Origin: a virus
Direction: 5' to 3' (one strand)
DNA: 64,000 bases
Virus genome (UHGV): UHGV-2031204
This document shows positions 1-64,000 of the stretch, piece after piece (within the stretch, counting starts at the first letter, position 1; the number at the start of each line of letters is the position of its first letter). The position numbers and the translations under genes are program-made. Below the pieces are notes generated by a model that worked only from the letters and a program-made list of their open reading frames with translations, searched no databases and had not been told where the DNA came from.

Positions 1-488
1 GAGCTATCTCGAGTGGTGTCCGAGATTCAGCGGTATCTGAGGGATCAATACGCCGTTATTGGCTAGACCCGAACGAGATCCCTTCGGATCATGTCATTAA
101 TACGCTTAAGCTTGATACCACCTCTCTGTTCAAACAACGTAGCACGCGCCCGATAACTTATCAGGAAGCTCACGATGAGCTTTTGGGTGCGTACGATTTA
201 TCGGTCGGTCTAGACACCGGGACGAGACATGTTGGCTTATCAGATTTCGAAAACCCCGAATATGGGAGTCTGTATGAAATCTGGATGGAAGTGTATCTGC
301 GTGAGCAGATAGGCGAGCATTTCAGAATGACCTTCGACGAGTGGTTAAATCGACCACGGTGGGAGATTATGATGATGCTCCGTGTGCTTAATCGTCGTAA
401 AGCTGCGATTAAGAAAGTCATGAGTGATGTTACTTCCGGTGACCCAGAGCTACAAGGTTTGGAGAAAGAACTTAAGCTGAAAAATTAA
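1..488 (+). CDS. hypothetical protein, 3' portion (gene starts upstream of window)
   Basis: Frame beginning at position 3 has no stop codon until TAA at 486-488; the ORF track only shows it from an internal TTG at 183. Followed directly by a hairpin and T-tract. Confidence 0.5.
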   Translation, partial: AISSGVRDSAVSEGSIRRYWLDPNEIPSDHVINTLKLDTTSLFKQRSTRPITYQEAHDELLGAYDLSVGLDTGTRHVGLSDFENPEYGSLYEIWMEVYLREQIGEHFRMTFDEWLNRPRWEIMMMLRVLNRRKAAIKKVMSDVTSGDPELQGLEKELKLKN

Positions 489-492
489 GTGT

Positions 493-535
493 AAGGGAGT
501 CGTAAAGACTCCCTTAGCTTTTTTCTTTTTTTTTC
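493..535 (+). terminator. intrinsic terminator (GC stem-loop plus T-tract)
   Basis: aagggagtcgtaaagactccctt followed by a long T-run, immediately after the stop at 488. Confidence 0.7.
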
Positions 536-569
536 GCTTTGGTATGAACCCCCTGTATTGGAAAAGGCT

Positions 570-1424
570 ATGATTGACATTTATACCGATTACGCCGCCG
601 TTCTTACCGTCAATCGTGCGGAAGAACGTGCTGCGCCTTTCCTGGACTTAGTAACGCTGTGCATGGATTACGGTTACGATGTTGCGTTAAGCGATGTGTA
701 TTGGCAACCGTCGTCTGATCCTGCCGACGAAACAGTAAGACTGGAAGGGATTATTGTAAAATGCGCCGTGGCGTTAGGCAACCGTTTAGGCGTTGCTTTA
801 AACCCACAAGAAGTTTTCCGTAAACCGAAAGAGACCGTACGTATTCTAGATGGTATTACGTCTAAATTCGAAGAGTTCGAAGACACTGATACGTTATACG
901 GTCTCGTGATGTCTGGAGAAACGCCAGAGTTTATCCTGGAAAGTATCTGCCGTTACGTATACGGTGATGACAATATCCATTTTGAAGATTTGGTCATTCG
1001 TGTTTCACCCCGTGTAATGACGGTGATGCGCAACTATCTTTCAGCTATGGTTGTGGATGAACAGCTTGCTGTAGGTAACGATGCGCGTCTGACGCGTATT
1101 GCAGAATACTTGCGTCTTTATCCGCAAAACCCTTCTGCGTTCGTATTCCTAAACCTACCTGAAGATCCCGATTTGACGGTTGTCCAACAATCGTTAGTGT
1201 TTGACGTCGAAGATTACAGCGAAACAGAATTACTCGAGATGTATACGGTAGGGCTTTCGATTATCGATAACGATGACTTCGATGACGCGTATGCCGATCT
1301 TTCGACGAACTTAGAGAAACTTAATAATGATGGGTTACAACCCATTACTGTTTTACAACCTGCATTAAAAAGCCTACGGCTGATTTATCAGGTTGAGGAG
1401 GCAGAGCACGATGACGAGGTTTGA
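570..1424 (+). CDS. hypothetical protein
   Basis: Long ORF; ATG at 570 preceded by ggaaaagg; the track start at 558 is a TTG. Confidence 0.75.
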   Translation: MIDIYTDYAAVLTVNRAEERAAPFLDLVTLCMDYGYDVALSDVYWQPSSDPADETVRLEGIIVKCAVALGNRLGVALNPQEVFRKPKETVRILDGITSKFEEFEDTDTLYGLVMSGETPEFILESICRYVYGDDNIHFEDLVIRVSPRVMTVMRNYLSAMVVDEQLAVGNDARLTRIAEYLRLYPQNPSAFVFLNLPEDPDLTVVQQSLVFDVEDYSETELLEMYTVGLSIIDNDDFDDAYADLSTNLEKLNNDGLQPITVLQPALKSLRLIYQVEEAEHDDEV

Positions 1425-2712
1425 GTTCTTAGTAGCGGCATGTAAAGCAGAGGCATGGCGACGTCTGGTCTGGCGCATTGCTATTTTTAACATGTCGGTA
1501 TTTCCAACAGGGCGCGAAGAACCCGAAGCGTTTGATATAACGTATATCGACGGCTTACCGCATTATTACGCTGTAGAAGACGGCAAGGGCAGTTGGGAAC
1601 CGATTACTGACGGCGTAAAGGACCAGGAGCTGTTTGTCCCTGAAGAACAGTTCGAGCTACGCCCTGACGATTATCCCGGTTTAGACGGTCCTATTCCCAC
1701 GACAGTAGGACGATACGTTTTTAACTGGATTGTTATCTGGTATGCATTTGGTACACGCTTACCCTATCTGGCGATTTCACAAAACCCGTTGGAATATCGC
1801 AAAGAGATGCATCGGCGTTGTTTAGACCATGAAACCGATGAGCCAGAAAACGAAGGTGCAATTCGACCGAGTATGATTGAGCGCTTTGTAAGCGGTTTAC
1901 ACGAACTCGCGCCACTTACGTCAGGGATTGCACCAACCGGTACGTTACGAAGTCTCACAGTGCATCCTGATGCGTATAAAATCCGCGATGCGTTACTGTT
2001 GAAGCACAAAGACGAGTTAGACGATCCTGCCGTTATCGTTAAGATTGAAAAAGCGTTGGATGAGTTAGACAAAGAATGGTTGTCGGGTGACCAATCTATT
2101 GAGTTTTATAACTCGCCGAAATCGCGGATGCGTCGACGTAAATTAATGCTGATGTACGGTATCGAATCGTCTTTTCAGGAAGGGGGTCATTACACGCTCA
2201 TTCCGAACGCGTTAGTTGAAGTTGATAAGGCGGGGATGGAAAACCTGGTTGCGAAATTCAACTCTATCCGTGAAGGTTCATTCTCTCGTGGTGCGGAAAC
2301 AGCGAAAGGGGGTGAGCAGGTACGTATTATCCAGATGATTTTCCAGAACCACCGAATCGTCCCTGGTGACTGCGGAACGAAACTAACGTACCCGGTTGTG
2401 ATTACCGAAGATAACGTAAAACGTTACGTTGGGATGAATGCGATGGTTAATGGTAAACTGACACCATTGACTGAGGAATATTTAAAACAACAGTTAGGTA
2501 AGGTGGTGCGGTTACGCCGACCCATCTTATGTCAGTATGGCCACATCGACACCTGCACAGCGTGTTCGTCTGCGAATAAAGGGGAAGAACCTCGCGCAAT
2601 CGCTGCGGATATATCCTCGGCGTTCTCTAACGTTATGTCCGTGGCAATGGCCGCGATGCATGGTAAAGAGACAGTGGTACACGAATTTAATCCATCGATC
2701 CACATTACGTAA
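1411..2712 (+). CDS. hypothetical protein
   Basis: 433-aa ORF; ATG at 1411 preceded by gaggagg; overlaps the upstream gene by 14 nt. Confidence 0.8.
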   Translation: MTRFEFLVAACKAEAWRRLVWRIAIFNMSVFPTGREEPEAFDITYIDGLPHYYAVEDGKGSWEPITDGVKDQELFVPEEQFELRPDDYPGLDGPIPTTVGRYVFNWIVIWYAFGTRLPYLAISQNPLEYRKEMHRRCLDHETDEPENEGAIRPSMIERFVSGLHELAPLTSGIAPTGTLRSLTVHPDAYKIRDALLLKHKDELDDPAVIVKIEKALDELDKEWLSGDQSIEFYNSPKSRMRRRKLMLMYGIESSFQEGGHYTLIPNALVEVDKAGMENLVAKFNSIREGSFSRGAETAKGGEQVRIIQMIFQNHRIVPGDCGTKLTYPVVITEDNVKRYVGMNAMVNGKLTPLTEEYLKQQLGKVVRLRRPILCQYGHIDTCTACSSANKGEEPRAIAADISSAFSNVMSVAMAAMHGKETVVHEFNPSIHIT

Positions 2713-2725
2713 GGATTATTAGCCA

Positions 2726-3235
2726 ATGGCAACTAAAGATATTTCGACACAAGATGAGCGCCCGGCAGCTGTAAGACGCGCTGAGGAAAATGCGGTAAAT
2801 TACAGCCAAGATGACGCGTACCAGGTGCGACTTATTGCTACTCAGCTCGATGAGGCTGGCGGGGCAATTAGCCAAAATAAACCGAAAGATACCCCAGAAG
2901 CTGACGACGCTTTCCGTAAGTTACATCAATCGTTCCGTACGTTGTTTGAACTTCGTGGTCAGGCATTCATTGATGCGTTCAATGTGTTCGTTGAGGCTGC
3001 AATTAAACACAAGCGTGGTATCTTCTACTATCCTAATGTGAACTACCATTTAGATTGGTTTTACGATTCTGCTGAACGTGAAACATATGTCGTGTTTATC
3101 AACATGTTAGTACGCTTCGCAAATTCTCAGGATAAAGCAAACTTTGCTCAGCGTGACAACGTTGGACGTTTGGTACAACGTGTGACCGATCCAGAGCTGC
3201 AACACTTGCTGGCTTACTGCTTCAACGCGGCATAA
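2726..3235 (+). CDS. hypothetical protein
   Basis: 169-aa ORF with ATG at 2726, followed by a bidirectional terminator. Confidence 0.8.
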   Translation: MATKDISTQDERPAAVRRAEENAVNYSQDDAYQVRLIATQLDEAGGAISQNKPKDTPEADDAFRKLHQSFRTLFELRGQAFIDAFNVFVEAAIKHKRGIFYYPNVNYHLDWFYDSAERETYVVFINMLVRFANSQDKANFAQRDNVGRLVQRVTDPELQHLLAYCFNAA

Positions 3236-3240
3236 AAGTA

Positions 3241-3283
3241 TTACCCTACTCCCGAAGGAGTAGGGTAACGTTTATTTTTTTAC
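3241..3283. terminator. bidirectional intrinsic terminator between convergent genes
   Basis: Stem-loop ttaccctactcccgaaggagtagggtaa with a T-run on the + side; lies between the + gene ending 3235 and the - gene ending 3280. Near-identical copy at 8599-8626. Confidence 0.7.
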
Positions 3284-5061
3284 CGTGCAGCTTTGATGTA
3301 TTCAAAAGGATCGGTAATCGTTTCTCCTTGTCTACGTAGAAAAGCTTCTAAGACGACATTTTTATCGGGCAATAGGAAGAAATCTGTCGCGATTTCCATT
3401 GCATTGACGCGCCCCGCAGTAAGGTTAATACCGACACGACGCCGTACCTCTTCAGGAACACCGTGAATGCTCAGTAGCTCGATTAACGTTGTTTCACGAG
3501 ACTGGTTCATCATGTTCGTTGCAGATGGGTATGCCTGGGTTAAGTCAGCATCCGCAGTTTGCCCACGGAAAGCCGTGTAGAAATCATCAACTTCTTTGAT
3601 GATGTTTCGTAGCCCATTCTCTGCGTTCATACACGCAGTCAATGTAACAATCCAACCATCCGTCCCAATGACTTCATTGTCGAAATCGTTACGCATCGCG
3701 CTACCCACACAACCGATAACCAGGCCCTGTTCATAGAGGTAATACGTGTATGCAATACAGATTCGCTTCGGCAGAGAAGGGAAAATATCATACATCGAAT
3801 AACCCGCCAAAACTGAAATAGCAGAAGACAGATCGTTCGTCTTTTTATCGAGCAGAACAATCATCAAGTTATCGAAGATGTTATAAACGCAGTATTCTAA
3901 CGGGAAATCTTTCTGCGCCTTTAAGTGCCATTCCAACTTCTCCTCGTAGGGCAGTTCCGGTAAGTCCAACTTGTTTAAACCCAACTCGGTTTCCAGTATC
4001 GCGTTAAGTTTGTAAGAGGGGCGTTGTCCCTCGTGTACACGCAATGAACGGAATAGACACATTGCATCTACACAGTAGAATGACGCCGTACAATAAAGAA
4101 TGTGCCACTGTTGCGAAGGCGCTTTTGTTAATGACTTTGATTCCGTTTTCTTCGATGCTTCGTCTTTCTTAAAGTAGACACGACGGTACTGTTTTGGCAC
4201 GTCAGGATGACAGAAGACGTCTTCCGGTGGAATCCCCGCAGCTTCTAAAGCTTCCAACATACGTGAAATATCGAACTCGTGGTTCCATGCGACGAGTAAG
4301 TCAGGAAGCCGAGGATGGATTTCCTCAAACATCCGTTGAATGCAACAACCTGAATTGAGGCATTCGTAAACGAAGATTTTGTAACCATCGATAACGTTTT
4401 TGTATTTAACGATAGGATTGTCGTTCTCGTCTTTTCCACGAAAAGCGATTTTAGAAAGCAATTCCTGAGCACGTTTGACGAGTCGCGCTTCAAAGTTTTC
4501 ACGCCCACAACGGGTGACGTAGTCTTTCGTAGCAAAGAAATGAATTTCGTCGTCTAAAACAAAACTCATAATCCAGGGGTCTCGAGACTTGTCTTCTTCT
4601 CGAGTTTCCACGTCGTATACACAGATGCGGTTAGGTGAAACAGCATTAGGCCATTTACGTATGTACTTTTCTTTAATCCAGCTAGTAATGGGCAAATCAG
4701 CCCAGTAAACATACGGTGAAGTACAAACCTGACGGAGTGGTTTCTTTTTATCGGGAAAACGAATCCCCAGACCCATCTGTATGGTTGAGGACATCATTAC
4801 GTCCGTTGTTAAATATTCCTGGCACTTACTACGTTCTTCGTATTCTTTCTTTTCCTTGTGATTACGATGTTGTGGTAAAGTAATGTAGATGGGCCGTTTC
4901 AGATTTTCACGCATGACAATTCGTGGGATATATCTGCCATCTTTAGTATGGACGACCTCCTTTATGAGCACGAAGTCGTTTTCTTTCTGCTGATCGGTTG
5001 CGTAAGAAACAAACTTGCACTCCTTGGCAATAACGTCTTCCGGTGCGTAATAGTTATTCAT
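3280..5061 (-). CDS. DEDD-type 3'-5' exonuclease domain protein (possible proofreading or split-polymerase subunit)
   Basis: Translation contains VYDVETREED (Exo I-like D-x-E), WNHEFDISRM (Exo II-like N-x-x-FD) and YCVDAMCL / YNIFDNL (Exo III-like Y-x3-D). No polymerase palm motifs (DxxSLYPS, YGDTDS) seen. Start set at the internal ATG (MNNYYAPED) rather than the track start at 5175. Confidence 0.5.
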   Translation of the reverse strand: MNNYYAPEDVIAKECKFVSYATDQQKENDFVLIKEVVHTKDGRYIPRIVMRENLKRPIYITLPQHRNHKEKKEYEERSKCQEYLTTDVMMSSTIQMGLGIRFPDKKKPLRQVCTSPYVYWADLPITSWIKEKYIRKWPNAVSPNRICVYDVETREEDKSRDPWIMSFVLDDEIHFFATKDYVTRCGRENFEARLVKRAQELLSKIAFRGKDENDNPIVKYKNVIDGYKIFVYECLNSGCCIQRMFEEIHPRLPDLLVAWNHEFDISRMLEALEAAGIPPEDVFCHPDVPKQYRRVYFKKDEASKKTESKSLTKAPSQQWHILYCTASFYCVDAMCLFRSLRVHEGQRPSYKLNAILETELGLNKLDLPELPYEEKLEWHLKAQKDFPLEYCVYNIFDNLMIVLLDKKTNDLSSAISVLAGYSMYDIFPSLPKRICIAYTYYLYEQGLVIGCVGSAMRNDFDNEVIGTDGWIVTLTACMNAENGLRNIIKEVDDFYTAFRGQTADADLTQAYPSATNMMNQSRETTLIELLSIHGVPEEVRRRVGINLTAGRVNAMEIATDFFLLPDKNVVLEAFLRRQGETITDPFEYIKAAR

Positions 5062-5132
5062 GATTTCACTCTCAAATCTAGCGGCTGCTATACTGATTTG
5101 TGGGTAATGTAATTTCTCAAAAGGAAACACAA

Positions 5133-6467
5133 ATGGGATATTGGCAAAATCACATTGCATCAGTTGCGGATGCAAAGGTTGTAGCCGCAGAATCGATTAA
5201 ATTCCAAGACAAAAAGAAGCTGGCAGAATTGGCTGATATTATTGCTAAGTTTCGTGGAGCAGGCGATTTCAGTCCTGCTGGCTACGAAAGTGCCGGGGTT
5301 TCGGATTGGGTATTTAAGAATATCGGCATTACGATTCACTTTAAGAACGGTGGTGAACTGGGTCTTGCTGACGTTGCTTTTGCAGGTGTGGAACCACCGA
5401 AATTGGATGCAAACAGTCCAATCATCGCATCGATGACTCGTGCGCTGTACGCAGGTAACAAAGACCTGGATATGTACAGTAAGTTCATCAAAGAAAACGA
5501 GCTAAACTCAACAATCGATGACAGCAGTGCAAAAATCAGTGGCGATCTGAGCAAAGTGGGTTCTCCGCTTTATCTTACCCCGGTGCTGTTGGAAAAATTA
5601 AATTTGACCGATCTGGAAATCGCCTCGGTGATTCTTCACGAAGTCGGGCACATCTACTATTATTTCCGCACTCTGATGCGCACTGTGGTGACTGATTTGC
5701 TGGCGGATGCTGCGGCTAACCGCATCATGGAAACGGAAGACCAGAATGTCCGCTTGCGTATCGTTAAAGACGTAGAGAAGATGCTGAACACGAAAGTGAA
5801 TCAGCCAGAAACGATTTGTACTGAGTACAAAAAAGAAAACGTCTACATGCACTTGGTCACACAGCTGTTATTAGATCGTCCGTTTATTAGTGGCAGTCAA
5901 GGCTTTGCTAACAGAACGTGGGAACGTGCTGCGGACGATTTTGCTTCCCGTTTCGGAGGCGCTCCTTATCTGGCTTCCGCACTGTATAAAATGGAAACCA
6001 GTTCGTTCTATTTGCTGCGGAACTCAGCGTATATGAACATGGGTGTCCATTTGACAGTAGAACTTTTCCGCGTGACTGCGCTGATAGTCTCTTCTACGAT
6101 TCCAATCATTCCGGTGATCTCCGTGACGTTCGGAATGATCTTAAATGACCCGGATAACACCATTTACGATCCGCCACAGCAGCGTTTTGAGGCAATGCGA
6201 CGTACACTCGTTGAAGAACTCAATACGATTAAAGACAAAAATACGAAAGCTGCTAACGAGCAACGTAAACGTATTTTAGATGGTATTGCGGTTATCGACA
6301 AGTTATTAGAAACCGTAAAAGATAAAGATAACTTGTACCAGTTTATCTGGAATACTTTAACGCCGAAGGGTCGTCGCTCACGTGCTGCAGTTGATTACCA
6401 GCGCGCGATTGGGAAGTATATGTCGAACGATCTTCGTATTGCTTCAGCCATGTTTAATGTCGAATAA
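5133..6467 (+). CDS. putative M48-like zinc metalloprotease with hydrophobic segment
   Basis: HExxH at ILHEVGHIYY, then downstream ERAADDFASRFGG resembling the M48/HtpX third-ligand E-x-x-A-D motif; probable TM stretch LIVSSTIPIIPVISVTFGMIL. ATG at 5133 preceded by aaaaggaaac. Confidence 0.45.
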   Translation: MGYWQNHIASVADAKVVAAESIKFQDKKKLAELADIIAKFRGAGDFSPAGYESAGVSDWVFKNIGITIHFKNGGELGLADVAFAGVEPPKLDANSPIIASMTRALYAGNKDLDMYSKFIKENELNSTIDDSSAKISGDLSKVGSPLYLTPVLLEKLNLTDLEIASVILHEVGHIYYYFRTLMRTVVTDLLADAAANRIMETEDQNVRLRIVKDVEKMLNTKVNQPETICTEYKKENVYMHLVTQLLLDRPFISGSQGFANRTWERAADDFASRFGGAPYLASALYKMETSSFYLLRNSAYMNMGVHLTVELFRVTALIVSSTIPIIPVISVTFGMILNDPDNTIYDPPQQRFEAMRRTLVEELNTIKDKNTKAANEQRKRILDGIAVIDKLLETVKDKDNLYQFIWNTLTPKGRRSRAAVDYQRAIGKYMSNDLRIASAMFNVE

Positions 6468-6481
6468 GTAAAGGTAAAATC

Positions 6482-6925
6482 ATGACGCATAAAGTTTCTT
6501 TAAATTCCCTGGTTCTGGACTTTAAACGTACGAACGAGGGTAAAGGTGTACAGGCACAACGCGCACTGACTGGCCTGGTCGCATTCGCATTGGCTTATAA
6601 TACCGATATGCCCGATAATGGTCCGTTTGGGTCGAATGAAGTGTCGCAGCTAAAGCTTCGCCCGCTGATGAAAAATGTTGTTTCGGACGTAAACGAGCTT
6701 TATTGTGTCGATCTGGGCAGTATTGAAGATTTGACAGTGGCACTGTTTTGTAACCGCTACGATAGCGCTTGGGGTGGTCGTCGCGCTATTGAAAACTTCT
6801 CTGTCCGTGAGATTTTCAATGAAGCCTTGGGCGACGATGTATGGGATACCGTTAATCTGTGGCTGGAACGTTTCATGGAAACGGTGAAATTCTATATGGA
6901 AGAAACGCGAGGCGAGCTGGTATGA
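6482..6925 (+). CDS. hypothetical protein
   Basis: 147-aa ORF; stop overlaps the next start (ATGA). Confidence 0.75.
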   Translation: MTHKVSLNSLVLDFKRTNEGKGVQAQRALTGLVAFALAYNTDMPDNGPFGSNEVSQLKLRPLMKNVVSDVNELYCVDLGSIEDLTVALFCNRYDSAWGGRRAIENFSVREIFNEALGDDVWDTVNLWLERFMETVKFYMEETRGELV

Positions 6926-8592
6926 GTATGGAGATGACAGCAAACATTGCGCAACCGCAGTGGAAACTCGATGAACTTCCTGCACTGTTAGAACAGCGTA
7001 TGGAAGAACGCATCGATTCTGTTAGCCAACTCAATCTCTACATGCAACGTAATGAAGCAGACCTGATTTACGGTTCTCGCCTTATCGCGCAAATTGAAGC
7101 GATCTTACGGGAAATACGTAATGCAGGGTTGAACCGTGATGTTGCTGTGGCGACTGAATCGTTGCGTCCTGGCACAATCCCGAAGGCGGTACAAAGTGTT
7201 CTGACGTCGAATTATTCCAAAACACACCAGAAAGAAACGGTGGTGGCATTAGAGTCTTACGCTAATTTTGGTAAGATTAGCCTTATCGTGATGGTGATGA
7301 TGGGGATAATGAAAATCCTCAGTTGGATTATCAGCAACGCCGTTCCTTTTGCAGGTGCTGCGAATATTGACGGGAACGACTATCGTGAGAAACTGGAAGA
7401 GAAGTTGGCCGATGTTCCTTTCACAGAGCGCCTGAAAACAACCGTACTGAAAGAAGTTTATCTGGTACTGTCAAAAGGTTTGAAAGACAGCGAGTTAAGC
7501 AACCTGGAGTTATCTCTTTCGCTGGCCGACGACGTTTTCGTGAACATGGAAGCTGAAGAGTTTCTAAATAAACTCGCCGCTGCGTTAGGTAAATCACCGT
7601 TTATCGATACGTTTAAGAACCATCTTAAACGTCGGCAGAATGAGTTGCAGGTTATTCAGGATCTGCTCGATACGCTGCTTCGGACGAATATCGGTTACGG
7701 TGTATTTGACTTCGGGGTTGCTGAGGAAGTCTATAACGGTTTGCCGCCTGATGTGAAACGTGCTGGAGTGAACATTCCGTCAGATATTCAGTTCAACTTA
7801 ATGAGCACGCTTCTTGACAGTTTTGCCGGTGCGCTTCAGGACTTAGACCAGTCGCTGAAAGACATCAAAACGTATTACCTGTCGAATAATCCGAAGGTAG
7901 GCACATCGCAAGAGAACCAAGTCGCCGCTGTGCATCTGGTTCGTGCGTTAGGCGAGATCAATGGCCGAATTGAATATACTGCCACGGAATTTGGACGACA
8001 GAAAGGTAGCCCGGGTCCAATTTTGCGTGTAAAAGACAAGGTTGAGCTTCTCGGCTATACCACACGTGAATTAGACAACGGTTGGATGATTGCGTCGATC
8101 GGTGCTAACTCTTTCTTTGGCTCCACAACAAATCTGGAGATGATGCGCCAGGAGTTGAGCTTAAGTAACGGGGATTACCGTGAGCTGTTGGCATGTCTGA
8201 TTACACTGGCACGTAGTGGTATCTCGGATGGTGTGGCGAACACCGCACTAGACAAGTATAAGGTGTTGGAGAAACGTGTCGATCAGGTTGTAAAAACCTT
8301 GAAAGATATGGCGCGCCAATCACGTTCTGGCGTCGACAGTCAGAAATGGCAGGCGATGGAACAGGCGTTTAAAGACCAGGTGACGCGAGGGGAGAACTTT
8401 AACCTTCATGGTCGTGAGCTGACCACGATGATGGTGTTAAACCCTGACCGTAATGTCTGGGATTCTGTTGCGCACAGTGCAAACATGATTAACATGTGGT
8501 GCAAGGCCGCAGGGTCTATGGCAACGGTGTTGAAGCGTGCCAAGTCCAACCCACTTGTGAAAGGCGGGAAGTTCAATAAATTGATTGATTAA
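6922..8592 (+). CDS. hypothetical membrane-associated protein
   Basis: Long ORF; the in-frame ATG at 6922 overlaps the upstream stop; hydrophobic segment ISLIVMVMMGIMKILSWIISNAVPFAGAA. Confidence 0.75.
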   Translation: MSMEMTANIAQPQWKLDELPALLEQRMEERIDSVSQLNLYMQRNEADLIYGSRLIAQIEAILREIRNAGLNRDVAVATESLRPGTIPKAVQSVLTSNYSKTHQKETVVALESYANFGKISLIVMVMMGIMKILSWIISNAVPFAGAANIDGNDYREKLEEKLADVPFTERLKTTVLKEVYLVLSKGLKDSELSNLELSLSLADDVFVNMEAEEFLNKLAAALGKSPFIDTFKNHLKRRQNELQVIQDLLDTLLRTNIGYGVFDFGVAEEVYNGLPPDVKRAGVNIPSDIQFNLMSTLLDSFAGALQDLDQSLKDIKTYYLSNNPKVGTSQENQVAAVHLVRALGEINGRIEYTATEFGRQKGSPGPILRVKDKVELLGYTTRELDNGWMIASIGANSFFGSTTNLEMMRQELSLSNGDYRELLACLITLARSGISDGVANTALDKYKVLEKRVDQVVKTLKDMARQSRSGVDSQKWQAMEQAFKDQVTRGENFNLHGRELTTMMVLNPDRNVWDSVAHSANMINMWCKAAGSMATVLKRAKSNPLVKGGKFNKLID

Positions 8593-8598
8593 AAAAGA

Positions 8599-8642
8599 TT
8601 ACCCTACTCCCGGAGGAGTAGGGTAACTTTTATTATTTTTTC
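8599..8642. terminator. bidirectional intrinsic terminator (copy of the 3241 hairpin)
   Basis: ttaccctactcccggaggagtagggtaa plus T-run; differs from the 3241 copy by one loop base; sits between convergent genes. Confidence 0.7.
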
Positions 8643-11597
8643 TTAATCGGCGGTAGTATCGTGACGGTTATAGACAATAACGATATCGTCTTTAAGTCCG
8701 ATGTCACCGCTGGCCTCAATGTCCAGCTTTTTACCTATAGTTGCTCTTGATGCTTCCGAAACAACGGTAAAGAGACGCATGTCTTTATCTGGTCCCATAG
8801 CATCGAGTTCAACACCGATAATAGACGCATCGAGGGTTTCACTCAACGCATTACCGATTTCTGTTGCAGAGATTGTTAGATGACTACCCAAGTAATCATT
8901 GATAACCTGAGACGTTTTCTTACGAATCTGCGTTAAGAGCTCGGTGTTATTACGGTTAGCAGCTGTTAGGTAATAACGCACGGTGAACTGGTTTTCCGCA
9001 GGGACAGGCGTCACTACCCCGTCCTCGGTACGGGCGTCGATATACCCCATTGTTGTAATCGGCACAAAGTAACCTTCGGTACGTTCTAACAACATAGGCT
9101 TCAAAGTTGGCAATATTACCGTAACGTAGTTAACGATGTTTTCGATAACTTCATTCAGATACGATTTTGCAGAAGGTGTCGTCGCGAATTTATATCGCGC
9201 ATCGAATACCGCCATCTCACTACGGAATTTGATAGAACGCGATTTCGCAATCTTCGGATTGCCGAATTCGTCTTTAACTAAGTCTCCTTCACGATGTAGG
9301 ACGATCTGTTGTCCAGCCTCGTCGAGTTTTGGATCACCTTTACGATGCTCGTACGTAATCTGAAGTGGTGGCGTGCGACCTGCGTCGTAGGTGTAGATTG
9401 GTACACCGTTCTCATCGCGTTTAACCACATCGATTTCCCACGTTGCCATCACGTCTTTTTCGTAATACTGGTAGTTAATGCTGTCAGTAACAGCACGCGC
9501 TTTACGCCAGTAGTACGTCATTGCTTTACCCAATTCGATTTTGAAAATCTCGTGAGTAATACCAATCGCATCGCGTGACGGGGCAGTGATTAACGCATCC
9601 ATTTCCGCACGTTCGTAATTACCAGGATAATAACCGGTGCAGCCGTAGAACAGGTTGAAGTCCGTCATCAACGGTACAGGCGTTTCCGTGGGTGTGCTAC
9701 TACTAATGCGTGTATTCGTTAGCATTAATTCGTCGTTACGGTCAACGTCTAGGTTGGTTTCCAGCAGGAATTCCCATACGCGCTCACTACCCTGTTTACC
9801 GACTAACGTACCGTTGATATACGCTAAAGTGTTGTCTGCGTTACGTGGACGGAACGATAGCTGTGCAAAAACTTGATCGTCAGTCAGTGCTTGATAAGGT
9901 GCCTCTGACTTCGTTACGGTACGCAATACATAACCGGCCTCGGTCTTTTCGATAGTGTAGTCGGCTGTTACCACACTGAGTTCCGTGCTTACGTTAGTGG
10001 CAATAAAGCGTTTGGAGTTTAACGTCGGTTTATCTAATTGATAAATACGAACGTCAATGGCTTTATTGTTGATATCCACAACGTAATGGAATGGTGTAAA
10101 GAGATAACGATTAGCGTTGGCCGCGTTAATCAAATCTTCTTTACGCATGGTTTTTGCCAAGACCGTCATCTCCGCATCAACCGTCAGGCTGGTGTCGGTG
10201 AACCGATAAAGTGTGTCAGGAAGAATCGTCAGGCGATTACCGTTAACCTTTACCGTCGGTAGATTAACCAATTCATTCCAGGAGAAATAGAACGGTGCCG
10301 TGATCGTCCCGATGGGAGAACTGACATTGGGAATTGTCGATTCGAGCATCGGTGCCGTTAAGAAGTATGTACGGCTAGTAACATAGTCGTTTGGCTTCGA
10401 CAACGTTAGACCGTAATCAGAAACCGTTGCTTCTAATTGTTTCTCCGTTACAGGGAGTTTTCGTGCACCTACAGCGTTATTGACTACACGTGTACGCAAA
10501 TCTTCGAACGTGAGCTGGCTACGACCACCTGACAACATTTTACCTGCTTTTGCAGCCATCTGTTTGATGGAAAAACTCTTAATCGGGTTAACGTAGTTTT
10601 CGTCGTATTCACCGTTTAAATCACGCAATGTAAACGTGTATTCGTCAGACGGATAAGCCGAGATATCGACACTTAAAGGTCCTAAGGTCGTGTAGATATC
10701 CATACGAATTTCACCACTGACCAAATTCTTCGCCATGTAGATCGAGGGGATAGTACACCGTATAACACCGTCACCGACCTGGATTAACGCGGTTGGGGTG
10801 TTGGGGTCGTAAACGTCACGACTGTGCGTATGCTGAATTTCAACCCACTTGTTATCGTTGGTTGATTTCATCCACACCCTTACGTAGAAAAATTTGTTAG
10901 TGTAATGGCGGGTCATGACAAAGGTATTTTTCCCTGCAACGGTGTCACTTTCGTTCTTCACCGCATACTGCATGACCGGGATATGGATTGCCAGTAGTTG
11001 CGAGGCCGTGGTGTTAGACGACGTCAACTCCCAATCCAGCGCATTCGTCGACACAGGAGAAATCGGTGACTGTGTTTCGGTAATCCAAAGAACTTGAAAC
11101 GCTGGGTTTTCATTGGTACCGTAAGGAAGTACCCTGATTTCAATCGGGTACTGGATGGCAAAGGTGTAACCTGACACCGTGAAAACTGTGTCACGTGGGA
11201 TAACAACCTTACGCACACCCGCAATCTGTAAAGGGTACGCCTTGGAGATTAAACTATCAACATCGATTAATAACAACAACTCGGTGGTTGAAGGTTGGGC
11301 GAACACATCAACGTAGTCCACATCGGACATATGTCGGAACAGGTCATCGTACGTTTGCGCCATCGATGGAAATGTCTTTGGCACTGATTCTTGCAACCCC
11401 ATAAGCGTTGCATGGCCCAACATTGTCCCCATTTCCGCCAAATAAACAACAGGGTCTGTTGGGTCACGTAACACTATTTGGCCTTCGGCGTCTTCTACAT
11501 CCAGAAGCTGATTCAAGAGCAGTGTTTGCATCGCTGCCGGATGGTGGGCAAACAACAATATGTTCTTTGCCAAAGTATCGTAAGTCGTAGAACTCAT
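8643..11597 (-). CDS. hypothetical large protein (984 aa), possibly structural
   Basis: Long uninterrupted ORF on the minus strand, start overlapping the stop of the upstream minus-strand gene at 11597. Confidence 0.8.
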   Translation of the reverse strand: MSSTTYDTLAKNILLFAHHPAAMQTLLLNQLLDVEDAEGQIVLRDPTDPVVYLAEMGTMLGHATLMGLQESVPKTFPSMAQTYDDLFRHMSDVDYVDVFAQPSTTELLLLIDVDSLISKAYPLQIAGVRKVVIPRDTVFTVSGYTFAIQYPIEIRVLPYGTNENPAFQVLWITETQSPISPVSTNALDWELTSSNTTASQLLAIHIPVMQYAVKNESDTVAGKNTFVMTRHYTNKFFYVRVWMKSTNDNKWVEIQHTHSRDVYDPNTPTALIQVGDGVIRCTIPSIYMAKNLVSGEIRMDIYTTLGPLSVDISAYPSDEYTFTLRDLNGEYDENYVNPIKSFSIKQMAAKAGKMLSGGRSQLTFEDLRTRVVNNAVGARKLPVTEKQLEATVSDYGLTLSKPNDYVTSRTYFLTAPMLESTIPNVSSPIGTITAPFYFSWNELVNLPTVKVNGNRLTILPDTLYRFTDTSLTVDAEMTVLAKTMRKEDLINAANANRYLFTPFHYVVDINNKAIDVRIYQLDKPTLNSKRFIATNVSTELSVVTADYTIEKTEAGYVLRTVTKSEAPYQALTDDQVFAQLSFRPRNADNTLAYINGTLVGKQGSERVWEFLLETNLDVDRNDELMLTNTRISSSTPTETPVPLMTDFNLFYGCTGYYPGNYERAEMDALITAPSRDAIGITHEIFKIELGKAMTYYWRKARAVTDSINYQYYEKDVMATWEIDVVKRDENGVPIYTYDAGRTPPLQITYEHRKGDPKLDEAGQQIVLHREGDLVKDEFGNPKIAKSRSIKFRSEMAVFDARYKFATTPSAKSYLNEVIENIVNYVTVILPTLKPMLLERTEGYFVPITTMGYIDARTEDGVVTPVPAENQFTVRYYLTAANRNNTELLTQIRKKTSQVINDYLGSHLTISATEIGNALSETLDASIIGVELDAMGPDKDMRLFTVVSEASRATIGKKLDIEASGDIGLKDDIVIVYNRHDTTAD

Positions 11598-12895
11598 CAG
11601 TTATTACCTGTCGGTAGTGAAGCGGCATTAGCGTTATCCAGTAATCCCGCTTTCTTGAGAATATGTTGGTAGTCTGCCTGGTAAACATACCAGGTAAGTT
11701 TGCGTCGTACGGAATCGATGTGTGGATAACCGTAATAGTTAAACAACGGTAGCAATTGTGGCGCGATGGGTACTAATTGGTCACTAGCAATCGGGATGAA
11801 GTTGCCCGATTGAATAGAGCCTGGTTGCGGGAGCATATCGGGATTAAAAATGGAAACGGTGCGGTTAAACATTTCCATGTATAATGGATCGTTAAACCGC
11901 GCACCGATAGCTTGCCAGTTAATAGTAATCGTAACATCGTCGTTTAACTGCGGTTTGGAGTTATCAACGTTCGCCATTTGTCCCGCGTTATCGTTCATCG
12001 GCCATGCGACACAAATCGTCCAGAAACGGGTGATGTTCCCTAAGGCATCGTAACGCATCCCGTAGATTCGCGATTGATAATCGATTCTGCGTTGAATGGA
12101 GTTACGCATTTTCGGACGGAACTTACCCATCTTCACACCAGACATATACTCCAGCCACACCCCCATCATTTTCATTAATGGGTCGCCATAGGGGTTGTTT
12201 AATGACATGCTGATGGAAAAGCTGTTGTTAACTTCATGGGTAGAGTCAACCATCCCCCACTGTTCACGCATTAAACCTTCACTTGCCATCCAGTTATCAA
12301 TAGATTGATCGGGTGCACCACTAAGGCTAATCAGCTGCGTACTGAGTATTGGTATGAACGCTTGTAGATTATCGAATTTTACTTGAGGCATAAACGGCGT
12401 ACCTAAGCGATTCTTCCGCCTACCGTTTTCCATAGGTGCGTCTGTAAACCCGAGTTCAAAATCAGGGTCAAGCGCAGCTAAAATCGAATAATCTATAGAG
12501 TCCTTTGGCTGCATTGCCATGTTCGACATTTTACGAGACTTAGCAATGTTGTCGTAACACAGGTTAAAATCGGGCCGGGTAATAAAAGTTAGTCCACCGT
12601 ATTCTCGGTTGATTGGCGTGGGGTTAGACGCCATCATATGGTTGAACCCCATGTAGGGGTTGGTCAAACGCTGCGCAGCAAGACCCAAACCTACAGTAAG
12701 ACGGATACGATCGTTCCATGCCGTAAGTTCAGTATTAGCGTCGTAAGGTGTCGGGGGGTTAGCATTACTAATCCGTCCGTCGAAATACCCTGCGACCGAA
12801 GGCACTGCGTCCGCATTATTCGGATTGTGGAGAGAATCGTCGTAATCAGTATTCGGGTCATACCCCGGATCGTTCTTATCTGTCTCGTCACTCAT
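11597..12895 (-). CDS. hypothetical protein (432 aa)
   Basis: Long minus-strand ORF; first gene of a two-gene minus-strand unit. Confidence 0.8.
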   Translation of the reverse strand: MSDETDKNDPGYDPNTDYDDSLHNPNNADAVPSVAGYFDGRISNANPPTPYDANTELTAWNDRIRLTVGLGLAAQRLTNPYMGFNHMMASNPTPINREYGGLTFITRPDFNLCYDNIAKSRKMSNMAMQPKDSIDYSILAALDPDFELGFTDAPMENGRRKNRLGTPFMPQVKFDNLQAFIPILSTQLISLSGAPDQSIDNWMASEGLMREQWGMVDSTHEVNNSFSISMSLNNPYGDPLMKMMGVWLEYMSGVKMGKFRPKMRNSIQRRIDYQSRIYGMRYDALGNITRFWTICVAWPMNDNAGQMANVDNSKPQLNDDVTITINWQAIGARFNDPLYMEMFNRTVSIFNPDMLPQPGSIQSGNFIPIASDQLVPIAPQLLPLFNYYGYPHIDSVRRKLTWYVYQADYQHILKKAGLLDNANAASLPTGNN

Positions 12896-12921
12896 CTTTA
12901 ACTCCGGAGTTCATTAGGAAA

Positions 12922-14028
12922 ATGTTAGAAAAAACGTTTGAGACAAGCGTTGTCTCTTTCCTCTCCAGACTTCCCATGCTGTTTCGTTCGCGTGCGGAGT
13001 CGATGGAGGAATTTAACTCAGTGCTCTATAACGAGCACATTACCTTAGTCGAACAAAGCCTGCTGGGTTTAGATTACCTTCCGGGAATTCTGGAGAAAAT
13101 CCAAATTTTGCTGGCAGGAAACCAATTAACGGCTATCTCACTGTTAACCGGTGTACCGGATGTTGACATTATCGGTACCCTGGATCAGGTCAGCACACGT
13201 CGTAGTGCGCTTGATAACGCAGTCCGCACCGGTTCCCGCTTAGCAGCGCTTGCAGTCGGCGAATCTGCCCGTTATGGTTTACCATCATACGATAAAATCG
13301 GCATTGCAGTCGGCGAATCTGCCCGACGGGTCGCCCAGGAATCAAAAGGTTCGGTCAGTGGCGGGAAAGGTGATCCGATTAAACAGCTTTTCGATCAAGA
13401 AGGGTTGTCCAACGGGAAAATGTTCTCAGTAACATTCGAACGTGACGGTAATAAAGTCGAACTCCCAATGCGTTTACGTTTGGATGTGAAATCCTTACCG
13501 ACCGAACAAATTGAAACACTGATTGCGTTCAGTGACCAGACGAAAACATTCTGGGAACGTTGGCTGCGTGCACGCGTTGGCGCGTTGAGTTACGTAAAAG
13601 ACATTGCGTTCTGTAACGACCTGGTAGAAGAATATCGTAAGAACCGTTATCGCGATAAGTCCGGTTATTACCGTAAGATGATGGAGAAGAAGAACGGTAA
13701 CTGGTTGTCTGGCCTGCTGTCTTTGGCACCGTCTATCAATAACGCCTCTTCCGTTATGGTGGTTTCTCAAGACACCATTGACGGCTTGACCGCACAACTA
13801 GGTGGTGAATTTGACGATTTCAATATCCGTCAGCGTGTGTTCAAAGACACCTTGACTGTCTACTATGTTGTTGTGGACACCACCTGGAATCGTGTCACTA
13901 TTTATACCCGTGGTCAGAACGGCTCTCAGGAACTCGATAAATCTGACTTTAGTAAATCGAAGTCTGGTAGCGCCGATGTAAATAAAATCATCGAAGCGTA
14001 TCGCTCTGGCGCTCAGCCAGTTCTTTAA
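12922..14028 (+). CDS. hypothetical protein
   Basis: 368-aa ORF with aggaaa RBS; contains an internal direct repeat encoding AVGESAR twice. Confidence 0.8.
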   Translation: MLEKTFETSVVSFLSRLPMLFRSRAESMEEFNSVLYNEHITLVEQSLLGLDYLPGILEKIQILLAGNQLTAISLLTGVPDVDIIGTLDQVSTRRSALDNAVRTGSRLAALAVGESARYGLPSYDKIGIAVGESARRVAQESKGSVSGGKGDPIKQLFDQEGLSNGKMFSVTFERDGNKVELPMRLRLDVKSLPTEQIETLIAFSDQTKTFWERWLRARVGALSYVKDIAFCNDLVEEYRKNRYRDKSGYYRKMMEKKNGNWLSGLLSLAPSINNASSVMVVSQDTIDGLTAQLGGEFDDFNIRQRVFKDTLTVYYVVVDTTWNRVTIYTRGQNGSQELDKSDFSKSKSGSADVNKIIEAYRSGAQPVL

Positions 14029-14038
14029 GGGGTAAGGC

Positions 14039-14974
14039 ATGGCAATCCCGAATATGCTCGCTATGTTGTTGCCGAGCTTTGAAGCAACAAACTTGAAAAA
14101 CCAACTCTCATCAAACTGCGATGCGATTGGTGAACAACTTTTACCGCGTTTCCAGTCTCTGCAAGAGCTGGTAGCGTCGAAAGAAGGCAAGCCGTTTAAA
14201 TCGAAAACGGTGCAGGACATGTCGGATGATTTGGTTAAATACCTGCGGAATTCCGGTCTGGAAGCCAAAGGTCTCCGTAATCCTTCGATGCTGGAATACA
14301 TCGTTGCCTCGATGGAAAACACGCTACAATTGCGTTCTTTCTTAGACCAATGTATTACGCGTGACATTGGTAAAGCGTTAGTCACGTCTTCAATGACGTT
14401 TAATAAATTAACGGTGCTCAGACTGCTTGACCTGATTGACTTCTTTACAGGTTACAGTGCCACCTTACTTAACTACGTAACCGCAGAAGAAATAGCCGCC
14501 GTAGAAGGCTCGAATATTGAAGTAAAAGGCGTCGGTCCGAATGACCTTCAATACCTCAATACTCGTTCTATTTCTTACTGCATTGCTGTCCGTGTGCTGG
14601 CAACGCCGCTGAATAAACTGAAAGCGGATTATGCGGAAATTCCTGAAGCGATCTTTAACGACGAAACTTACGGTGAGTTGGCGCAACAGTTCGGTTCGAG
14701 CTCCGTTGACCCACTGGGAATGAGCAGTGTACCGTTCCCAATCTCACTGATATTGCGCGTACGTTTGAATATCGCTGAACGGCAGATGGATAAGTACGAC
14801 GAGTGTGTAGAAGCGGCGAAAGCGGCGGAACTGCGTATCTTACTTTACAAAAAGCAAGTCGCAGAAGGTAAGGGTGATGCCCACATTGAGAAACTGATTG
14901 AAATCAGTGAAAAGCATCTGATGGAACTCAAGCACAAGCGTGAGCGTCTTGAAAAGAAATACGGTTTAGCGTAA
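14039..14974 (+). CDS. hypothetical protein
   Basis: 311-aa ORF with aagggg RBS; charged helical C-terminal region. Confidence 0.8.
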   Translation: MAIPNMLAMLLPSFEATNLKNQLSSNCDAIGEQLLPRFQSLQELVASKEGKPFKSKTVQDMSDDLVKYLRNSGLEAKGLRNPSMLEYIVASMENTLQLRSFLDQCITRDIGKALVTSSMTFNKLTVLRLLDLIDFFTGYSATLLNYVTAEEIAAVEGSNIEVKGVGPNDLQYLNTRSISYCIAVRVLATPLNKLKADYAEIPEAIFNDETYGELAQQFGSSSVDPLGMSSVPFPISLILRVRLNIAERQMDKYDECVEAAKAAELRILLYKKQVAEGKGDAHIEKLIEISEKHLMELKHKRERLEKKYGLA

Positions 14975-14991
14975 ACCGTTAGGAGAGGCGA

Positions 14992-15552
14992 ATGTTTGAG
15001 CACGATAGTCCTGAATTTAATGTTGCTGTAGAGCGCATTAAATCCTACATGTCGATTTTATCGAAAAACCCAATCGACACACACGATGACGAGGTTATTC
15101 ACAAAACACTGGAAGCCGCCGCCGTTATTTTACCGTACTTTCGTCTGATGGCTGCGGATTCTTTGCAGCAAGTATTATATGACGAATATCCGCAGGTCGG
15201 ATTTACCTTTAATACGTTTTATAACGAAAGTGTAGATTTCTTGCTGGATGGTAAGCGACGTAATGTGACGTTAGGGCAGTGGTCGACTTTGCTGTCGTCG
15301 TATATGAACGATGTTCGTAACACGAAGAATGTTGAACAGACGGGTGCATTAGGCTCGCGTCTATTAGCTGCTGCGTTTGGTCGCCGAGGTACTGTACGTA
15401 ATATGGGCTCTGCTCACCAATCCGTTGAGTGTAGCAAACGTCTTTTATCTTATGCAGACCATGAACTGCTGGCACGCTGGATGACGCGCCCGAACGGGTT
15501 GTCCGACATGATCTCGTCGTTAGCAGTGTTTTTGAAAATCGCACGTCCCTAA
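14992..15552 (+). CDS. hypothetical protein
   Basis: 186-aa ORF with aggagagg RBS. Confidence 0.8.
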   Translation: MFEHDSPEFNVAVERIKSYMSILSKNPIDTHDDEVIHKTLEAAAVILPYFRLMAADSLQQVLYDEYPQVGFTFNTFYNESVDFLLDGKRRNVTLGQWSTLLSSYMNDVRNTKNVEQTGALGSRLLAAAFGRRGTVRNMGSAHQSVECSKRLLSYADHELLARWMTRPNGLSDMISSLAVFLKIARP

Positions 15553-15611
15553 GGGGGCCCCTCATTCTAGGGGCGTGTAATTGGGTTATATAACCAAAGG
15601 AAATAAACGAA

Positions 15612-16883
15612 ATGGCAAATTTCGCAAAAACTCGCGCCGCTCGTGAATCGATGGAAGCGGCCGATGAAGTAATCGACGGTATCAGCAACGTTGAACCGGC
15701 AGAAGAGAACCTGGACGTCCAACTTGCGGACGTAGCATCTATCGACGGTCAGCTCGATCAGCTGGAAACCGACGGTGAAACCCTGGCTGCCGATACCGAG
15801 CGTACTGAAGACGCTATCGAACAGGCGGAAGAAGCCGTTGCTAACGGTGAAGAAATGCCGGAAGAAGCGGTTGCCCTGCACGAAGTGGCACAGGAATCCA
15901 TCGCACGTCGTTGGTGCCTGGAACGTACTAAACTGGCACGCGAATCCTATCGCCGTGGTCGTGGTATGACTGCTGCTGCCCAGGAAGGTTGGAAAGAAAC
16001 CCTGAAAGATCTTTACGATCGTTTCATTCAGTTCTGTAAAGAAGTGATTGCGAAGATCAAAGACCTGAAACTGAAATATTTCAACGTCGGTAAGACCGCA
16101 CAGAAACGTGCGAAGAAATATCAGGAAATGCTGCGTAAGCTGGGCAAACAGAAGAAAGATGAGATCTCTGGTGGCTTTATCACCAAGCTGTCTATCGAAG
16201 GTAAATTCGATGCCGCTGGCTCTATCGCTATTGCGAAAGAAGTTACCGCAGGTAAAGCTAAAGGTTCCATCGCTGTTCTGGAAAAACAAGCTGGTGAAGC
16301 TGTGACTGCCGTTACCAAAGGTGACGATGACGCATTCAAAGCAATGCGTGGCGATCAGCCGGTAGAACTGTTTGGTAAAGCTGCTTCTAAACTGCACACT
16401 CTGCCGAACTTTGAAAAAGGTGATGCGTCTAAACTCCTGGCTCTGCCGGGCAACGCTTACGTTCAGGCTGGTACTAAAGAACTGGCTGGCGGCCACAAGT
16501 TCACCGCAATTGCTTTCATGAGCACCGGTGACGCTTCTGACGATAAAGACGTGAAAACTCCGTCTGTTTCTGAAATGGCTGGTGCTGCTTCTGCTCTGGA
16601 AGCGATCGGTAAAGGTTTCGAAGCCGTACTGAAAGATTTCCGTGCTTACGATTCTGAAATCGTGAAGCTGCAACAGGCTGCTGAGAATGCTGCTAAGGCG
16701 CTGAACAACGAAAAAGACGATAGCAAGTGGGATGGCCTGCGTAACGCACGTCAAGCTGCCGATTGGTCTGTTAAGAACTACCAGACCCTGAACCGCGCAG
16801 TTAGCTATGTTGCTAACACCGTTATTAGCGGTCTGAATGGCTACCTGGGTGCTGGTATCGGTGCTTACGAAAAATCTAAATAA
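15612..16883 (+). CDS. abundant protein, paralog A of a tandem pair (probable virion component)
   Basis: 423 aa; strongly host-optimised codons (CGT, CTG, GGT, AAA, GAA); acidic N-terminal region; shares MANF..ARESME start, KLGKQKKDEISGGFI core and GYLGAGIGAYEKSK C-terminus with the next gene. Confidence 0.9.
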   Translation: MANFAKTRAARESMEAADEVIDGISNVEPAEENLDVQLADVASIDGQLDQLETDGETLAADTERTEDAIEQAEEAVANGEEMPEEAVALHEVAQESIARRWCLERTKLARESYRRGRGMTAAAQEGWKETLKDLYDRFIQFCKEVIAKIKDLKLKYFNVGKTAQKRAKKYQEMLRKLGKQKKDEISGGFITKLSIEGKFDAAGSIAIAKEVTAGKAKGSIAVLEKQAGEAVTAVTKGDDDAFKAMRGDQPVELFGKAASKLHTLPNFEKGDASKLLALPGNAYVQAGTKELAGGHKFTAIAFMSTGDASDDKDVKTPSVSEMAGAASALEAIGKGFEAVLKDFRAYDSEIVKLQQAAENAAKALNNEKDDSKWDGLRNARQAADWSVKNYQTLNRAVSYVANTVISGLNGYLGAGIGAYEKSK

Positions 16884-16965
16884 TCATTTAGATTCGTAGT
16901 TCCGTACAGTTCTTGAAATAAATCATCAGGGGAACAATACGTTCCCCTTAGAGGAAAAGCTTAAA

Positions 16966-18231
16966 ATGGCGAATTTCTACAAAAACAAAATTGCTCGTGA
17001 GTCTATGGAGTCTACTTCTACTGTAGTTCCAGACGGCATCGAACTGCCAGCAGAATCCGTAGAAGGCACTCTGGCCGATATCGAGCATGACACCAAACCG
17101 ATCGAAGCTCTGGACGCTGACGCTGAACTGCTGGCAGAAGACGGCGACGAAACTGACGCTCAGCTGGATGTTCTGGATGAAGCTCAGGCTGCTGCTGACG
17201 GTGAAGGTGCAGGCGAAGACGGTGAAGAACCGATGGATGCCGAAGAAGATATGCCGGACGACGCTGCGACTGCGCTGGACGTTGCTCAGGAATCTATCCG
17301 TTCTCGTTGGAACTTCGAACACCGTTCTTCTGTTGCACACGAATCCTACGGTTCTCGTAACCGTCGTCAGGTTGCTCGTGAATCCCTGTGGGAAGACATC
17401 AAAGCCTTCCTGGGCCGTATTCTCGATTGGCTGAAAGAACAAGGCCGCAAACTGAAAGATCGCTGGCTGAAATTCCACAACCAGGGTAAATCTATTCAGG
17501 CACGTGCTAAGAAATACGATGAAGTTATTCGTAAGCTTGGCAAACAGAAGAAAGATGAGATCTCTGGTGGCTTTATCAAGTCTCTGTCTATCGACGGCAA
17601 GTTCGTCGGTGATAATATTCCGAAACTGAAAGGTATCCTTAACCAGGTCTCCTCGTTCTATAGCGCTAAGATGCCTGCCATGGCCGCTAAAGCTGCTGAA
17701 GTGGTTTCCGATGTTACCAAAGGTAATGGCGTTAAAGTTGAAAAACTGAAAGCCGACTTTACCGAACTGTCCAAACAAGACAGTCTCCAAAACTTCAAGC
17801 TCGGTAACATGGCGGTGAAAACCGAGTATGACAACGAAGGCGGCTTCAGCTCCACCTTTGTTGAAGCTGAAAACAGCGTTGAAACTAGCGTGAAAACTCC
17901 GTCTGTTGGCGAACTGGCCAAAATCAATGCTCTCTTCAACGAAGTGGGTAAACAGATTGAGAAGAACGTTCAGGATTATCGTAAAGTCGAAAGCGCGCGG
18001 AAAACCTTTGAAGATAATATCGATAAGCTCCTGAAAGAAGTCGATAAAGTTAAGATCGACGAAAAACCGGAACTGACCGAAGGTGTACGTGCTGCCCGTC
18101 GTTTCATCACCAGCGTTAACCAGGGTCTGTCTCTGGGTGAGAAGGTTATTGCTTCTACTCAGAAACACCTGGCCGGTGGTCTGAACGGTTACCTGAGTGC
18201 CGGTATCGGCGCTTACGAAAAATCTAAATAA
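16966..18231 (+). CDS. abundant protein, paralog B of a tandem pair (probable virion component)
   Basis: 421 aa; same codon bias and shared blocks as 15612-16883, including a long near-identical nucleotide stretch around 17531-17606. Confidence 0.9.
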   Translation: MANFYKNKIARESMESTSTVVPDGIELPAESVEGTLADIEHDTKPIEALDADAELLAEDGDETDAQLDVLDEAQAAADGEGAGEDGEEPMDAEEDMPDDAATALDVAQESIRSRWNFEHRSSVAHESYGSRNRRQVARESLWEDIKAFLGRILDWLKEQGRKLKDRWLKFHNQGKSIQARAKKYDEVIRKLGKQKKDEISGGFIKSLSIDGKFVGDNIPKLKGILNQVSSFYSAKMPAMAAKAAEVVSDVTKGNGVKVEKLKADFTELSKQDSLQNFKLGNMAVKTEYDNEGGFSSTFVEAENSVETSVKTPSVGELAKINALFNEVGKQIEKNVQDYRKVESARKTFEDNIDKLLKEVDKVKIDEKPELTEGVRAARRFITSVNQGLSLGEKVIASTQKHLAGGLNGYLSAGIGAYEKSK

Positions 18232-18249
18232 TCCCTGATTGTTTAGTAA

Positions 18250-18297
18250 GAGAACCACCCTGTAATGGGGTGGTTCTCTCTTTTCTTTTTTTTTCGA
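18250..18297 (+). terminator. intrinsic terminator
   Basis: agagaaccaccctgtaatggggtggttctct followed by a long T-run. Confidence 0.75.
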
Positions 18298-18310
18298 TTA
18301 AAATAATTTT

Positions 18311-18334
18311 CAGATATATATTACCTAGGTGAGA
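18311..18334 (+). promoter_or_regulatory. conserved promoter-like motif, copy 1 (cagatatatattacctaggtgaga)
   Basis: Identical 24-mer recurs at 26567 and, with 2 mismatches, at 54090; always just after a terminator and about 50 nt before a start codon; followed by an inverted repeat gagattac/gtaatctc. Confidence 0.55.
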
Positions 18335-18384
18335 TTACACAGTAATCTCTTTACGACTTGTTTATTACGTTTAGGAGAAATATC

Positions 18385-19026
18385 ATGAGCCGCATTAATT
18401 TAACTGATTTTGTTGATGGTGTTGTGTCTACGGATAAAGGTGTTGTTACGATGGTGGCACCGAATAGTAAAGTTGTTACTTTAAATCCGGTAGAACTGAT
18501 TTCTATTTCTACCTGGTTGCGCTTACTTTCTGGTAAGAAACCTAAAGACCAAGCGAAGGGTGGCCTATTAGTTGGTACACGTGAGTTTGTTTTCAAAGAC
18601 ATAACCCAAGATAAACTGGACAGCATTGCTAAAGAACTGAACGGCAAGCATAAAACTCGCGACATCGGGTGTGCCGAATATGACGGAGTAACGTACCATG
18701 CGTTTCTTGATAGTCACGTAGCATTGCGTGAAAAAGAAAATGGGATGTACGATTCAGTTTGTTTCTTTCACTTAATCGCACCAACAGAAAACGAAGCTGT
18801 GTATGAAACCGTTGAAAAATCGGCGGAAGCTGTTATGGAAACGGTGTCAGAACTTATAGAAGGGATGAAAAGAATCCCACGTGTGTTGAAAGTTACTGAT
18901 GGGGCTTTCGATTGTTTTAAATTATTACCCCTAATAGCTAGTAAAGAATACGAAGATGAGAACACCTTCGGACTATTCGAAATTAGTCTTTCGGAAGCAG
19001 TTGTTACTTTCTTTGAAGATTTATGA
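18385..19026 (+). CDS. hypothetical protein
   Basis: 213-aa ORF; ATG at 18385 preceded by ttaggagaaa; the track start at 18358 lacks an RBS. Confidence 0.8.
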   Translation: MSRINLTDFVDGVVSTDKGVVTMVAPNSKVVTLNPVELISISTWLRLLSGKKPKDQAKGGLLVGTREFVFKDITQDKLDSIAKELNGKHKTRDIGCAEYDGVTYHAFLDSHVALREKENGMYDSVCFFHLIAPTENEAVYETVEKSAEAVMETVSELIEGMKRIPRVLKVTDGAFDCFKLLPLIASKEYEDENTFGLFEISLSEAVVTFFEDL

Positions 19027-19030
19027 GATA

Positions 19031-19060
19031 AAAAACCCTCTACGGAGGGTTTTATTTTTT
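19031..19060 (+). terminator. intrinsic terminator
   Basis: aaaaccctctacggagggtttt plus T-run. Confidence 0.7.
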
Positions 19061-19080
19061 CGACCTTTAGGAGAATAGAA

Positions 19081-19632
19081 ATGAATAAATTTAATATCTT
19101 AGACGCTGAAGTCGTATCTGAAACCAGTTTACAGCAGGAAATCTTTCGTATTCAGTTTGGCGATAAAACCATTATCGTCCCACGTCCGGTAATGATTGGA
19201 CTGGCTATTTTTATTAACTGTGCGCATTGTAATGGTTCTCAACTCTCCACGCTCACTTACAACAATTACGAATTCTATATTCCAGAACACCTGGAATACG
19301 ATCGCTTCATTGCTTCACGTCCGTTCTACAAGTTTATGTTAGACGCAGGTTATTCTACGCTGACGAAAACGTACATTCGTGATTATTCGAAGCTGGAAAC
19401 CTTTTACCGTCGTCGTGGTTATCGCGTTCCTGAGCCTATTGACGGTTTTCAAACCCGCGTTGTATTACTTAAACCGCTAGAAAAAGAACTGGCTTGTTAT
19501 AAACTTGATATCGAGCAGAAGTTACTGCGTGAAGATTTGTTGAATTTATACAACCAGCTTTCAGTTGTACCGAAAAACACAGTAGAAAACATTCTACCTG
19601 ATTACGGAATTAGACAATACCAGGAAGGTTAA
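19081..19632 (+). CDS. hypothetical protein
   Basis: 183-aa ORF with aggag RBS. Confidence 0.8.
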   Translation: MNKFNILDAEVVSETSLQQEIFRIQFGDKTIIVPRPVMIGLAIFINCAHCNGSQLSTLTYNNYEFYIPEHLEYDRFIASRPFYKFMLDAGYSTLTKTYIRDYSKLETFYRRRGYRVPEPIDGFQTRVVLLKPLEKELACYKLDIEQKLLREDLLNLYNQLSVVPKNTVENILPDYGIRQYQEG

Positions 19633-19634
19633 AA

Positions 19635-19940
19635 ATGAAACTCAAAGCCGATGCGATATGTGTTGTTAAGTTGCCGGAAAGTAATGTGGTGTACTGCGTA
19701 AAACGGCTAGACATTCGATTACTGATACCGAGACTTAATGAACCTGGTTGGAATGGGGATTTGATGATTCCTCTGATCAGACCACTCCCTACGAACGATG
19801 GCAATATAACGCATTTGCATATGGAAGCCAAAGGGCGGTACGTTACCGTTTACCATTTAGCCGATCAGTACAAAACGAGTCGGTATACCCGAAAAGATTT
19901 TATACGCCATTTAAGAGGCTCACTGGAGATAAAGAAATGA
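19635..19940 (+). CDS. hypothetical protein
   Basis: 101-aa ORF; stop overlaps the DHFR start (ATGA). Confidence 0.65.
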   Translation: MKLKADAICVVKLPESNVVYCVKRLDIRLLIPRLNEPGWNGDLMIPLIRPLPTNDGNITHLHMEAKGRYVTVYHLADQYKTSRYTRKDFIRHLRGSLEIKK

Positions 19941-20473
19941 CAATTACAGTTTCGATGATAGCTGCTGCTGGGTTGAATAACGAAATTGGGAAAGACAATA
20001 AACTACCGTGGCGTATTCCTGATGACTTAAAGAATTTTAAGGCACTTACATCAGGTAAGGTTATCGTGATGGGAAGCAAGACATGGGAATCGTTAGGGTA
20101 TAAACCCCTGCCTAATCGTCACCATGTCGTGTTGACGAGAAGACCTGGCGGTGTGCCCGAAATCGATGGGGTGCTTAACCTTAAGGGTGAAATGGGGTCG
20201 ATTATTGAGTTCCTCAAAACTGAGGTTGAGAAAAAGGGTTATCCTAAAGAAATCTTTATTATCGGTGGTGCAGAAATTTACCATCAGGCGTTACCTTACG
20301 TGGATAAGATTTACTTGTCACGCGTAGAAGTTAAAGTCGATGGTGCAGATGCGTTCTTTCCTGAAATCGATCGTAACAAGTTTAGACTGGTTTATAACTT
20401 AACGCACGCTTCCAAACCGGATAGTGATGTTCCACGTTGGCATTATCAAATTTGGAAAAGAGATGGGCACTGA
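19937..20473 (+). CDS. folA: dihydrofolate reductase
   Basis: Translation MTITVSMIAAAGLNNEIGKDNKLPWRIPDDLKNFKALT..VIVMGSKTWESLGYKPLPNRHHVVL..IIGGAEIYHQALPY..YLS matches the classical DHFR pattern (LPW, FK..T, IMG..TWES.G.PLP.R, IGG..Y). Start at the internal ATG of the longer track ORF. Confidence 0.9.
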   Translation: MTITVSMIAAAGLNNEIGKDNKLPWRIPDDLKNFKALTSGKVIVMGSKTWESLGYKPLPNRHHVVLTRRPGGVPEIDGVLNLKGEMGSIIEFLKTEVEKKGYPKEIFIIGGAEIYHQALPYVDKIYLSRVEVKVDGADAFFPEIDRNKFRLVYNLTHASKPDSDVPRWHYQIWKRDGH

Positions 20474-20759
20474 GTTTGTAACCTTAGAAAAGCTCTTTTT
20501 AGGTAGAGTTGCGAAAGGGAAAATAGCGCGCTTCACCTGGTGTCCTTCCCCTGTAAAGCACGCGTTTATACGCCGTTTACATCAAGAGAAAAGCGTCAGG
20601 TTGGTCTTGATAGTGTTGTTCGAAAACGACCGTGGGCTGTTGATTAACAATCAGCGTTTTGCGGCAGAGATTTGGGCAACCACATCTGGGGGTGAGGAAG
20701 CGTCTGTTGGCTTCGCTAACGATGAGATTATCTTTGAAGGTATACCTTATCTGTTATAG
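20463..20759 (+). CDS. hypothetical small protein
   Basis: ATG at 20463 with aaaagag upstream, overlapping the DHFR stop; terminator follows. Start choice uncertain. Confidence 0.4.
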   Translation: MGTEFVTLEKLFLGRVAKGKIARFTWCPSPVKHAFIRRLHQEKSVRLVLIVLFENDRGLLINNQRFAAEIWATTSGGEEASVGFANDEIIFEGIPYLL

Positions 20760-20772
20760 GTAGGTTAAACGT

Positions 20773-20806
20773 AAAAGGGGACTTCGGTTCCCTTTTATTT
20801 TTTTTT
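20773..20806 (+). terminator. intrinsic terminator
   Basis: ggggacttcggttccc hairpin followed by a long T-run. Confidence 0.7.
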
Positions 20807-20848
20807 CATTTCGCGCCTGTGATATGACTATAACGAAGGAACAAGCCA

Positions 20849-22357
20849 ATGCAACAGTATTTTGAAATTCCGTCGTTAGACGCGACCATTCGCAAACCAA
20901 TAATCGATGGCGTTATACAACGTGTACTTAATGAGTCCGGTATTGATACAGCAGCGGTTGTTTTCCTCGATGAATTCAATAGCGCCCATCAACCGGATTC
21001 TACTCTAGGTGACGGTACTGAAGTAGAGTACAGTTCACCTGAAAAGGTTTACGTTGAAGTAGAAGAAGAACGTGATGAGTGGGCAAGAATCAACCGTCAG
21101 GTTGGTCAGCAGGCTGAACCGTACTTCTTTGAAAACTCCGTCGATCAGGTACGCGCCTGGCCCGTTAGAACGATGTATAACGTAACAGTAACGTTACGAC
21201 GTACCAGTGCCTCACGTGATGAGTTATTGCGCTGGACGAACCGTTTAGACTCATTAGTGGACATGGGCCGTTATTCGACCATGACAGAGTCAGAAGCGTT
21301 CTATTATATCCCTAAACCCGCGTTAAAGTTGTTGAATGCCTGCTACGTTGCTGCAGGAACACGAGTACCAACGTTTGACGATTTTAAAGCCTATTTGAAA
21401 GCGTATTTTACGCCCGACGTATTTCGTGCAGCCAATGTTGCCGGGGGGCAGGAAACCATTGCGGTACGTTACGCACCTACGCGTTTAGAAACGGTATATG
21501 ACGTTCAAACACCGGCCTGGGATAAAGATGAAAACCACTGGGAGGCAACGTTCGTTATCCGTTTCTCTTATCAGCGCCCTGAAGAGATTGTGGTTTCGTA
21601 TCCGTATATCATCAATCAGACACCACTGCCTGATGAATATTGGCCGGAGATAGACCCACCGTGGGTATCTAACGAGGAGTTAGTTTACCGCCACCCACAA
21701 CAGAAGAATCTCGATTCAACCTGGTGGATTAACGAAACTCGTCAGTATATTCGTCTCCCGTATTTGTTATCTCCCACGGAACAGTTCCATCGTACGCACT
21801 CCCCGCTTAAAGATAAGCTCTTACCGATTTTCGGTACAGATGTTGTTTTTGAACCGGACAACATGTTATCGCCGAAGGTGATGTCTACGGAAGATTTACC
21901 TTACGAATGGAACGAAGCGTTGCTACCGTATATCGAACATTGTCGTGCGATTGACCCGACAGGACAGACGGGTGTTTTCCGTATCGAGTTGTTCGAAGAG
22001 GGACAGATTATCGAACCGCGTTTCTACCATTGGGAAGGAAATACGTTTTCGCTTAAAGGTCGTGACCTGAAAGTAAATAAGGGTTATTACTTAACCGAAT
22101 CGGTCATGTTTGACTGGCGTGGAATGAACCTCTGGCCATTACAGTTATATCCACAGGCAGCGAAAGTATTAATTGAGTGGTTGTTCCCGAAATGGGACGT
22201 TCCTGATTGGTGGTGGGATAAGCCGGTGTTACCGCCGAGTGTTATCGATGACATTAATAAACTGATTCCGAACGTAGAAGCCCGTGTGTTATTGACGGTG
22301 CTGAACTCGACCATTATTACCATGCGAGGAACAGAGAATGCTCAAAGCGAAGCGTGA
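20849..22357 (+). CDS. hypothetical protein
   Basis: 502-aa ORF with aaggaacaagcc RBS. Confidence 0.85.
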   Translation: MQQYFEIPSLDATIRKPIIDGVIQRVLNESGIDTAAVVFLDEFNSAHQPDSTLGDGTEVEYSSPEKVYVEVEEERDEWARINRQVGQQAEPYFFENSVDQVRAWPVRTMYNVTVTLRRTSASRDELLRWTNRLDSLVDMGRYSTMTESEAFYYIPKPALKLLNACYVAAGTRVPTFDDFKAYLKAYFTPDVFRAANVAGGQETIAVRYAPTRLETVYDVQTPAWDKDENHWEATFVIRFSYQRPEEIVVSYPYIINQTPLPDEYWPEIDPPWVSNEELVYRHPQQKNLDSTWWINETRQYIRLPYLLSPTEQFHRTHSPLKDKLLPIFGTDVVFEPDNMLSPKVMSTEDLPYEWNEALLPYIEHCRAIDPTGQTGVFRIELFEEGQIIEPRFYHWEGNTFSLKGRDLKVNKGYYLTESVMFDWRGMNLWPLQLYPQAAKVLIEWLFPKWDVPDWWWDKPVLPPSVIDDINKLIPNVEARVLLTVLNSTIITMRGTENAQSEA

Positions 22358-23708
22358 TAAACCGTCTTCTTTCGAACCGGTGGAACGCCCGATACCTGAG
22401 TTGAATAAACCGCAAGACGGTGTGAAGGAAACCACGAACGTGGTGACACAACCGACACGTACAACGGTGACGGATTTAGAACGTATACCGAAACAGTACC
22501 TGATGAAATACCTGGAAGGGTCTTCCTGGACAGTGGATTTCTTTAATTTCCTGAAAGGGCGTAACGACGCGAAGAAATTCTTCGATTCGAAGGTACTTAC
22601 GCCTGACCAGCAAGTAGAGAAAATCATCGGGTTAGAATTGCGGGTTACCACACCGCTAGATCGTTCTCAGGATACAACGAACAAAACATTCACCATGTCC
22701 GGTGCCGCAACAATGGCGAACTCGGTGATTCCCAACGAAGGGTGTTTTTTCGTTGCCCCGATTGGAGACGGACGGTTCGCGTTGTTCAATGTCACGAACG
22801 TCGTACGGATGTCCAATAACAAAATTGCAACGTATAACATTGAATATACGCTGTTGTTTGAAGTTGATCCAGAAGTTGCAGAAACCATTCGCCGGTGTAC
22901 GGTCCGTGAGTATTATTACGTTTCTGAACGTGCCTGGACGGGCGGTGATACGTTACTGACACCGAAAGAATACCGTGCGTTTTTGAAGGTTGTTGATGCG
23001 ATTGCCGACATTGAACAGACTTACGTAAAACGGTTTTACGATGGGGAAACGGCAACGTTGCTTTTCCCGCACGATCGGCACAGCGATGGGCTGCGTAGTC
23101 GCGCGTACTACGACGTGTTCTTAGCACAGTTCGTACGCTCTGTAGGCTTACGGACCGTCGGCAAAGATATTCAAATCTATCCGCACCCACCAACGCGTGT
23201 GGAAGATATTGAAACGGTCTGGACAGCGTTGTTAAATCAATCGCCAACGTTCTTAGCGGATTACAAACGCGATTCCAGTGTCTGGCAGGTAAAAACCTTC
23301 CGTACGATGCAGCATCGGAATTCTGTGACCTGGTCATTAATTTCGGATACCCGTTTCTTTACCGATGAATTAAAACCGGGCTATGGGATGGCGCAACGTT
23401 TCCCTGGACAGTGGCCGAAGTGGACGGAGTTTGAACCGGTTGAAGTGGAGAACTATCGGGGTAATGAAGGTGAATCTATCCCTGCATTTCTACCACTGAC
23501 CTACGAACCGTATTTGTTAAGCCCAACGTTCTACGAGGGCTCGTACAGTTCGTTATTAGAATACGGTTTATATCTCTATCTGAATAAACGCCCACTGTCA
23601 ACGGTAATTGCATTACGGTTGTTTGAAGAAGTTTACCGTTTACCGAAGGATGCGCAATTCTATTATATTCCGATGGTGTATTTGTTGTTACGGTATGCGA
23701 GGGATTAA
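22338..23708 (+). CDS. hypothetical protein
   Basis: 456-aa ORF; start overlaps the end of the upstream gene. Confidence 0.85.
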   Translation: MLKAKRDKPSSFEPVERPIPELNKPQDGVKETTNVVTQPTRTTVTDLERIPKQYLMKYLEGSSWTVDFFNFLKGRNDAKKFFDSKVLTPDQQVEKIIGLELRVTTPLDRSQDTTNKTFTMSGAATMANSVIPNEGCFFVAPIGDGRFALFNVTNVVRMSNNKIATYNIEYTLLFEVDPEVAETIRRCTVREYYYVSERAWTGGDTLLTPKEYRAFLKVVDAIADIEQTYVKRFYDGETATLLFPHDRHSDGLRSRAYYDVFLAQFVRSVGLRTVGKDIQIYPHPPTRVEDIETVWTALLNQSPTFLADYKRDSSVWQVKTFRTMQHRNSVTWSLISDTRFFTDELKPGYGMAQRFPGQWPKWTEFEPVEVENYRGNEGESIPAFLPLTYEPYLLSPTFYEGSYSSLLEYGLYLYLNKRPLSTVIALRLFEEVYRLPKDAQFYYIPMVYLLLRYARD

Positions 23709-23709
23709 C

Positions 23710-24249
23710 GTGGCTGAAAAACGTAGCGCAGCATTTATGCTGTTTCACAAGTGGGTGGGATGGCGTGTTCCTGAATGGACGACGATTTCAACGTACATGT
23801 CCCAGGAACATGGGCTGTTCTTACCGGAAGACGAGAAAAAAGCACGCGCGATACTACTCAATAAAAAGACTGTATACATGCGACCTTTCGAAGTTGCGGT
23901 TTATGCAGAATCGGGCGCGGCGTTAGACGTCCACGACCCACATGACGGGATCATTGTGTACGGGTATATCATGGAACACTTAGCTGATTGGCTAAATTAC
24001 ATGCAGACCCCACACCTGACAACACGTAAAGTCCCTATGGAGGGCTTGCGTCAGTTTAATGCGTTAGCGCGTAAACTGTTCCCGGTAGCGAACCGTTACG
24101 GTTACTTTAAGAAACCCGAAGTAACAATGGCGGTTTCCGTACAAGCGTTATTTGGCGAAGTTCGATTGGAAACAGAACGGCATCAGTTCAACGATACGAT
24201 TATGCACCGTATTGAACAGATATACCGTAGACGTGGAGGAATTCTGTAA
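23710..24249 (+). CDS. hypothetical protein
   Basis: In-frame GTG at 23710 one nt after the upstream stop, preceded by gaggga; the track start at 23608 lies inside the upstream gene. Start uncertain (ATG at 23695 is the alternative). Confidence 0.55.
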   Translation: MAEKRSAAFMLFHKWVGWRVPEWTTISTYMSQEHGLFLPEDEKKARAILLNKKTVYMRPFEVAVYAESGAALDVHDPHDGIIVYGYIMEHLADWLNYMQTPHLTTRKVPMEGLRQFNALARKLFPVANRYGYFKKPEVTMAVSVQALFGEVRLETERHQFNDTIMHRIEQIYRRRGGIL

Positions 24250-25568
24250 TGTCGTTTGGTCGGTTACAGAACATAGCAAACGTGCACATTGCACAGGCGG
24301 CGGGATTACCGGCCATCGACTACGTACCCCTTATCACGGTTCGTGGGGTGACGATTGACGTTTACAAAACCATGTCGATAATCCATGCCAGTAATTTCGC
24401 TCAGGATTTAACGACCATCACGCACCTCAGTGTGGTGATTCCACTGAGCCAGCAACGTATTCTTACGTCGTCGGCAGAAGGGGATTTATCAGTTAAAATC
24501 CTGATGCGGACAATGAACAAGAAAACCATTGCGCAACTGAACTACCGAGGAATTGTGGTTAACAACCACGATCCTGATATGGAATCACCTACAATGTTTT
24601 TGGGTGAATCTGACCAAAAAGGGTTGGGTGTGGTAACGTTGGAACTGATGGACGAATCGATGTGGTTCCTTCGTTGTCGCCAGGTAGGCGGGATTTACCA
24701 CGAAACTGACGGGTTAAGTGTCGTTCGTGCATTACTTGCTGACACATTACCTACCGGGGATGCACCAGAAGGTCAGTTGGTTGGTGTTGAATACGAGGAA
24801 GAGGAACAACAACCTTATCGCGACATTTTGATTCCCGATTCGCAAAGTTTTCTTTCGGTTTTCGATTTCATTCAGAACCGCTACGGTGTGTATAGCCAAG
24901 GATTAGGTGTCTTCTTGTATAAACACCGTTGGCATATCTTTCAACCGTGGGATTCTAAGAAATTCTCTACGGCAAAAAAGAAACTGGTGGTAATTAACCT
25001 TCCAAGAGAGAAAGTTGCCTATTTAGATAAAACGTGTCACATTGCAGGTGACGTCATTTATCTGATTTGTGGTGGCGATGTTCACACCTTCGAAGACAAA
25101 GACGCTCTTGCGCTAAATCAGGGAACGGGTTACCGCGTGGGTTCAATCCGTGCCTTAGATGGACGTGCAAGTTCTTTCTCTCCAGGCGACGTTTCAGCAA
25201 CGACGTCAGATTCGTTTGTTTCGGCAGCAGACCCTACACAGTACCCCGGCGGTGTTGTTAATGCACCTATTGATCCAAACGAGCACTTCAGCGACACGGA
25301 TAAGCCTCGTCGTTCTAAGTTGGCTGCCGCCAGAGGGACACTGACCGCAACGACCTGGAACCGTTCAGCGTACGGTTTATTGCAGCCGGGTATGGCAGTA
25401 AAATATCTGTATGCGAATAATTACGGTGTATACACTCGTTATGGGACGTTGGTTGGTGAAGTTTTCCAAGCTGCCGTTGACGGTGGTTCGATGGCGTCCC
25501 CACAATTTAATACCATTAGTCAATTGACGTTGTGGTTGACTAATGAAAAATTTACAACCGCTACGTAA
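24249..25568 (+). CDS. hypothetical protein
   Basis: 439-aa ORF; start overlaps the upstream stop (TAATG). Confidence 0.85.
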   Translation: MSFGRLQNIANVHIAQAAGLPAIDYVPLITVRGVTIDVYKTMSIIHASNFAQDLTTITHLSVVIPLSQQRILTSSAEGDLSVKILMRTMNKKTIAQLNYRGIVVNNHDPDMESPTMFLGESDQKGLGVVTLELMDESMWFLRCRQVGGIYHETDGLSVVRALLADTLPTGDAPEGQLVGVEYEEEEQQPYRDILIPDSQSFLSVFDFIQNRYGVYSQGLGVFLYKHRWHIFQPWDSKKFSTAKKKLVVINLPREKVAYLDKTCHIAGDVIYLICGGDVHTFEDKDALALNQGTGYRVGSIRALDGRASSFSPGDVSATTSDSFVSAADPTQYPGGVVNAPIDPNEHFSDTDKPRRSKLAAARGTLTATTWNRSAYGLLQPGMAVKYLYANNYGVYTRYGTLVGEVFQAAVDGGSMASPQFNTISQLTLWLTNEKFTTAT

Positions 25569-25600
25569 ATTATGTCGTCCGTAACCTAAAGGATTTGTTA

Positions 25601-26401
25601 ATGAGTAATCTACTTACTTTCAGAATGTCTGGTCAAACGTTAATCCAAATCGACAAGTTCGAAGAAGAGAATTTTTCGAAACCGTCGAAGTTGTTAGAAC
25701 GTTGCCTTAATGTTATTCCTGGTGGCGAACAACGCCAGTTGGACTACATCATGGCGTCCAGTGCTGACAAAACGATTTCTGTTATCTATACCGTAGACGG
25801 TGTACAGAATTGTCGCTTATTACCAATCGAAGAAAAAGGGACGTTAGGTCATTTGTTGTTCCTGCACGCGATCACAACCGCCGTGGTGTCTGGTGCTTTA
25901 GAAGCGCAATACGGCTTTGCTTATTGTTACTTCTATGCTCAGAAATTAGCTGCAGCGGTTGTTCCAGGGCAACAAGAAACCTATCCTCAGTATATTGAAC
26001 GTATTCTCCCTTCACACTTTAGTGAGTCGGAAGACTACGACTTCAATGCGTTTCGTTTTACCGTGGTGGGTGAAGCCCGCGATCCTGAATACACAACAGC
26101 GGTTCGTGCGGTGGTGCGCTATTCTGTTATTTCTACAGACAGCGGTACATCAAATAACTTTAATGAAGTGTATCCGGTCTTGCAGTTAGGTCCTTATGTG
26201 ACTTTCAACAGCTATGTGCCATTCAGTTGCCAGCTTGTGGGTCCGCAGGATAACGATTCTATTCTCCCTGTTGCGGAAGAAAAGTCATTGTTTATTCGCG
26301 AATCTGTAGAAGCTATTAGCGATAAGCGCTTTATGATTTCTTCGAAGACGGGCATTAACGATCCTGAAATCGCTGTAATGGATAAGATGCAAGGTCTGTA
26401 A
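25601..26401 (+). CDS. hypothetical protein
   Basis: ATG at 25601 preceded by aaaggatttgtta; the track start at 25595 is a TTG. Confidence 0.85.
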   Translation: MSNLLTFRMSGQTLIQIDKFEEENFSKPSKLLERCLNVIPGGEQRQLDYIMASSADKTISVIYTVDGVQNCRLLPIEEKGTLGHLLFLHAITTAVVSGALEAQYGFAYCYFYAQKLAAAVVPGQQETYPQYIERILPSHFSESEDYDFNAFRFTVVGEARDPEYTTAVRAVVRYSVISTDSGTSNNFNEVYPVLQLGPYVTFNSYVPFSCQLVGPQDNDSILPVAEEKSLFIRESVEAISDKRFMISSKTGINDPEIAVMDKMQGL

Positions 26402-26407
26402 AAACTT

Positions 26408-26447
26408 CCCGTTACCTCTATGGGTAACGGGAATACCTTTTATTTAT
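26408..26447 (+). terminator. intrinsic terminator
   Basis: cccgttacctctatgggtaacggg followed by a T-rich tract. Confidence 0.7.
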
Positions 26448-26566
26448 TCCTAAACGACACGCAGAAGTCATTTAACCGTTAAGACGACTAATTACCCTTT
26501 AAAAAGAAAATTGCGTCAGAATGCGTTTTAGAGCGTTCTAGAGGGTATATGGATTCAAAAAGATTT

Positions 26567-26590
26567 CAGATATATATTACCTAGGTGAGA
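26567..26590 (+). promoter_or_regulatory. conserved promoter-like motif, copy 2 (cagatatatattacctaggtgaga)
   Basis: Exact copy of the 18311 24-mer, about 45 nt upstream of the small ORF at 26637. Confidence 0.55.
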
Positions 26591-26636
26591 GTTTACGTAA
26601 TACTCATTTATCGAATACCTAATTAGGAGTTATATC

Positions 26637-26780
26637 ATGATTTCTGTAAAACACAAAAAAGCTATCTTCGCTGTTGTTATCGCTGTTGTTCTGGGTTGCC
26701 TGTATCTGGACATCGACAAAGGCTACGACACTTGCATCGACAACGGTAATTCCGTTGCACAGTGCACTGGTCGTGGTTAA
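26637..26780 (+). CDS. small membrane protein (47 aa, one predicted TM helix, Cys-containing C-terminus)
   Basis: Below the ORF-track size cutoff. RBS ttaggag before ATG; strongly optimised codons; hydrophobic AIFAVVIAVVLGCLYL; bracketed by promoter-like motif and terminator. Confidence 0.6.
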   Translation: MISVKHKKAIFAVVIAVVLGCLYLDIDKGYDTCIDNGNSVAQCTGRG

Positions 26781-26785
26781 TGTAT

Positions 26786-26817
26786 AAGGCACCTTCGGGT
26801 GCCCTTAATTTTTTTAT
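26786..26817 (+). terminator. intrinsic terminator
   Basis: aaggcaccttcgggtgccctt followed by a T-run. Confidence 0.75.
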
Positions 26818-26834
26818 TAATTGGAGCATAAAAG

Positions 26835-27650
26835 ATGATTACCATTAAAGATTATTTTCCGCGTGGACTGAGCAATGAAAACTTCGTTCCAACTGAAGAC
26901 ATTGCCATCGTAACAGAGTCTAGTGATAAGTCTTTTAAACTCTACTTGAGTACGGCAGCAGGAAAATCCACTCTTATCCTTCGCGAACCTGAAGTGATAA
27001 GCATCTGCTCGTTTGGGGGTGGTGTAGAAGGAACGATTAATTGGTTGAAATCCAGAATGCATCGTTTGCTTATCGTGAACACCGATCCTGTGATTCGTTT
27101 ACAGCAATTGAAATCGTTGAATGAAGTTATCGTCGGATTATTGGAACATGAAACGTTCGGTAATGCAGCGATTGCGGAAGAGATTAAATCTGTAGAACTA
27201 ATCGAGTGGAGTGATATCGAATACGAACGTGCTGCGTTATTCGCAATGTACGGTGACGATAATCCTGTTGTGTTTGCACAAACATTAGATAACGTTACAG
27301 TAACAGCGCGCGTATTGTTTGGCTTACAGCGTGTTGAGTTTGAACTGAAACACGTTTATGTAAGTAATACTCCAGAGATGGTGGAAACGTTGACTCGTGC
27401 GTTCGCTTACCCGTTAGACGGAGAATGGGAACAGCAGATTAATGAAGCGTTAGGCGCGATGCTGTTCTTAGCAGGCACACTAAGGAAAGAAGAGAAATTA
27501 GAAGGTCGTGTTTATCCAGAATACGATTTTGTTTGTGAAGAATGTGGAGCACAGTATCAAATACGTGTTCCTTTAACCGGCCTGACAATCCCGAAAGCCA
27601 ACGTGCAATGTAAGGAATGTGGCCATGTTCAATACGTAGCGACTAAATAA
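26835..27650 (+). CDS. hypothetical protein with C-terminal zinc-ribbon-like Cys pairs
   Basis: 271-aa ORF with ggag RBS; C-terminus has CEECG...CKECG (two CxxC pairs). Confidence 0.8.
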   Translation: MITIKDYFPRGLSNENFVPTEDIAIVTESSDKSFKLYLSTAAGKSTLILREPEVISICSFGGGVEGTINWLKSRMHRLLIVNTDPVIRLQQLKSLNEVIVGLLEHETFGNAAIAEEIKSVELIEWSDIEYERAALFAMYGDDNPVVFAQTLDNVTVTARVLFGLQRVEFELKHVYVSNTPEMVETLTRAFAYPLDGEWEQQINEALGAMLFLAGTLRKEEKLEGRVYPEYDFVCEECGAQYQIRVPLTGLTIPKANVQCKECGHVQYVATK

Positions 27651-27656
27651 AAGCAA

Positions 27657-27699
27657 CCCCTAATCCCGAAAAGGATTAGGGGTACACTTTATTTATTTT
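27657..27699 (+). terminator. intrinsic terminator
   Basis: cccctaatcccgaaaaggattagggg followed by a T-rich tract. Confidence 0.7.
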
Positions 27700-27947
27700 C
27701 GCAAATTCAACAACTTGGATTAAATAAAAGGCTTAAAGCCACTAACAATCATCGAGTACAGATCTTCACCGAAAGGAGAAGTAACTACTAAATAAAATAA
27801 AGGGGTGTGACAGCACCCCTTATCAAAGCTTTAACTTTTCGAAAAGAGAAGTTAAAGCAGGGTACGCTGTAGCACCAGCGTACCCTTTACAGCACCACCA
27901 CGTTTCCGTAGTGGATTTCTTTAATCACCCTACAAAGAGGGCTTACC

Positions 27948-28121
27948 ATGAACAATGGTTACTACTTTACTGACAAAATGCTTGCAGAACAGAGTGCAGC
28001 AAAGACCAATTTACAGCAACGTATCTACAAGTATAGTCAGCTCGGCATGGATAAACGGTTAAAACCGTCTACCAACCGTTTCACGCAGATATTCACCGAA
28101 AAGAGGAGTGAACACTACTAA
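27948..28121 (+). CDS. small protein (57 aa), cassette family member 1
   Basis: Below the ORF-track cutoff. ATG at 27948 preceded by aaagaggg; translation MNNGYYFTDKMLAEQSAAKTNLQQRIYKYSQLGMDKRLKPSTNRFTQIFTEKRSEHY; shares Q-R-I/M-x-x-Y-x-x-LG with the next small ORF. Confidence 0.5.
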   Translation: MNNGYYFTDKMLAEQSAAKTNLQQRIYKYSQLGMDKRLKPSTNRFTQIFTEKRSEHY

Positions 28122-28345
28122 CAAATAAAGAGGAGGCGTGTCAGCGCCTCCCCTCCTCGTACAGTAACCTGCCGAGATGGTGGTCGTAGGTATAATAAAA
28201 AGGGGTGCACCACCACCCCTTTTCTTAGCTTTAACTTTTCCGAAGAGAAGTTAAAGCAGTAGAGACTGTTCCATCAGTCTCTACTGTACGGTGACAACGC
28301 ATAAAGTTGTTGACGTTTTTACAACATTACAAAAGGTAATGAAAA

Positions 28346-28507
28346 ATGAACGAATATCAAATACAGATGTTCAATACCGCGATGCGAAATCGTGAAAAAC
28401 AAATTCAGTTTAACCAACGCATGGACGAATATGTTCGTCTCGGCCTCGTTGCGGCACCGAAAACGGTTAACAATCACAATGTTCACCAACCACCTGTAAG
28501 GAGATAA
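28346..28507 (+). CDS. small protein (53 aa), cassette family member 2
   Basis: Below the ORF-track cutoff. Translation MNEYQIQMFNTAMRNREKQIQFNQRMDEYVRLGLVAAPKTVNNHNVHQPPVRR; same cassette context as 27948-28121. Confidence 0.5.
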   Translation: MNEYQIQMFNTAMRNREKQIQFNQRMDEYVRLGLVAAPKTVNNHNVHQPPVRR

Positions 28508-28650
28508 GTTACTAACTAATAAAGGGGGTGGCAGCAACACCCCCTACTTAGTTCAGTAGTTGTTTCCCGTTCATAATTAATAGCCTTCTGTTTTTTTTTG
28601 TTTTTCGAGACGCATAAGGGGTCATAAGGGGGAGCCGAAGCTCCCCAGAC

Positions 28651-30213
28651 TCAAAAGAGTTCGTCACCCATGCCGCCGGTAAATACGTTAATCGACGAGG
28701 CTGTTACAGTTTCTTCTTTATCACAATCCCATGGCAAAATGCCAACATCACGGAAAGGTATTACAGTATAATGATAAGCTTCTTTGGTATCAATAATGGT
28801 ACGGTGTTTACCGCGTTGTACTTCTAAATAGCTGTGTCCGCTGACGACACGTTTGTTAAAATACATCTCACCGTCAGCTTCGTTGTCTAAGCTAGAGCAG
28901 TTGTCGTAAAGACCACGACCAGGTAAGCTCTTACAGAAACTTGCTGGGTCGAGTGCTTTTAATTTTTTGCCTTCTGGTGAGATTTGGTGTGGTGCTAAGA
29001 GGAAACCACGATTACGTACCACTTGGATGTTTCGCGCGATACGATAAATTTCTTTAATGTCACTACCCGCAATACCGTTACCGTGCCCTGCTTTGCTGAT
29101 AGTACCGAAATAGTCTCCGCGTATTCCAGCTACATGATAACCTCGACGTTTTAGATCTAAAATCAAATCATTCAAATAGTGAATTTTAAAATCGGAGTTT
29201 GTGTGTTTTTGGAAAATATACTCCCAACCGTTTGCCCGCATTTTACTACAGAGGTAATCTGACATTTGTGCATTGTGTAGCGCTTTTTCTTCGTCAGTTG
29301 CCGTTTCAGGTGCAACCATTACCGGAGCTGTACCTTCAAAGTGTCCGTAAAGTGCTTGATACGCGTAAGCCAAGTTAACATCTAATTCGTTTTCTAAACT
29401 TAAATCCAGAATAACCGGTTGTAAGTCACCTTTAACATTTGCCATCACCTTTTCTGGGGTGTTGAATACAGGAATGCTAATAGAGAGCAATAAACTGAAT
29501 AATGACTTACAGTTAAAGGGTAGTGCGGGCATTAGCCAGAGTTCTTCGGTGATCCCTTTGTTACAGCCAAGCATTTGGTTAATTGCTTTCCACCCCGTAC
29601 GTAACCCATTACCTGCCGCTTTCTTACTGATAGAGTCGAATACATGTACGAAGGGTGCTTTATTGTCAGTAATCAATTCCCCTACCAGAGAAGGAATCTT
29701 ATTATGAGAGCGTTCACTGAACGTGGATAAGGTATCCTTAAGGTCGTTGAGCGCCGTTTGTAAATCAACACGCGTTTCAGTGCCGTTCAGTGCGCCTAAC
29801 GTACGACCCAATTTTTGTTTCAGTTGTACGCCTTGAATAGCTTGACGTAACTGAAAGTAGTATTGTGCTACTTGGCGATTAAGATGCTCGATGCGTGCTT
29901 CTGGTTCTTCTGGAATATCATCTTCCAGGAATTTGGTAATCGTATCGTATAGAGGACGTATTTGCGTAGTGGCCAGTTTCAAACGTTTCATGACGTTTGT
30001 GTGGTCGTAAGGCATACCGCCGTCTATGATGGATGTGATGATATCCTTGATTTCGACGAGGGCGGCACGTTCGTCACCTTCTTCTGCGTAATCAGGAAGC
30101 TTAGCCTCTAACAGCACTTTTCTTATGATGTCGTGGTCCTTTTCAGGATCGGTCAGAAGACTTTCAGCGTATAATGTGGCTAAGGCGGTTATCAACATCA
30201 TTTTGTTATTCAT
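28651..30213 (-). CDS. hypothetical protein (520 aa)
   Basis: Long minus-strand ORF; no recognisable catalytic motif found by eye. Confidence 0.8.
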   Translation of the reverse strand: MNNKMMLITALATLYAESLLTDPEKDHDIIRKVLLEAKLPDYAEEGDERAALVEIKDIITSIIDGGMPYDHTNVMKRLKLATTQIRPLYDTITKFLEDDIPEEPEARIEHLNRQVAQYYFQLRQAIQGVQLKQKLGRTLGALNGTETRVDLQTALNDLKDTLSTFSERSHNKIPSLVGELITDNKAPFVHVFDSISKKAAGNGLRTGWKAINQMLGCNKGITEELWLMPALPFNCKSLFSLLLSISIPVFNTPEKVMANVKGDLQPVILDLSLENELDVNLAYAYQALYGHFEGTAPVMVAPETATDEEKALHNAQMSDYLCSKMRANGWEYIFQKHTNSDFKIHYLNDLILDLKRRGYHVAGIRGDYFGTISKAGHGNGIAGSDIKEIYRIARNIQVVRNRGFLLAPHQISPEGKKLKALDPASFCKSLPGRGLYDNCSSLDNEADGEMYFNKRVVSGHSYLEVQRGKHRTIIDTKEAYHYTVIPFRDVGILPWDCDKEETVTASSINVFTGGMGDELF

Positions 30214-30226
30214 GGAGCATCCTTAA

Positions 30227-30751
30227 ATGCAAATTCGTTTTAGTCCACCGTGGGAAGTTCAACCTAACATAGATAAAGGCGCTGCCGTTAAAAGTATAGA
30301 ATTGCTCCAGGCAGGGTTCTTTAACTGGTTATATGACTGTCCGAATGGTTTCAGTTCTATTATCTTACCTGAAGTAAGTCGTTCTGCTATTTATAAAGCG
30401 TTAATGGCTCCGCCTGTGCTTCCAGGTAAATATTATGATCAGGTGTTACGTCTGGTCGAATCAGGCGAAAAGGTTTCCCTTGACGATTTATATGGGGAAA
30501 CAATTCCTTGTCGCGTACGTTGGGTGTTTACTCAACGTGGTGATACGATTGTGGCGTCATTTGCAGAAGCGAAGTCCGGTTCGGGTTTTTCTTCGGGTGA
30601 AGACCACGCTGCGAAAAAGATGTTCTGCGCAGAACTTTTTAAATATATGCGTACCAAGACTCGCGTCGTGGATGACTGCTTCAGTACCTCAACGCAGTTT
30701 GCCGCTAACGAAGTGCTGACGCAATTATACGCATGTCATTTATCTCATTAA
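30227..30751 (+). CDS. hypothetical protein
   Basis: 174-aa ORF; ATG only 13 nt from the start of the divergent minus-strand gene. Confidence 0.7.
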   Translation: MQIRFSPPWEVQPNIDKGAAVKSIELLQAGFFNWLYDCPNGFSSIILPEVSRSAIYKALMAPPVLPGKYYDQVLRLVESGEKVSLDDLYGETIPCRVRWVFTQRGDTIVASFAEAKSGSGFSSGEDHAAKKMFCAELFKYMRTKTRVVDDCFSTSTQFAANEVLTQLYACHLSH

Positions 30752-30763
30752 GGTATTAAACAA

Positions 30764-33058
30764 ATGAAAGATACCCGAATCTCTAATCTGGAGAAACTCG
30801 TACAAGCTGGTAACTCGCTGGTACAAAGCGTCATTAGTAACAACAGTGCTGGCGAAATGTGGAACACCATCGTTGCTGGTGAGTCTGTACGTAGCAACAC
30901 GAAAGTTTTTGGTACCCTGCGTGACGATGCTGCACAGCACTACGCAAACGCGTTTGCTGGCGGTAAGAAAATGTCCCACGCTGCGGAAGTTGCTTCTGCA
31001 ATGATTCTGGGTGCTGCTGGTCACGGTATGGACCTGCAAGAAAAAGTAGCGCAAGAATACGCTAAGCCAGAATTCCATAGCCGTTTTAACCTGGACGTTG
31101 CGATTCCTGGTTCCCAAGCTGGTAACGGCGACTGGGGCAAAGAGCGTATGGTTGTTGCTCAGGAATACTACACCAACAAAGATTACGACAAAAACCTGGG
31201 TCTGACCTGGACGCTGAACGTACGTGCTCTGGAAACTCAGTCTCGTTTTGCTGAGACTCTGTTCCCGACCATCACCGTTGACACCAACGATGTTGGTATT
31301 ACCGTACGTACCAAAGTGACCACCGTTTCTCGTGGTGTCATGCACGCGTTACTGACCAAAGACGTTGTTGAAGATCATCGTCGTAACCTGCACGAAGCGC
31401 TGACTGACCACACCGTTCTTCAGGACGAAGCGATCAACATCGTTCCTTACGTAATGGAAACCGGTGAAAACGCTGAATACTTCGTAAGCGAAGATCTGGT
31501 ACCGAACGAATCTGTTCGTCTGGGCCGCGTACCTCCGTACCCGACTAACTACCTGAGCTTTGCTAAAGACACTCTGAACCTGTTCCAGCTGTCTGCGCAT
31601 CCGGGTATCGTTCAGGAAGGTTACGACGAAACTGATGAAATCGCACCGGGTTGTGCTCTGGGCAGCCTGCTGATTTCCGTACGTAAACCGACCGAAGAAG
31701 CGAAAGCAGGTAAATTCATCAAACTGCACGTTCGTGACATGCAGTTCGCAACCTTCCAGCGTCCTGCTGAAGGTGATGGTCGTGAGCTGGTACTGCAATT
31801 CCGTCGTACTGCGTTCTCTCTGAATGCGAAAACTACCGACTGGAAAGGCGAAGCTATTCCGGCACTGAAATCACTGGAACAGAACTCCTACACCCTGCGT
31901 TATGTGATCACCATCAACATGTCTCTGTTCACTACCGGTCAGTTCGGTGGCAAAGTTGACATCGCTGGTCACAAACTGGAAATCGAAGGTCTGTACGACG
32001 CTACCGGTAACAAAGTTGATACCAAATCTGGTACCGGCAAAGTTATCCTGGACGGTCTGAAACTTGAACTGATGGGCTGGCGCTTCGATGGTACTCGTAC
32101 CAACGAAAACCGTCGTACCCAGGGTCTGCTGCTCGACCCAATCTGGGAACAAGAAAACTACAAGCTGCAATACGGTTCTCCGATTCTGACCAAGTCTCCG
32201 GTTGGCGTTGAATACGACGATACCGAACGTCTGGACGACCTGATTTCCGCAGTTAACATCCGTAACGAACAGCTGGCTATCACTCAGACGCTGTCTTACA
32301 CCGAAGCGGTACGTAACGCTGCTGCAAGCATGATCACTCCGTGGGACAAACCGGCCATTCGTGGTCTGGGCCGTCACTGGGTTGCTCCGTGGTTCAAAGA
32401 GTCTGACTACAACGTTGATGAAGTTGTACAGTCCCTGGATACCAAAGATGCACTGATCAACGCTCGTCAGGGCCTGGTACAGCGTATCGGTAATCAGGTA
32501 ACTCAGGCTATCCAGGAATCTCGCTTCATTCCTGCGCTGCGTCTGTACACTGCCGATCCGGACATTCTGCCGAAAGTTGTTATTGCAACTGACGAACCGA
32601 CTGCATCTATGCTGCTGCTGGTACAGGGCGACCAACGTCTGCTGGGCGATCGCTACGAATACGAAGTGATCACCACCAACGATGACCGCTGGCGTATCTA
32701 CAACGCAGCTGACGGTTCCTGGACTCGTCGTCTGCAATGGTTCCTGAAAGTTCCGACTGCGGACGATGGTTCCTACAACGTGCTGAACTGGGGTAACCAC
32801 TTCTGGTCTCCGATCATGGTTACCAACATCAACATTCAGCGTAACGGTTCTACCTCTAAAGAGCTGGCCGTACAGCCGCGTAACGCGCACATCTGCCACT
32901 GCCCGATCACTGGTCTGATCTGGGTTAAAGGCATCACCAAACTGGTTGAAGAAAAACTGGCTTACAATGTTTCTGTTGAACAGAACGGTCAGAAACAAAC
33001 CGAAGGTGGTGTAGCAGGTAACGTTGCTGGCGAAGGCAAAGCTGCTGCTGGTAAGTAA
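30764..33058 (+). CDS. highly expressed 764-aa protein; candidate major capsid protein (alternatively tail sheath or phage-nucleus shell protein)
   Basis: Very strong host-optimised codon usage over the whole ORF, unlike neighbouring genes; size compatible with the large capsid proteins of jumbo myoviruses; terminator follows. Function is inferred, not motif-based. Confidence 0.6.
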   Translation: MKDTRISNLEKLVQAGNSLVQSVISNNSAGEMWNTIVAGESVRSNTKVFGTLRDDAAQHYANAFAGGKKMSHAAEVASAMILGAAGHGMDLQEKVAQEYAKPEFHSRFNLDVAIPGSQAGNGDWGKERMVVAQEYYTNKDYDKNLGLTWTLNVRALETQSRFAETLFPTITVDTNDVGITVRTKVTTVSRGVMHALLTKDVVEDHRRNLHEALTDHTVLQDEAINIVPYVMETGENAEYFVSEDLVPNESVRLGRVPPYPTNYLSFAKDTLNLFQLSAHPGIVQEGYDETDEIAPGCALGSLLISVRKPTEEAKAGKFIKLHVRDMQFATFQRPAEGDGRELVLQFRRTAFSLNAKTTDWKGEAIPALKSLEQNSYTLRYVITINMSLFTTGQFGGKVDIAGHKLEIEGLYDATGNKVDTKSGTGKVILDGLKLELMGWRFDGTRTNENRRTQGLLLDPIWEQENYKLQYGSPILTKSPVGVEYDDTERLDDLISAVNIRNEQLAITQTLSYTEAVRNAAASMITPWDKPAIRGLGRHWVAPWFKESDYNVDEVVQSLDTKDALINARQGLVQRIGNQVTQAIQESRFIPALRLYTADPDILPKVVIATDEPTASMLLLVQGDQRLLGDRYEYEVITTNDDRWRIYNAADGSWTRRLQWFLKVPTADDGSYNVLNWGNHFWSPIMVTNINIQRNGSTSKELAVQPRNAHICHCPITGLIWVKGITKLVEEKLAYNVSVEQNGQKQTEGGVAGNVAGEGKAAAGK

Positions 33059-33073
33059 TCTTGCTTAAAAAGA

Positions 33074-33115
33074 GTCTAAGCCCTTCGGGGCTTAGACCTT
33101 TTATTTTTTTTTCTT
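33074..33115 (+). terminator. intrinsic terminator
   Basis: gtctaagcccttcggggcttagac followed by a long T-run. Confidence 0.8.
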
Positions 33116-33240
33116 TCTATTATTTTTTGGATAGATATTATTAAAGGGAGACGGCCAGTTGGTTTTAAAGGAGTATGTATGGAAAAAATACAGTTTAAAC
33201 TAAAGATATGTGTCATCATTAAAATTTAGCTTGGGTTCCC

Positions 33241-34251
33241 ATGAAACGTCTTGATATTGATGTGGTGCCCAGTATCTCTGAACGCTCGTTATGTCAAACG
33301 TCTGGATTGAGGAAACTTGTTACGTTTGAAAATAACACTGGCGTGCCTATCCACGTCACTGAAACCAGTGGCGGTAGCTTTATTTTAAATGCTTCGAAAA
33401 ACCCCGCTGATGAGCATGGGGTTATCGTTTACGTGACGTATCAATCATACGGAAGATGCGCGAATCTCAATGGGTTTGCTGAACTGATGCCGGGAAAACA
33501 GTTTTCTCGCTTTTGCGACCAATTGAAAGAAAAAGGGGAGGTAACGTTAGAGTATGCAGTAAACGACGTTGGTGCGTTGCTGCGAGGAGATTTGGTTGTA
33601 CTAAAGCAGTTAGGCTTTGCTTTCTCAACAACACCGATACGCTTAGATAGTAAACCCCCAACTATGCGCCCTGGAGGTGAGCGCACTGAATTTACATTGG
33701 GTGTTGTTGTTGTGCAACGCTACGACGAGCCCGACAATTATCGGTGGCTACGTTTCTACGGTACGAAAATGAAAATCGAACCAATAACGTCACGCTATTA
33801 TGAACCGGGCGTTTACATGATAATAGGAGGTGGAACGAGGGTGGAAGGGAGTCGAATGATTCATTTTGAATTTGACGACATTACTTCACCGTTTAGATTA
33901 TTTAAGGATGAGGCAGCGGCGGACGCGTTTCGATGGCAAGAAGCAGTTCCCGGTCTCTTTGAGATTAAGCAGCGTTTAGAAGAGCAGTACAAAGAAAAAT
34001 TAGAAAGCTTGGATTCGGCAAAAGACAAGTTAGAATTGGAACACAAGAAACAACTACAGAGCATGGCTTTAGAAAAGGAGCGATTGACTTTAGCATTCAA
34101 GCAACAGGAATTGGAAGCGAAGTCACGGGCTGAGGCGCGTAAAGAATTCTACGAGACGCGTTCTTACATTCGTAAGGACGGCTCAGACCTATTTAAATCT
34201 GTCCCTGCGTATTTGGCGGCGGGTGTCGCATTTATAGGGATGCTAACGTAA
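33241..34251 (+). CDS. hypothetical protein with coiled-coil region and C-terminal hydrophobic segment
   Basis: 336-aa ORF; C-terminal part is K/E/L-rich and ends with AYLAAGVAFIGMLT; weak RBS, preceded by a 16-codon upstream ORF. Confidence 0.75.
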   Translation: MKRLDIDVVPSISERSLCQTSGLRKLVTFENNTGVPIHVTETSGGSFILNASKNPADEHGVIVYVTYQSYGRCANLNGFAELMPGKQFSRFCDQLKEKGEVTLEYAVNDVGALLRGDLVVLKQLGFAFSTTPIRLDSKPPTMRPGGERTEFTLGVVVVQRYDEPDNYRWLRFYGTKMKIEPITSRYYEPGVYMIIGGGTRVEGSRMIHFEFDDITSPFRLFKDEAAADAFRWQEAVPGLFEIKQRLEEQYKEKLESLDSAKDKLELEHKKQLQSMALEKERLTLAFKQQELEAKSRAEARKEFYETRSYIRKDGSDLFKSVPAYLAAGVAFIGMLT

Positions 34252-34261
34252 GGAGCATGGC

Positions 34262-36037
34262 GTGTTTAAAGATGCAATCAAAAAGCTTAAAGAGAATGGT
34301 AAAATAGTACCCTTTAACCGTGCGATTGCGGAAGGAGTCGGTTATACACAAGCCAAAGATGGTATTCACGATCGTGTACATCGTATCTTGAAACGTGAGC
34401 TAGATTACCATCCTGTAGAGAACCCTCGTGTTCCTGAAGGTTTGGCCGTGTTGGGTGTTCGTTTAATGTCGCCGTTCGAAACTTTTATCTATAAGCTGTC
34501 TCGTTCAGAGAGCAGCAGGATGGATAAGCGTCGTGGGGTGATGTCAATCGCGAATACAGATGCGTATATGGTCATGTCGTCGTTCCGTATTCCTGGAGAC
34601 TCAAGACCAATCTCAAGACCGATTAACTTGCCATTCATTCGTCGTGGTGGGTTGATGAACTATTACGGAACAACGTATCATGTTGCACCTGTTATTCATC
34701 AGCCGGGTATCTGTCGTGAGCACGGCGGGGTGTTTGTTAATTTTGACTTTAAACGTAAAGCGTCATTAAAATTCTGTAAGCACCCGGTACGGATTTTAGT
34801 GAATGGGAAGAAAGAAGAGTTGTTCTTACCCGGAACAAACAATTTGTTTAAAGCCAAAAACGCCACACATCCTGATACGGACGAAAAGCCGTTAATGTAC
34901 TGGCTATTCGGACGTTATGGATTTAAGGAAGCCATCAAACGTTATACCGGCGTGGATGTAGAGATATATCCTGCATTCAAAGTACCTGAAATCGATCTCG
35001 ATAAAAAAGTAGTAATCAGTTCAGGTGAGCCTAAACATAATCGGTCGATTATGTACGTAGTGACGGTTCCTGCAGAGGCTTTACCAAATCTCGATAAAGC
35101 GGGATGGGATCAAAACGAGCACTTATTACTCGTGGCGATTTCTGCATTCTTTAAAGCAGCGCACTATTATTGCGGAAAGCAAGCGATTAAAAACGGCAAC
35201 GTTGTTCCTTTACCGCCGTTGTTTACCGCGATTAACGAACTTGCAATGGAGGACGATGTTGTAAACCTGAATTCCTCCGCAATTTGGCGGGAGATTTTGG
35301 GGAGAAGTATTGTTGGACTTAAACCGTCCGATATTGAACTGGCGCACAGCATGACGAAACACTATACGGAGTGTGAACGCTACGTTAACTCAACATTCCG
35401 TGGTGAGTTAATGATGTCAGATCCCGATATCCCGGACGATATGGATATGTTTGATTTCTTCTGGTACGCGACGAAGTTGATGGTGAGAACGCGCCTTACG
35501 AAACAAGGTGATATTCCGTCAATGTATGGAAAACGTCTGACCGTAACAGATTACCTGTTATTGGGTGAACGTGGCTTTACACCTACCATCGCTGCGATTC
35601 GTTTCCACTTGGGACAAACGGAAAATCGAACACCGGAGTCTTGTGCGAACATGATACGCAGTGCGTTGAATAAAGACATTGTAACCAGCCTGGTATTACG
35701 CAACATTACCGGCAATGGCGGTGTAAGTTATTTCAACGCTTCTACTGAGTCTATGGTGCTGGGGGTTTCAACCCATGCTATCAGCCAGACAGAAACAGAA
35801 TCAAAACGTAACAGCAAGGGCGGTAAGACGGTTAACCTTAATGACCGGACAAAACATGCCTCTGCATCTCATCTGGAATGTGGTAACGTGTATTACATTC
35901 CGAAGTCATCACCGTTCAAATCGGGTATTCTCAATCCGTATATGAAGACGAACACCCAACTGGTGATGGTACGTAATCCAAAACTCAACGAGTTGATCCA
36001 AGCAACCGAAGAAGACATTGCGAAGATTGGCCGTTAA
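34262..36037 (+). CDS. hypothetical protein (591 aa)
   Basis: Long ORF starting at GTG 34262, 6 nt after aaggag. Confidence 0.8.
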   Translation: MFKDAIKKLKENGKIVPFNRAIAEGVGYTQAKDGIHDRVHRILKRELDYHPVENPRVPEGLAVLGVRLMSPFETFIYKLSRSESSRMDKRRGVMSIANTDAYMVMSSFRIPGDSRPISRPINLPFIRRGGLMNYYGTTYHVAPVIHQPGICREHGGVFVNFDFKRKASLKFCKHPVRILVNGKKEELFLPGTNNLFKAKNATHPDTDEKPLMYWLFGRYGFKEAIKRYTGVDVEIYPAFKVPEIDLDKKVVISSGEPKHNRSIMYVVTVPAEALPNLDKAGWDQNEHLLLVAISAFFKAAHYYCGKQAIKNGNVVPLPPLFTAINELAMEDDVVNLNSSAIWREILGRSIVGLKPSDIELAHSMTKHYTECERYVNSTFRGELMMSDPDIPDDMDMFDFFWYATKLMVRTRLTKQGDIPSMYGKRLTVTDYLLLGERGFTPTIAAIRFHLGQTENRTPESCANMIRSALNKDIVTSLVLRNITGNGGVSYFNASTESMVLGVSTHAISQTETESKRNSKGGKTVNLNDRTKHASASHLECGNVYYIPKSSPFKSGILNPYMKTNTQLVMVRNPKLNELIQATEEDIAKIGR

Positions 36038-36076
36038 CGAATTAAATTATAGAAAAGACGTAACAGGAGTATAATA

Positions 36077-37729
36077 ATGGCAACTGTCAATAAAGACGTA
36101 ATTCGTAACCACATCTATAGCACGATCTCCAGTGGTCGTGATGAACTTTTATCGTATCTTTGTAATCAAGCACGTGCTGCTGGATTGAATGACGACAAAT
36201 ACATGGATAATGCCGTTACCGTCGCCACGTGGTTTGTATACAACCGTCGTCCAGATAACGAAACTGCATCGGCGATTCTGGCAACTTTTAAATCGACGCT
36301 GTATAGTGACTTACTGGGGCGTGGTATGCAGCCATTGGACCCGCGTATTCACAGCCAGCTGGAACAGGAATTCCGTACGGCAAATCAGTATGCGGTACAA
36401 GCTAAACAGCTTATGGCGCAATCGAGCACTTTTGGTGGCCCAGCAATGGGTGGGTCTCCGAGCTTAGCGATGCCTGCGTCTGGCTTCCCAGGCAACGGCT
36501 ATGGTAGTCCACAACCAGCACCAGCGGTACAAGGGGGTTCTATCCCAATGTCAACTTACGATCCGCGCACAGCGGCACAGAAGCAAACAGCGCAACCGCA
36601 AGGTAACTTCGGCCAGCCAGCACAACAACCAGCACAACAACCCGTGCAACAGGTACAGCCTAAACCGACTGTTTCGCAGTCTATGGTGGAAGCTAACAAG
36701 CCGCGTGAGCTCGACGAGAAAACTATCGAAGAACTTGTCGAACGTTACAATAAACCTATCATCGATCATTTCCGGGTGGAAATTGTGGAAGACTATTTAG
36801 ATCACGAACTTAGAGAACAGATTAAGAAAAATATTCTTACGCCGAAAGAACTCAATGAACGCATCAAAAATTCACCGTATTCTAGCCATCACAATTGGTC
36901 AGAAAAGGTTGACGAAATCATCGATAATGAAGACGTCGATTATTGCGTTTATGATGAAGCGGATGTGATGGTGAAAACCGAAAGCGAGTATAAATTGTTC
37001 CCGATGGTGAGTACGGATTCGAGCAAAACTTACCTTCAAGAATTTTATACTGCCGCCCGCCAGGCAATCGACGGTATCGAAGATATTCGCGATATTGACG
37101 ATCCGGAAGAAATGCTGAAGCGTACGATCGATGAGGTGTTCCGCATCCGTAAAATGTCTGAACGCCTACTGCAATATTTCAATACTCAGGCAGAAGAGCC
37201 GGATACATTGAAACAAAGCTGTGTGGAGTTTTGTCAGCAGTTTAACGCAACGCTCACTGTTTTGGTTCATAACGCGATTTCTGTTGCGACAAACTACGGT
37301 AAAGGAATCCCAGGTACGAAATTTGTACAATTCGATTGTAACTTAAGCGATCTCGAATACTTCCGTGACACGCTGTTCCCGCGCACTATCGGTGAAAATG
37401 GTGTAACCACGGCTGCGGATTTCTTCCGCGAACTGTGCTTGCTGGTTGCACGTTCTGTTCGTAAGCTGCATTTCCGTCTGAAATCTAACGATCGTGCTAT
37501 TGAAATTTGCCGCGTAACTTACACTATCCAACTACCTGCGGATTACCCGTCTGCAAAAGGTCGCAATATCGTAGAGATTTCCTCCTTCGGTAATGCGTTT
37601 GAACCTATTGTCGGTATCTATGAAGCAATTAACCAACGCGCACCTGAAGCTATTGTGAAGCTGGCTACCCCGTCGGCATCCTATACACTGCTTAGCAATG
37701 GTGAAATTACCGCACCGGTGCGTTACTAA
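36077..37729 (+). CDS. hypothetical protein with low-complexity Q/P/A/G-rich linker
   Basis: 550-aa ORF with aggag RBS; central stretch GGPAMGGSPSLAMPASGFPGNGYGSPQPAPAVQGG...QPAQQPAQQPVQQVQPKP. Confidence 0.85.
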   Translation: MATVNKDVIRNHIYSTISSGRDELLSYLCNQARAAGLNDDKYMDNAVTVATWFVYNRRPDNETASAILATFKSTLYSDLLGRGMQPLDPRIHSQLEQEFRTANQYAVQAKQLMAQSSTFGGPAMGGSPSLAMPASGFPGNGYGSPQPAPAVQGGSIPMSTYDPRTAAQKQTAQPQGNFGQPAQQPAQQPVQQVQPKPTVSQSMVEANKPRELDEKTIEELVERYNKPIIDHFRVEIVEDYLDHELREQIKKNILTPKELNERIKNSPYSSHHNWSEKVDEIIDNEDVDYCVYDEADVMVKTESEYKLFPMVSTDSSKTYLQEFYTAARQAIDGIEDIRDIDDPEEMLKRTIDEVFRIRKMSERLLQYFNTQAEEPDTLKQSCVEFCQQFNATLTVLVHNAISVATNYGKGIPGTKFVQFDCNLSDLEYFRDTLFPRTIGENGVTTAADFFRELCLLVARSVRKLHFRLKSNDRAIEICRVTYTIQLPADYPSAKGRNIVEISSFGNAFEPIVGIYEAINQRAPEAIVKLATPSASYTLLSNGEITAPVRY

Positions 37730-37773
37730 GGGGCTTCGTGCCCCCTAATCTATAGACACCACAGGACAGTATC

Positions 37774-38022
37774 ATGGCAGCCTATGTTGATTACAGTAAT
37801 ACAAAAATTGAGTTAAAGGAGATTGATACCGCCGCTCGTTTAAAGCAACAGCTTAATCTGGAGTTATACCAACTCCAAGTTCGGATGCACGAACGCGAAC
37901 AGTTCATTGAAAAACGCCCAATTTTCATTGACGATCGCCAAGTGAAACTGATCACTGCGGAACTGGAGGTAATGGCCGCAGAGAAGTTGTTGTTAGAAGA
38001 ACGTATTGCCGCTATTGTCTAA
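37774..38022 (+). CDS. hypothetical small coiled-coil protein
   Basis: 82-aa ORF; heptad-like charged sequence; terminator follows. Confidence 0.7.
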   Translation: MAAYVDYSNTKIELKEIDTAARLKQQLNLELYQLQVRMHEREQFIEKRPIFIDDRQVKLITAELEVMAAEKLLLEERIAAIV

Positions 38023-38032
38023 TCGCCCCACA

Positions 38033-38064
38033 GGAGAGCTTCGGCTCTCCTCCTTTATTTTTAT
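38033..38064 (+). terminator. intrinsic terminator
   Basis: ggagagcttcggctctcc followed by a T-rich tract. Confidence 0.7.
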
Positions 38065-38109
38065 TCCCCAATTTATTATAGCCGCCCACTATAGTGAGGG
38101 AATGAGGAA

Positions 38110-38409
38110 ATGATTAAATATGTCGTTATTAATGTAGACTACGAACGTAGCCCACGTTTTCGTTTTGAGTTACCTGAAACCAAAGCAACCATGGAGTTTA
38201 ATCGCTACTTATTAGAGCATTCAAACACCAAAATCAATCACGGTAGATACTGGCTTATCTACTATAATGCCCGCAATGAGCTACTGAAAGCCGTCAAGAA
38301 ATCAGGTCAGTCGGAACTGTTAGCGAAACTGACGGCGTTTGATAACGATCCCTTAGCAATAGGAGTGATGCTAGACCTTGCTATTAAGAAAGACGAGATA
38401 GCGTGGTGA
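38110..38409 (+). CDS. hypothetical protein
   Basis: 99-aa ORF with gagggaatgagg RBS. Confidence 0.75.
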   Translation: MIKYVVINVDYERSPRFRFELPETKATMEFNRYLLEHSNTKINHGRYWLIYYNARNELLKAVKKSGQSELLAKLTAFDNDPLAIGVMLDLAIKKDEIAW

Positions 38410-38425
38410 AAAAAAGAAAAGCCAC

Positions 38426-38470
38426 TCCGACCCCAGAAGGGTCGGAGTAAGCTCGAATTATTTTTTTTTG
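38426..38470. terminator. bidirectional intrinsic terminator between convergent genes
   Basis: ctccgaccccagaagggtcggag flanked by an A-run upstream and a T-run downstream; between the + gene ending 38409 and the - gene ending 38475. Confidence 0.7.
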
Positions 38471-38474
38471 CTAT

Positions 38475-41192
38475 TTAGAGAGTTTCGTCGGCGTTGTCGT
38501 CTGTACCGGTATCCGTCTCGTCTGTGTCTTCAGCAGAAACGTCTTCTTCCGTTGTCGTATCGGTTTCCGTCGTTTCATCATCAGACATGTCCAAGTCTTC
38601 ATCACCGCCCATATCGTCACCACCTAAGTCCTCATCGCCCCCTAAGCCACCGTCGTCTTCAGAGCCGCCATCGAAGACGCTGCCCCCGCCGAAGTTATTG
38701 GCGTCTTCAGGATTCAAATCAGCCGCTTTTGCTAAGGTTTCAACTTTACCTGTTGTGCGTTTAGCTAACTGAATCAGCGTCTTCGATGCTGCTGCGATTT
38801 CATCAGAAATCATCTTGACGTTTTCACCACGTTTATCTTCGTCGTAGATCAAATCAAACAGATCGGTTTCGATGCCTTGATTGCGTAGCCAGTTACGCGT
38901 ATAGAACGATTTAATCATCGTCTTGAGATCATCAGGCTGCATTTCGATACCTTCATTCTGAAGCATATTCGAAATATCGTCGGTAACAACCAGATCCGCC
39001 AGTTTCTCAATGAACTCATAGCGTTTATCAAACAGATCCGCTTGTGAAGAAGAAGCTGATGTGTCTGGTGGTGGTAAGGTGACTTTCATGCCATTGATGA
39101 ACTTCGCCAGATACTCCGACGTTTGTTTGGTCAAGTCTTCGCCTGTTACATTAGGATTCTGATTGCGAATATATTCAACGATAACACGAATCAGCTCTGC
39201 TTGTAACTTAGGAGAGGCTTGCAAACTGTTTGTCACGTAGCGTGTTAACGGCGTAGACAGAATTTCTTGTTTCTTCACGATTTGCTGAGTGACCAGCAGT
39301 GACTTGGAATAAATCTGCGAAGCAAATTCCAGGTTTTCCGGCGTCAAAACAAGATCCGGGTCTACACACGCGATGTGACAAGTACGACGGAGTAAGTTTT
39401 CATCGATTTGTTGATCAGGCACTTTATACTCAGGCGTTGTGTCCGAAACTGACACTTTATGACTGGCGTAGTATTCATTACCTGTCACGTTAAATGCAAT
39501 CCCGGCATTAGCCCCCATTGACCAAGCGTCATTGATATCACCCCACATCGGTAAACGACGGTTATAGGAGTTAAGGATATCTGATTTAACTTGGTCAACC
39601 GTTTTCTGACCGTTCATGTCATCTGGCGATAACTCGATGTCGTATTGCATGTGACGTGCTGAGTTCAACACTGAAGAGTTCATCGTTGCGAACAACAGCG
39701 CCATCCTGACCGTAGAGATGATAAAGGAACGTTCAGTGATAGACACCCCAATACCATCTTCGTTAAAGTCCGTTGCAAAGTAGCACAAGTTATTAGCCGG
39801 GATATAGACAACCTGTGTGTGACGTTTTGCGAGGTGACGTGCCAGCAGAATACGACCGAAAGTTTCGGTAATTTTCATGCTGATTTCAGCTCCACCCAAT
39901 GCCTGGCTTAACGCACGGGTAAATTCGTTCTCAGCAATCTCGCTACAACGGGCACTTAAACGATTGGCGATTTCCGGCGTTATACGAGAGGTATTACCCA
40001 AACCCAAATTAGAGCGGTTGATAATACTGTCTGTCATGCCATCGTTGTTAAGGTAGTTCATAAAGTTCGCGTCCCCGTAAAGTGAAGAACGTGAGTTGAT
40101 GAAGTTACCCATATCGTCAATAATGGTCAGAAACCCAATAGGGTTGCGAACGTCGTCGCCGATAACCAACGGTGCGGTAGACTCAGCAGGGAGTAAACAT
40201 TCGAAATATTCGATTTGGTTGTTTTCATTCATCGAAATAATCGGAATATCACCATAAGTCTGAGTTTTTGGTGTACCTTTGTACGCTTCGTTCAGATCGC
40301 CTAAGTTAATGAAGCCTTTTTCAGCCGCGTCACGCTGACGATCGTTAAACTGTTGATTAACTTCATACGGCGTAGCACCTGTCGGTGTGGCAGGCTTTTC
40401 ATATGCGGCTTGCTCTAATTGGCCGTAGAGACCAGTACGTGCGTTCTCATGAGCGATTCGACGATAAGCATGGGGTAGTAACGTGATACGTGGGTTGTCA
40501 GTGATCGAGATGTCCATTTCGAACTTATCTGAGAACATCTTATCGTGGTTACTGAAATTGATTTTCAGCGACTGCGGTCCTTTAACAGGCCCACGGACAC
40601 GACTCAGAATAGATTCCACACCCACCCGTTGCCCGTCTTCTTGCCCGTTGATTGGACCGAGAATACCGAGCTGGTCTTCGAAAAAGGCAGCTTGAGAACG
40701 ACGTACGGATTCGGTAGCGACTTTGGCGTCTAAACCGAACAGCTGGTCAAATCCGTTGTCCGAGATTATCATCACTGGACTTGCGCCTTTTGTTTTTAAC
40801 GCGTCGTAAATCCACTGATATAATTTCTTAGGTAATTGACGTACGTTATCATGATAATCACGCGTTGGTGCCAGTAGGTCATTACGTAAGTCAATTGGAA
40901 TGTCTGCGATGTTGTCGTAAATCAACGTGGTGTTGATTAAGTCTTTTGTCGACAGCAAGCTCGAAGTTGCAATGGTAACAATCGTTTCGAGTTCAGGTAA
41001 CGCATCAAAGATACGTTCCGCATTTTTGATAGTACGAATACGCGAACTTACAATTCCTGCAAGTTCCTGACGTGTTGGCGTAGAACCACCCTCGCTACGC
41101 GTACCGCGTTGTTGCTGGGGTGCTGGGCCCGTAGTTTTACGAAGAATTGCAGCTACGGCGGGGTCGCCCGTTAATTTACTAATATCGTCCAT
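38475..41192 (-). CDS. hypothetical large protein (905 aa) with acidic D/E/T-rich C-terminal tail
   Basis: Long minus-strand ORF; C-terminal ~80 residues are G/D/E/T-rich (DEDLGGDDMGGDEDLDMSDDETTETDTTTEEDVSAEDTDETDTGTDDNADETL). Confidence 0.85.
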   Translation of the reverse strand: MDDISKLTGDPAVAAILRKTTGPAPQQQRGTRSEGGSTPTRQELAGIVSSRIRTIKNAERIFDALPELETIVTIATSSLLSTKDLINTTLIYDNIADIPIDLRNDLLAPTRDYHDNVRQLPKKLYQWIYDALKTKGASPVMIISDNGFDQLFGLDAKVATESVRRSQAAFFEDQLGILGPINGQEDGQRVGVESILSRVRGPVKGPQSLKINFSNHDKMFSDKFEMDISITDNPRITLLPHAYRRIAHENARTGLYGQLEQAAYEKPATPTGATPYEVNQQFNDRQRDAAEKGFINLGDLNEAYKGTPKTQTYGDIPIISMNENNQIEYFECLLPAESTAPLVIGDDVRNPIGFLTIIDDMGNFINSRSSLYGDANFMNYLNNDGMTDSIINRSNLGLGNTSRITPEIANRLSARCSEIAENEFTRALSQALGGAEISMKITETFGRILLARHLAKRHTQVVYIPANNLCYFATDFNEDGIGVSITERSFIISTVRMALLFATMNSSVLNSARHMQYDIELSPDDMNGQKTVDQVKSDILNSYNRRLPMWGDINDAWSMGANAGIAFNVTGNEYYASHKVSVSDTTPEYKVPDQQIDENLLRRTCHIACVDPDLVLTPENLEFASQIYSKSLLVTQQIVKKQEILSTPLTRYVTNSLQASPKLQAELIRVIVEYIRNQNPNVTGEDLTKQTSEYLAKFINGMKVTLPPPDTSASSSQADLFDKRYEFIEKLADLVVTDDISNMLQNEGIEMQPDDLKTMIKSFYTRNWLRNQGIETDLFDLIYDEDKRGENVKMISDEIAAASKTLIQLAKRTTGKVETLAKAADLNPEDANNFGGGSVFDGGSEDDGGLGGDEDLGGDDMGGDEDLDMSDDETTETDTTTEEDVSAEDTDETDTGTDDNADETL

Positions 41193-41203
41193 TGGGGTCT
41201 CCG

Positions 41204-43387
41204 ATGCAGAGATTTAACATATTTCGTGATCAGAACATCGCGTTGGCGAAATCGCTGATTATTAAATCAGAATCAATCGCACAACAGATGAATCTGGCAA
41301 TAACCGAGAACGGCGGTTTCGTTTCCGATAACCGTAGTACGTGGCGATACTACCTGCATTTAGCAGGACAACGTCACGAAATGGATAAACCCATTTACAT
41401 CACGTCGCTCGACACGCAAGAGCAGATAGAATTAACGACAGCCAACCTGTCCCGTCATAAAAAGACCTCTAACGTTTTTCGTTCGAATGTCGAGTATATC
41501 GAGGCGTTGATCGCAACTTATCCCGAATACGCGGTTTATATTCGCGGCGTCTTTACGCCAATCGATTTAAATTACGCGTTACGTGTAGACGATTGTTCTA
41601 TTTTGTACTACGACAGCTCGTTAGTAGAATCACAAGAGACGTCATTGATTAGCCGACTGGAAGCGAGAATTCGTGCAGCCCACGTCCGGTATATGGCTGA
41701 GGGTTGGAAGGTCCACAACGATGCGTTTGTGTTAGCTTTCTATTGCATGTTGTTTCCGCAGCTACCGGGTATAATTGGTTATATTCGTTCTTCTTTACAG
41801 CATACGACAGAAACACACTCTTTCTTCGTTACCGAGTTTTTAGCTTCGCATCAGGAACTGCATGAGTTTATGCCGTATCTGACTCAGAAACAAAAATTCA
41901 TTCTTTATCGAAATATTCGATACTGGGAACGTAATTCAGGGAAAGAGGAGATCTTCGATTGGCAAATCGATGCGTTACTGACAGGCTGGGGAATGCCTGC
42001 GGTTGGGTATAATGTTGCGCAGCAGATTCACGAGCCGAAAGATGATGACGATTCAACCTTAACACCGTTGCCTATCGGTTATCAGCAATCTTTAAACTAC
42101 ACAGAGAAAGACTCTGGACGCGATTTGGATATTGTTACCACTACGGACATAATCCAAAAAGAGGTGGGGTTAGCGTATAACAACCCGGCGTACGAACCAG
42201 AGTACCAAGAAGACTTAGACACACGACTGAGGCTGACACAATACCCCAACTTAACGACGAAACTCGTAGAAGTAACCGCCGTTGACCCAGAAGCTATTGA
42301 GCGTTTTGAATACACACATAACCTCTTTAATGAATGGGTACATTTGGTAGCGAAAGGAAAGTATAACATCTATCACGAGATTCTTAACCCAACGAACGGC
42401 GATACATTAAAGTTAAGTTCGAAAGAACTGTTGGCACTGTTTTTGTACGCGGCGTATAAAGGTTACTCCGATGTTGCCCTTGAAGAAATCCCCGTATTTA
42501 ACGTTTTTGATGTCTTGATTAAACGTTGGGTGCCCTTCGATGAGATGGAACAACATCTTATCCCGAGTTGGGAGCACCGTTTCGACGCGCTGATTAACTA
42601 CTATACCGACACCCACACCGAGGTAGTCGGGACCATTCTCAGTGCCGACGAACTTTACGATACGATTAATGAAATTATCTTACAGAAGCGACGCCGTTGG
42701 CGTTACAGCCAAAACCGCCGTAAGATTCCCGATCGTGCTGCGGGCTTAATGCTGTTCGATTACCATTATCGTGATTATCGCTGTGATTTAAAGTTAAAGT
42801 ATCGTAACTACGACGAGTTCTTTAAGACCTTTGGGTTAGACTATACGTTGGTCTCTGCAGAGACGTGGCAAGATATTGCAGTCGATGCATTGAACACCGC
42901 AACAAACCTTGAAACGCGTGCAACCATTTCGCAATCTGAAATACAGCGCGCGATGGTTCGATTAATGACCACACTTTCGTCGTATACCGTACATTTTGCT
43001 GCGCGAATGGGGTCAGATTCTTACGACGTTATGGACCCGCTTTGTCCAATCTTAGGGGATATCCCTATGAGTGGGGAGGGTACAGTTACCATCATTGAAC
43101 CTCTCTTAGGCGTACAGTCAGTTACGCGACACCAATACATGACGACGGACAAAGTGCTCCCCGCAGCGCCGGTGATTAAAGAGCTGTCCATGCCGCAACA
43201 CATCAAACTACGGATGAACATTTACATGGGTATCCGTGTGAGAGTGAATCGGCAAGTCGTGGTGGATATTAATGAACCGACCACCGGGGTTGTTAAGGTC
43301 AAGTCTTCACTTGACGACTGGGCGTTAAACGAACAGGTGAAAATTAACGATCTCGAAGGGTTTACGTTAGACCAGCTACCTAAGTGA
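41204..43387 (+). CDS. hypothetical protein (727 aa)
   Basis: Long ORF; first ATG at 41204 (track start 41192 is a TTG); start lies 12 nt from the divergent minus-strand start. Confidence 0.8.
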   Translation: MQRFNIFRDQNIALAKSLIIKSESIAQQMNLAITENGGFVSDNRSTWRYYLHLAGQRHEMDKPIYITSLDTQEQIELTTANLSRHKKTSNVFRSNVEYIEALIATYPEYAVYIRGVFTPIDLNYALRVDDCSILYYDSSLVESQETSLISRLEARIRAAHVRYMAEGWKVHNDAFVLAFYCMLFPQLPGIIGYIRSSLQHTTETHSFFVTEFLASHQELHEFMPYLTQKQKFILYRNIRYWERNSGKEEIFDWQIDALLTGWGMPAVGYNVAQQIHEPKDDDDSTLTPLPIGYQQSLNYTEKDSGRDLDIVTTTDIIQKEVGLAYNNPAYEPEYQEDLDTRLRLTQYPNLTTKLVEVTAVDPEAIERFEYTHNLFNEWVHLVAKGKYNIYHEILNPTNGDTLKLSSKELLALFLYAAYKGYSDVALEEIPVFNVFDVLIKRWVPFDEMEQHLIPSWEHRFDALINYYTDTHTEVVGTILSADELYDTINEIILQKRRRWRYSQNRRKIPDRAAGLMLFDYHYRDYRCDLKLKYRNYDEFFKTFGLDYTLVSAETWQDIAVDALNTATNLETRATISQSEIQRAMVRLMTTLSSYTVHFAARMGSDSYDVMDPLCPILGDIPMSGEGTVTIIEPLLGVQSVTRHQYMTTDKVLPAAPVIKELSMPQHIKLRMNIYMGIRVRVNRQVVVDINEPTTGVVKVKSSLDDWALNEQVKINDLEGFTLDQLPK

Positions 43388-43394
43388 GAGAATC

Positions 43395-43922
43395 ATGGCA
43401 TATCGTGTCGATTTAACGAAAGCACCTAAACAAATTTTAGTAGACCGGATTAACTACGTATTTAGTCTATCCTATACTGCTGATAACATCGAGTTTAACG
43501 CAAACGGCGTTCAACCACTAACTTTAGCAGAACGTCAACGTTACGGACTAGAATCAAAGGTTGCTGCCGTCTTCCGTAACGGCGTTGTCGGAAACCAGGA
43601 ATTCATTTTAACTCGCGTTGATTTGGCAACGTTCCTGGCCGATGAACCGGTGAGTGTACCGAAAGGCGCAGTAACGTCCAGCGAAGAGTTGGCTGATTAT
43701 ATCGTTGCACAAACAGGGATTGACCTGCGTGCTGACGACATTATGATTGAGCCGATTTCAGAGGAGCTGGATTCTTATGATGTTCGTCTCGTCCCGAATC
43801 ATTTGTCTTTTAAAGGAACGATTCCGGTCGTATTTACTGATTCCACCCCACGCAAATTGGCGTCTCTTGTGACGAAATTAGCGTTGGATGGGTTCCGCCC
43901 AGGAGAATTAATCAATGTCTAA
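43395..43922 (+). CDS. hypothetical protein
   Basis: 175-aa ORF with gagag RBS. Confidence 0.8.
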   Translation: MAYRVDLTKAPKQILVDRINYVFSLSYTADNIEFNANGVQPLTLAERQRYGLESKVAAVFRNGVVGNQEFILTRVDLATFLADEPVSVPKGAVTSSEELADYIVAQTGIDLRADDIMIEPISEELDSYDVRLVPNHLSFKGTIPVVFTDSTPRKLASLVTKLALDGFRPGELINV

Positions 43923-44802
43923 TGTCAAAGTTTACGACGGTAAACTCTCGACGGTAACGCTTAATGCGATGCGCTTGGCTACCGCATTAATTACCGGTGC
44001 TGACGTGCAATACCCGCAAAAATCCACACTGAATGAGTTCTATAAACTCATGCAAACACCAGTGCCGGACGGTAAAGCGCGTCCTCATTTGCAGTACATG
44101 GCAATTGGTAACCGTGGCCATATGGTCGACACCTCTGATGTGGTGGCTGACGTTGTGCCTGTAGGTAAAGAACCTATTGCTTCCGGGATGTTTTCCCGCG
44201 TTCCGTTTGTCCTGCGTACAAAAGACAATGATCTGTCTGACGAACAACGTAAGAACTACGCTTTTCGTACTTTGGAAACGTTTAACAAACGCGAATACTG
44301 GGCGTATTATTTAAAACGCATCGACATGCGCGCTGTAAAAACGACGGATTACGATATCAGGCGTGAGAACGGTGTTGAGACCGTCGAAGACTTTGTGTAC
44401 ACAGACACGGAATTAAACCCCGTACCGAAAGTATTGCCGGACTACGATTACGACGACGATGGCACCGTTGCAATCCCAGATGGCCGTTATGTGGAGTCAG
44501 GTGCTGACCTGGTTATTCCGTGGACAGACTTTGATGTTCAGGAATATATGAACGTAACGAGCATTATGCGCGGTAGCCCGCGTAGTTCAATTATCTCTGA
44601 ACTGGCACTCTGCTCAGGGTTAGACCAGGTCGCGTCCGGGGACTCTGCAACTGGGTCTAAATTCAGCTATAACGAGGCGATCGGTGTTCAGGCGTTGTAC
44701 TATATTTCGATGTTTACCAACCTGGCACAGACGAATGACAAACTGTCTTTGACCATTCGTATCGGACAGCCTGCACCGTTCTTCCTGGGGACAGCTAACT
44801 GA
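43915..44802 (+). CDS. hypothetical protein
   Basis: 295-aa ORF; overlaps the upstream gene by 8 nt. Confidence 0.8.
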   Translation: MSNVKVYDGKLSTVTLNAMRLATALITGADVQYPQKSTLNEFYKLMQTPVPDGKARPHLQYMAIGNRGHMVDTSDVVADVVPVGKEPIASGMFSRVPFVLRTKDNDLSDEQRKNYAFRTLETFNKREYWAYYLKRIDMRAVKTTDYDIRRENGVETVEDFVYTDTELNPVPKVLPDYDYDDDGTVAIPDGRYVESGADLVIPWTDFDVQEYMNVTSIMRGSPRSSIISELALCSGLDQVASGDSATGSKFSYNEAIGVQALYYISMFTNLAQTNDKLSLTIRIGQPAPFFLGTAN

Positions 44803-45446
44803 TGTTGATACCCGAGCCGAGACTTCCAGATAAGATGGTAAGAATCGCGGCAATAGACCCCGGTACGAGCCATCTTGGTATGGCTGTATTGGATTGGGAA
44901 TACGGCAGCGATCAAGCCGAAGTGGTTTGGGCTGATACCATGCATGTATTAGACCCAACGCATCCAAATGCGTTTGCAGAGTGTGTCGGTAAGCGTGACG
45001 ATCGTTTAGTTAAGCTCGAAGCTTGTTACCGTGAATTTCTTCGGATTGCCTGCCCAACTTTCGTTGCAACAGAGACACCGTTTATGCGGAGAGCAAAACT
45101 CTCCGCTTATGAATCTGGTGTCGAACTACAATTAATGTTGCGACGTACTTTGTGGGACGTTTACCCGGAGAAAATTTTACACGGCTTCAATCCTATCATT
45201 GTAAAATCATTCGTTGGGGTGGAAGCGAAGGGGACGGATAAAACCGATATGTTTCGGGCCGTGACCAAGCTCTATCGTGAACATGCTTTGTTTGATATTA
45301 CGACGTTAGATGAGCACAGTATTGATGCTGTGGCGGTGGGAAATATTTTCGTCAGGGTAAATCTGTTAAACTTAAACAGCCTGCTACCGCCTAAACAAAA
45401 GTCGACTAAGACCTCCAGGCGGAGAAGGCGTCGGAGAAAACGATAA
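44802..45446 (+). CDS. RuvC-like Holliday junction resolvase with basic C-terminal tail
   Basis: IAAIDPGTSHLGMAV resembles the RuvC N-terminal motif (ILGIDPGSRVTGYGV in E. coli RuvC, recalled from memory); FVATETPFM resembles YFAIEQVFM; HSIDAVAVG resembles the D-A-x-A-I-A-x-x-H block; ends with RRRRRRRKR. An alternative start at M12 (44835) matches RuvC better. Confidence 0.6.
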   Translation: MLIPEPRLPDKMVRIAAIDPGTSHLGMAVLDWEYGSDQAEVVWADTMHVLDPTHPNAFAECVGKRDDRLVKLEACYREFLRIACPTFVATETPFMRRAKLSAYESGVELQLMLRRTLWDVYPEKILHGFNPIIVKSFVGVEAKGTDKTDMFRAVTKLYREHALFDITTLDEHSIDAVAVGNIFVRVNLLNLNSLLPPKQKSTKTSRRRRRRRKR

Positions 45447-46024
45447 TGGAACCGAGCACACAAGCACTACCCACTGAAATACTTGACTTATTGATCCAAG
45501 CTGGAAACAGAAAGTTAAGTAAAGAACAGTCTGAACAGTTAACGAAACTCTTGAAAGCGGCGTATGGGGATGACGTCGACGTTGACGTTACCCGTTCGGG
45601 AACAAAGATTCTTTCCGACTTACGCCCGACGCTAATCGATAACTTAGGCAAACTGTCAGAACAATTCCATCAGCAGGCAACTGACGCTGTGGAATCTCTA
45701 GGGGATGAGATTAGCAAAGAAACCATGCTAACCTTATGGCCGAAATTATCTGCTCCCCAGAAGTTCATTATTGCCCTTCTGACGTTAGCGACGGTTGTTG
45801 TAACCGGTTTCCTGGGTTACGACACGCATCAACATTTTCCAGAAGACAGTTTAGATGTTCTGATTGTGACGTTGGTACCGTTCTTTGCGTTGGTTGTTTT
45901 TGCGACTTGGCCGATTAAAACGTTGGCTTATAAGTCTCTTGAGATAGCCACAAAAGTTGTTGAGAAGAAGCTTGAGAAATCAGGCCAGCTTAAGTCGAAG
46001 ACAGAAAGCCCGACAACGAAATAA
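45446..46024 (+). CDS. hypothetical membrane protein
   Basis: 192-aa ORF; two hydrophobic segments (FIIALLTLATVVVTGFLGY and VLIVTLVPFFALVVFATWPI). Confidence 0.8.
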   Translation: MEPSTQALPTEILDLLIQAGNRKLSKEQSEQLTKLLKAAYGDDVDVDVTRSGTKILSDLRPTLIDNLGKLSEQFHQQATDAVESLGDEISKETMLTLWPKLSAPQKFIIALLTLATVVVTGFLGYDTHQHFPEDSLDVLIVTLVPFFALVVFATWPIKTLAYKSLEIATKVVEKKLEKSGQLKSKTESPTTK

Positions 46025-46028
46025 CATT

Positions 46029-46066
46029 AACCTCTACCTTCGGGTAGAGGTTACTTCTTTTTATTT
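46029..46066 (+). terminator. intrinsic terminator
   Basis: aacctctaccttcgggtagaggtt followed by a T-rich tract. Confidence 0.75.
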
Positions 46067-46113
46067 TTACAATTTTTAAACATACTGTGAGACTTAAAAG
46101 AAGGAGTGCTATT

Positions 46114-46767
46114 GTGGAACCATTACGCTTAATGACCAGAACGTTACTGATACCTATTCAGGACCTGAAGGTTGGACCGTTGGTCACCTCCAATGGGGAA
46201 ATTGTTGATTTCGTTAAAGAGGAAAAAATTGTTACGGCGGCTTTTCAAGAGACGCTCCATCGCCATTATCGTGCAGTACCTTTATCTGGCAGTCTAGATT
46301 GTCCGGGTGTAGAGGGGAGTACGTCTGCGTTAATAGCGGAGCATTTAGAAAAGAAAGGGTTTGGGGTCGGGAAAGGACAGGTTTTTGTAGACACTGCCAC
46401 ACTGAACAAATACCAAAACGACCTAATGTTACAGATAAGGAGATTACTTGCCCGTTATGGTCTTTTCTCGATTAATTGTAAGTTTGACGACGTTCGGATG
46501 TTAGACCACGGTTTTACTACCAGCCTTAAAATCTGTCGTGGTAAAAGATTCATACAGTTTACCTGGTGGGTGCCATCCCTACGAGGTGAGAGAAAAACGG
46601 TGGAAGGGCTGTATGGTTGGGCTTTATGGGCCGAAGTTCCAGTAACGAAACTCGATGCGATTATTCCACAGCATCGAAACGTTCCACTTAGCAGTTTATT
46701 TACTTCTGGTGGGAACACCACGTGGGATGAATTTGTTAAAAACGTTTTATCGATAGGGGAACAATAA
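46114..46767 (+). CDS. hypothetical protein
   Basis: GTG at 46114 about 8 nt after aaggag; the track start at 46087 would put the RBS inside the ORF. Confidence 0.7.
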   Translation: MEPLRLMTRTLLIPIQDLKVGPLVTSNGEIVDFVKEEKIVTAAFQETLHRHYRAVPLSGSLDCPGVEGSTSALIAEHLEKKGFGVGKGQVFVDTATLNKYQNDLMLQIRRLLARYGLFSINCKFDDVRMLDHGFTTSLKICRGKRFIQFTWWVPSLRGERKTVEGLYGWALWAEVPVTKLDAIIPQHRNVPLSSLFTSGGNTTWDEFVKNVLSIGEQ

Positions 46768-47243
46768 TGCAGCAGTTAGATATTACCGAAGACAAAATTT
46801 CCGCTAAATTTCCTGAATTACGTGAATACGTCAAAGACTTAAATTCGATTCGGGAAACGCCAGTTAGAATCACGTTGGCTGTTGAAGACGATATTACACA
46901 TGGGGTTGCAATCTGGGAGCCGGGGAATCTTATCTATCTGGTAGTGGCCGAAGGTTCTCGTCGTAGCGGTGTAGGTTCCTTTTTACTGAAATACGTTCAA
47001 CTTAATTCAGATCGTCAAATGGTGATGTGTCGTGTCCATCCCTCAAACATAGACGGGCTGTGTTTCTTTTCCAAAAAAGGCTTCCAAATAGACCGATGGT
47101 TTATTGCCAGTGACTCCCGTCGGTATTTTCGTATGACGAACAGTAACGTTGATTCGTCATACGCCCCGCCGGAAGAAGGATATTTGGTGGATTTTATTGA
47201 AAACACCCCCATCTTTCTCTCTGTTGCGGATAAGATTTATTAG
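46767..47243 (+). CDS. putative GNAT-family acetyltransferase
   Basis: IYLVVAEGSRRSGVGSFLLKYVQ resembles GNAT motif A (R-x-x-G-x-G), at the usual position in a ~160-aa protein. Confidence 0.5.
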   Translation: MQQLDITEDKISAKFPELREYVKDLNSIRETPVRITLAVEDDITHGVAIWEPGNLIYLVVAEGSRRSGVGSFLLKYVQLNSDRQMVMCRVHPSNIDGLCFFSKKGFQIDRWFIASDSRRYFRMTNSNVDSSYAPPEEGYLVDFIENTPIFLSVADKIY

Positions 47244-47262
47244 AAACAGTTGAGAGCCCAAA

Positions 47263-47742
47263 ATGATTCGTGTCGAATATGAGACGCGGTGCTTGGAAGG
47301 CAATAAAGCAAAAGTGTTACGTTGCGTTGAAGTTATCCCCGCACACGAGGTTGATTTACGTACAGGTCGTGTTCGGGGAGTTCCTGTAACGATACTACAA
47401 CATAATCCTTGTTCGCAATTTAAAGGGAAGGCAACTCCAGCAGTACGTTCTCGTCGTCGAGAGGACTTTTCTGATCTCCGCAAATCTTTTACACGGCACT
47501 ACCGACGCAGTAAATGGAAAGTGTTGGTATTAATTTTAGTGGATGATTTTATTAAAGACTTGGTTTGGGAGGAGGTGCTAAAAGAGCGCGGTTTTACACC
47601 CAAACCTTTCTCGTATCACTGGGAACGTTTCAAAAAGAAATATCGTGAAGCGCTATGGTTTTCGCCGAACACACGGAATATGATTCCGCGCTTAGAGTCG
47701 ATGCCATGGCTACGCGATCATCTTGATGAGGTAGACCGATGA
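47263..47742 (+). CDS. hypothetical protein
   Basis: 159-aa ORF with gagag RBS. Confidence 0.75.
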   Translation: MIRVEYETRCLEGNKAKVLRCVEVIPAHEVDLRTGRVRGVPVTILQHNPCSQFKGKATPAVRSRRREDFSDLRKSFTRHYRRSKWKVLVLILVDDFIKDLVWEEVLKERGFTPKPFSYHWERFKKKYREALWFSPNTRNMIPRLESMPWLRDHLDEVDR

Positions 47743-48131
47743 AACGAACTGTCATTACCCTATTTCTAACGTTACTTTCATTTTCCGCGTTCGCGGAATT
47801 TAAACCGCACGATATTAGTCGTTTTGAACCTACAGTGCCGGGCGATAAACCCGTCGTTTTTAAATCTACCGACCAGCCAGTTGTTGCAGTTCAAAACGAT
47901 GAGTTCGCCACGGTAAATTACGGTAAAACCGAATTGTGCCCGGCAGGTGGCTACTATTTGGTAAACATCAAACGGCGTACATATCAGTTTGTTGATCCGG
48001 GTAGTTGTTCTGCCAGTGTAAAGGTAACGTTAGAAACTGTACCCTACGCAAATAAAAGTATTAATATCCAACGTTTAACTTTCTATGTTGGTGATGAGAT
48101 CACCGCACGGTACCCATTATACGGGTATTAG
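47739..48131 (+). CDS. putative secreted protein with N-terminal signal peptide
   Basis: N-terminus MKRTVITLFLTLLSFSAFA-EF has a positive n-region, hydrophobic core and AFA-like cleavage site; two Cys in the mature part. Confidence 0.7.
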   Translation: MKRTVITLFLTLLSFSAFAEFKPHDISRFEPTVPGDKPVVFKSTDQPVVAVQNDEFATVNYGKTELCPAGGYYLVNIKRRTYQFVDPGSCSASVKVTLETVPYANKSINIQRLTFYVGDEITARYPLYGY

Positions 48132-48154
48132 TGATTAACCCCCGCGGAGTTTGT

Positions 48155-48793
48155 ATGTCTTTTGTAATTGATTTTGAAGTTGGTCATAGACAGAACTTAC
48201 TCAACCTCGTTAGTTACTGTAATAGCGGCAGTGTACGTAAAAAGCTTTCGGCTGAGAAAGTGGATGTTTCTTTAATAGGCGCACCCACACCGGAAGGTCG
48301 GTATCGGGTAAAGTTAACTAATCGCAACGATATTAACGACGCGGTGATGATATCTTACACGAAACTTCAATTGAATGACTTTCTTGATATTCCCGGTAAG
48401 TATCTGGATTGGTTCGATTTCGAAAACGGCCAACCTAAAAATTACGATAAATGGGCAGAGTCCGCGAAAGTGTCGGTGGAGAAGATGTGTCAAGACCGTG
48501 GTATGGTTTTGTCGCGTGCATGGGACACGGGCTCGCAGTGTCATGTTGAGTATGATGAGGATCTCGAGCGCTATGTGGTAATTTACGAATGTGATTCGTT
48601 TATTTATAGCGCACGAAATCGATTTATTCTACCGCTTCATATCGGGCAAATTATTACGAATAAAACCCTTGACGGACTTAATTACAACAACGAACTGAAT
48701 AAACGTCCTTTAGGGGGCTTAGATGGTGAGTTGGACGTCTGGATGGGCAAAGCGTTACTCGAGACCGTCGTTTTAAGTGGTTTAGAAGCGTGA
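48155..48793 (+). CDS. hypothetical protein
   Basis: ATG at 48155 preceded by gcggag; the track start at 48131 is a GTG overlapping the upstream stop. Confidence 0.75.
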   Translation: MSFVIDFEVGHRQNLLNLVSYCNSGSVRKKLSAEKVDVSLIGAPTPEGRYRVKLTNRNDINDAVMISYTKLQLNDFLDIPGKYLDWFDFENGQPKNYDKWAESAKVSVEKMCQDRGMVLSRAWDTGSQCHVEYDEDLERYVVIYECDSFIYSARNRFILPLHIGQIITNKTLDGLNYNNELNKRPLGGLDGELDVWMGKALLETVVLSGLEA

Positions 48794-48807
48794 TAACATC
48801 ACCGATA

Positions 48808-48850
48808 GGAGAGAACCCTGAAAAGGTTCTCTCCTGCTTTCTTTTTTTTT
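48808..48850 (+). terminator. intrinsic terminator
   Basis: ggagagaaccctgaaaaggttctctcc followed by a long T-run. Confidence 0.8.
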
Positions 48851-48880
48851 CACTTCACAACTTCAGTATGGAGGTGACAA

Positions 48881-49429
48881 ATGTATAAAATTGCTATTAT
48901 TGGTTCTCGAGAAACGCCCGAAGACACGATGCAAGAAATGTTGGATGTGTTGCAACGTGGGTTCAAAATTCTTCGTAATAAACAGCACAGTATCGAAACC
49001 CGATCAGGGGGTTGTTATAAAGGACCAGACCAACTACAGTTTATGTTAGCACGTACTGAACCAGGTCTACATATTTGCTATTTGCCCGACGATCGTAAGT
49101 TGTGGTTACGTAAGTTACATCCGAATGTGGATTTTCGCGTTATTCCACAAGACGTCCGTTATCGTGGGATTGTGGCATCGCTTCACCCTAATCCTGATAA
49201 GCTATCGGAAATAGCTTGGGCGTTGCATGGACGAAACTTAAATATTGTATCCGGTGATTCTTTGGACGATCATGTAGACGCCGTCTATTATTACGCCGAG
49301 CATGATAAAAAGGGAAATCCAAAAGGGGGTACGGCGATGGGTGTCCGCTACGCACAGTCACTGAACATCCCTTGCTATTATCATGTTACGGATGCATCTA
49401 AGTGGTTAGAAGACCTACGCTTATTATGA
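48881..49429 (+). CDS. DprA/Smf-like (SLOG-type) Rossmann-fold protein
   Basis: IAIIGSRETPED followed by RSGGCYKGPDQL resembles the GSR ... SGG-x-x-G-x-D pattern of DprA/LOG-like nucleotide-binding domains; weak, motif-level only. Confidence 0.35.
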   Translation: MYKIAIIGSRETPEDTMQEMLDVLQRGFKILRNKQHSIETRSGGCYKGPDQLQFMLARTEPGLHICYLPDDRKLWLRKLHPNVDFRVIPQDVRYRGIVASLHPNPDKLSEIAWALHGRNLNIVSGDSLDDHVDAVYYYAEHDKKGNPKGGTAMGVRYAQSLNIPCYYHVTDASKWLEDLRLL

Positions 49430-49479
49430 AGTTAGTCAGGGCGGGCTTCTCCCCGCTTTAGCTTAAAATGGGGTAAAGG

Positions 49480-50613
49480 ATGTCAACATTAGATTCCGAT
49501 TTAGAAGTCCTTTGCGATGACTACGATCGATTGGTCGCGTTAGAATCGCTTAATGTTAAAGACAACTATCCGGCGGTTGTCGCTATCCGAAAACGGTGGG
49601 CTTTAGATGATGTCCACGTTGCGTTGGAGTCCGCAGCGATGATGGAACGCGCGCAATTTGTTGCGGACACCGAGCCTTACGCAGGGGTAGGTAAAGCGGT
49701 CGCACGCGCGACCGGCAGAGCGGTTAAGGGAGTTGGACGCGTTGCTGGAAAAGCAGCAGTGGCAGGAGCCAAAGCGTCTGGAAAATTCGCAGGTAAACAT
49801 TCTAAGCAACTGGCCTTACGTTTTATCGACTTCGCGGAAGCCGCTGGTAAAGAAGTTATTAATGAACTGAAAGAAGCGACGTCCAAAGCATCGTCGTTAG
49901 AGCGGAAGCTACAGAAGTTAGAAGCACGTTTAAGTTTACTCGGTATCAAGGACACCTTAAAACCGGTTGACTGTGACACAGGAAGTTGGACAACCAAAGT
50001 TTGTTTAGAAGACAAGCCTAACGTAAAAGCATGTATTGAGTTCAGTAAGAACCTGAGCGCAATGGATGCGATGGTCAACGAGTATACTGTTAAAACACGT
50101 ACGTTAATCGGTAAGAGCAAGAAAGTTACCGAGAGCGGTTTGGAGAAAGTGGGCCGGTCAACGAACTGGGCGATTAAACGAAGCGCAGGACTGTTCGGTA
50201 TTATCGATCCGTTTAAAACGGTGAAAGCATATCCGTGGCCAGGTAACGTGGTGGTCGTTGAACACGACAGCGGTAAGATTGAGTGGGCGATTGCCCGCGA
50301 TGGTGATTTTGGCCACACAATTAAATCTCTGAACTTGCACGAAATCGGTTCAGCATTCGACGCCGTTAGAAACATTATCCGAGCGTTACGTCAGCGTGGT
50401 GCGAAACGACGTAGTGTTGGGTATACAGGAATTTATGATGAAATTCAACGTATGCGTAAGGAACTTAAGTCGCTTGAAGGGCGGGAGTTACGCGACGCTA
50501 CCGTACGTTATAAAAACGCACTGCGTTTAGAAGATGCGTTTACTACCTCGTTAGTGCGCGTTGCGGAAGGGTTACTGGAATGGTGCAGGTTGTCGCTGAT
50601 TGAGGTTAAATAA
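49480..50613 (+). CDS. hypothetical protein with Gly/Ala/Lys-rich repeat region
   Basis: 377-aa ORF; region GKAVARATGRAVKGVGRVAGKAAVAGAKASGKFAGK. Confidence 0.8.
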   Translation: MSTLDSDLEVLCDDYDRLVALESLNVKDNYPAVVAIRKRWALDDVHVALESAAMMERAQFVADTEPYAGVGKAVARATGRAVKGVGRVAGKAAVAGAKASGKFAGKHSKQLALRFIDFAEAAGKEVINELKEATSKASSLERKLQKLEARLSLLGIKDTLKPVDCDTGSWTTKVCLEDKPNVKACIEFSKNLSAMDAMVNEYTVKTRTLIGKSKKVTESGLEKVGRSTNWAIKRSAGLFGIIDPFKTVKAYPWPGNVVVVEHDSGKIEWAIARDGDFGHTIKSLNLHEIGSAFDAVRNIIRALRQRGAKRRSVGYTGIYDEIQRMRKELKSLEGRELRDATVRYKNALRLEDAFTTSLVRVAEGLLEWCRLSLIEVK

Positions 50614-51080
50614 TGCGTATTACTATTATTCTCAAACCCGACAGTAAATACGGAAAGTTATACGGCGACCAGGTACTCAAACTGCACAACATGCTGTTCG
50701 CAGAAGAGAAAGTGCGTATTAGTCAGTTAACCGGTCGCGACACGTTCAACCCAATTGAACACTTAGAAGAGATTTGGCCCCAAGATTATCTCTGTGCGTG
50801 TGCCGTGGATGTCAACGAACAACTTCTGGGTTTCATGACGTTCTCAATAGGTTCTTGCTCGAAGGACACATTTGTTTATATTGGGAACTACTATGTGATT
50901 CCCGAAGCGCGTTCTCAGGGGGTAGGGCGTGCGCTTATGGACAAAGTCCGTGAATACGGAAAGTCCAAAGGTTGCGGTTGGATGAGTTTGGATGTGCTGG
51001 ACAACAACGTTAAAGCTATCTCCTTGTATGAGAAAATGGGATTCCGTACTGAATGCAGGGAAATGATAAAGGAAATCTAA
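50613..51080 (+). CDS. GNAT-family N-acetyltransferase
   Basis: YVIPEARSQGVGRALMDKVREYGKSKGCGWMSLDVLDNNVKAISLYEKMGF matches GNAT motifs A and B (Q/R-x-x-G-x-G/A ... Y-x-K-x-GF). Confidence 0.7.
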   Translation: MRITIILKPDSKYGKLYGDQVLKLHNMLFAEEKVRISQLTGRDTFNPIEHLEEIWPQDYLCACAVDVNEQLLGFMTFSIGSCSKDTFVYIGNYYVIPEARSQGVGRALMDKVREYGKSKGCGWMSLDVLDNNVKAISLYEKMGFRTECREMIKEI

Positions 51081-51081
51081 A

Positions 51082-51714
51082 ATGGCTGCAAGATTAGTAC
51101 CGTTTCATGACGGGTCTAGATATACTTTTGGTGTAGAGCGTTACGCTGTGGGTTTTCGTCCTGGTTGGAGAGTGGTACGAATCGATAAAGCGTGTTGGTG
51201 TTTACCGACCGGCATTTTTGATTACTTTACACCTGAAGCTTTAACGCGGTTTGTTTCTCTGGGTTCACCCACTCAACGTGCGGCGTGGGAAAAGAATATC
51301 CGTTGCCGTTATTTGGGTAAAACACGAAACGCGACAGTCCGTGGCGTTTATCACGTAAGAAGTCGTTGGTTACACGTCGAGCCGACACACCCACGATGTG
51401 CAGTCACACCCTTTAATGGGGAGTATAAAGGTCAGGTATACACAGGATTGCATTTTGCTTTTCCAGACAACCCCGATCTTAATTACTTTTTAGCCACCCA
51501 GAAAAACGTTACGTTGTCTACGTTCTATAAATACCTTTTGTTCTATCCTGCGTATGTCGTTGCAGAATTTGAACACAAAGCATTTCCTCTGCCATACGGT
51601 AGAGACAGGAGATTAGCAGGATGTTCTATCGAGAACTTCAGCAATACACCGACGCTCTCCGAAAAGCGACCATCGATGCAGACAACAACCTCAGAGATGT
51701 CGTTAGCACTATAG
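51082..51714 (+). CDS. hypothetical protein
   Basis: 210-aa ORF with aaggaaatc RBS; its last ~94 nt overlap the next gene in another frame, so the 3' end is uncertain. Confidence 0.55.
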   Translation: MAARLVPFHDGSRYTFGVERYAVGFRPGWRVVRIDKACWCLPTGIFDYFTPEALTRFVSLGSPTQRAAWEKNIRCRYLGKTRNATVRGVYHVRSRWLHVEPTHPRCAVTPFNGEYKGQVYTGLHFAFPDNPDLNYFLATQKNVTLSTFYKYLLFYPAYVVAEFEHKAFPLPYGRDRRLAGCSIENFSNTPTLSEKRPSMQTTTSEMSLAL

Positions 51715-51992
51715 AACAGTGTTCGGATGTATTGTATGCGGAAACGATTGAATCACCAACTCACGACGGTGTGAAATCGCTCCAGCTACACGTTTGTAGT
51801 AAACACGGGAGTCTGTCGTTAAACTTCCGTGTAGGTTTAGATTATTACATGGTTCGTAAGAGCTATTTAAGTTGCGACGGCGACCTCTATCCGGTTGTCT
51901 GGAACAACGACTATTCTAAGTTTGTTTATCCGCTTGAAGAACACCGACGCACGGTTTACGAATTTGTGAAAGCTGTTCTTGAGGGGTTCTAA
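51621..51992 (+). CDS. hypothetical protein
   Basis: 123-aa ORF; ATG at 51621 preceded by acaggagattagcagg. Confidence 0.7.
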   Translation: MFYRELQQYTDALRKATIDADNNLRDVVSTIEQCSDVLYAETIESPTHDGVKSLQLHVCSKHGSLSLNFRVGLDYYMVRKSYLSCDGDLYPVVWNNDYSKFVYPLEEHRRTVYEFVKAVLEGF

Positions 51993-52006
51993 GAGAGGGC
52001 CTTGTA

Positions 52007-52612
52007 ATGTCAGAGATGATTCTCGATTCATTACTATTGATTACAGTATCGTATATCAACAAAACGGGCAAGTTGCCTAAGCGTGGCGTTACTATCGAAC
52101 GCGACGGGTTTAAACATCGCTATCCCTTAACGAAAATTTTGGATTTAGCTGCACGTTTAGCCAAGATGCGTCGTCCGAATAGCGAAGCGGCACCGAAATA
52201 CGTTTTACTAGTTTTACAACGCGCGATTTCTGAGGTGCGTCGTAAACGCCGTCGTGCCGCGTTTCGATTTTATCCCAATTCGACGCAACAAGTGGTGGGG
52301 GAATACAACGATATGGTTGTCGATCTTCGTGCAGGTCGGAGTAATGTAACCGGGCTGGCGTATAACCGCCTTAAACGCATTCTGGACGACAGTGATGCTT
52401 TAACCACGCCACAGGAGGGACAAGCGGCTCTAACGCTTCTACGTGGCGCTGAGCTCGTTATTGTGGACACTGCCGTGCAGGCAGCAAGAATGCAACACTA
52501 TCTTGCTAAACAAGGGTTAGTCTTGCTGTGCGTAACGTCTGCACAGGCTGCTAATCTCACCGCACCACAAACGTCAGAAGTGTGGAGTGATCCGATTGTT
52601 GATCACCAATAA
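52007..52612 (+). CDS. hypothetical protein
   Basis: 201-aa ORF; terminator follows. Confidence 0.8.
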   Translation: MSEMILDSLLLITVSYINKTGKLPKRGVTIERDGFKHRYPLTKILDLAARLAKMRRPNSEAAPKYVLLVLQRAISEVRRKRRRAAFRFYPNSTQQVVGEYNDMVVDLRAGRSNVTGLAYNRLKRILDDSDALTTPQEGQAALTLLRGAELVIVDTAVQAARMQHYLAKQGLVLLCVTSAQAANLTAPQTSEVWSDPIVDHQ

Positions 52613-52619
52613 AACCTTA

Positions 52620-52654
52620 CCCCTACTTAACGGTAGGGGCGGGTTTCTTTTTTT
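52620..52654 (+). terminator. intrinsic terminator
   Basis: cccctacttaacggtagggg followed by a T-run. Confidence 0.75.
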
Positions 52655-52742
52655 ACCCTAAATTTTATTACAGATTGATATTATCAATGTGACAACCGTA
52701 GTGAGTCGGTAACTCACCAATTTAAAAAAAGAGAGATAAATT

Positions 52743-53357
52743 ATGGAAATTAAGCGCTTTGAACTCCCTAACAACTACACTTTAGTTGAAGTTGCTGAAA
52801 ATGAAATTGGCGAAAATAGAAAGAATGCGGGCTTTGTCTCGAAAAATTCGCTTTTGATTTATGAAGGTGAGAAATTAAAGTATACCGTCGGTCATCTCTT
52901 CACTGAAAATGGAAAACTCTGGGAATCGCAGTACGAAAGACTGTTGTCGAAATTCCGTTCCCAATTATTGCTGAGATACCTTCGCGATGAGGAAGACTAT
53001 AAACTCTTTGTAACAAAAGAACAACTATTGGCTGATAAATATCCCGCTTATACTGCATGTTTAGCAGCTCTTAAATTGGTCGGCGGTTATGAGGAGTTCG
53101 TGGCGGGCAGTAGCAATTTTGCTATCTCACGACACAGAGATCGCGTCATCATCAAAGATTTTGAGGTGACCCATATACGTACTGTCACGCTCAGCCTCAA
53201 GCATCCTGAAAAGGTGAGTATCGATGACCGGTACGTCATTGCAAACAAGGCCATTTCTTTTACAGCGAAATACCATACCGTCGGTTACCCTACGAGTAAG
53301 GAAGTGTACGAAGAACGTAACCTTGAGAGCTTAATTTCCACATATTTTGAATTGTAA
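52743..53357 (+). CDS. hypothetical protein
   Basis: 204-aa ORF with aagagagat RBS. Confidence 0.8.
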   Translation: MEIKRFELPNNYTLVEVAENEIGENRKNAGFVSKNSLLIYEGEKLKYTVGHLFTENGKLWESQYERLLSKFRSQLLLRYLRDEEDYKLFVTKEQLLADKYPAYTACLAALKLVGGYEEFVAGSSNFAISRHRDRVIIKDFEVTHIRTVTLSLKHPEKVSIDDRYVIANKAISFTAKYHTVGYPTSKEVYEERNLESLISTYFEL

Positions 53358-53365
53358 GTAAAACT

Positions 53366-53395
53366 AAGGGGTGTTTTTTACACCCCTTTTATCTA
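53366..53395 (+). terminator. intrinsic terminator (short T-tract)
   Basis: aaggggtgttttttacacccctt followed by ttttatct. Confidence 0.55.
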
Positions 53396-53419
53396 AAAGC
53401 GCGTAAAGGTAAAACAATA

Positions 53420-54043
53420 ATGCTTAAGACCGTGTCTATTGATGGTCCTGATTTTTCTGGGAAATCAACGTTGTGTAAAATGGTAAAAGCGATGTTGGAG
53501 TCCGCAGGATTAAAAGTGTGTATTCGGAACCATCCGACGTCTGAAACCGAGGCGGGTATTCGTGCACGTAGCTTGGTTGTACAGTCTGCTTCGAAAACAA
53601 AAATTGCTGAAGCAATGTGTGATGACTTCCTTCACACGTTAGACCATGTTGTTGACGAGTACGATGTTGTTATTTTCGATCGCTTCTGCCCTTCAACGAT
53701 TGTTTATCAGGGGACAGATGGCAAGGACGTGGTTTTCCAACGTAAGCTAACTCGTCATTTCCACGCACCCGACCTTTATGTTTGGACAGATGTTGATTAC
53801 CCAACAGCGTTAGCGCGATTTAAGAAACGTGTAGAAGAACAAGGTAAGAATTGGGACGATGAGGTACTTACGGTTAAGTACCTAAAGGACAACCAATCTT
53901 GGGATGGCTTACGCGACCATTATCGTTTCGCGCATCACATCTTAACAGAAGGTGGTTGTCTTCACGCATTATTACCAGTAACGCAGAATGACGATTACCG
54001 TTTGAAAGCCGCTGAGATTGTTACGCACATTTTAGCAAACTAA
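53420..54043 (+). CDS. thymidylate kinase-like P-loop nucleotide kinase
   Basis: N-terminal P-loop SIDGPDFSGKSTL resembles the Tmk G-x-x-G-x-G-K-S-T motif; DRF at the expected DRY/DRF position; length (207 aa) fits. Substrate specificity not determinable by eye. Confidence 0.55.
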   Translation: MLKTVSIDGPDFSGKSTLCKMVKAMLESAGLKVCIRNHPTSETEAGIRARSLVVQSASKTKIAEAMCDDFLHTLDHVVDEYDVVIFDRFCPSTIVYQGTDGKDVVFQRKLTRHFHAPDLYVWTDVDYPTALARFKKRVEEQGKNWDDEVLTVKYLKDNQSWDGLRDHYRFAHHILTEGGCLHALLPVTQNDDYRLKAAEIVTHILAN

Positions 54044-54050
54044 CCGCTTA

Positions 54051-54088
54051 GGTACCACCCAACGGTGGTACCTATATTTTATTTTTTC
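54051..54088 (+). terminator. intrinsic terminator
   Basis: ggtaccacccaacggtggtacc followed by a T-rich tract. Confidence 0.75.
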
Positions 54089-54089
54089 T

Positions 54090-54113
54090 CAGATATATTT
54101 TACTTAGGTGAGA
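54090..54113 (+). promoter_or_regulatory. conserved promoter-like motif, copy 3 (cagatatattttacttaggtgaga)
   Basis: Matches the 18311/26567 24-mer with 2 mismatches; directly after a terminator; followed by inverted repeat agagtta/taactct; about 50 nt before the HTH gene start. Confidence 0.5.
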
Positions 54114-54163
54114 GTTATGATTAACTCTTTACACCGACTTGTTAACCTAAAGGAGTATTTACA

Positions 54164-54523
54164 ATGGCTTACAATCACAATTCCATCGTTCTGGCAAAAC
54201 GTAAATTCGGTCTTCACTTGTCTTACGTAATTCGTCATTTGACCACAAAAGACATTACCCAGCGTGAACTTGCCCAGCTTGCGAAAGTTTCACAACCTGT
54301 TATCTCGTCTATTAAGAACGATCACTCAGAACGTTTAAGTTTACCGATTATGATGAAAGTTGCTGATGCGATTCGTCTGAAATACCAGATTAGTTTTAAT
54401 TCCGTTAAGGGTCGTTGCTCAGTAACCGTTCACGTAGAGTCCGCGTTAGACTACGTTGCAAACACGTCCATTAAACGCACCACGAAGAATGTGCGTTTTA
54501 TCACTAACACCGCAACACACTAA
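54164..54523 (+). CDS. XRE-family helix-turn-helix DNA-binding protein (putative transcriptional regulator)
   Basis: ITQRELAQLAKVSQPVISSIKNDHSE fits the Cro/C1-type HTH pattern (Q-x-x-LA-x-x-x-x-VS-x-x-x-IS-x-x-E). Confidence 0.55.
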   Translation: MAYNHNSIVLAKRKFGLHLSYVIRHLTTKDITQRELAQLAKVSQPVISSIKNDHSERLSLPIMMKVADAIRLKYQISFNSVKGRCSVTVHVESALDYVANTSIKRTTKNVRFITNTATH

Positions 54524-54544
54524 TCAACCTTAAGGAGTATTATC

Positions 54545-55216
54545 ATGCCACCGAAAATTGGTAAAACTGTAATTGAAGAAACTGTAAAGAACGAGACTAA
54601 AGCCAATGAAGTTCAACATGCTGCGAAGGTTGAACTTTTACCCTGCGTTAATGAAATACTCGGGGTGAAATTCTTAACTTTTAGCCCGCATACTGACCTG
54701 GTTTTCGATCTTTATCAAGACCAGCCTTTCAACCTATTCACACTTGTCTGTACTTATAATGGCGATGTTCTGGCAGTTGCTCCTGCTCTTAATAGAGACA
54801 AGTTACTTACAGGTACGGTTATTACTGAAATTCTTCTGCGGTTAATGCATAAGTTTGAAGGGCCTGAACTTGACAAAATCGCTGTTAAGTTAGCTGACCT
54901 ACTAGTCAATGCTGCCGTCTGGTTGAGTTTTAACCCTTCTATCTATTTCCATTTCAATACAAATATTCTTCACGCCGTAACAGACGATGGTAAAAAGTAT
55001 CGCATCTTAATTAAGGGTGGGGTGCAACAACCTTTGTTCTCTAGACAAAACTGCCATATTAAGTTTTCGCCTGACTTGGTAGAAGTTTACGGCCAGCGAG
55101 TAGCGGATGGCCACTACGAGGTCCATCTCAGATTTTTCAATTACCTGTATGAAAAATTAGGGAAAGCTGGCTTGACACCCAATCTTGCTTTCACAAGTTC
55201 TGCCCCTTTTGCGTGA
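54545..55216 (+). CDS. hypothetical protein
   Basis: 223-aa ORF with taaggag RBS. Confidence 0.8.
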   Translation: MPPKIGKTVIEETVKNETKANEVQHAAKVELLPCVNEILGVKFLTFSPHTDLVFDLYQDQPFNLFTLVCTYNGDVLAVAPALNRDKLLTGTVITEILLRLMHKFEGPELDKIAVKLADLLVNAAVWLSFNPSIYFHFNTNILHAVTDDGKKYRILIKGGVQQPLFSRQNCHIKFSPDLVEVYGQRVADGHYEVHLRFFNYLYEKLGKAGLTPNLAFTSSAPFA

Positions 55217-55228
55217 TGTTTAATAATT

Positions 55229-55260
55229 GGGGAACTTCGGTTCCCCTTTCTTTTTTTGTT
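55229..55260 (+). terminator. intrinsic terminator
   Basis: ggggaacttcggttcccc followed by a long T-run; related to the 20773 hairpin. Confidence 0.75.
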
Positions 55261-55311
55261 TTTACAGCTTTAGCGTATTGTTTTGAGACGACCTTTTAAG
55301 GAGTAATTAAC

Positions 55312-56310
55312 ATGGCTTTTAGGATGATTATAAAACATACCGCCACAGATTTAACAGTAGGTCGGTTAGCACGTAGAGATATTCGCAACCCTCAACTTCA
55401 GGCATGTTTATCGGGCCCTAACGGTGCTGTGATTCGTGAGGCGTTGTGCAATAGTGAACTGAATACGTTCTCTTTACAAAAAGGAAAAACAATTCAAGGG
55501 TTTATCATCACAAAACACATTTACGGTGACCCAACGTTACACTGCTTGTATATGCATGAAATTGTACCGGGCTGTTTGAACAAACTGAACCTACTATTGG
55601 TACTCGACTATACCGGTTTTACGTATCTTAATCGAATCGCCAGTGGTGTAGAAGAAATCGCCGAACTTAATGACTTAGGATTTAAACACACCCGCACTAC
55701 GTACCGTTTAGGTACACGCTCGTTGTTGGATATCGCTCTACCAACAAACGTGAAGAACGTCTCCGGCGATTTTTATAAAGAGTTAACCGCCGCACAACGC
55801 GAACAGCTTATGTTGCTTTTGGGTACGAGCGTCGTTGAAAACATCAACGCTGACCCTGTGGGCCGCACACGACAAATAATGCCGCAAGTCGAAACGTTGG
55901 TGGAGCTAGTACGCCACGTCAACCACCACACTTACGTTTGGATGGACGCTAACGATGTTGTGGGTGTGGTGCAAGTTAAATTGCGTAATCTTAACGAGTG
56001 TGAATTAAAAGCCATTGCGGTAAATGAAACACATCGTGGTCGTGGTATCGGACGGACTTTGTTGTATCGTGCTCTACAGATTGCTTCGACAACAGCGGCA
56101 CCATTAGAGATAGGGTGTTTCAATAACAACGCACCGTTTAGACACTTGGCCGTCGATTTATTTAAATTTCGACCTTTCGAATACGAATTTGTTTTAGTGC
56201 GCGACGAAAACGTCGTCAGTTGGGAGCGTCAGAAAAATCATGTCAAGTTGGTGTTAGACGACGAAGTGTCATCGTTACAAGGCGGATATAATGCGGAAAC
56301 CAATTATTAA
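55312..56310 (+). CDS. two-domain protein with C-terminal GNAT acetyltransferase domain
   Basis: C-terminal region LKAIAVNETHRGRGIGRTLLYRALQIAS is GNAT motif A-like; the N-terminal ~170 residues have no motif I recognise; 3' end overlaps the dam start by 20 nt. Confidence 0.5.
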   Translation: MAFRMIIKHTATDLTVGRLARRDIRNPQLQACLSGPNGAVIREALCNSELNTFSLQKGKTIQGFIITKHIYGDPTLHCLYMHEIVPGCLNKLNLLLVLDYTGFTYLNRIASGVEEIAELNDLGFKHTRTTYRLGTRSLLDIALPTNVKNVSGDFYKELTAAQREQLMLLLGTSVVENINADPVGRTRQIMPQVETLVELVRHVNHHTYVWMDANDVVGVVQVKLRNLNECELKAIAVNETHRGRGIGRTLLYRALQIASTTAAPLEIGCFNNNAPFRHLAVDLFKFRPFEYEFVLVRDENVVSWERQKNHVKLVLDDEVSSLQGGYNAETNY

Positions 56311-57106
56311 GTGGATGGGTGGGAAAACACGCGTTTTAGGGGAATTACAAAAGGTCTTACCTAAACGTACAACCTTTGTAGAACCGTTTGTGGGTGCAGG
56401 GTCTGTTTTCCTAAATACGAATTACAGCCGGTATATTTTATCGGATTCTAACCCCGATTTGATACGCTTACTTTGTGTTGCGCGTGAACAGCCTGAAGAA
56501 CTGATCGCCGCGTCGCAGCCGTTGTTCTTAGACGGTAATACCGCCGTAAAGTATATGGAACGTCGTGAGCTCTTTAATAGCGGTAAATCGATGTCAGAAG
56601 TTGAACGGGCAGCGATGTTTTTATACTTAATGCGTCACGGCTATAACGGGATGTGTCGCTATAACAGTAGTGGTGGGTTCAATGTTCCGTTTGGTCGTTA
56701 CCCGAATGGGGTTTATTACCCATTAGAAGAAATTCGGGATTGGGCTAAACGTTGCGCAGAAGTTGATTATCTGGAAATTGTTTGTGAGGACTTTCGTTCT
56801 GTATTAGCGCGGACACCTGAGGATGCTGTGATTTATGCTGATCCTCCTTATATTCCGTTATCGGATACCGCGAAACATGCGCAATACCACCGTAAAGAAT
56901 TCTCACAAACGGATCATCGAGAATTAGCCAAGTTACTACAGCAGCAGGTGGAACGTGGCAACAGCGTCGTGCTGTCAAATGCAGACACCCTGCTCACCCG
57001 AGAAATTTATTACGGTTTTGAGTGGCGCAGTATTGAGGTCGGTCGCTATATGGGTGCGTCTGGTGCCGCTCGGAAAACAGTGACTGAACTACTGGGAGTG
57101 CTCTAA
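56291..57106 (+). CDS. dam: DNA adenine (N6) methyltransferase, Dam family
   Basis: KWMGGK, EPFVGAGSVFLNT, LYLMRHGYNGMCRYN..GGFNVPFGRY and the catalytic DPPY are all present and collinear with E. coli Dam (comparison from memory). Confidence 0.9.
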   Translation: MRKPIIKWMGGKTRVLGELQKVLPKRTTFVEPFVGAGSVFLNTNYSRYILSDSNPDLIRLLCVAREQPEELIAASQPLFLDGNTAVKYMERRELFNSGKSMSEVERAAMFLYLMRHGYNGMCRYNSSGGFNVPFGRYPNGVYYPLEEIRDWAKRCAEVDYLEIVCEDFRSVLARTPEDAVIYADPPYIPLSDTAKHAQYHRKEFSQTDHRELAKLLQQQVERGNSVVLSNADTLLTREIYYGFEWRSIEVGRYMGASGAARKTVTELLGVL

Positions 57107-57879
57107 TGCGCATAGTGGATATCCACGATTATCGTAATGACCATTTAGCAATTGGTGTGGACGGGAAAATGGTTTCACTAACCCGTGTACGGAAAGGGTT
57201 ATTGGAAAAGGACGTCATACGCGAGTCTGAAGACCCGACCTTTATCATTCTTTCGAACACGAATCAGCTACAAGGAATCTTCTCCGGTCGTGTCGATGGT
57301 AAGTTTTTCTACATGTCGGCAATCGTTGTGTTTGCGAAGAAGAAAATTAATTTCGCACAACTCAAACGTTTGTTAAAAGTGGAGATGTTTGATGTCACAT
57401 ACCCTGCCAATGACCTAAAACGTCGTGACCAGTTAATGGTGTATTTGGGTATGCAGCCGACGTCCATCGACTATGACCTGACGTTTACTGAAGAACCCGA
57501 AGTTCGCACCGATTTACCTGATGTAGTTGATATTGAATCTCTAACGTTAGAAGAAACGTTTACGATCCCTAAGGTGGTTAATGTCAGTTTGGATACATAC
57601 TGCCTGGGATTGTTAGCTATTGGGGCTGCTGAGGGGCTGTGCTGTCGTAAAGACGGTAAAGTTGAAGGTATCTTAGTCTATTCGAAAATCAACGAAAAGA
57701 CGTTTGCAACCGAAGGTTTCTTCTATAACGACTGTACATACGGGATTGCGCTCTTGACCACATACTACCGTATTGCGTATTTAAAGGGTGCATCCGTGCG
57801 TCTTACTTTTCCATACTCAGCACCTCCAGCAATGTCTGGTGTTGAAGTAGAAGCATTAACTGGCCATTTTATCTTTTAA
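57106..57879 (+). CDS. hypothetical protein
   Basis: 257-aa ORF; start overlaps the dam stop. Confidence 0.8.
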   Translation: MRIVDIHDYRNDHLAIGVDGKMVSLTRVRKGLLEKDVIRESEDPTFIILSNTNQLQGIFSGRVDGKFFYMSAIVVFAKKKINFAQLKRLLKVEMFDVTYPANDLKRRDQLMVYLGMQPTSIDYDLTFTEEPEVRTDLPDVVDIESLTLEETFTIPKVVNVSLDTYCLGLLAIGAAEGLCCRKDGKVEGILVYSKINEKTFATEGFFYNDCTYGIALLTTYYRIAYLKGASVRLTFPYSAPPAMSGVEVEALTGHFIF

Positions 57880-57888
57880 GGACATTGA

Positions 57889-58116
57889 ATGGAAATCAAA
57901 CGTATTGTAACCAAAGACAAAAAGATTACTTATGTTGCAGGCGATAACGAATTCTCGGCGGTTATTAATGACGAGAACGTGCTGATTATCGGTTATCCAG
58001 GTAAAGTCATTACTCGTAGCCATCAGCGCGTGATTGACAAACTCATCGCCAAAGCAAAAGCACGCGATGGTGTTGGTTCAGTACAAACCCATACCGGGTT
58101 AACGTTGGCACTCTAG
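57889..58116 (+). CDS. hypothetical small protein
   Basis: 75-aa ORF with aaggacattga RBS. Confidence 0.65.
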   Translation: MEIKRIVTKDKKITYVAGDNEFSAVINDENVLIIGYPGKVITRSHQRVIDKLIAKAKARDGVGSVQTHTGLTLAL

Positions 58117-58154
58117 CCAGCAGGTAATATGACCTCTTAACTGGAGACTTAGAG

Positions 58155-58661
58155 ATGAAAGAGACTCTGGATTTTAATCAGCTGGAGCAGCACGATTTTG
58201 ATCTCGGTGTTCGCAACTTAGAAGCTGACTACGAAACACGTTGTAAAGAATTCTTTAATCGCTACGGGCAATTGATTACCGGGGCGTCTGAAGACACCGA
58301 ATTCTCGTTAGACGATTTCGAAAAGATTCTGTCTTGCTTTATCACCGACAGCTTAGCGAAACAGGCGTTGCTGGTAGAACAGAACCTGCAAATGGTGGAG
58401 CCTACGGATGCTCACGCCGTACTAAAAGAATCCATTATTCCGAATGACGAAATTATGGATGCGGTAGCAGGTATTCGCGGTACGTTCGACACAGCTGTGG
58501 AAGACTATACCGAACAGCTTCGTGAGTCTGGGTTAACGTTGTGTGCACCTGCGGGCGAACAGTTACCTTCTGAAGAAGAAACGGAAGAAGCACGCAGTCG
58601 CTTAGCGCGCTATGTGATTACTTCTATTTTAGTAGACGATCGCGAAGAAAACGTACTGTAA
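58155..58661 (+). CDS. hypothetical acidic protein
   Basis: 168-aa ORF, D/E-rich; terminator follows. Confidence 0.75.
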   Translation: MKETLDFNQLEQHDFDLGVRNLEADYETRCKEFFNRYGQLITGASEDTEFSLDDFEKILSCFITDSLAKQALLVEQNLQMVEPTDAHAVLKESIIPNDEIMDAVAGIRGTFDTAVEDYTEQLRESGLTLCAPAGEQLPSEEETEEARSRLARYVITSILVDDREENVL

Positions 58662-58665
58662 ACTT

Positions 58666-58706
58666 CCCCTCTCTCCGTTTGGAGAGAGGGAGTATTTATT
58701 TTTACG
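58666..58706 (+). terminator. intrinsic terminator
   Basis: cccctctctccgtttggagagaggg followed by a T-rich tract; identical stem-loop recurs at 59713. Confidence 0.75.
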
Positions 58707-58759
58707 CTTTCGTGTCTAATTATGCACACGTAAACAAAATTAATTGAGGAACAGCTTAA

Positions 58760-59077
58760 ATGTGGTTAAGTGCGATTCACCGTGATTTACCAAAACAAGA
58801 AATGGTATTTACCGTTGGGGAACCAGCAACTGTAGTAGGTGTTGCTAAGTTCGAAAGGGTAGAAGAAGGTCAATTCGTCGTAGTGGACGACAACGAAAAC
58901 GAATTCATGCTGTTCCACCCTGAGGTCGATACCTCTGAAATCTGTGAGGGTTCTCTTTTGTTATCCTGGCAAAACCCTGAAACTAAAGAATGGAAGTGGT
59001 GCGTTGCTAAACCGACAAATGAAGCCGGAACCGCATACGTGTTTGGGGAAATTTATGTCGAGCCAGAACCACACTAA
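58760..59077 (+). CDS. hypothetical protein
   Basis: 105-aa ORF with gaggaacagc RBS. Confidence 0.7.
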   Translation: MWLSAIHRDLPKQEMVFTVGEPATVVGVAKFERVEEGQFVVVDDNENEFMLFHPEVDTSEICEGSLLLSWQNPETKEWKWCVAKPTNEAGTAYVFGEIYVEPEPH

Positions 59078-59363
59078 TGCTGATGAGACTAATTTACAGC
59101 GTTTGCAACGGGTACTAACTGCACCGCTAGGTGGTGAGATTCACGAACGTTGGGTAATTGCGAGGGTAGTAGAAATTGACTATTCTCGAGATCAGTTGCT
59201 GTTAAATAACTGCTCGACGAACGTGCCTTTCACGTTATCGCGTGCTGTATTCCGCCTTACGCCCAACGTTGATGAAATACTGACTATTGACAGGAAGCTT
59301 CTATCGATAGAGCTTCAGCATTTCCCGCTACCTGGTAAGTCGGTTAATATTGCGCTGTGTTAA
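59055..59363 (+). CDS. hypothetical protein
   Basis: ATG at 59055 overlapping the end of the upstream gene; the upstream in-frame extension to 58944 is probably not used. Confidence 0.55.
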   Translation: MSSQNHTNADETNLQRLQRVLTAPLGGEIHERWVIARVVEIDYSRDQLLLNNCSTNVPFTLSRAVFRLTPNVDEILTIDRKLLSIELQHFPLPGKSVNIALC

Positions 59364-59380
59364 TGACAGTCTAAAAAACT

Positions 59381-59405
59381 TAAGATATATTTCATCTATG
59401 TGAGA
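59381..59405 (+). promoter_or_regulatory. degenerate copy of the promoter-like motif, overlapping a perfect palindrome
   Basis: taagatatatttcatctatgtgaga shares the GATATAT and GTGAGA blocks; GTGAGAATTCTCAC (59398-59411) is a perfect 14-bp palindrome; about 30 nt before the ATG at 59437. Confidence 0.35.
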
Positions 59406-59436
59406 ATTCTCACTTAACTAAATGGAGTAATCTAAA

Positions 59437-59706
59437 ATGGCTAAGATTTACATTGTTGAGAAACGTGCGGCTAATGTTCTTTCTTATTACGAAGAAGGTA
59501 AGCCTGAGAAAATCAAAACACTCAAACTCGACGGGTATGATGTGAAGAGTTTACGTAAGGGTGTGAAGATTACCTTTAAAGGTCTGACTCGCGTAAGTAA
59601 CTTACACATTGTTAAAGCCGATGGTACGATGGTTGCGTTAGCACCTGTCAGTGCTGCGAAAACGACAGCAGGTCGTGGCTGCTACGGTAGCAGTCGTAAG
59701 ATTTAA
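59437..59706 (+). CDS. hypothetical protein
   Basis: 89-aa ORF with aatggagtaatc RBS; terminator follows. Confidence 0.7.
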   Translation: MAKIYIVEKRAANVLSYYEEGKPEKIKTLKLDGYDVKSLRKGVKITFKGLTRVSNLHIVKADGTMVALAPVSAAKTTAGRGCYGSSRKI

Positions 59707-59712
59707 GCAGTG

Positions 59713-59752
59713 CCCCTCTCTCCGTTTGGAGAGAGGGTACTTTTATTTTTAT
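59713..59752 (+). terminator. intrinsic terminator (copy of the 58666 hairpin)
   Basis: cccctctctccgtttggagagaggg followed by a T-rich tract. Confidence 0.75.
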
Positions 59753-59764
59753 TCGAGGTGTGTG

Positions 59765-60253
59765 ATGACAACAGTTTTAGTAACAAAGGATTACATTTTA
59801 GCCGATCGGTTGGTTGACTACGGCGGTACAGTTAAAGCGGCACCTAAATTACACAAGTACAAAAACAAATTCGTTGTTTATACTGGGGAACGCATATTGG
59901 ACTCGGATCTCTGGAAAAAGACGATAATGGTCGCAGCAGAAAAATATTTGATTGAAGAAAAGCGAGCCAAGATTGAAGGGTTATTTAAAGATCTTATCGA
60001 AAAAGAACAGTTTTACGATCAGATTATTATTTTTACAGCCGAGGAAACACACTGGCTCGGGCTGCTAGAGGGTAAATTTGAATCTCGTGTACTGAATAAA
60101 AACACGGTTTGGGCAACGGGTTCAGGTCAAGCTTTTGCTCGTGCGGCCTGGGCATCTGGTATAAGCGAAAAGAATATTATTCCTTTAGTAGGATCTATTG
60201 ATACCGCCACATCGGAGACGTATGACTTATTTTACAGGAAGCACTTACGATGA
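59765..60253 (+). CDS. hypothetical protein
   Basis: ATG at 59765 just after the terminator; the track start at 59651 would read through the terminator hairpin. Confidence 0.75.
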   Translation: MTTVLVTKDYILADRLVDYGGTVKAAPKLHKYKNKFVVYTGERILDSDLWKKTIMVAAEKYLIEEKRAKIEGLFKDLIEKEQFYDQIIIFTAEETHWLGLLEGKFESRVLNKNTVWATGSGQAFARAAWASGISEKNIIPLVGSIDTATSETYDLFYRKHLR

Positions 60254-60771
60254 AGATAAACGCTGTCTTAATTGGCGATGAAATATTCGTTAATACAAAA
60301 ACACAACATTTGTATTACGAAGGTATTACTGTAATAGACGATTATTACGGTAAGTACGGTTGGTGGATTCCGTCCCCTAATTCTTTACGATTAGAAGAAG
60401 CATTAACTGCTGAAGAGAACAAACTGGAAAAGGAGTGGTGCTATATCAGTTCCGTAATTGACGTCAGTGGTCGAATTAAAGATGTTTACTGGGCTAAGGA
60501 ATCAGGGTGGCGGGTTACACTTCACCAATCTGCACCAGTAAGACTGCTGTACGACCACTCGGACACATCGGAGTTAGCGTTTACCATTGAGACGCTCTCG
60601 CTACGTAAAGATTTAGATAACGTGGGTAAAGGGAAGTGGTCTATTGAACGCGTGGAGGAGATTCTCAGTCACTTTAAAGCCAACAACAAATTTAAACCTT
60701 GGTGTACATTACCTGAGTTAGTAGAAGAGTTGAAAAAGCGGGATTGCAAACCGCTACCTTTTAACCCGTAG
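60250..60771 (+). CDS. hypothetical protein
   Basis: 173-aa ORF; start overlaps the upstream stop. Confidence 0.8.
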   Translation: MKINAVLIGDEIFVNTKTQHLYYEGITVIDDYYGKYGWWIPSPNSLRLEEALTAEENKLEKEWCYISSVIDVSGRIKDVYWAKESGWRVTLHQSAPVRLLYDHSDTSELAFTIETLSLRKDLDNVGKGKWSIERVEEILSHFKANNKFKPWCTLPELVEELKKRDCKPLPFNP

Positions 60772-60816
60772 TCTTTTTTACAACTGCGGCTATTTTAATG
60801 ATTAGGAGAAAAGAAA

Positions 60817-61281
60817 ATGAAATGTTTTGAATCTAAAGAAATTGTTGAGTTGTTTAAGCAGCGTGAGAAAACCGCTTTCCGTGACCTGTACGATTCTGAT
60901 TATCGTCCACTGTTTGCGGTATTGTTGAAACTGGATAAAGAACCCGAAGTCGCGTTAGCAGAGGTACAGCACCACCACGTCAGTTTCGTATTAACCGAAA
61001 ACATGAGCCGGTGGGTAGATGCTATGCTGATCCGTATCGGGCTCTTGGAAACGCCGCACCGTTGGGAAGTGGTTATTCAGAAATCATTATTCCCACGGGA
61101 AGACATTTTTAACAAATATCGTCCGAAACAGTATTACAACCACGACGGGTCGCCAAAACGTGCTTTTCTGGCACCACAACACTTCGTAACCTACGTAACG
61201 TTGCGTTACAAAGACACCGTGGTACCGTTTGACACCTACCTGGAAATGCGTGAGATAATTTTAGGGAAGAATCCGTCATGA
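60817..61281 (+). CDS. hypothetical protein
   Basis: 154-aa ORF with ttaggagaaaag RBS. Confidence 0.8.
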   Translation: MKCFESKEIVELFKQREKTAFRDLYDSDYRPLFAVLLKLDKEPEVALAEVQHHHVSFVLTENMSRWVDAMLIRIGLLETPHRWEVVIQKSLFPREDIFNKYRPKQYYNHDGSPKRAFLAPQHFVTYVTLRYKDTVVPFDTYLEMREIILGKNPS

Positions 61282-61760
61282 TTCAATTTTCTGTTGACGC
61301 AGAAAGATTGGCGTCATTTAAAGAGCGTGCTCAGTTTGCAGTTAAAAACGGCTATATTGAAAAAGGAGTTCGCGACACCTGTAAACTAATCAACGACCAT
61401 CCGCACCTGGCGACAATGTGGAGTTGTGAAGGTCACGGTATGTATTCTAAGTCACCTGGAAATTTGCATATCGTTTTTGCAACAGACGCTATTGGAAGTC
61501 AGATTCCAATGCAGGTTATGACCGAACTTGCAAAATCAGATTTACCGAATTTCTGGAATCTTAGTTTGTGTCGTCTTTATATACCTGACGCATACACGGA
61601 TTTGGTATATCTTGAACCTGACTATGGATTGAATACCGACGACACTTCTTACTGGTCTTGGAAAATCGGATACATGTGCTTGATTAATCGCCCTGCGTTA
61701 GTTGAGACACGTCAAGCTCTTTATAAAGCATTTCACACCGTATTAGTTGAGAATAAATAA
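61278..61760 (+). CDS. hypothetical protein
   Basis: 160-aa ORF; overlapping start/stop. Confidence 0.8.
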   Translation: MIQFSVDAERLASFKERAQFAVKNGYIEKGVRDTCKLINDHPHLATMWSCEGHGMYSKSPGNLHIVFATDAIGSQIPMQVMTELAKSDLPNFWNLSLCRLYIPDAYTDLVYLEPDYGLNTDDTSYWSWKIGYMCLINRPALVETRQALYKAFHTVLVENK

Positions 61761-62452
61761 TGGCTACCAAACAAAAGAAACCTCGTAACAAAAAGTATAA
61801 CCCGAAAGCGGCTGCTAACCGTACTGCGCACACCATTGCTGAGAATGCGCTAAACCGCATTACTTTCGTCGGTAGCTCAATTCGTCCTATCGGCCCGTAC
61901 GCAGGTCGTGGTTTCCAGTTTACAACGTCACCGCGTATGCGCATGGCAGCCACCGACATGTTAATCGGTGGTTTGTTTGACGAACCGCGTAACTGGAAAC
62001 TTTGGGTTGCACATCTGTACGAAACAGATAACGGTGTACAAGCAGAAACCATCGTTGCAACGCTTGACGACTACACGTTAAGTGATTTCTGTCAACACGG
62101 TGACAAAATCATCAAGTCGCTACGTGAGACGGAAGAAAACTATTTCGGTTACGCTTTCGTTGCTGCACCTAACGAACGTTATGATTTCGACCAGGGAGAA
62201 GAACGCTTACTGGAAAACTTCATGCATTCGGGTCTGTTAGACAAATCCTTACACTTACCTGAAGAAGAACTGATGGTTTCGCGTAAGGATATGGTAACGT
62301 TGCTGTTAGCCGATCGTGGTCGTTTTGATGTTACCGAATCCCATGTACGTAAAGTACAGAAACTCGTGGATAAGGTAGACGAAACTGACCTGGACACTAG
62401 CGAAGCCGCAACCCGTATCCAATCGGTAGTCAATCAGGAAGAGGATTACTAA
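61760..62452 (+). CDS. hypothetical protein with basic N-terminus
   Basis: 230-aa ORF; N-terminus MATKQKKPRNKKYNPK. Confidence 0.8.
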   Translation: MATKQKKPRNKKYNPKAAANRTAHTIAENALNRITFVGSSIRPIGPYAGRGFQFTTSPRMRMAATDMLIGGLFDEPRNWKLWVAHLYETDNGVQAETIVATLDDYTLSDFCQHGDKIIKSLRETEENYFGYAFVAAPNERYDFDQGEERLLENFMHSGLLDKSLHLPEEELMVSRKDMVTLLLADRGRFDVTESHVRKVQKLVDKVDETDLDTSEAATRIQSVVNQEEDY

Positions 62453-62454
62453 AC

Positions 62455-62976
62455 GTGATAGCGCGACTTGCGAGTTGGTTTAAGCAACGTCGGGCAAAGG
62501 CGGTCGAATGGCCGCCTATTACGCACGATGAAAAGGTGATTGCTTTTCTGAATTATAACAAAGACTTGAAGAGATTGGGCGAAATAATGCACCTAAAGGA
62601 AACCCAAGTCTTTGCTAAGATTTCAAGTAGTGCTTTACGTAAACAGGTAATTCCCCACCTATCCTTTTCAGGGCAGGTTTATGCAATAACCGCAGAGAAA
62701 TTTTTATCGATGGCGGGCAATGAAACCCCACACATACGGTTCTCGGTTACAGATTCATCTGATGCGGTCGGTACCGTTGATTTCGGACGATTCTATCGAT
62801 GCATTAAAGACGTGGGCCATATACATGTTAAACGGGTATCAGAAACTTCTGTAGTGATTTATCACCGTACTGAGAATGATTTGTTAGGGCGTGTTATAAC
62901 GTTAACAAATTTACATAGTTTTTACGTTGATTTACTCACTGAGTTTTATCCAGAACCATGGTGTTTTATACGATGA
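62455..62976 (+). CDS. hypothetical protein
   Basis: 173-aa ORF with GTG start. Confidence 0.7.
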   Translation: MIARLASWFKQRRAKAVEWPPITHDEKVIAFLNYNKDLKRLGEIMHLKETQVFAKISSSALRKQVIPHLSFSGQVYAITAEKFLSMAGNETPHIRFSVTDSSDAVGTVDFGRFYRCIKDVGHIHVKRVSETSVVIYHRTENDLLGRVITLTNLHSFYVDLLTEFYPEPWCFIR

Positions 62977-63185
62977 ACAGAGCTAATGGATATATCATCT
63001 CGGCAATTGTTTCAACCGTGCTGATTGTGACGATGTTGATGTTTTATGTCCGAGTGTCAGATGACTCACGCAAAGAAAGTCTTTATCGTGAATGTATGTC
63101 GGGAACGTCCGTGGACAATCCGCGTTACAGCGAATTAGTAATAGCGTGCACAGAACATGCTAAGCTAATGGGAGATGGTCGATGA
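62958..63185 (+). CDS. small membrane protein
   Basis: 75-aa ORF; hydrophobic segment ISAIVSTVLIVTMLMFYV. Confidence 0.6.
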   Translation: MVFYTMNRANGYIISAIVSTVLIVTMLMFYVRVSDDSRKESLYRECMSGTSVDNPRYSELVIACTEHAKLMGDGR

Positions 63186-63379
63186 AAATTTGGTTACCGA
63201 TTGTAGCTTTTATTCTTATCGCAGGGGCACTAGCAAGTGCCGAGTGTGACAATCGTGTTTTAGAAAAGAAAAGCGAATTGTATCTGGATTGCATAAAGGA
63301 TTACACGCCAGGTACAGAGCTTCATGCGCAGGCTGTAAAAAGTTGTGCGTTGATGGCTGAATCGCAGACCCGTTCCTAA
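63182..63379 (+). CDS. small protein with N-terminal hydrophobic/signal-like segment
   Basis: 65-aa ORF; N-terminus MKIWLPIVAFILIAGALASA. Confidence 0.6.
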   Translation: MKIWLPIVAFILIAGALASAECDNRVLEKKSELYLDCIKDYTPGTELHAQAVKSCALMAESQTRS

Positions 63380-63753
63380 TGCGTATCTGGACGTTACAAC
63401 TCGCTAAGTGGCGGTTAGCTAAGCAGAAAGGATTTCACGCAGTGGATATCACTGTGAAGTCAGGGCGAAAGGAACTCGCCCCCGACTGGGATTTCCTAAT
63501 GGCGTACAAAGCCTCTGCCCAGGACGCTGTCGCTGAACGTGAGTACACGATAAAGTATTTGTACAAACTCGAACGACTGTTAGATACCGATGCCGAAGTT
63601 TTAGTGTCATTACTCAGACACGAAGACTTGGTTTTGATGTGTTATTGTCCCGCAGGTAAGTTTTGTCATCGCCACCTACTGGCAAGTAAACTTCAAGAGG
63701 TGGGAATGATGTTCGGTTTTGACGTTGAGTTATGTGGAGAATTAATCGAATGA
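63379..63753 (+). CDS. hypothetical protein
   Basis: 124-aa ORF; start overlaps the upstream stop. Confidence 0.75.
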   Translation: MRIWTLQLAKWRLAKQKGFHAVDITVKSGRKELAPDWDFLMAYKASAQDAVAEREYTIKYLYKLERLLDTDAEVLVSLLRHEDLVLMCYCPAGKFCHRHLLASKLQEVGMMFGFDVELCGELIE

Positions 63754-64000
63754 AAGTAAAAGCAGAAATAACGGTGATACCTGAAAGACAAGATATTAAA
63801 GTTAAAGGGTTATTATTGACATTACCTCGTTCAGATTTCTACGATCCTGAAAACCCCGCCGCAGCGTTTGCACGCCTACTAAGATATCACATGAGCGTTT
63901 GTGAGGCTATTAAAGATCCTACAAAATTCAATTCTGACTTTCCAAAAACTGTCAGAATTGAATTTTCTGGTGGTCATCTTACTGACATTATGGTGACAGC
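63750..64000 (+). CDS. hypothetical protein, 5' portion (continues beyond window end)
   Basis: ATG at 63750 overlapping the upstream stop; frame stays open to the end of the window. Confidence 0.65.
   Translation, partial: MKVKAEITVIPERQDIKVKGLLLTLPRSDFYDPENPAAAFARLLRYHMSVCEAIKDPTKFNSDFPKTVRIEFSGGHLTDIMVT

Follow-up and report, generated by a model that had tools for sequence, protein, structure and literature searches.

In the virus genome UHGV-2031204 a DnaB-like replicative helicase gene and its neighbour on the other strand begin 13 nt apart, and two further pairs of divergent genes are separated by 11 and 26 nt. As the first-pass annotation of this DNA had pointed out, such spacers leave no room for two conventional promoters, and the question is where the promoters of these genes could lie. 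The analysis covers a stretch of 64,000 nt of the genome (the window), and all positions are numbered from its first nucleotide.

Identity of the phage

The window belongs to a phiKZ-related jumbo phage of the SPN3US/Asesino clade. It is 75–84% identical at the nucleotide level to Asesino, phiEaH2 and SPN3US, and its gene order is collinear with that of SPN3US, Asesino, STsAS, Caitlin, Huxley, Kwan and CR5. Both a PhiKZ_MCP capsid (PF25620, E 3e-209) and a divDNAB helicase (PF20307, E 2e-125) are encoded, and the phage specifies a split multisubunit RNA polymerase. The latter includes a homolog of phiKZ gp123 (nvRNAP beta-like subunit; E 1e-20), which is the product of 34262–36037 and whose orthologues in the relatives are annotated as RNA polymerase beta subunit. 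In phiKZ, gp123 is the polymerase subunit that binds TATG (PMC12809450). On an alignment of ~21% identity, which is unreliable at this level, the residues F151, R155, H331 and Q466 of the TATG-binding pocket are identical here, H185, N186, K158, K190, N398 and Y399 differ, and Y406 is replaced by W or F. A search of the window against Rfam found no known RNA families, and no transcriptome from the SPN3US clade was found in the literature.

The divergent junctions

The first junction (J1) lies between the helicase gene (28651–30213, minus strand; phrog_3213 over residues 1–520) and a plus-strand gene for a 174-amino acid protein (30227–30751; phrog_8266), which is followed by the gene for the major capsid protein (30764–33058, plus strand). 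The small protein occupies the position of phiKZ gp119; since it shows no BLASTP similarity to gp119 it is a positional analogue only. At J2 the gene for a 905-amino acid virion protein homologous to phiKZ gp129 (38475–41192, minus strand; phrog_3004; BLASTP E 1e-36) diverges from that for a 727-amino acid homolog of phiKZ gp128 (41204–43387, plus strand; BLASTP E 5e-84). J3 stands between a two-gene minus-strand unit (8643–12895), comprising a tail-tube-like gene (11597–12895; PF23971) and a gene for a 984-amino acid protein (8643–11597; phrog_3248), and the plus-strand gene for a 368-amino acid virion structural protein (12922–14028; phrog_3239), which carries the same annotation in the relatives.

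Direct reading bears out the ultra-compact nature of these junctions. The J1 spacer, GGAGCATCCTTAA, occupies 13 nt (30214–30226) between the CAT at 30211–30213 and the ATG at 30227; the J2 spacer, TGGGGTCTCCG, 11 nt (41193–41203) between the CAT at 41190–41192 and the ATG at 41204; and the J3 spacer 26 nt (12896–12921) between the CAT at 12893–12895 and the ATG at 12922. The distances of 13 and 26 nt reported at first are correct, while the 12 nt given for the ATG at 41204 is a difference between coordinates, the real spacer being 11 nt. A fourth divergent junction had been overlooked: 71 nt (5062–5132) separate the minus-strand DNA polymerase gene (3280–5061; phrog_3011) from a plus-strand ATG at 5133.

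The junctions were compared with those of seven relatives from five genera, making eight phages with the window (seven at some loci); since these genomes are phylogenetically related they do not represent eight independent trials. Annotations and sequences of the seven relatives give spacers of 11–14 nt at J1, 11–15 nt at J2 and 21–29 nt at J3, and the spacer of the fourth junction measures 70–72 nt in five relatives. Each of the spacers of J1–J3 consists of two conserved Shine-Dalgarno sites on opposite strands, so that all six starts are preceded by such a site. At J1 these are GGAG for the plus-strand gene, 9 nt before its ATG, and AAGGA for the minus-strand gene, 6 nt before its ATG, and the string GGAGCA(T/A)CCTT is kept in 8/8 phages. 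The J2 spacer carries GGGG for the plus-strand and GGAG for the minus-strand gene; GGGGTCTCCG is kept in seven of the eight phages, the exception being CR5 with GGAG...CTCC. At J3 a palindrome, AACTCCGGAGTT (12900–12911), provides GGAG on either strand, and ACTCCGGAGT is kept in 7/7 phages. Within each spacer the two elements are complementary to each other, in part or in full (GGAG...CCTT, GGGG..CTCC and CTCCGGAG).

Candidate promoters within the opposing genes

Sigma-70 promoters are the wrong yardstick for such a phage, because phiKZ-type phages use their own RNA polymerases, for which the 4-bp sequence TATG at the transcription start serves as late promoter (PMC7598289, PMC4666361). A sigma-70 divergent promoter region was rejected, the spacers being 11–26 nt long and sigma-70-like matches in the window being fewer than in shuffled sequences, with none at the junctions. 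A 23-nt AT-rich motif, considered as a candidate early promoter, was also set aside; its four copies are all intergenic and none is near a junction.

Our preferred reading, to which we assign a probability of roughly 60%, is that promoters of the TATG type, served by the phage polymerase, are embedded in the gene on the other side of each junction, so that they face each other and yield overlapping 5' leaders. The intergenic DNA at three ancestral strand switches would have shrunk to two translation-initiation sites, and the promoters would have been displaced into the coding sequence across the junction. They would be phiKZ-type late promoters, TATG with its G as the transcription start and usually a T-rich stretch before it. 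The suggestion of the first-pass annotation that promoters lie inside neighbouring coding sequence thus gains comparative support, from conserved antisense TATGs that are aimed across each junction.

At J1 the nearer plus-strand candidate (30124–30127, predicted start at G 30127) lies in helicase codons 29–30, 100 nt upstream of the ATG at 30227, and is perfectly conserved in 8/8 phages despite covering two third-codon positions, within the block TTCTTATGA. A second plus-strand candidate in the helicase gene (29703–29706, predicted start 29706) is 521 nt upstream of the same ATG and belongs to a 15-nt run kept in 8/8 phages. Directed towards the helicase is a minus-strand TATG in codons 14–15 of the gene at 30227 (30268–30271, G+1 at 30268), 55 nt upstream of the helicase ATG. 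The surrounding ACATAGATAA is kept in 8/8 phages, and third-codon positions of this gene are 57% conserved in codons 1–14 as against 22% in the remainder. In SPN3US (NC_027402) the orthologous TATGs are situated ~86 nt into the helicase gene, which ends at 69553, and ~41 nt into the gene that begins at 69568.

Within 210 nt of J2 or J3 there is no conserved TATG, which at first resembled a failure of the TATG model; whole-gene alignments located sites deeper in the genes. The plus-strand candidate at J2 (40402–40405, predicted start 40405) is 799 nt upstream of the ATG at 41204, is kept in 8/8 phages and is the sole antisense TATG within the first 1100 nt of the gp129-like gene. Its minus-strand counterpart in the gp128-like gene (41456–41459, G+1 at 41456), 264 nt upstream of the gp129-like ATG, is likewise kept in 8/8 phages, whereas the other antisense TATGs of 41204–43387 are kept in merely 1–2 of the eight. 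At J3 two plus-strand candidates in the tube gene (12637–12640 and 12353–12356, predicted starts 12640 and 12356), 282 and 566 nt upstream of the ATG at 12922, are each kept in 7/7 phages; the first 1100 nt of the gene contain no other antisense TATG. On the minus strand, the 12922–14028 gene has a single antisense TATG (13286–13289, G+1 at 13286), 391 nt upstream of the tube-gene ATG, with TCATACGATA kept in 7/7 phages. The fourth junction has a plus-strand candidate within the DNA polymerase gene (4947–4950), 183 nt upstream of the ATG at 5133 and kept in 7/7 phages. Several of the candidates are distant from the gene that they would serve (521–799 nt).

Most of the highly conserved TATG sites have in common a T-rich stretch at -10 to -4. 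Conserved TATGs also occur on the sense strand upstream of the capsid gene and of an internal-head-protein gene, and an intergenic one, conserved in 8/8 phages, is found 23 nt upstream of the ATG at 20849, directly past a terminator. The genes faced by conserved sites are those for the capsid, internal-head, tail-tube, gp128-like and gp129-like proteins, together with one replication gene, the helicase.

Conservation and depletion of TATG

Conservation was assessed on per-gene coding alignments, in which an antisense TATG reads as CATA in the sense of the gene, and for 255 tetramers. CATA ranks first: eight of its 27 copies are perfectly conserved against a background of 2.7% (binomial p 4e-7), and these make up 8/15 of the copies in junction-flanking genes and 0/12 of those elsewhere (Fisher p 0.003). 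It was first again in a second set of alignments, which had not been used in forming the hypothesis and which contributed the new site at 4950, facing the plus-strand gene of the fourth junction. When distinct genes are pooled, the figures become 9/21 for junction-flanking genes and 0/20 for the others (one-sided Fisher p ~8e-4, hand calculation). All nine perfect antisense TATGs are aimed at the gene across a divergent junction, and none lies outside the junction-flanking genes. The conservation of antisense TATGs is bimodal, each being kept either in 7/7 or 8/8 phages or in merely 1–4 of eight; third-codon positions elsewhere are 1–22% conserved.

In the coding sense TATG is the most depleted of the 256 tetramers (173 observed, 263 expected from synonymous shuffles; z -8.4). 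The depletion is present in all three codon phases, and TATC, TATA and TATT do not share it. These patterns show selection at the nucleotide level on TATG, which is kept at its putative sites of use and avoided elsewhere. Firing of the TATGs, the polymerase that would use them and any regulatory effect of the overlap are inferences.

Promoters of a class that has escaped recognition could lie closer to the genes, and the helicase, as a replication gene, may use a middle-type promoter. In its general form, which we consider unlikely, this explanation places promoters of another class (for example middle-type) in the spacer or in the first 20–40 nt of the neighbouring gene, with very short leaders, and the conserved TATGs would then have another purpose or be extra promoters. 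Over the initial ~40 nt of the minus-strand gene conservation is indeed unusually high, with GTTATCAACATCATTT at J1 (30188–30203) and GTTAATTTAC at J2 (41170–41179), the second of which resembles the phiKZ middle motif AAanTTACc, centred at -24 (PMC4666361). Furthermore, a fifth to a third of the mapped starts in phiKZ and 201phi2-1 have no known motif (PMC10914365, PMC11512511). However, both blocks also encode conserved N-termini and cover translation-initiation regions, and coding constraint explains them equally well; they have no motif in common, and J3 has no such block at all. A transcription start inside the spacer would also cost the mRNA its conserved Shine-Dalgarno site.

Terminators and read-through

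Under the embedded TATG promoters each plus-strand gene would be transcribed from within the minus-strand unit. The plus-strand genes might instead lack promoters and be read through from plus-strand promoters far upstream, across the minus-strand units, as the first-pass annotation had allowed; we regard this as improbable. Hairpins flanked by an A-run and a T-run, acting in both directions, are found distal to the DNA polymerase gene (3240–3269), at the distal end of the tube unit (8598–8627) and at that of the gp129-like gene (38422–38450). The first two are near-identical, with fold z values of -5.6 and -6.8, and the third gives -5.6 and -5.9. Such strong structures should stop polymerases travelling either way. 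Read-through also leaves unexplained both the transcription of the minus-strand genes and the restriction of antisense TATG conservation to junction genes.

Read-through is a possibility for the helicase unit, where no canonical plus-strand terminator stands at the distal end. The hairpin found there (28629–28646) has no T tail on either strand, and the next one, on the minus strand (28523–28545), is followed by TTAT; a hairpin with TTAT is the terminator motif of phiKZ (PMC10914365). In that phage many transcription units overlap and full-length read-through transcripts occur commonly (PMC10914365). A bidirectional terminator distal to every minus-strand unit, as initially described, therefore holds for three of the four units and fails for the helicase unit, which has no clean hairpin with a T-run.

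Bidirectional terminators composed of an A-run, a hairpin and a T-run between convergent genes have been reported for six regions in phiKZ and 15 in 201phi2-1 (PMC10914365, PMC11512511). Those of the window show no essential difference, except that the helicase unit is without a clean example. Weak hairpins with T-rich sites are situated between some candidate starts and their genes (12940–12956 on the minus strand; 12851–12870 on the plus strand).

Start codons

The spacers would be of normal size if the starts had been mis-assigned, a possibility raised together with the original description of the junctions and one that we hold to be very improbable. Each of the six starts at J1–J3 is the first start codon of its ORF, except that at 41204, which is the first ATG and stands 12 nt after an in-frame TTG devoid of a Shine-Dalgarno site; the ORFs are open right up to the assigned ATGs. 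Some room for doubt is given by the tail-tube protein, about 40 N-terminal residues of which fall outside the Pfam and PHROG profiles, and by the helicase, which has more in-frame ATGs at codons 5–6. Yet a helicase start at Met5 would lengthen the spacer by no more than 12 nt, and all six ATGs, together with their Shine-Dalgarno sites, are positionally fixed in 7–8 phages while synonymous sites nearby vary. In four of the six junction proteins the PHROG profiles align from residue 1–2. Conserved start positions, Shine-Dalgarno sites and profile alignments of this kind therefore rule out that reassigned starts could open normal intergenic space.

Overlapping leaders and their possible consequences

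With promoters facing each other, the paired 5' leaders (55–800 nt) would be antisense to one another and to the start of the opposite gene. The geometry of the candidate sites predicts that the transcripts overlap by 142, 1052 and 647 bp at J1, J2 and J3, respectively. Along these predicted leaders synonymous conservation is raised only in codons 1–14 of the gene at 30227.

Face-to-face promoters whose transcripts overlap in antisense, and whose polymerases can collide, occur in coliphage 186 (pR/pL) and in the excludons of Listeria. Those are host sigma-70 promoters located in intergenic DNA, and their interference has been measured; here, in contrast, the promoters are predicted, would be used by a phage polymerase and lie inside coding sequence, and interference is hypothetical. 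It is conceivable, although we are doubtful, that the arrangement constitutes a timing switch by which the helicase goes off as the capsid comes on, the tail and portal-region junctions being cross-regulated in the same way. Late TATG transcripts initiated in the helicase gene would carry capsid-operon leaders that run antisense across the start codon and ribosome-binding site of the helicase gene, and polymerases heading for the capsid gene would collide with those on the helicase gene, shutting off a replication gene at the onset of capsid synthesis.

Middle and late promoters of phiKZ-like phages have been deemed unpredictable from sequence, bioinformatics failing on them according to a 2020 review (PMC7598289), and how a 4-bp TATG specifies a promoter is an open question (PMC4666361, PMC12809450). 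Functional TATGs would have a clade-wide signature legible in sequence alone, namely extreme conservation of those with a gene downstream and extreme depletion of the rest. If this is true, tetramer conservation and depletion together would furnish the first purely computational map of nvRNAP promoters in chimalliviruses. The sites would be natural test cases of a promoter that has to work within coding sequence while facing another promoter; the three junctions, if confirmed, would be compact and well-defined substrates for work on promoter choice by the polymerase, transcriptional interference and antisense leader overlap. There is a bearing on phage engineering too, in that a helicase, gp129-like or tail-tube gene that is deleted or recoded with synonymous codons could leave its divergent neighbour silent.

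Comparison with phiKZ and distant relatives

The minus-strand units are found in all the relatives examined, phiKZ included. Their gene order and orientation at J1 are those of the phiKZ gp118 (helicase) | gp119–gp120 (capsid) region, which has a TATG-type promoter on the capsid side (PMC7618050, PMC4666361). The published oligonucleotide of P119L, the model late promoter of phiKZ (PMC7618050), maps within the phiKZ spacer, with TATG at L004 12612–12615, 47 nt before the gp119 ATG. In phiKZ that spacer is 211 nt long and holds the promoter, whereas here it is 13 nt and the conserved TATGs are embedded in the coding sequence on the other side, at 100 and 55 nt from the start codons; the J1 promoters would therefore face each other, unlike those of phiKZ. 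The spacer at the divergence of the helicase from the small gene and capsid gene measures 128 nt in 201phi2-1, 224 nt in RP12, 39 nt in Goslar, 32 nt in RTH11 and 28 nt in Deimos-Minion. The counterparts of J2, phiKZ gp128 | gp129, are orthologous genes that are likewise divergent and tightly spaced (35 nt in phiKZ); in the window the block is inverted relative to its neighbours when compared with phiKZ, and its 11-nt spacer contains Shine-Dalgarno sites only. phiKZ has a TATG within the gp128 coding sequence, 108 nt ahead of the gp129 ATG (L004 25253–25256).

The orientation switches are ancestral, because the helicase/capsid and portal-like junctions are common to phiKZ and five other distant genera. 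The notion that the minus-strand units are insulated modules inserted in the manner of morons, the tight junctions being insertion scars, draws on the fact that each consists of one or two opposite-strand genes, most ending at a terminator, and can be dismissed: the synteny comparison finds the same genes, oriented alike with respect to one another, in phiKZ, 201phi2-1, RP12, Goslar, RTH11 and Deimos-Minion, the units encode core functions (helicase, DNA polymerase, tail-tube-like protein and gp129-like virion structural protein), and no marked break in GC composition accompanies them.

As single-genome matches, to which no statistics attach, TATGs in four of the distant phages are suggestive. 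201phi2-1 has a P119L-like TATGTAGA, RP12 also has a match with TATG, and Goslar and Deimos-Minion each have a TATG directly adjoining the start codon of the opposite gene.

Phage identity and divergent junctions

The region shares 75–84% nucleotide identity over several kb with the Erwinia phages Asesino, phiEaH2 and Stratton and with Salmonella phage SPN3US. Among its genes are those for a divergent DnaB-like helicase (28651–30213, minus strand; PF20307), the phiKZ-type major capsid protein (30764–33058, plus; PF25620), a putative tail-tube family match (11597–12895, minus; PF23971), a DNA polymerase (3280–5061, minus) and a homolog of phiKZ gp123 (34262–36037, plus). On the strength of this identity and of the key gene matches we assign the window to a phiKZ-related jumbo phage of the SPN3US/Asesino type. 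The plus strand carries almost all of the genes and is interrupted by four short minus-strand units.

The first-pass annotation had described ultra-compact divergent junctions, and these are borne out by direct reading. At J1, the helicase/capsid junction, the start codon of the helicase (CAT, 30211–30213) is separated from the ATG at 30227 by 13 nt (GGAGCATCCTTAA); at J2, between the gp129-like and gp128-like genes, CAT 41190–41192 and ATG 41204 enclose 11 nt (TGGGGTCTCCG); and at J3, the tail-tube junction, CAT 12893–12895 and ATG 12922 enclose 26 nt. A fourth junction, J0, absent from the earlier list, has 71 nt between the DNA polymerase start (5061) and the ATG at 5133. Each junction start codon is the first usable start in its own ORF and is preceded by a Shine-Dalgarno site. 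Start-codon reassignment opening normal intergenic space finds no support, as seven relatives in five genera (Seoulvirus, Erskinevirus, Machinavirus, Wellingtonvirus and Derbicusvirus) are annotated with starts at matching positions; their spacers measure 11–14 nt (J1), 11–15 nt (J2) and 21–29 nt (J3).

In the cross-phage alignment the J1–J3 spacers rank with the best conserved of the region's non-coding bases, and each is made up of two ribosome-binding sites. The J1 spacer, GGAGCA(T/A)CCTT, offers GGAG to the plus-strand gene and AAGG(A) to the helicase; that of J2, GGGGTCTCCG, offers GGGG to the plus and GGAG to the minus gene (in CR5 the spacer reads GGAG...CTCC); and that of J3 contains a perfect palindrome, AACTCCGGAGTT (12900–12911), presenting GGAG on either strand. 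Since each spacer consists of these two sites, J1–J3 are, as judged from sequence, back-to-back translation-initiation regions with nothing else inside.

Ancestry of the strand switches

The helicase is also divergent from a small gene and the major capsid gene in six distant phages, where the helicase/small-gene spacer is 211 nt (phiKZ), 128 nt (201phi2-1), 224 nt (RP12), 39 nt (Goslar), 32 nt (RTH11) and 28 nt (Deimos-Minion). The counterpart of J2 in phiKZ is the gp128/gp129 junction, with a spacer of 35 nt as against 11 nt here; the J2 proteins match gp128 and gp129 with E values of 5e-84 and 1e-36, respectively. The suggestion that the minus-strand units are insertions fails, since the helicase/capsid and gp128/gp129 divergences are common to phiKZ, and the former also to five others; with the same junction layout in phiKZ and distant relatives, the insulated-module reading was likewise rejected. 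By this comparison the strand switches are old, and the degree of compaction is special to the SPN3US-like clade. The components (phiKZ-type promoters, bidirectional terminators and conserved synteny) are already known; in the accessible literature we found no junction described as compacted this far, to a spacer of two Shine-Dalgarno sites with predicted promoters facing each other from inside the flanking genes.

Candidate promoters

Phages of the phiKZ type do not use the host polymerase: early AT-rich promoters are read by the virion polymerase, and in the late promoters of the non-virion polymerase TATG is the only conserved element, its G being the start site (PMC7598289, PMC4666361). 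The tetramer is bound by gp123, the beta-like subunit (PMC12809450); the pocket that reads it in phiKZ is only partly conserved in the window homolog, in an alignment of low identity. The published template of P119L, the phiKZ model late promoter (PMC7618050), maps within the phiKZ helicase/gp119 spacer, with its TATG (12612–12615 of locus L004) 47 nt ahead of the gp119 ATG, whereas the orthologous 13-nt spacer of the window is without TATG. In Goslar (L012, 3962–3965) and Deimos-Minion (L011, 3997–4000), with helicase/capsid-side spacers of 28–39 nt, TATG abuts or overlaps the start codon of the opposite gene, and the 224-nt RP12 spacer (L010, 3777–4000) contains two TATGs facing each other; these single-genome matches resemble in-between stages of the compaction seen in the window.

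In the window the promoters probably sit, as TATG, inside the coding sequence of the gene across the junction, a location already proposed and now backed by comparison with relatives and by sequence composition. When J1 was aligned together with 210 nt to either side, two perfectly conserved blocks appeared within coding sequence, each with a TATG aimed across the junction: TTCTTATGA in helicase codons 29–32 (plus strand; G at 30127, 100 nt before ATG 30227) and ACATAGATAA in codons 14–17 of the plus-strand gene (minus strand; G at 30268 and 55 nt ahead of the helicase ATG). The other candidates, by coordinate of the G and distance to the start codon served, are 29706 (+, 521 nt) at J1; 40405 (+, 799 nt) and 41456 (-, 264 nt) at J2; 12640 (+, 282 nt), 12356 (+, 566 nt) and 13286 (-, 391 nt) at J3; and, inside the DNA polymerase gene, 4950 (+, 183 nt to ATG 5133) at J0. 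In most, positions -10 to -4 are T-rich (e.g. cttttcTTATG, ctttatcTATG, tctttttTATG, ttttatcgTATG). Several lie far from the genes served, and promoters of another, unrecognised class, nearer to the start codons, are a possible alternative; GTTAATTTAC at 41170–41179 resembles the phiKZ middle-promoter motif.

The embedded TATG tetramers were assessed gene by gene in alignments of the window and up to seven relatives, every tetramer being scored for perfect conservation and no sites being picked by eye. CATA in gene sense, that is antisense TATG, ranked first of 255 tetramers, above even those containing the tryptophan codon; perfect conservation of 8 of its 27 copies compares with a 2.7% background (binomial p 4e-7). 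Conserved copies make up 8/15 in the six genes flanking J1–J3 and 0/12 elsewhere (Fisher p 0.003), and they occur in all three codon phases, so a single codon cannot account for them. A second alignment set (window 570–14028, built from additional loci) again placed CATA first (4/18 conserved versus 2%) and contributed one new conserved site, 4950 (+). Over pooled distinct genes the counts are 9/21 in junction-flanking genes and 0/20 elsewhere (one-sided Fisher p ~8e-4, calculated by hand from the counts), conservation counts not being independent trials because the eight genomes are phylogenetically related. In junction genes the conservation is bimodal: an antisense TATG is kept either by every phage aligned (7/7 or 8/8) or by only 1–4 of 8, third-codon positions being otherwise 1–22% conserved.

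Against synonymous-codon shuffles of 58 window genes, coding-sense TATG is the most depleted of 256 tetramers (173 observed, 263 expected; z -8.4), in each of the three codon phases; antisense TATG is likewise depleted (ratio 0.71), and TATC, TATA and TATT show no depletion. The TATG bias of phiKZ has the same direction and is weaker. GATC (0.67), CTAG (0.42), AATT (0.73) and AAAA (0.77) are also strongly depleted; the avoidance of GATC could stem from Dam methylation in the host or from restriction pressure. Directly after a terminator, 23 nt upstream of ATG 20849, TATG is kept in 8/8 phages, the classical phiKZ late-promoter layout. Within coding sequence, sense-strand TATGs are also conserved ahead of the capsid gene (at 30437 and 30494) and of an internal-head-protein gene (at 15181 and 15454).

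If the candidate TATGs fire, both promoters of each junction would face one another, with predicted antisense transcript overlaps of 142 bp (J1), ~1050 bp (J2) and ~650 bp (J3), and each leader would contain the complement of the opposite gene's ribosome-binding site and opening codons. Third positions are 57% conserved in codons 1–14 of the 30227 gene, also the predicted helicase leader, versus 22% in its remainder, a hint that fits dual use; no comparable excess was seen in the other predicted leader overlaps. A hairpin, GAGACAAGCGTTGTCTC (12940–12956), followed by AAACGTTTTT on the minus strand, occupies codons 7–12 of the plus-strand gene at J3 and thus lies inside the predicted tail-tube mRNA leader; CR5 keeps it, the other relatives only in part.

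Terminators and other elements

The expectation of a bidirectional terminator distal to every minus-strand unit holds for three of the four, which end in an A-run/hairpin/T-run predicted to terminate in both directions (3240–3269, 8598–8627 and 38422–38450); it fails for the helicase unit, whose stop hairpin (28629–28646) has a T tail on neither strand. The next minus-strand hairpin after the helicase (28523–28545) is followed by TTAT, the phiKZ terminator signature (PMC10914365). Bidirectional terminators between convergent genes have been described in phiKZ and 201phi2-1 (PMC10914365, PMC11512511), for which shared terminator sequence motifs are also reported. Here the near-identical hairpin TTACCCTACTCCCG(A/G)AGGAGTAGGGTAA is used twice (3241–3268, 8599–8626), as is CCCTCTCTCCGTTTGGAGAGAGGG (58667–58690, 59714–59737).

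The 23-nt motif AGATATATWTYAYYTAKGTGAGA occurs four times versus 0 expected (18312–18334, 26568–26590, 54091–54113 and 59383–59405), always intergenic on the plus strand and often directly after a terminator. It probably serves this phage as its early (virion-polymerase) promoter; relatives have similar motifs at corresponding places. A hairpin-rich 1-kb stretch leading from the plus-strand genes to the helicase 3' end holds two copies of a ~90-nt module (27792–27878, 28192–28277), separated by small ORFs and without a match in Rfam; its order is hairpin AAGGGGTG..CACCCCTT, inverted repeat CTTTAACTT..AAGTTAAAG and a third hairpin. Within the gene 30227–30751, all 8 phages share the 23-nt stretch GTTCTGCGCAGAACTTTTTAAAT (30622–30644, plus) without a change, and outside the capsid gene no perfectly conserved run is longer. 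It forms a palindromic hairpin with a T-run after it, lies 120–140 nt upstream of the start codon for the capsid protein and could be an attenuator or protein-binding site. Lastly, the structured element CGCACGTCCCTAAGGGGGCCCCT...TAGGGGCGTGTA (~15538–15590, plus), upstream of ATG 15612, spans the stop codon of gene 14992–15552 and the leader of the internal-head-protein gene, with nearly perfect conservation in 8/8 phages.

Follow-up and report, generated by a model that had tools for sequence, protein, structure and literature searches.

The window analysed here, a 64,000-nt stretch of the virus genome UHGV-2031204, contains a plus-strand open reading frame (ORF) that starts with ATG and encodes a 764-amino acid protein. 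Its coordinates are exactly those given in the initial annotation; for the reasons set out below it is referred to as the major capsid protein (MCP) gene. The features of the locus are listed in Table 1. The intergenic space on the 5' side of the gene is only 12 nt long, and the putative Shine-Dalgarno sequence shares nucleotides with the stop codon of the preceding gene, which specifies a 174-aa product. On the 3' side lies an intergenic gap of 182 nt. The terminator-like hairpin identified past the stop codon has the sequence GTCTAAGCCC-TTCG-GGGCTTAGAC, forms 10 base pairs, six of which are G-C, and was picked up by the terminator scan on the minus strand as well. Judging from its sequence, this hairpin, together with the T run that follows it, probably ends the transcript of the MCP gene. 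A scan for sigma-70 promoters between positions 30000 and 33400 yielded no site on the plus strand upstream of the MCP gene and a single site on the minus strand, where 3.4 were expected. When the upstream regions of the three codon-biased genes described below were compared by reading, no obvious common motif emerged.

Table 1. Features of the MCP locus. Nucleotide positions refer to the 64,000-nt window and residues to the 764-aa protein. Domain limits are approximate, having been transferred from phiKZ gp120 via a phmmer alignment.
Feature	Nucleotides	Residues	Strand	Basis
Possible weak Shine-Dalgarno sequence AAGG, 10 nt 5' of ATG	30750..30753		+	Read from sequence; putative
MCP gene (764 codons + stop)	30764..33058	1-764	+	ORF list, Pfam, PHROG, orthology, CAI
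Predicted N-terminal propeptide, 14.3 kDa	30764..31165	1-134	+	Alignment with mapped SPN3US gp75 site
Predicted mature capsid protein, 630 aa, 70.6 kDa	31166..33055	135-764	+	
Intrinsic-terminator-like hairpin, then T run; 16 nt past stop codon	33074..33110		+	Terminator scan and sequence
N-arm		~135-176		Mapped from phiKZ gp120
I-domain with linkers		~177-467		Mapped from phiKZ gp120
P domain		~468-522 (spine helix) and ~677-713		Mapped from phiKZ gp120
A domain		~523-676 and ~714-723		Mapped from phiKZ gp120
C-terminal arm		~724-764		Mapped from phiKZ gp120

Profile searches assign the protein to a known capsid family. The Pfam profile PF25620, PhiKZ_MCP ("Bacteriophage PhiKZ major capsid protein gp120"), is matched with E = 3e-209 and 696.7 bits (gathering score, 27), the alignment covering profile positions 2 to 634 of 635. 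The match to PHROG 3231, 'major head protein', extends over positions 1 to 744 of 746 (E = 7.5e-281; 934.5 bits). At the DNA level, the gene shows 80-83% identity to annotated capsid genes from some 70 jumbo phages besides Asesino and SPN3US, which fall in the same range. Within the phage collection it is matched best by gp91, the major head protein of Erwinia phage vB_EamM_Asesino (Erskinevirus), with 80% identity in protein and 80.5% in nucleotide sequence; gp75 of the Salmonella phage SPN3US (Seoulvirus) is 78% identical over its full length. The exact 764-aa sequence has already been deposited, as DAY66607.1, 'MAG TPA: major capsid protein [Caudoviricetes sp.]'.

The surroundings of the gene are conserved as well. 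A divergent DnaB-like helicase gene (minus strand) is followed by the 174-aa gene, the MCP gene, a 336-aa gene and an RNA-polymerase-like gene (PHROG 2943, 'polymerase'), and SPN3US, Asesino and eight near-identical metagenomic or Logan contigs share this flanking order and orientation. Orthologues of the window gene are SPN3US gp75, Asesino gp91 and phiKZ gp120. Local differences exist: the gap downstream of the MCP gene measures 333 nt in SPN3US rather than 182 nt, and Asesino, unlike the window, carries an additional 810-nt gene (gp92) between the MCP gene and the next conserved gene. The C-terminal tail of the window protein is shorter than that of gp75 and rich in Lys and Ala (ending in GEGKAAAGK), whereas the gp75 tail is rich in Gly and Thr. 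Elsewhere the window encodes a DNA polymerase, an RNA polymerase beta subunit, virion structural proteins, DHFR, thymidylate kinase and a RuvC-like resolvase, a content that is typical of the SPN3US-like phage group. Through its MCP gene, the window can be recognised as belonging to a Seoul-like or Erskinevirus-like jumbo phage.

The initial annotation had singled out this ORF for an extreme, host-like codon bias unlike that of its neighbours. To express the bias in figures, CAI values were calculated with a reference set of 30 ribosomal-protein, rpoA, tufA and fusA genes of E. coli K-12 (NC_000913.3), whose own median is 0.68. The MCP ORF scores 0.788 and ranks first among the 60 ORFs of the window. 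A background of 57 other window ORFs, from which two further biased genes were left out, has a mean CAI of 0.368 (standard deviation, 0.064; maximum, 0.529), so that the MCP ORF lies 6.6 standard deviations above it. The value of Nc (Wright) is 32.5, compared with 43-61 for most other window ORFs of at least 120 codons. Leu is encoded by CTG in 93% of cases, Arg by CGT in 85%, Tyr by TAC in 96% and Asn by AAC in 91%, while AGA, AGG, ATA, GGA and GGG are not used at all. The bias is weaker in the first 134 codons (CAI 0.643) than in the remainder of the gene (0.80-0.85). A scan of the window found no tRNA genes; hence, phage-encoded tRNAs in the window do not account for the codon choice.

The contrast with the immediate neighbours thus stands, but the bias is not unique to this gene, since the two genes left out of the background, at 15612..16883 (CAI 0.767) and 16966..18231 (CAI 0.716), have the same codon signature. 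Their SPN3US orthologues are gp53 (68% identity) and gp54 (60% identity), and the two window genes are paralogues of each other (36% identity). In SPN3US, mass spectrometry ranks gp75, gp53 and gp54 above all other head proteins in abundance, with spectral counts per mass of 22.6, 21.0 and 20.2, and the three share a production profile (PMC5694885, PMC7552025). The signature that led the initial annotation to propose very high abundance therefore marks exactly three genes in the window, and these correspond to the three proteins for which such abundance is documented in the relative. The bias is also kept in the orthologues of the MCP gene, with CAI values of 0.777 for SPN3US gp75 and 0.758 for Asesino gp91; the window also has the gp53 and gp54 partners in common with SPN3US, and to an equal degree of bias.

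We infer from this pattern that the extreme bias of the MCP gene results from translational selection acting on the proteins needed in highest copy number. A different cause would be that the gene was recently acquired from a host, or that its composition is an artefact, rather than that its codons were selected for expression. Both the GC3 of the ORF (0.525, most neighbours being lower at 0.38-0.45) and the correlation of its codon fractions per amino acid with those of the highly expressed E. coli set (r = 0.96, versus 0.66 for the rest of the window) could be read in this manner. However, ordinary or horizontally acquired E. coli genes look different, those of the weakly expressed gsp operon reaching CAI values of only 0.24-0.40 with the same weights, and all homologues found for the MCP are either phage MCPs or encoded on contigs of jumbo-phage size. 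Moreover, the confinement of the bias to the orthologues of the MCP and of the two other most abundant head proteins, and its persistence across genera in SPN3US and Asesino, argue against a compositional artefact or a recent transfer from the host. Altogether, we consider an origin of this kind very unlikely.

Homology to proteins of known structure bears on the fold. Residues ~148-733 of the window protein can be aligned with four solved capsid proteins: 36za and 11bt, both named "Major capsid protein" (E ~1e-49), gp120 of Pseudomonas phage phiKZ (8Y6V; 6.6e-35) and the MCP of Klebsiella phage phiKp24 (8BFL; 4e-34), identity to the latter two being ~20-25%. Sequence similarity to capsid proteins of the HK97 gp5 or T4 gp23 type and to encapsulins is undetectable. 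An AlphaFold2 model built from an alignment of 37 homologues is of medium quality (mean pLDDT, 62.6; pTM, 0.58). Searched against the PDB with Foldseek, the model retrieved phiKZ gp120 (7e-29), the phiKp24 MCP (3.6e-28) and the capsid protein of Staphylococcus jumbo phage S6 (4.9e-5); the remaining matches were non-significant. Across the structure-based searches, the top matches were exclusively HK97-fold capsid proteins and encapsulins. Global TM-scores between the model and phiKZ gp120 are low (0.29-0.39). With a model of medium quality and such scores, the structural support consists of local, domain-level matches combined with sequence homology.

On this footing, homology and modelling assign to the window MCP an HK97-type fold in which a large insertion domain is added to the N-arm and the P and A domains. 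Its proposed layout (Table 1) follows phiKZ gp120, in which HK97-like N-arm, P and A domains are accompanied by an added insertion domain extending the E-loop (PMC11297242). The SPN3US shell is likewise an HK97-type lattice, of T = 27, composed of gp75 (PMC7552025). In the AlphaFold2 model, a long helix spanning residues 486-522 corresponds to the spine helix of the P domain, and residues 1-134 are modelled as mostly helical with low to medium confidence. The window protein is about twice the size of encapsulins and of capsid proteins of the HK97 gp5 and T4 gp23 type because of an insertion domain of ~250 residues and a propeptide of 134 residues.

These results also bear on two other abundant phage proteins that the initial annotation had kept as fallbacks. 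A contractile tail sheath protein would be similarly abundant and of similar size: the SPN3US sheath, gp256, has 681 residues. Sheath genes are fairly codon-adapted too, although the CAI of gp256 (0.555) and that of gp255 (0.658), the product of the adjoining gene and tentatively the tail tube, both remain below the bias of the MCP gene. Two phage P1 sheath entries do appear among the Foldseek matches to the model, with E values of 0.016-0.04 and probabilities of 0.12-0.13, that is, in the non-significant range; neither a sheath family profile (Pfam, E <= 0.1) nor a significant sheath fold was found for the window protein. The family, orthology and fold results refute the assignment to a sheath, to which we attach a negligible probability.

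The second fallback, the shell protein of the phage nucleus (chimallin), is an abundant early protein; Seoul-like phages encode one, and it is expected to be plentiful (bioRxiv 10.1101/2024.12.31.630880). No Pfam match to such a protein was obtained at E <= 0.1. The PhiKZ_MCP match, by contrast, runs from end to end, so that MCP family profiles account for the whole window protein, and the strong structural matches are all to HK97-fold capsid proteins. The close relative gp75 has been identified as the shell protein of the SPN3US virion by mass spectrometry and cryo-EM (PMC5694885, PMC7552025), and the SPN3US chimallin (YP_009153538) is a separate gene product, distinct from the SPN3US MCP (YP_009153369). 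A nucleus shell protein is thus as improbable as a sheath, and even when a host-derived gene is counted with them, the three readings together account for a very small share of the probability. The first option of the initial annotation, an MCP of the phiKZ-like jumbo phage type, is the one on which family HMMs, orthology and synteny with SPN3US and Asesino, homology to solved capsids and structure searches agree. Structure prediction, which it had suggested as a check of an HK97 fold against sheath or shell folds, brought HK97-fold proteins out on top.

Maturation of the protein can be predicted by comparison with SPN3US. In gp75 the protease cut has been mapped at ATE-130, and every mapped site of the gp245 protease in this phage follows an A-X-E motif (PMC5694885, PMC10052503). 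The gp75 site aligns with VAQE-134/YYTNKD in the window protein (the slash marks the predicted cut), so that the A-X-E motif is retained at the aligned position; an insertion of 3-4 residues in the window propeptide places the predicted cut at AQE-134 instead of ATE-130. Across the 37 homologues, E134 and Y135 are conserved without exception. In phiKZ gp120, cleavage occurs at E163/N164, within about one residue of the aligned AQE-134 position, though the motif there, unlike that of the window MCP, is not A-X-E. Precursor and mature forms have predicted masses of 84.9 and 70.6 kDa, similar to the 83.9 and 70.4 kDa of gp75 (PMC5694885), and the propeptide would have twice the length of the T4 gp23 propeptide (PMC5694885). 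The window contains no prohead protease gene; a homologue of gp245 with 81% identity, which bears the annotation of a morphogenetic serine protease of the S80 family, is located in a relative that shares ~90% nucleotide identity in the MCP gene. By analogy with gp75, the window MCP would be cleaved after Glu134, freeing a propeptide of 134 residues.

In conclusion, the best explanation overall, and one that we regard as nearly certain, is that the ORF encodes the MCP of a Seoulvirus/Erskinevirus-like (SPN3US-like, phiKZ-related) jumbo myovirus of Enterobacteriaceae. Direct support for this explanation comes from family membership and orthology, from synteny and fold, from the conserved cleavage motif, and from a codon bias that is restricted to the genes of the three most abundant head proteins; actual cleavage, T number, copy number, late timing, the promoter and the cause of the bias are the parts that we infer. 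By homology, an MCP precursor of ~85 kDa would be produced in very large amounts on host ribosomes late in infection. Together with the portal, further head proteins and the abundant internal or ejection proteins that the gp53 and gp54 orthologues represent, it would assemble into a prohead, in which a phage serine protease (gp245-like, S80 family) would cut after the Glu of the A-Q-E motif, so that the propeptide is lost. The 630-residue mature protein, in which a large insertion domain would replace the E-loop of the HK97 fold, would then build a large icosahedral shell out of hexamers and pentamers.

The shells of SPN3US and phiKZ have T = 27 and contain about 1,560-1,620 MCP copies (PMC5694885, PMC10052503, PMC11297242), and gp75, with 1,560-1,615 copies, is the most abundant protein of the SPN3US virion. 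Codons favoured in highly expressed enterobacterial genes may have been selected in the MCP gene because no other phage protein is required in so many copies. We also considered a vertex-specific paralogue of the T4 gp24 kind and set it aside: the window showed a single gene of the PhiKZ_MCP family, and both SPN3US and phiKZ build their pentamers and hexamers from the same protein (PMC7552025, PMC11297242).

The lineage to which the window belongs can be approached through its relatives. The closest isolated phages match only 31-38% of the 25 kb surrounding the gene, with 76-77% identity, which indicates a separate lineage at the level of species or genus. The protein cluster of the MCP occurs in assemblies of Salmonella, Shigella, Enterobacter and E. 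coli, and this distribution supports an enterobacterial host; Asesino, in contrast, infects Erwinia. At 90% identity the cluster numbers 378 members, and those with names reside on contigs of 221-227 kb that come from assembled isolates of Shigella flexneri, Enterobacter ludwigii and the Salmonella enterica serovars Chester, Enteritidis and Kentucky. Seoul-like jumbo phages have been described as common persistent infections of bacterial isolates, with 84% of 299 genomes coming from bacterial assemblies (bioRxiv 10.1101/2024.12.31.630880). The occurrence of relatives on isolate contigs and on "plasmids" matches these persistent infections, a phenomenon that was already described. We consider it about as likely as not that the gene comes from a not-yet-isolated, genus-level lineage of such 'persistent' phages, which accompany Enterobacteriaceae isolates as episome-like genomes of ~221-227 kb, and that its codon match reflects long-term association with these hosts. 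If so, the membership of the lineage and the link to codon usage would be the new elements, persistence itself having been reported in the 2025 preprint.

The MCP gene as such is already known, its family, fold, maturation and abundance, as well as the annotation of the exact sequence, having all been established beforehand. It is a textbook jumbo-phage capsid gene and in itself of little discovery value. Codon bias judged by eye nonetheless picked the capsid gene correctly, and the underlying reasoning from expression signature and size was sound. A separate observation concerns relatives with ~90% nucleotide identity whose database entries present them as circular "plasmids", one from E. coli 98232 (221,873 bp) and one from E. 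ludwigii 51A:C (222,441 bp). On both, the capsid gene is labelled "hypothetical protein", and these RefSeq labels represent an annotation gap that is easily fixed.

Extreme host-like codon bias, as found in the major capsid protein gene, is shared by two neighbouring paralogues with 36% mutual identity, here termed the gp53-like and gp54-like genes (see the table). Their codon adaptation index (CAI, relative to highly expressed genes of E. coli) is 0.767 and 0.716, respectively, and the effective number of codons (Nc) of the gp53-like gene is 31.5. The Salmonella phage SPN3US counterparts, gp53 and gp54, are internal or ejection head proteins of high abundance. Conservation extends to the A-X-E protease motifs of SPN3US gp53 (ARE-12, AQE-95 and AQE-125), all of which are kept in the gp53-like protein. 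A third member of this internal-head-protein family is encoded elsewhere in the window. Its codon usage is ordinary (Nc 52.2), which suggests that it is a low-copy paralogue.

Features of the window, with coordinates
Feature	Coordinates	Strand	Remarks
gp53-like gene	15612..16883	+	orthologue of SPN3US gp53, 68% identity
gp54-like gene	16966..18231	+	orthologue of SPN3US gp54, 60% identity
Terminator-like hairpin	about 18249-18290		3' of gp54-like gene
Third family gene, 377 aa	49480..50613	+	PHROG 2497, E = 7e-74
Shadow ORF	15567..16754	-	antisense to gp53-like gene
Shadow ORF	16948..18258	-	antisense to gp54-like gene
Shadow ORF	30740..31345	-	antisense to capsid gene
Shadow ORF	31349..31798	-	antisense to capsid gene
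Shadow ORF	31871..32998	-	antisense to capsid gene
Acetyltransferase-like and DNA methyltransferase genes	46767..47243, 50613..51080, 55312..56310, 56291..57106

The strongly biased genes are faced by long antisense "shadow" ORFs, the longest within the capsid gene being 375 aa, while the one facing the gp54-like gene (436 aa) exceeds the real gene in length. None of them has a family match. These ORFs arise because the codon bias of the sense genes avoids TTA, CTA and TCA, which read as stop codons on the opposite strand: the three triplets are almost absent from the genes concerned, occurring 1, 0 and 1 times, respectively, as sense codons of the capsid gene. Gene callers that choose the longest ORF could be misled by them.

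Codon adaptation varies within the capsid gene. CAI is 0.643 in the part encoding the predicted propeptide (30764..31165) and 0.80-0.85 in the mature part (31166..33055). The lower value may reflect weaker selection or a translational ramp; across homologues, the propeptide is conserved less well than any other part of the protein. The 182 nt that follow the gene (33059..33240) are AT-rich and, terminator hairpin aside, contain no recognisable feature. This spot is variable across relatives, measuring 333 nt in SPN3US and carrying an additional 810-nt gene, gp92, in Erwinia phage Asesino.

The right half of the window contains several acetyltransferase-like (GNAT-type PHROG) genes and one DNA methyltransferase gene. 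Four ORFs have no PHROG match (18358..19026, 52743..53357, 54545..55216 and 60817..61281), the last having a fairly low Nc, 39.5. GC content in segment 18001-20000 is 0.40, below that of the surroundings (about 0.46-0.48).

No member of this jumbo-phage lineage was found in the isolated-phage collection above approximately 80% nucleotide identity. Isolate assemblies of Salmonella, Shigella, Enterobacter and E. coli commonly contain it, on contigs of 221-227 kb. Relatives (NZ_CP173450.1 and NZ_CP134650.1) have been recorded as circular non-mobilizable "plasmids" in which the capsid gene is labelled hypothetical protein. Such occurrence fits the account of "persistent virulent jumbo phages" given in bioRxiv 10.1101/2024.12.31.630880.

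Follow-up and report, generated by a model that had tools for sequence, protein, structure and literature searches.

Acetyltransferase, Dam-family methyltransferase and virion-protein genes in a collinear block of a divergent SPN3US-like jumbo phage

Organization of the region

The window, i.e., the whole 64,000-nucleotide stretch of virus genome UHGV-2031204 that was analyzed, is assigned by synteny and protein identities to a divergent SPN3US-like, nucleus-forming jumbo phage (Chimalliviridae), and its phage fits the recently proposed 'Bapsvirus' lineage of ~222-229 kb contigs from Salmonella, E. coli and Shigella assemblies. On the plus strand, the region 46087-58661 follows the portal gene directly, is collinear with gp87-gp109 of SPN3US and contains the following genes, with SPN3US orthologues given by gp number:

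46087-46767, +: gp87 orthologue, fast-diverging (phrog_8034 at 1.4e-12)
46767-47243, +: GNAT1, 158 aa, gp88 orthologue (phrog_7861 'acetyltransferase' at 1.7e-70)
47263-47742, +: gp89 orthologue (phrog_9187 at 2.4e-64)
47739-48131, +: signal-peptide protein, gp90 orthologue (phrog_5248 at 3.9e-38)
48131-48793, +: gp91 orthologue, tail protein in SPN3US (phrog_10571)
48881-49429, +: DprA-like (SLOG) protein, gp92 orthologue (phrog_768 'DprA-like' at 3.9e-44)
49480-50613, +: phiKZ-type internal head protein, 377 aa, gp94 orthologue (phrog_2497 at 7e-74)
50613-51080, +: GNAT2, 155 aa, orthologue of gp95 and phiEaH2 gp020 (PF00583 Acetyltransf_1 at 5.3e-19)
51082-51714, +: gp96 orthologue (phrog_9255 at 1.6e-59)
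51621-51992, +: gp97 orthologue, head protein in SPN3US (phrog_8535 at 4.2e-41)
52007-52612, +: gp98 orthologue (phrog_8075 at 7.9e-76)
52743-53357, +: strain-variable cassette, 204-aa ORFan in the slot of the unrelated gp99
53420-54043, +: thymidylate kinase (Tmk), gp100 orthologue (PF02223 Thymidylate_kin at 4.5e-19)
54164-54523, +: XRE-type HTH protein, gp101 orthologue (HTH_37 at 2.5e-7; phrog_7126 at 1.3e-31)
54545-55216, +: lineage-restricted 223-aa ORFan in the slot of gp102 and gp103
55312-56310, +: tandem GNAT (GNAT3), gp104 orthologue (Acetyltransf_1 at 1.1e-11, residues 199-279)
56291-57106, +: Dam-family N6-adenine DNA methyltransferase, gp105 orthologue (PF02086, D12, at 3e-57)
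57106-57879, +: diverged tandem-GNAT-like paralogue of GNAT3, gp106/gp107 family
57889-58116, +: gp108 orthologue (phrog_7896)
58155-58661, +: gp109 orthologue, head protein in SPN3US (phrog_8221 at 1.1e-55)

Gene order, strand and overlaps are identical to those of SPN3US genes 87-109 (Seoulvirus; JN641803/NC_027402), where the internal head protein, the DprA-like protein, Tmk, the HTH protein, Dam and each of the three GNATs have a counterpart. The two differ in that protein identity is only 29-67%, megablast gives zero matches, and the positions of gp93, gp99, gp102/103 and gp107 are missing in the window or filled by unrelated ORFans. The clustering of the GNATs is not due to chance: SPN3US, phiEaH2 and other relatives have their genes in this order too, and the block is collinear across genera. 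In tblastn searches of the phage collection, GNAT1, a core gene of SPN3US-like phages, was found in 62 records, GNAT2 in 63, which take in a few distant phages, and GNAT3 in 48.

The initial annotation had described most of this region as an early-region cluster and a plausible host-takeover and anti-defence island. All the ORFs it named are present on the plus strand where it placed them, and its domain calls hold for the GNATs (Pfam; PHROG and PDB for GNAT1), Dam (Pfam and TIGR00571), Tmk and the HTH protein (both Pfam); the signal-peptide and DprA-like proteins are also present. Its count of three GNATs in ~10 kb can be extended, as 55312-56310 holds two folds and 57106-57879 is a paralogue; the region has four clear GNAT folds, and six at most.

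GNAT1 and other genes with predicted enzymatic or regulatory functions

The gp87 orthologue, only 23% identical to its SPN3US counterpart, shares 1 nt of its stop with the start of GNAT1. GNAT1 has an intact RRSGVG motif, is 60% identical to SPN3US gp88 and matches at 3.4e-61 the crystal structure 7DQG, which is 100% identical to gp88, while its score with Pfam Acetyltransf_7 (22.9 bits) is below the 27-bit cut-off. In the portions of the SPN3US virion tables that were covered, gp88, gp92 and gp105 are not found (PMC10052503), and GNAT1 may be a soluble, non-virion core enzyme. The view that the genes of this region are individually uncharacterised is contradicted by 7DQG, by the assays of spermidine acetylation on gp95 orthologues described below and by the role of Tmk gp100 as a non-virion marker in virion proteomics (PMC10052503).

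The gp89 orthologue is 52-58% identical to its SPN3US and phiEaH2 counterparts, and the N-terminus of 47739-48131, MKRTVITLFLTLLSFSAFA/EF, reads in translation like a typical signal peptide. The 'DprA-like' label of 48881-49429 stands on the PHROG name alone, because searches of Pfam, NCBIfam and PDB give zero sequence matches. Tmk is 65% identical to SPN3US gp100, and the HTH protein also matches HTH_26 and HTH_3 in Pfam.

Virion genes and the putatively packaged GNAT2

Mass spectrometry of SPN3US virions assigns gp91 to the tail (mean of 41 PSM for virions, 0 for heads without tails, Table S2) and gp94, gp95, gp97 (Tables S2 and S6) and gp109 to the head, while gp98, gp100 and gp104 are found in trace amounts only (PMC10052503). 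The gp94 orthologue, 59% identical to gp94, resembles phiKZ-type internal head proteins in that it passes PF12699 (28.2 bits, above the 27-bit cut-off) and has A-x-E motifs for the prohead protease, ALE-22 and ALE-50, in its N-terminal propeptide; candidate cleavage sites in gp94 are ALE-22, ARE-51 and AME-60 (PMC10052503). This gene had been overlooked in the initial annotation. Farther downstream, 51082-51714 and the following gene overlap by 94 nt, an arrangement also present in SPN3US.

The start of GNAT2 overlaps the stop of the internal head protein gene in TAATG, and the same overlap is found in SPN3US; judged by its sequence, GNAT2 is translationally coupled to 49480-50613 and would be co-translated with it. 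GNAT2 is 47% identical to SPN3US gp95, 49% to phiEaH2 gp020 and 46% to Caitlin YP_009292176, and is the positional orthologue of the last two, being directly 3' of the internal head protein gene and of equal length. SPN3US gp95 is uncleaved, with its N-terminus intact and without a recognisable capsid-targeting propeptide (PMC10052503), in which it differs from phiKZ-type internal head proteins and the T4 model. As shown for this orthologue, GNAT2 may be packaged uncleaved in the head at ~5-35 copies and delivered along with the DNA, and gene adjacency and similar abundance alone suggest the internal head protein as its possible carrier. T4 IPI-III and Alt are the paradigm of packaged and ejected proteins, with the Alt ADP-ribosyltransferase as a packaged enzyme, and GNAT2 may be likened to Alt as a packaged enzyme encoded beside an internal head protein.

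In PDB sequence searches, the closest relatives of GNAT2 with solved structures are diamine/polyamine and aminoglycoside acetyltransferases, and the best match is SSAT2 (2bei, 3.6e-10). RSxGVG and Tyr139 are invariant in the alignment, in which the catalytic Glu-Asp pair of SSAT is not kept (G-N in GNAT2, Y-N in SPN3US and H-N in phiEaH2), and GNAT2 and the phiEaH2 and Caitlin proteins all score below the family thresholds for SpeG, PaiA and SSAT. Spermidine acetyltransferase activity was positive for phiEaH2 YP_007237670 (= G173_gp020; Table S4) and for the Caitlin homologue, both of which act in vivo, whereas in the same assay it was undetected for SPN3US gp95 (PMC9992855), which is equally close to GNAT2. 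From the phiEaH2 and Caitlin orthologues, the most likely substrate of GNAT2 would be a polyamine, such as spermidine. Head location and enzyme activity are thereby transferred from orthologues at only 47-49% identity, and packaging and polyamine activity come from different ones, i.e., SPN3US (packaged) and phiEaH2/Caitlin (active).

The GNATs might instead be protein N-acetyltransferases whose targets belong to the phage or the ribosome. GNAT2, for example, would acetylate head or ejection proteins, either while particles assemble or once these proteins have been ejected, and spermidine acetylation in E. coli would be a side activity. In favor of this alternative, RimI scores highest among NCBIfam models with both GNAT2 (50.2 bits) and GNAT3 (26.1 bits), the exact GNAT2 protein is labelled 'RimI-like' by one source, the packaged SPN3US orthologue is inactive on spermidine and the best fold matches of GNAT3 include VipF, an effector with tandem GNATs. 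Every RimI score is, however, far under the 86.4-bit cut-off, so that the GNATs do not fall into this housekeeping family, in agreement with the initial annotation, and none of the three reaches the threshold of any curated NCBIfam family, RimI or other. The solved-structure relatives of GNAT2 and the two orthologues that acetylate spermidine in vivo also argue against this alternative, and the portions of the proteomics that were covered report no acetylated phage proteins. We consider protein acetylation quite unlikely and prefer a polyamine substrate for GNAT2.

The tandem GNAT, Dam and the tandem-GNAT-like paralogue

GNAT3 is predicted to consist of two GNAT folds (AF2 model, pLDDT 82, pTM 0.75): an N-terminal one at ~residues 14-133 that is degenerate and without the acetyl-CoA motif, and a C-terminal one at ~residues 190-296 with HRGRGIG. 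Its top Foldseek matches also have two GNAT folds per chain, i.e., 2wpw of the clavulanate pathway, Legionella VipF (6wqb, 7wx5), MAB_4324 (7q3a) and MshD (1ozp), from which GNAT3 differs by identities of 10-16%, TM-scores of 0.43-0.50 and another domain orientation (rmsd 7-9 Å). In MshD and VipF, catalysis is attributed to the C-terminal GNAT copy, and in GNAT3, likewise, acetyl-CoA would bind to the C-terminal copy alone. The family comprises only ~8 representative clusters among 1.84 billion proteins and is confined to SPN3US-like phages.

Dam scores 254.9 bits with TIGR00571 'dam' (cut-off 114.85), contains the DPPY motif, overlaps the genes on both sides and has orphan-methylase models as its best PADLOC matches. 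The downstream 57106-57879 aligns with the gp104 family in hhalign (probability 87%, E 4e-6, 190 columns), while all the remaining ORFs of the region stay below 3% probability, and its structural matches in BFVD include uncharacterised proteins of 256-276 aa from Kwan and phiEaH2. Because the acetyl-CoA motif is not conserved, this paralogue is probably non-catalytic.

GNAT3 would be co-transcribed with Dam and this degenerate paralogue, and the three overlapping genes of 55312-57879 could be viewed as a DNA-modification module in which the GNAT acylates a base like Mom in addition to adenine methylation. The shared unit, the preservation of the GNAT-Dam-paralogue order in SPN3US, Parshik and pEa_SNUABM_29 and the known presence of Mom-type GNATs in jumbo phages favor such a module, but Pfam and NCBIfam give no match to Mom or any other DNA-modifying GNAT family, phiEaH2 has Dam and the paralogues with the tandem GNAT absent, and the fold matches of GNAT3 are small-molecule and protein acetyltransferases. 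A DNA-modification module is thus very improbable.

Transcription units and the nature of the block

The block is cut by at least six intrinsic terminators or hairpins:

48806-48836, +: intrinsic terminator, 12-bp stem then T-run, closing the first unit
52620-52639, +: intrinsic terminator
53366-53388: hairpin of the strain-variable cassette
54049-54074, +: intrinsic terminator
55229-55246, +: intrinsic terminator
58667-58690, +: intrinsic terminator, closing the last unit

We think it probable that 46087-58661 belongs to the conserved backbone of SPN3US-like jumbo phages and is largely an ordinary, already annotated module. Rather than one functional island, it probably represents about six terminator-bounded transcription units in which four kinds of genes are mixed. 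These would be virion components (the tail protein, the phiKZ-type internal head protein, whose propeptide the protease would cleave, and three small head proteins, i.e., the GNAT gp95, gp97 and gp109), DNA/nucleotide enzymes (Tmk, the orphan Dam-family methylase and the DprA-like protein), the XRE-type HTH protein and a set of anciently diverged GNATs.

The island originally proposed would be expressed early. Its GNATs would poison the host or modify host proteins or tRNA, similarly to Rac or AtaT, Dam would protect against restriction and the small genes would act against defences. Its precedent is Rac of phiKMV-like phages, a small phage-encoded GNAT predicted to be host-directed and likened to those of the window by description (PMC7552054); Iyer et al. 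predict that GNATs of jumbo phages act like Rac, and Li et al. raise the speculation that phage enzymes acetylating spermidine could weaken restriction or CRISPR (PMC9992855). A T-rich TTTTTAC motif, which could be a promoter, is located after the terminators and would also favor the island, and some units may be transcribed early. The podoviruses with Rac depend on host RNA polymerase, whereas Chimalliviridae use their own polymerases. The collinearity of the block with SPN3US gp87-109 and phiEaH2, its place just behind the portal and virion genes, the virion orthologues of five of its genes and the terminators dividing it all argue against an early region and an island. In PDB searches the GNATs do not resemble in sequence the tRNA-acetylating toxins of the AtaT, TacT and KacT types, and they have no antitoxin-like neighbour, which speaks against toxins. 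Of the anti-defence proposal, the orphan Dam, the putatively polyamine-acetylating GNAT and the ORFan slots survive, but PADLOC matches nothing beyond the methylase, and the need for methylation-based protection is lower because the chimallin shell encloses the phage DNA. We therefore regard a takeover island as unlikely.

With a backbone block as the preferred reading, the only feature resembling an island is a set of two to four ORFan slots that diverge fast or vary among strains. Its accessory, host-specific part may consist of 52743-53357, 54545-55216 and the fast-diverging 46087-46767, and host-interaction genes would be expected at these three positions and at the divergent 55312-56310 and 57106-57879. 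Neither ORFan has family matches in Pfam, PHROG, NCBIfam or PADLOC. The cassette 52743-53357 is in L004 and L005, is missing from L006-L009 and corresponds to only 2 protein clusters among 5.8 billion. For 54545-55216, a homologue was found in neither SPN3US nor phiEaH2, and its 5 protein clusters are all inside the lineage of the window.

A divergent member of the SPN3US gp87-gp109 module

The region from 46087 to 58661 on the + strand adds a new and divergent example of the gp87 to gp109 gene module, which is known from SPN3US-like jumbo phages and has already been annotated. No nucleotide-level match to the region was obtained by megablast in the phage collection, and relatives were found by protein searches only, which place the window among the SPN3US-like jumbo phages of Salmonella, Erwinia, Escherichia, Cronobacter and Proteus. 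The gene order is collinear with those of SPN3US (genes 87-109) and the Erwinia jumbo phage phiEaH2, and the genes immediately upstream encode the portal protein (73% identical to gp81), gp82 and gp83. All ORFs named in the initial annotation exist on the + strand at the coordinates assigned to them, but the internal head protein encoded at 49480-50613 had been overlooked. Strong + strand intrinsic terminators at 46028, 48806, 52620, 54049, 55229 and 58667 divide the region into about six units, in which proteins are named after their SPN3US counterparts and GNAT1, GNAT2 and GNAT3 denote the three GNAT-type acetyltransferases:

46087-48793, + strand, unit A: gp87, GNAT1 (46767-47243), gp89, signal-peptide protein, gp91
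48881-52612, + strand, unit B: DprA-like protein (48881-49429, gp92), internal head protein (49480-50613, gp94), GNAT2 (50613-51080, gp95), gp96, gp97, gp98
52743-53357, + strand, unit C: 204-aa ORFan
53420-54043, + strand, unit D: Tmk (gp100)
54164-55216, + strand, unit E: HTH protein and 223-aa ORFan
55312-58661, + strand, unit F: GNAT3 (55312-56310), Dam (56291-57106, gp105), 257-aa protein (57106-57879, gp106/gp107 family), gp108, gp109

Table. Protein identity of selected products to their counterparts in SPN3US and phiEaH2.
GNAT1: SPN3US 60%, phiEaH2 68%
Internal head protein: SPN3US 59%, phiEaH2 49%
GNAT2: SPN3US 47%, phiEaH2 49%
Tmk: SPN3US 65%, phiEaH2 60%
Dam: SPN3US 67%, phiEaH2 71%
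GNAT3: SPN3US 29%, absent from phiEaH2

The exact proteins of the window are also found on contigs of 220-229 kb from metagenomes and from isolate assemblies, including those of many Salmonella serovars, Shigella flexneri and E. coli, and relatives with 88% nucleotide identity have been deposited as circular, non-mobilizable "plasmids" of about 222 kb (NZ_CP173450.1 of E. coli and NZ_CP134650.1 of Enterobacter ludwigii). This occurrence agrees with the persistent or carrier-state jumbo phages described recently as the proposed genus "Bapsvirus" and as "Seoul-like persistent phages" (PMC12768965; bioRxiv 10.1101/2024.12.31.630880) and is therefore already known; judged by its size, hosts and synteny, the window fits these groups. 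As found, the gp87-gp109 block has little significance, being a known block in a divergent lineage that was itself recently described from bacterial assemblies. The useful outcome consists of corrections and links: virion genes lie within the block, and the variable, host-specific genes amount to a few ORFan slots.

The island-like features are restricted to these variable slots. A self-contained cassette of about 735 bp (52640-53419), placed after the gp98 terminator and before the Tmk ribosome-binding site, carries the 204-aa ORFan together with a hairpin of its own (53366-53388); it is found in two of the retrieved related loci (L004 and L005) and is missing from four others (L006-L009), with near-identical genomes in both groups, whereas SPN3US carries an unrelated 252-aa gene in this slot. 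The ORF at 54545-55216 is a lineage-restricted ORFan. Divergence is much faster at 46087-46767, 55312-56310 and 57106-57879, where identity is 23-29%, than in the backbone, where it is 47-76%.

Virion proteins encoded within the block

Mass spectrometry of SPN3US virions and tailless heads assigned gp91 to the tail and gp94, gp95, gp97 and gp109 to the head, while gp98, gp100, gp103 and gp104 were detected in trace amounts only and scored as non-virion proteins (PMC10052503, Tables S2 and S6). Neither gp88 nor gp92 was found in the SPN3US proteomics supplement, and gp105 is missing from the SPN3US virion tables examined (PMC10052503). Given these assignments, the block mixes structural with non-structural genes and is probably not the early-gene island of its earlier description.

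The product of 49480-50613 passes the threshold of PF12699, the family of phiKZ-like internal head proteins (28.2 vs 27 bits, residues 50-367), and matches phrog_2497 at 7e-74. Its N-terminal propeptide contains two sites of the S/A/G-x-E type recognized by prohead proteases, ALE-22 and ALE-50, the first of which is also present in SPN3US gp94 and in both internal head protein paralogues of phiEaH2. In SPN3US, gp94 is a head protein (48 PSM from virions, 34 from tailless heads), for which propeptide cleavage at A-x-E sites is suspected only (PMC10052503). Gene content varies between the DprA-like and internal head protein genes (49430-49479; 10791-11988 of the related locus L003): this slot is empty here, is occupied by gp93 (90 aa) in SPN3US, and in phiEaH2 contains a 65-aa gene together with the second internal head protein paralogue.

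The GNAT proteins

All three proteins belong to the GNAT superfamily, GNAT2 and GNAT3 by profile and GNAT1 through a solved structure. With a cut-off of 20.7 bits, Acetyltransf_1 matches GNAT2 at 69.1 bits (5.3e-19) and GNAT3 at 45.5 bits (1.1e-11, residues 199-279 only). GNAT1 is under the Pfam threshold (Acetyltransf_7, 22.9 vs 27 bits), yet it matches the "acetyltransferase" family phrog_7861 at 1.7e-70 and the GNAT structure PDB 7DQG at 3.4e-61; 7DQG is 100% identical to SPN3US gp88, to which GNAT1 is 60% identical, and our literature search found no paper accompanying this crystal structure. The acetyl-CoA pyrophosphate-binding motif R/Q-x-x-G-x-G/A after strand beta-4 is present in GNAT1 (RRSGVG), GNAT2 (RSQGVG) and the C-terminal domain of GNAT3 (RGRGIG). 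The N-terminal domain of GNAT3, which reads EIVPGCLN, lacks the motif, and the 257-aa protein does not conserve it. GNAT1 is a core gene found in 62 phage records, a number equal to that for the internal head protein, and the GNAT3 family is narrow, with about eight representative clusters among 1.84 billion proteins.

The structure of GNAT3 was predicted with AF2 from a 9-sequence alignment (pLDDT 82.2, pTM 0.75), and a model built from four sequences (pLDDT 54.6) was set aside. In the model the GNAT order of strands and helices occurs twice, in residues 14-133 and about 190-296, and the top 10 Foldseek matches in the PDB are all tandem GNATs (E 1e-13 to 1e-9, about 300 columns), including the clavulanate-pathway protein 2wpw/2wpx, Legionella VipF, MAB_4324 and MshD. 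By sequence only, the N-terminal domain gave an hhalign probability of 2.7% and no PDB profile match. As modelled, GNAT3 is a tandem GNAT of the MshD/VipF type whose N-terminal copy does not have the cofactor motif. An hhalign comparison aligned the 257-aa protein with the tandem-GNAT family (probability 87%, E 4e-6, 190 columns); the genes on the two sides of Dam therefore encode a tandem GNAT and its degenerate paralogue. This arrangement is also found in SPN3US, Parshik and pEa_SNUABM_29, while phiEaH2 is without the tandem GNAT. In BFVD, the GNAT3 model matches uncharacterised proteins of 256-276 aa from Kwan and phiEaH2, the latter having the length of G173_gp030. A profile scan of all other ORFs in the region for hidden GNATs found none, every one scoring below 3% probability; the scan is of low sensitivity, because the known GNAT1 reached just 51%.

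The tandem-GNAT model also matches, at a target-normalised TM of 0.56, uncharacterised proteins of about 214-215 aa from the Erwinia phages Kwan and Huxley (A0A1B2IE03 and A0A1B2IDM8 in BFVD). These proteins could not be matched with a gene of the block, and the Huxley orthologue of gp87 is 207 aa long. Based on the model match, the Kwan and Huxley genomes may encode further hidden GNAT-like proteins.

None of the three GNATs reaches any NCBIfam cut-off, and all fail the RimI model (TIGR01575; 18.6, 50.2 and 26.1 bits for GNAT1, GNAT2 and GNAT3, equivalog cut-off 86.4), so that the housekeeping (RimI-like) assignment that the initial annotation had weighed against its own reading does not apply. 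That reading had also considered GNAT toxins. At the cut-offs applied, none of the toxins AtaT, TacT, KacT and ItaT appeared in the PDB sequence searches, and the neighbours of the GNATs (the head protein, gp87, gp96 and Dam) are not antitoxin-like. Neither a toxin function nor the proposed role in anti-defence gained specific support; a PADLOC scan returned methylase models and nothing else. Host-machinery-modifying GNATs of jumbo phages and a recombination DprA/SLOG protein are ideas already published (PMC7824862). Overall, what the initial annotation observed was confirmed and extended, and its interpretation stands only in part.

GNAT2 as a putative packaged acetyltransferase

SPN3US gp95 (17.6 kDa), the counterpart of GNAT2, gave on average 41 PSM from virions and 32 from tailless heads, and its N-terminus is intact and without a protease motif (PMC10052503). 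When its PSM per kDa are scaled to those of the portal or major capsid protein, gp95 comes to about 5-35 copies per head, a crude estimate. The internal head protein gene and the GNAT2 gene overlap in TAATG, with GAGG 9 nt upstream; the overlap is the same 1 nt in SPN3US and 29 nt in phiEaH2. The phiEaH2 protein YP_007237670, which is G173_gp020 and is encoded directly 3' of the phiEaH2 head protein gene, and its Caitlin homologue make N-acetylspermidine in E. coli lacking speG, while SPN3US YP_009153389 (gp95) made none in the same assay (Li et al., PMC9992855). Packaging and spermidine activity have thus been shown in different orthologues, from which GNAT2 is about equally distant, and our search found no literature link between the head location in SPN3US and the spermidine acetyltransferase activity in phiEaH2. 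The link made here joins the packaging of one of the GNATs in the SPN3US head with the acetylation of spermidine by close relatives.

By sequence, the closest solved relative of GNAT2 is human SSAT2 (2bei, 3.6e-10, over 70 residues only), and other near solved relatives are nourseothricin and aminoglycoside acetyltransferases and a "DpA polyamine acetyltransferase". The general-acid tyrosine (Y139) and RSxGVG are invariant in the alignment of GNAT2 orthologues, and the Glu-Asp pair of SSAT is not conserved. GNAT2 also scores below the curated polyamine acetyltransferase families SpeG, PaiA and SSAT (26.6 vs 250 bits for the PaiA model NF053587). By analogy with its orthologues, GNAT2 is most likely an acetyltransferase that would be packaged in the head and delivered together with the genome, with a substrate of the polyamine type.

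A more specific proposal, to which we give a rather low probability, is that GNAT2 is a virion-delivered polyamine acetyltransferase that is loaded into the capsid via the translationally coupled internal head protein and ejected with the genome. GNAT2 would then acetylate spermidine, or polyamines derived from the capsid, around the incoming DNA at entry, and this acetylation may alter DNA condensation in the early infection vesicle; alternatively, it may starve spermidine-dependent host nucleases and CRISPR adaptation. Such a protein would parallel T4 Alt, with a metabolite as its target. If GNAT2 is indeed a packaged polyamine acetyltransferase, a metabolite-modifying enzyme would join the proteins injected by giant phages, and one of the approximately 50 SPN3US head proteins, which are mostly without an assigned function, would gain a testable role.

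Other genes and sequence signals

Other genes of the block include those encoding Dam, Tmk, the DprA-like protein, an XRE-type HTH protein (54164-54523) and a protein with a textbook signal peptide (47739-48131). Dam matches the D12 methyltransferase family at 3e-57 and TIGR00571 at 254.9 vs 114.85 bits and possesses YADPPY and PFVGAGS as its DPPY and FxGxG motifs; it is under the equivalog cut-off for E. coli Dam (258.6 vs 441 bits). Tmk matches PF02223 (69.3 vs 27 bits, 4.5e-19) with a P-loop, GPDFSGKST, and a DR motif, and is under the equivalog cut-off of TIGR00041 (56.9 vs 83.25 bits). The DprA-like label of 48881-49429 is that of a PHROG family alone (phrog_768, 3.9e-44); no DprA/SLOG match was found in Pfam at E up to 0.01, in NCBIfam or in the PDB.

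The gp96 and gp97 orthologues share 94 nt in different frames (51621-51714); an overlap of 55 nt is found at the same place in SPN3US, and the overlap is therefore conserved. A T-run followed by TAC (TTTTTAC, often TTTTTACA or TTATTACA) occurs repeatedly just 3' of intrinsic terminators, at 46060-46075, 52649-52690, 54075-54105, 55255-55270, 58695-58710 and 60774-60785, and TTTTTAC is 6-7 fold enriched in intergenic vs coding sequence. This element may be part of the terminators or a promoter element for a phage polymerase. A sigma-70 scan returned fewer promoter-like sites (18) than in shuffled sequence (28) and is irrelevant here, because phages of this kind use their own polymerases. Identical terminator hairpins (CCCTCTCTCCGTTTGGAGAGAGGG) are found 1 kb apart, at 58667-58690 and 59714-59737.

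Over the whole window, the tetranucleotides CTAG, GGCC, TATA, GATC and CATG have observed/expected ratios of 0.16, 0.51, 0.52, 0.63 and 0.65, respectively; GATC is mildly under-represented but CATG is likewise, and the GATC ratio is thus uninformative on Dam. ACGT is enriched, with an observed/expected ratio of 1.85.
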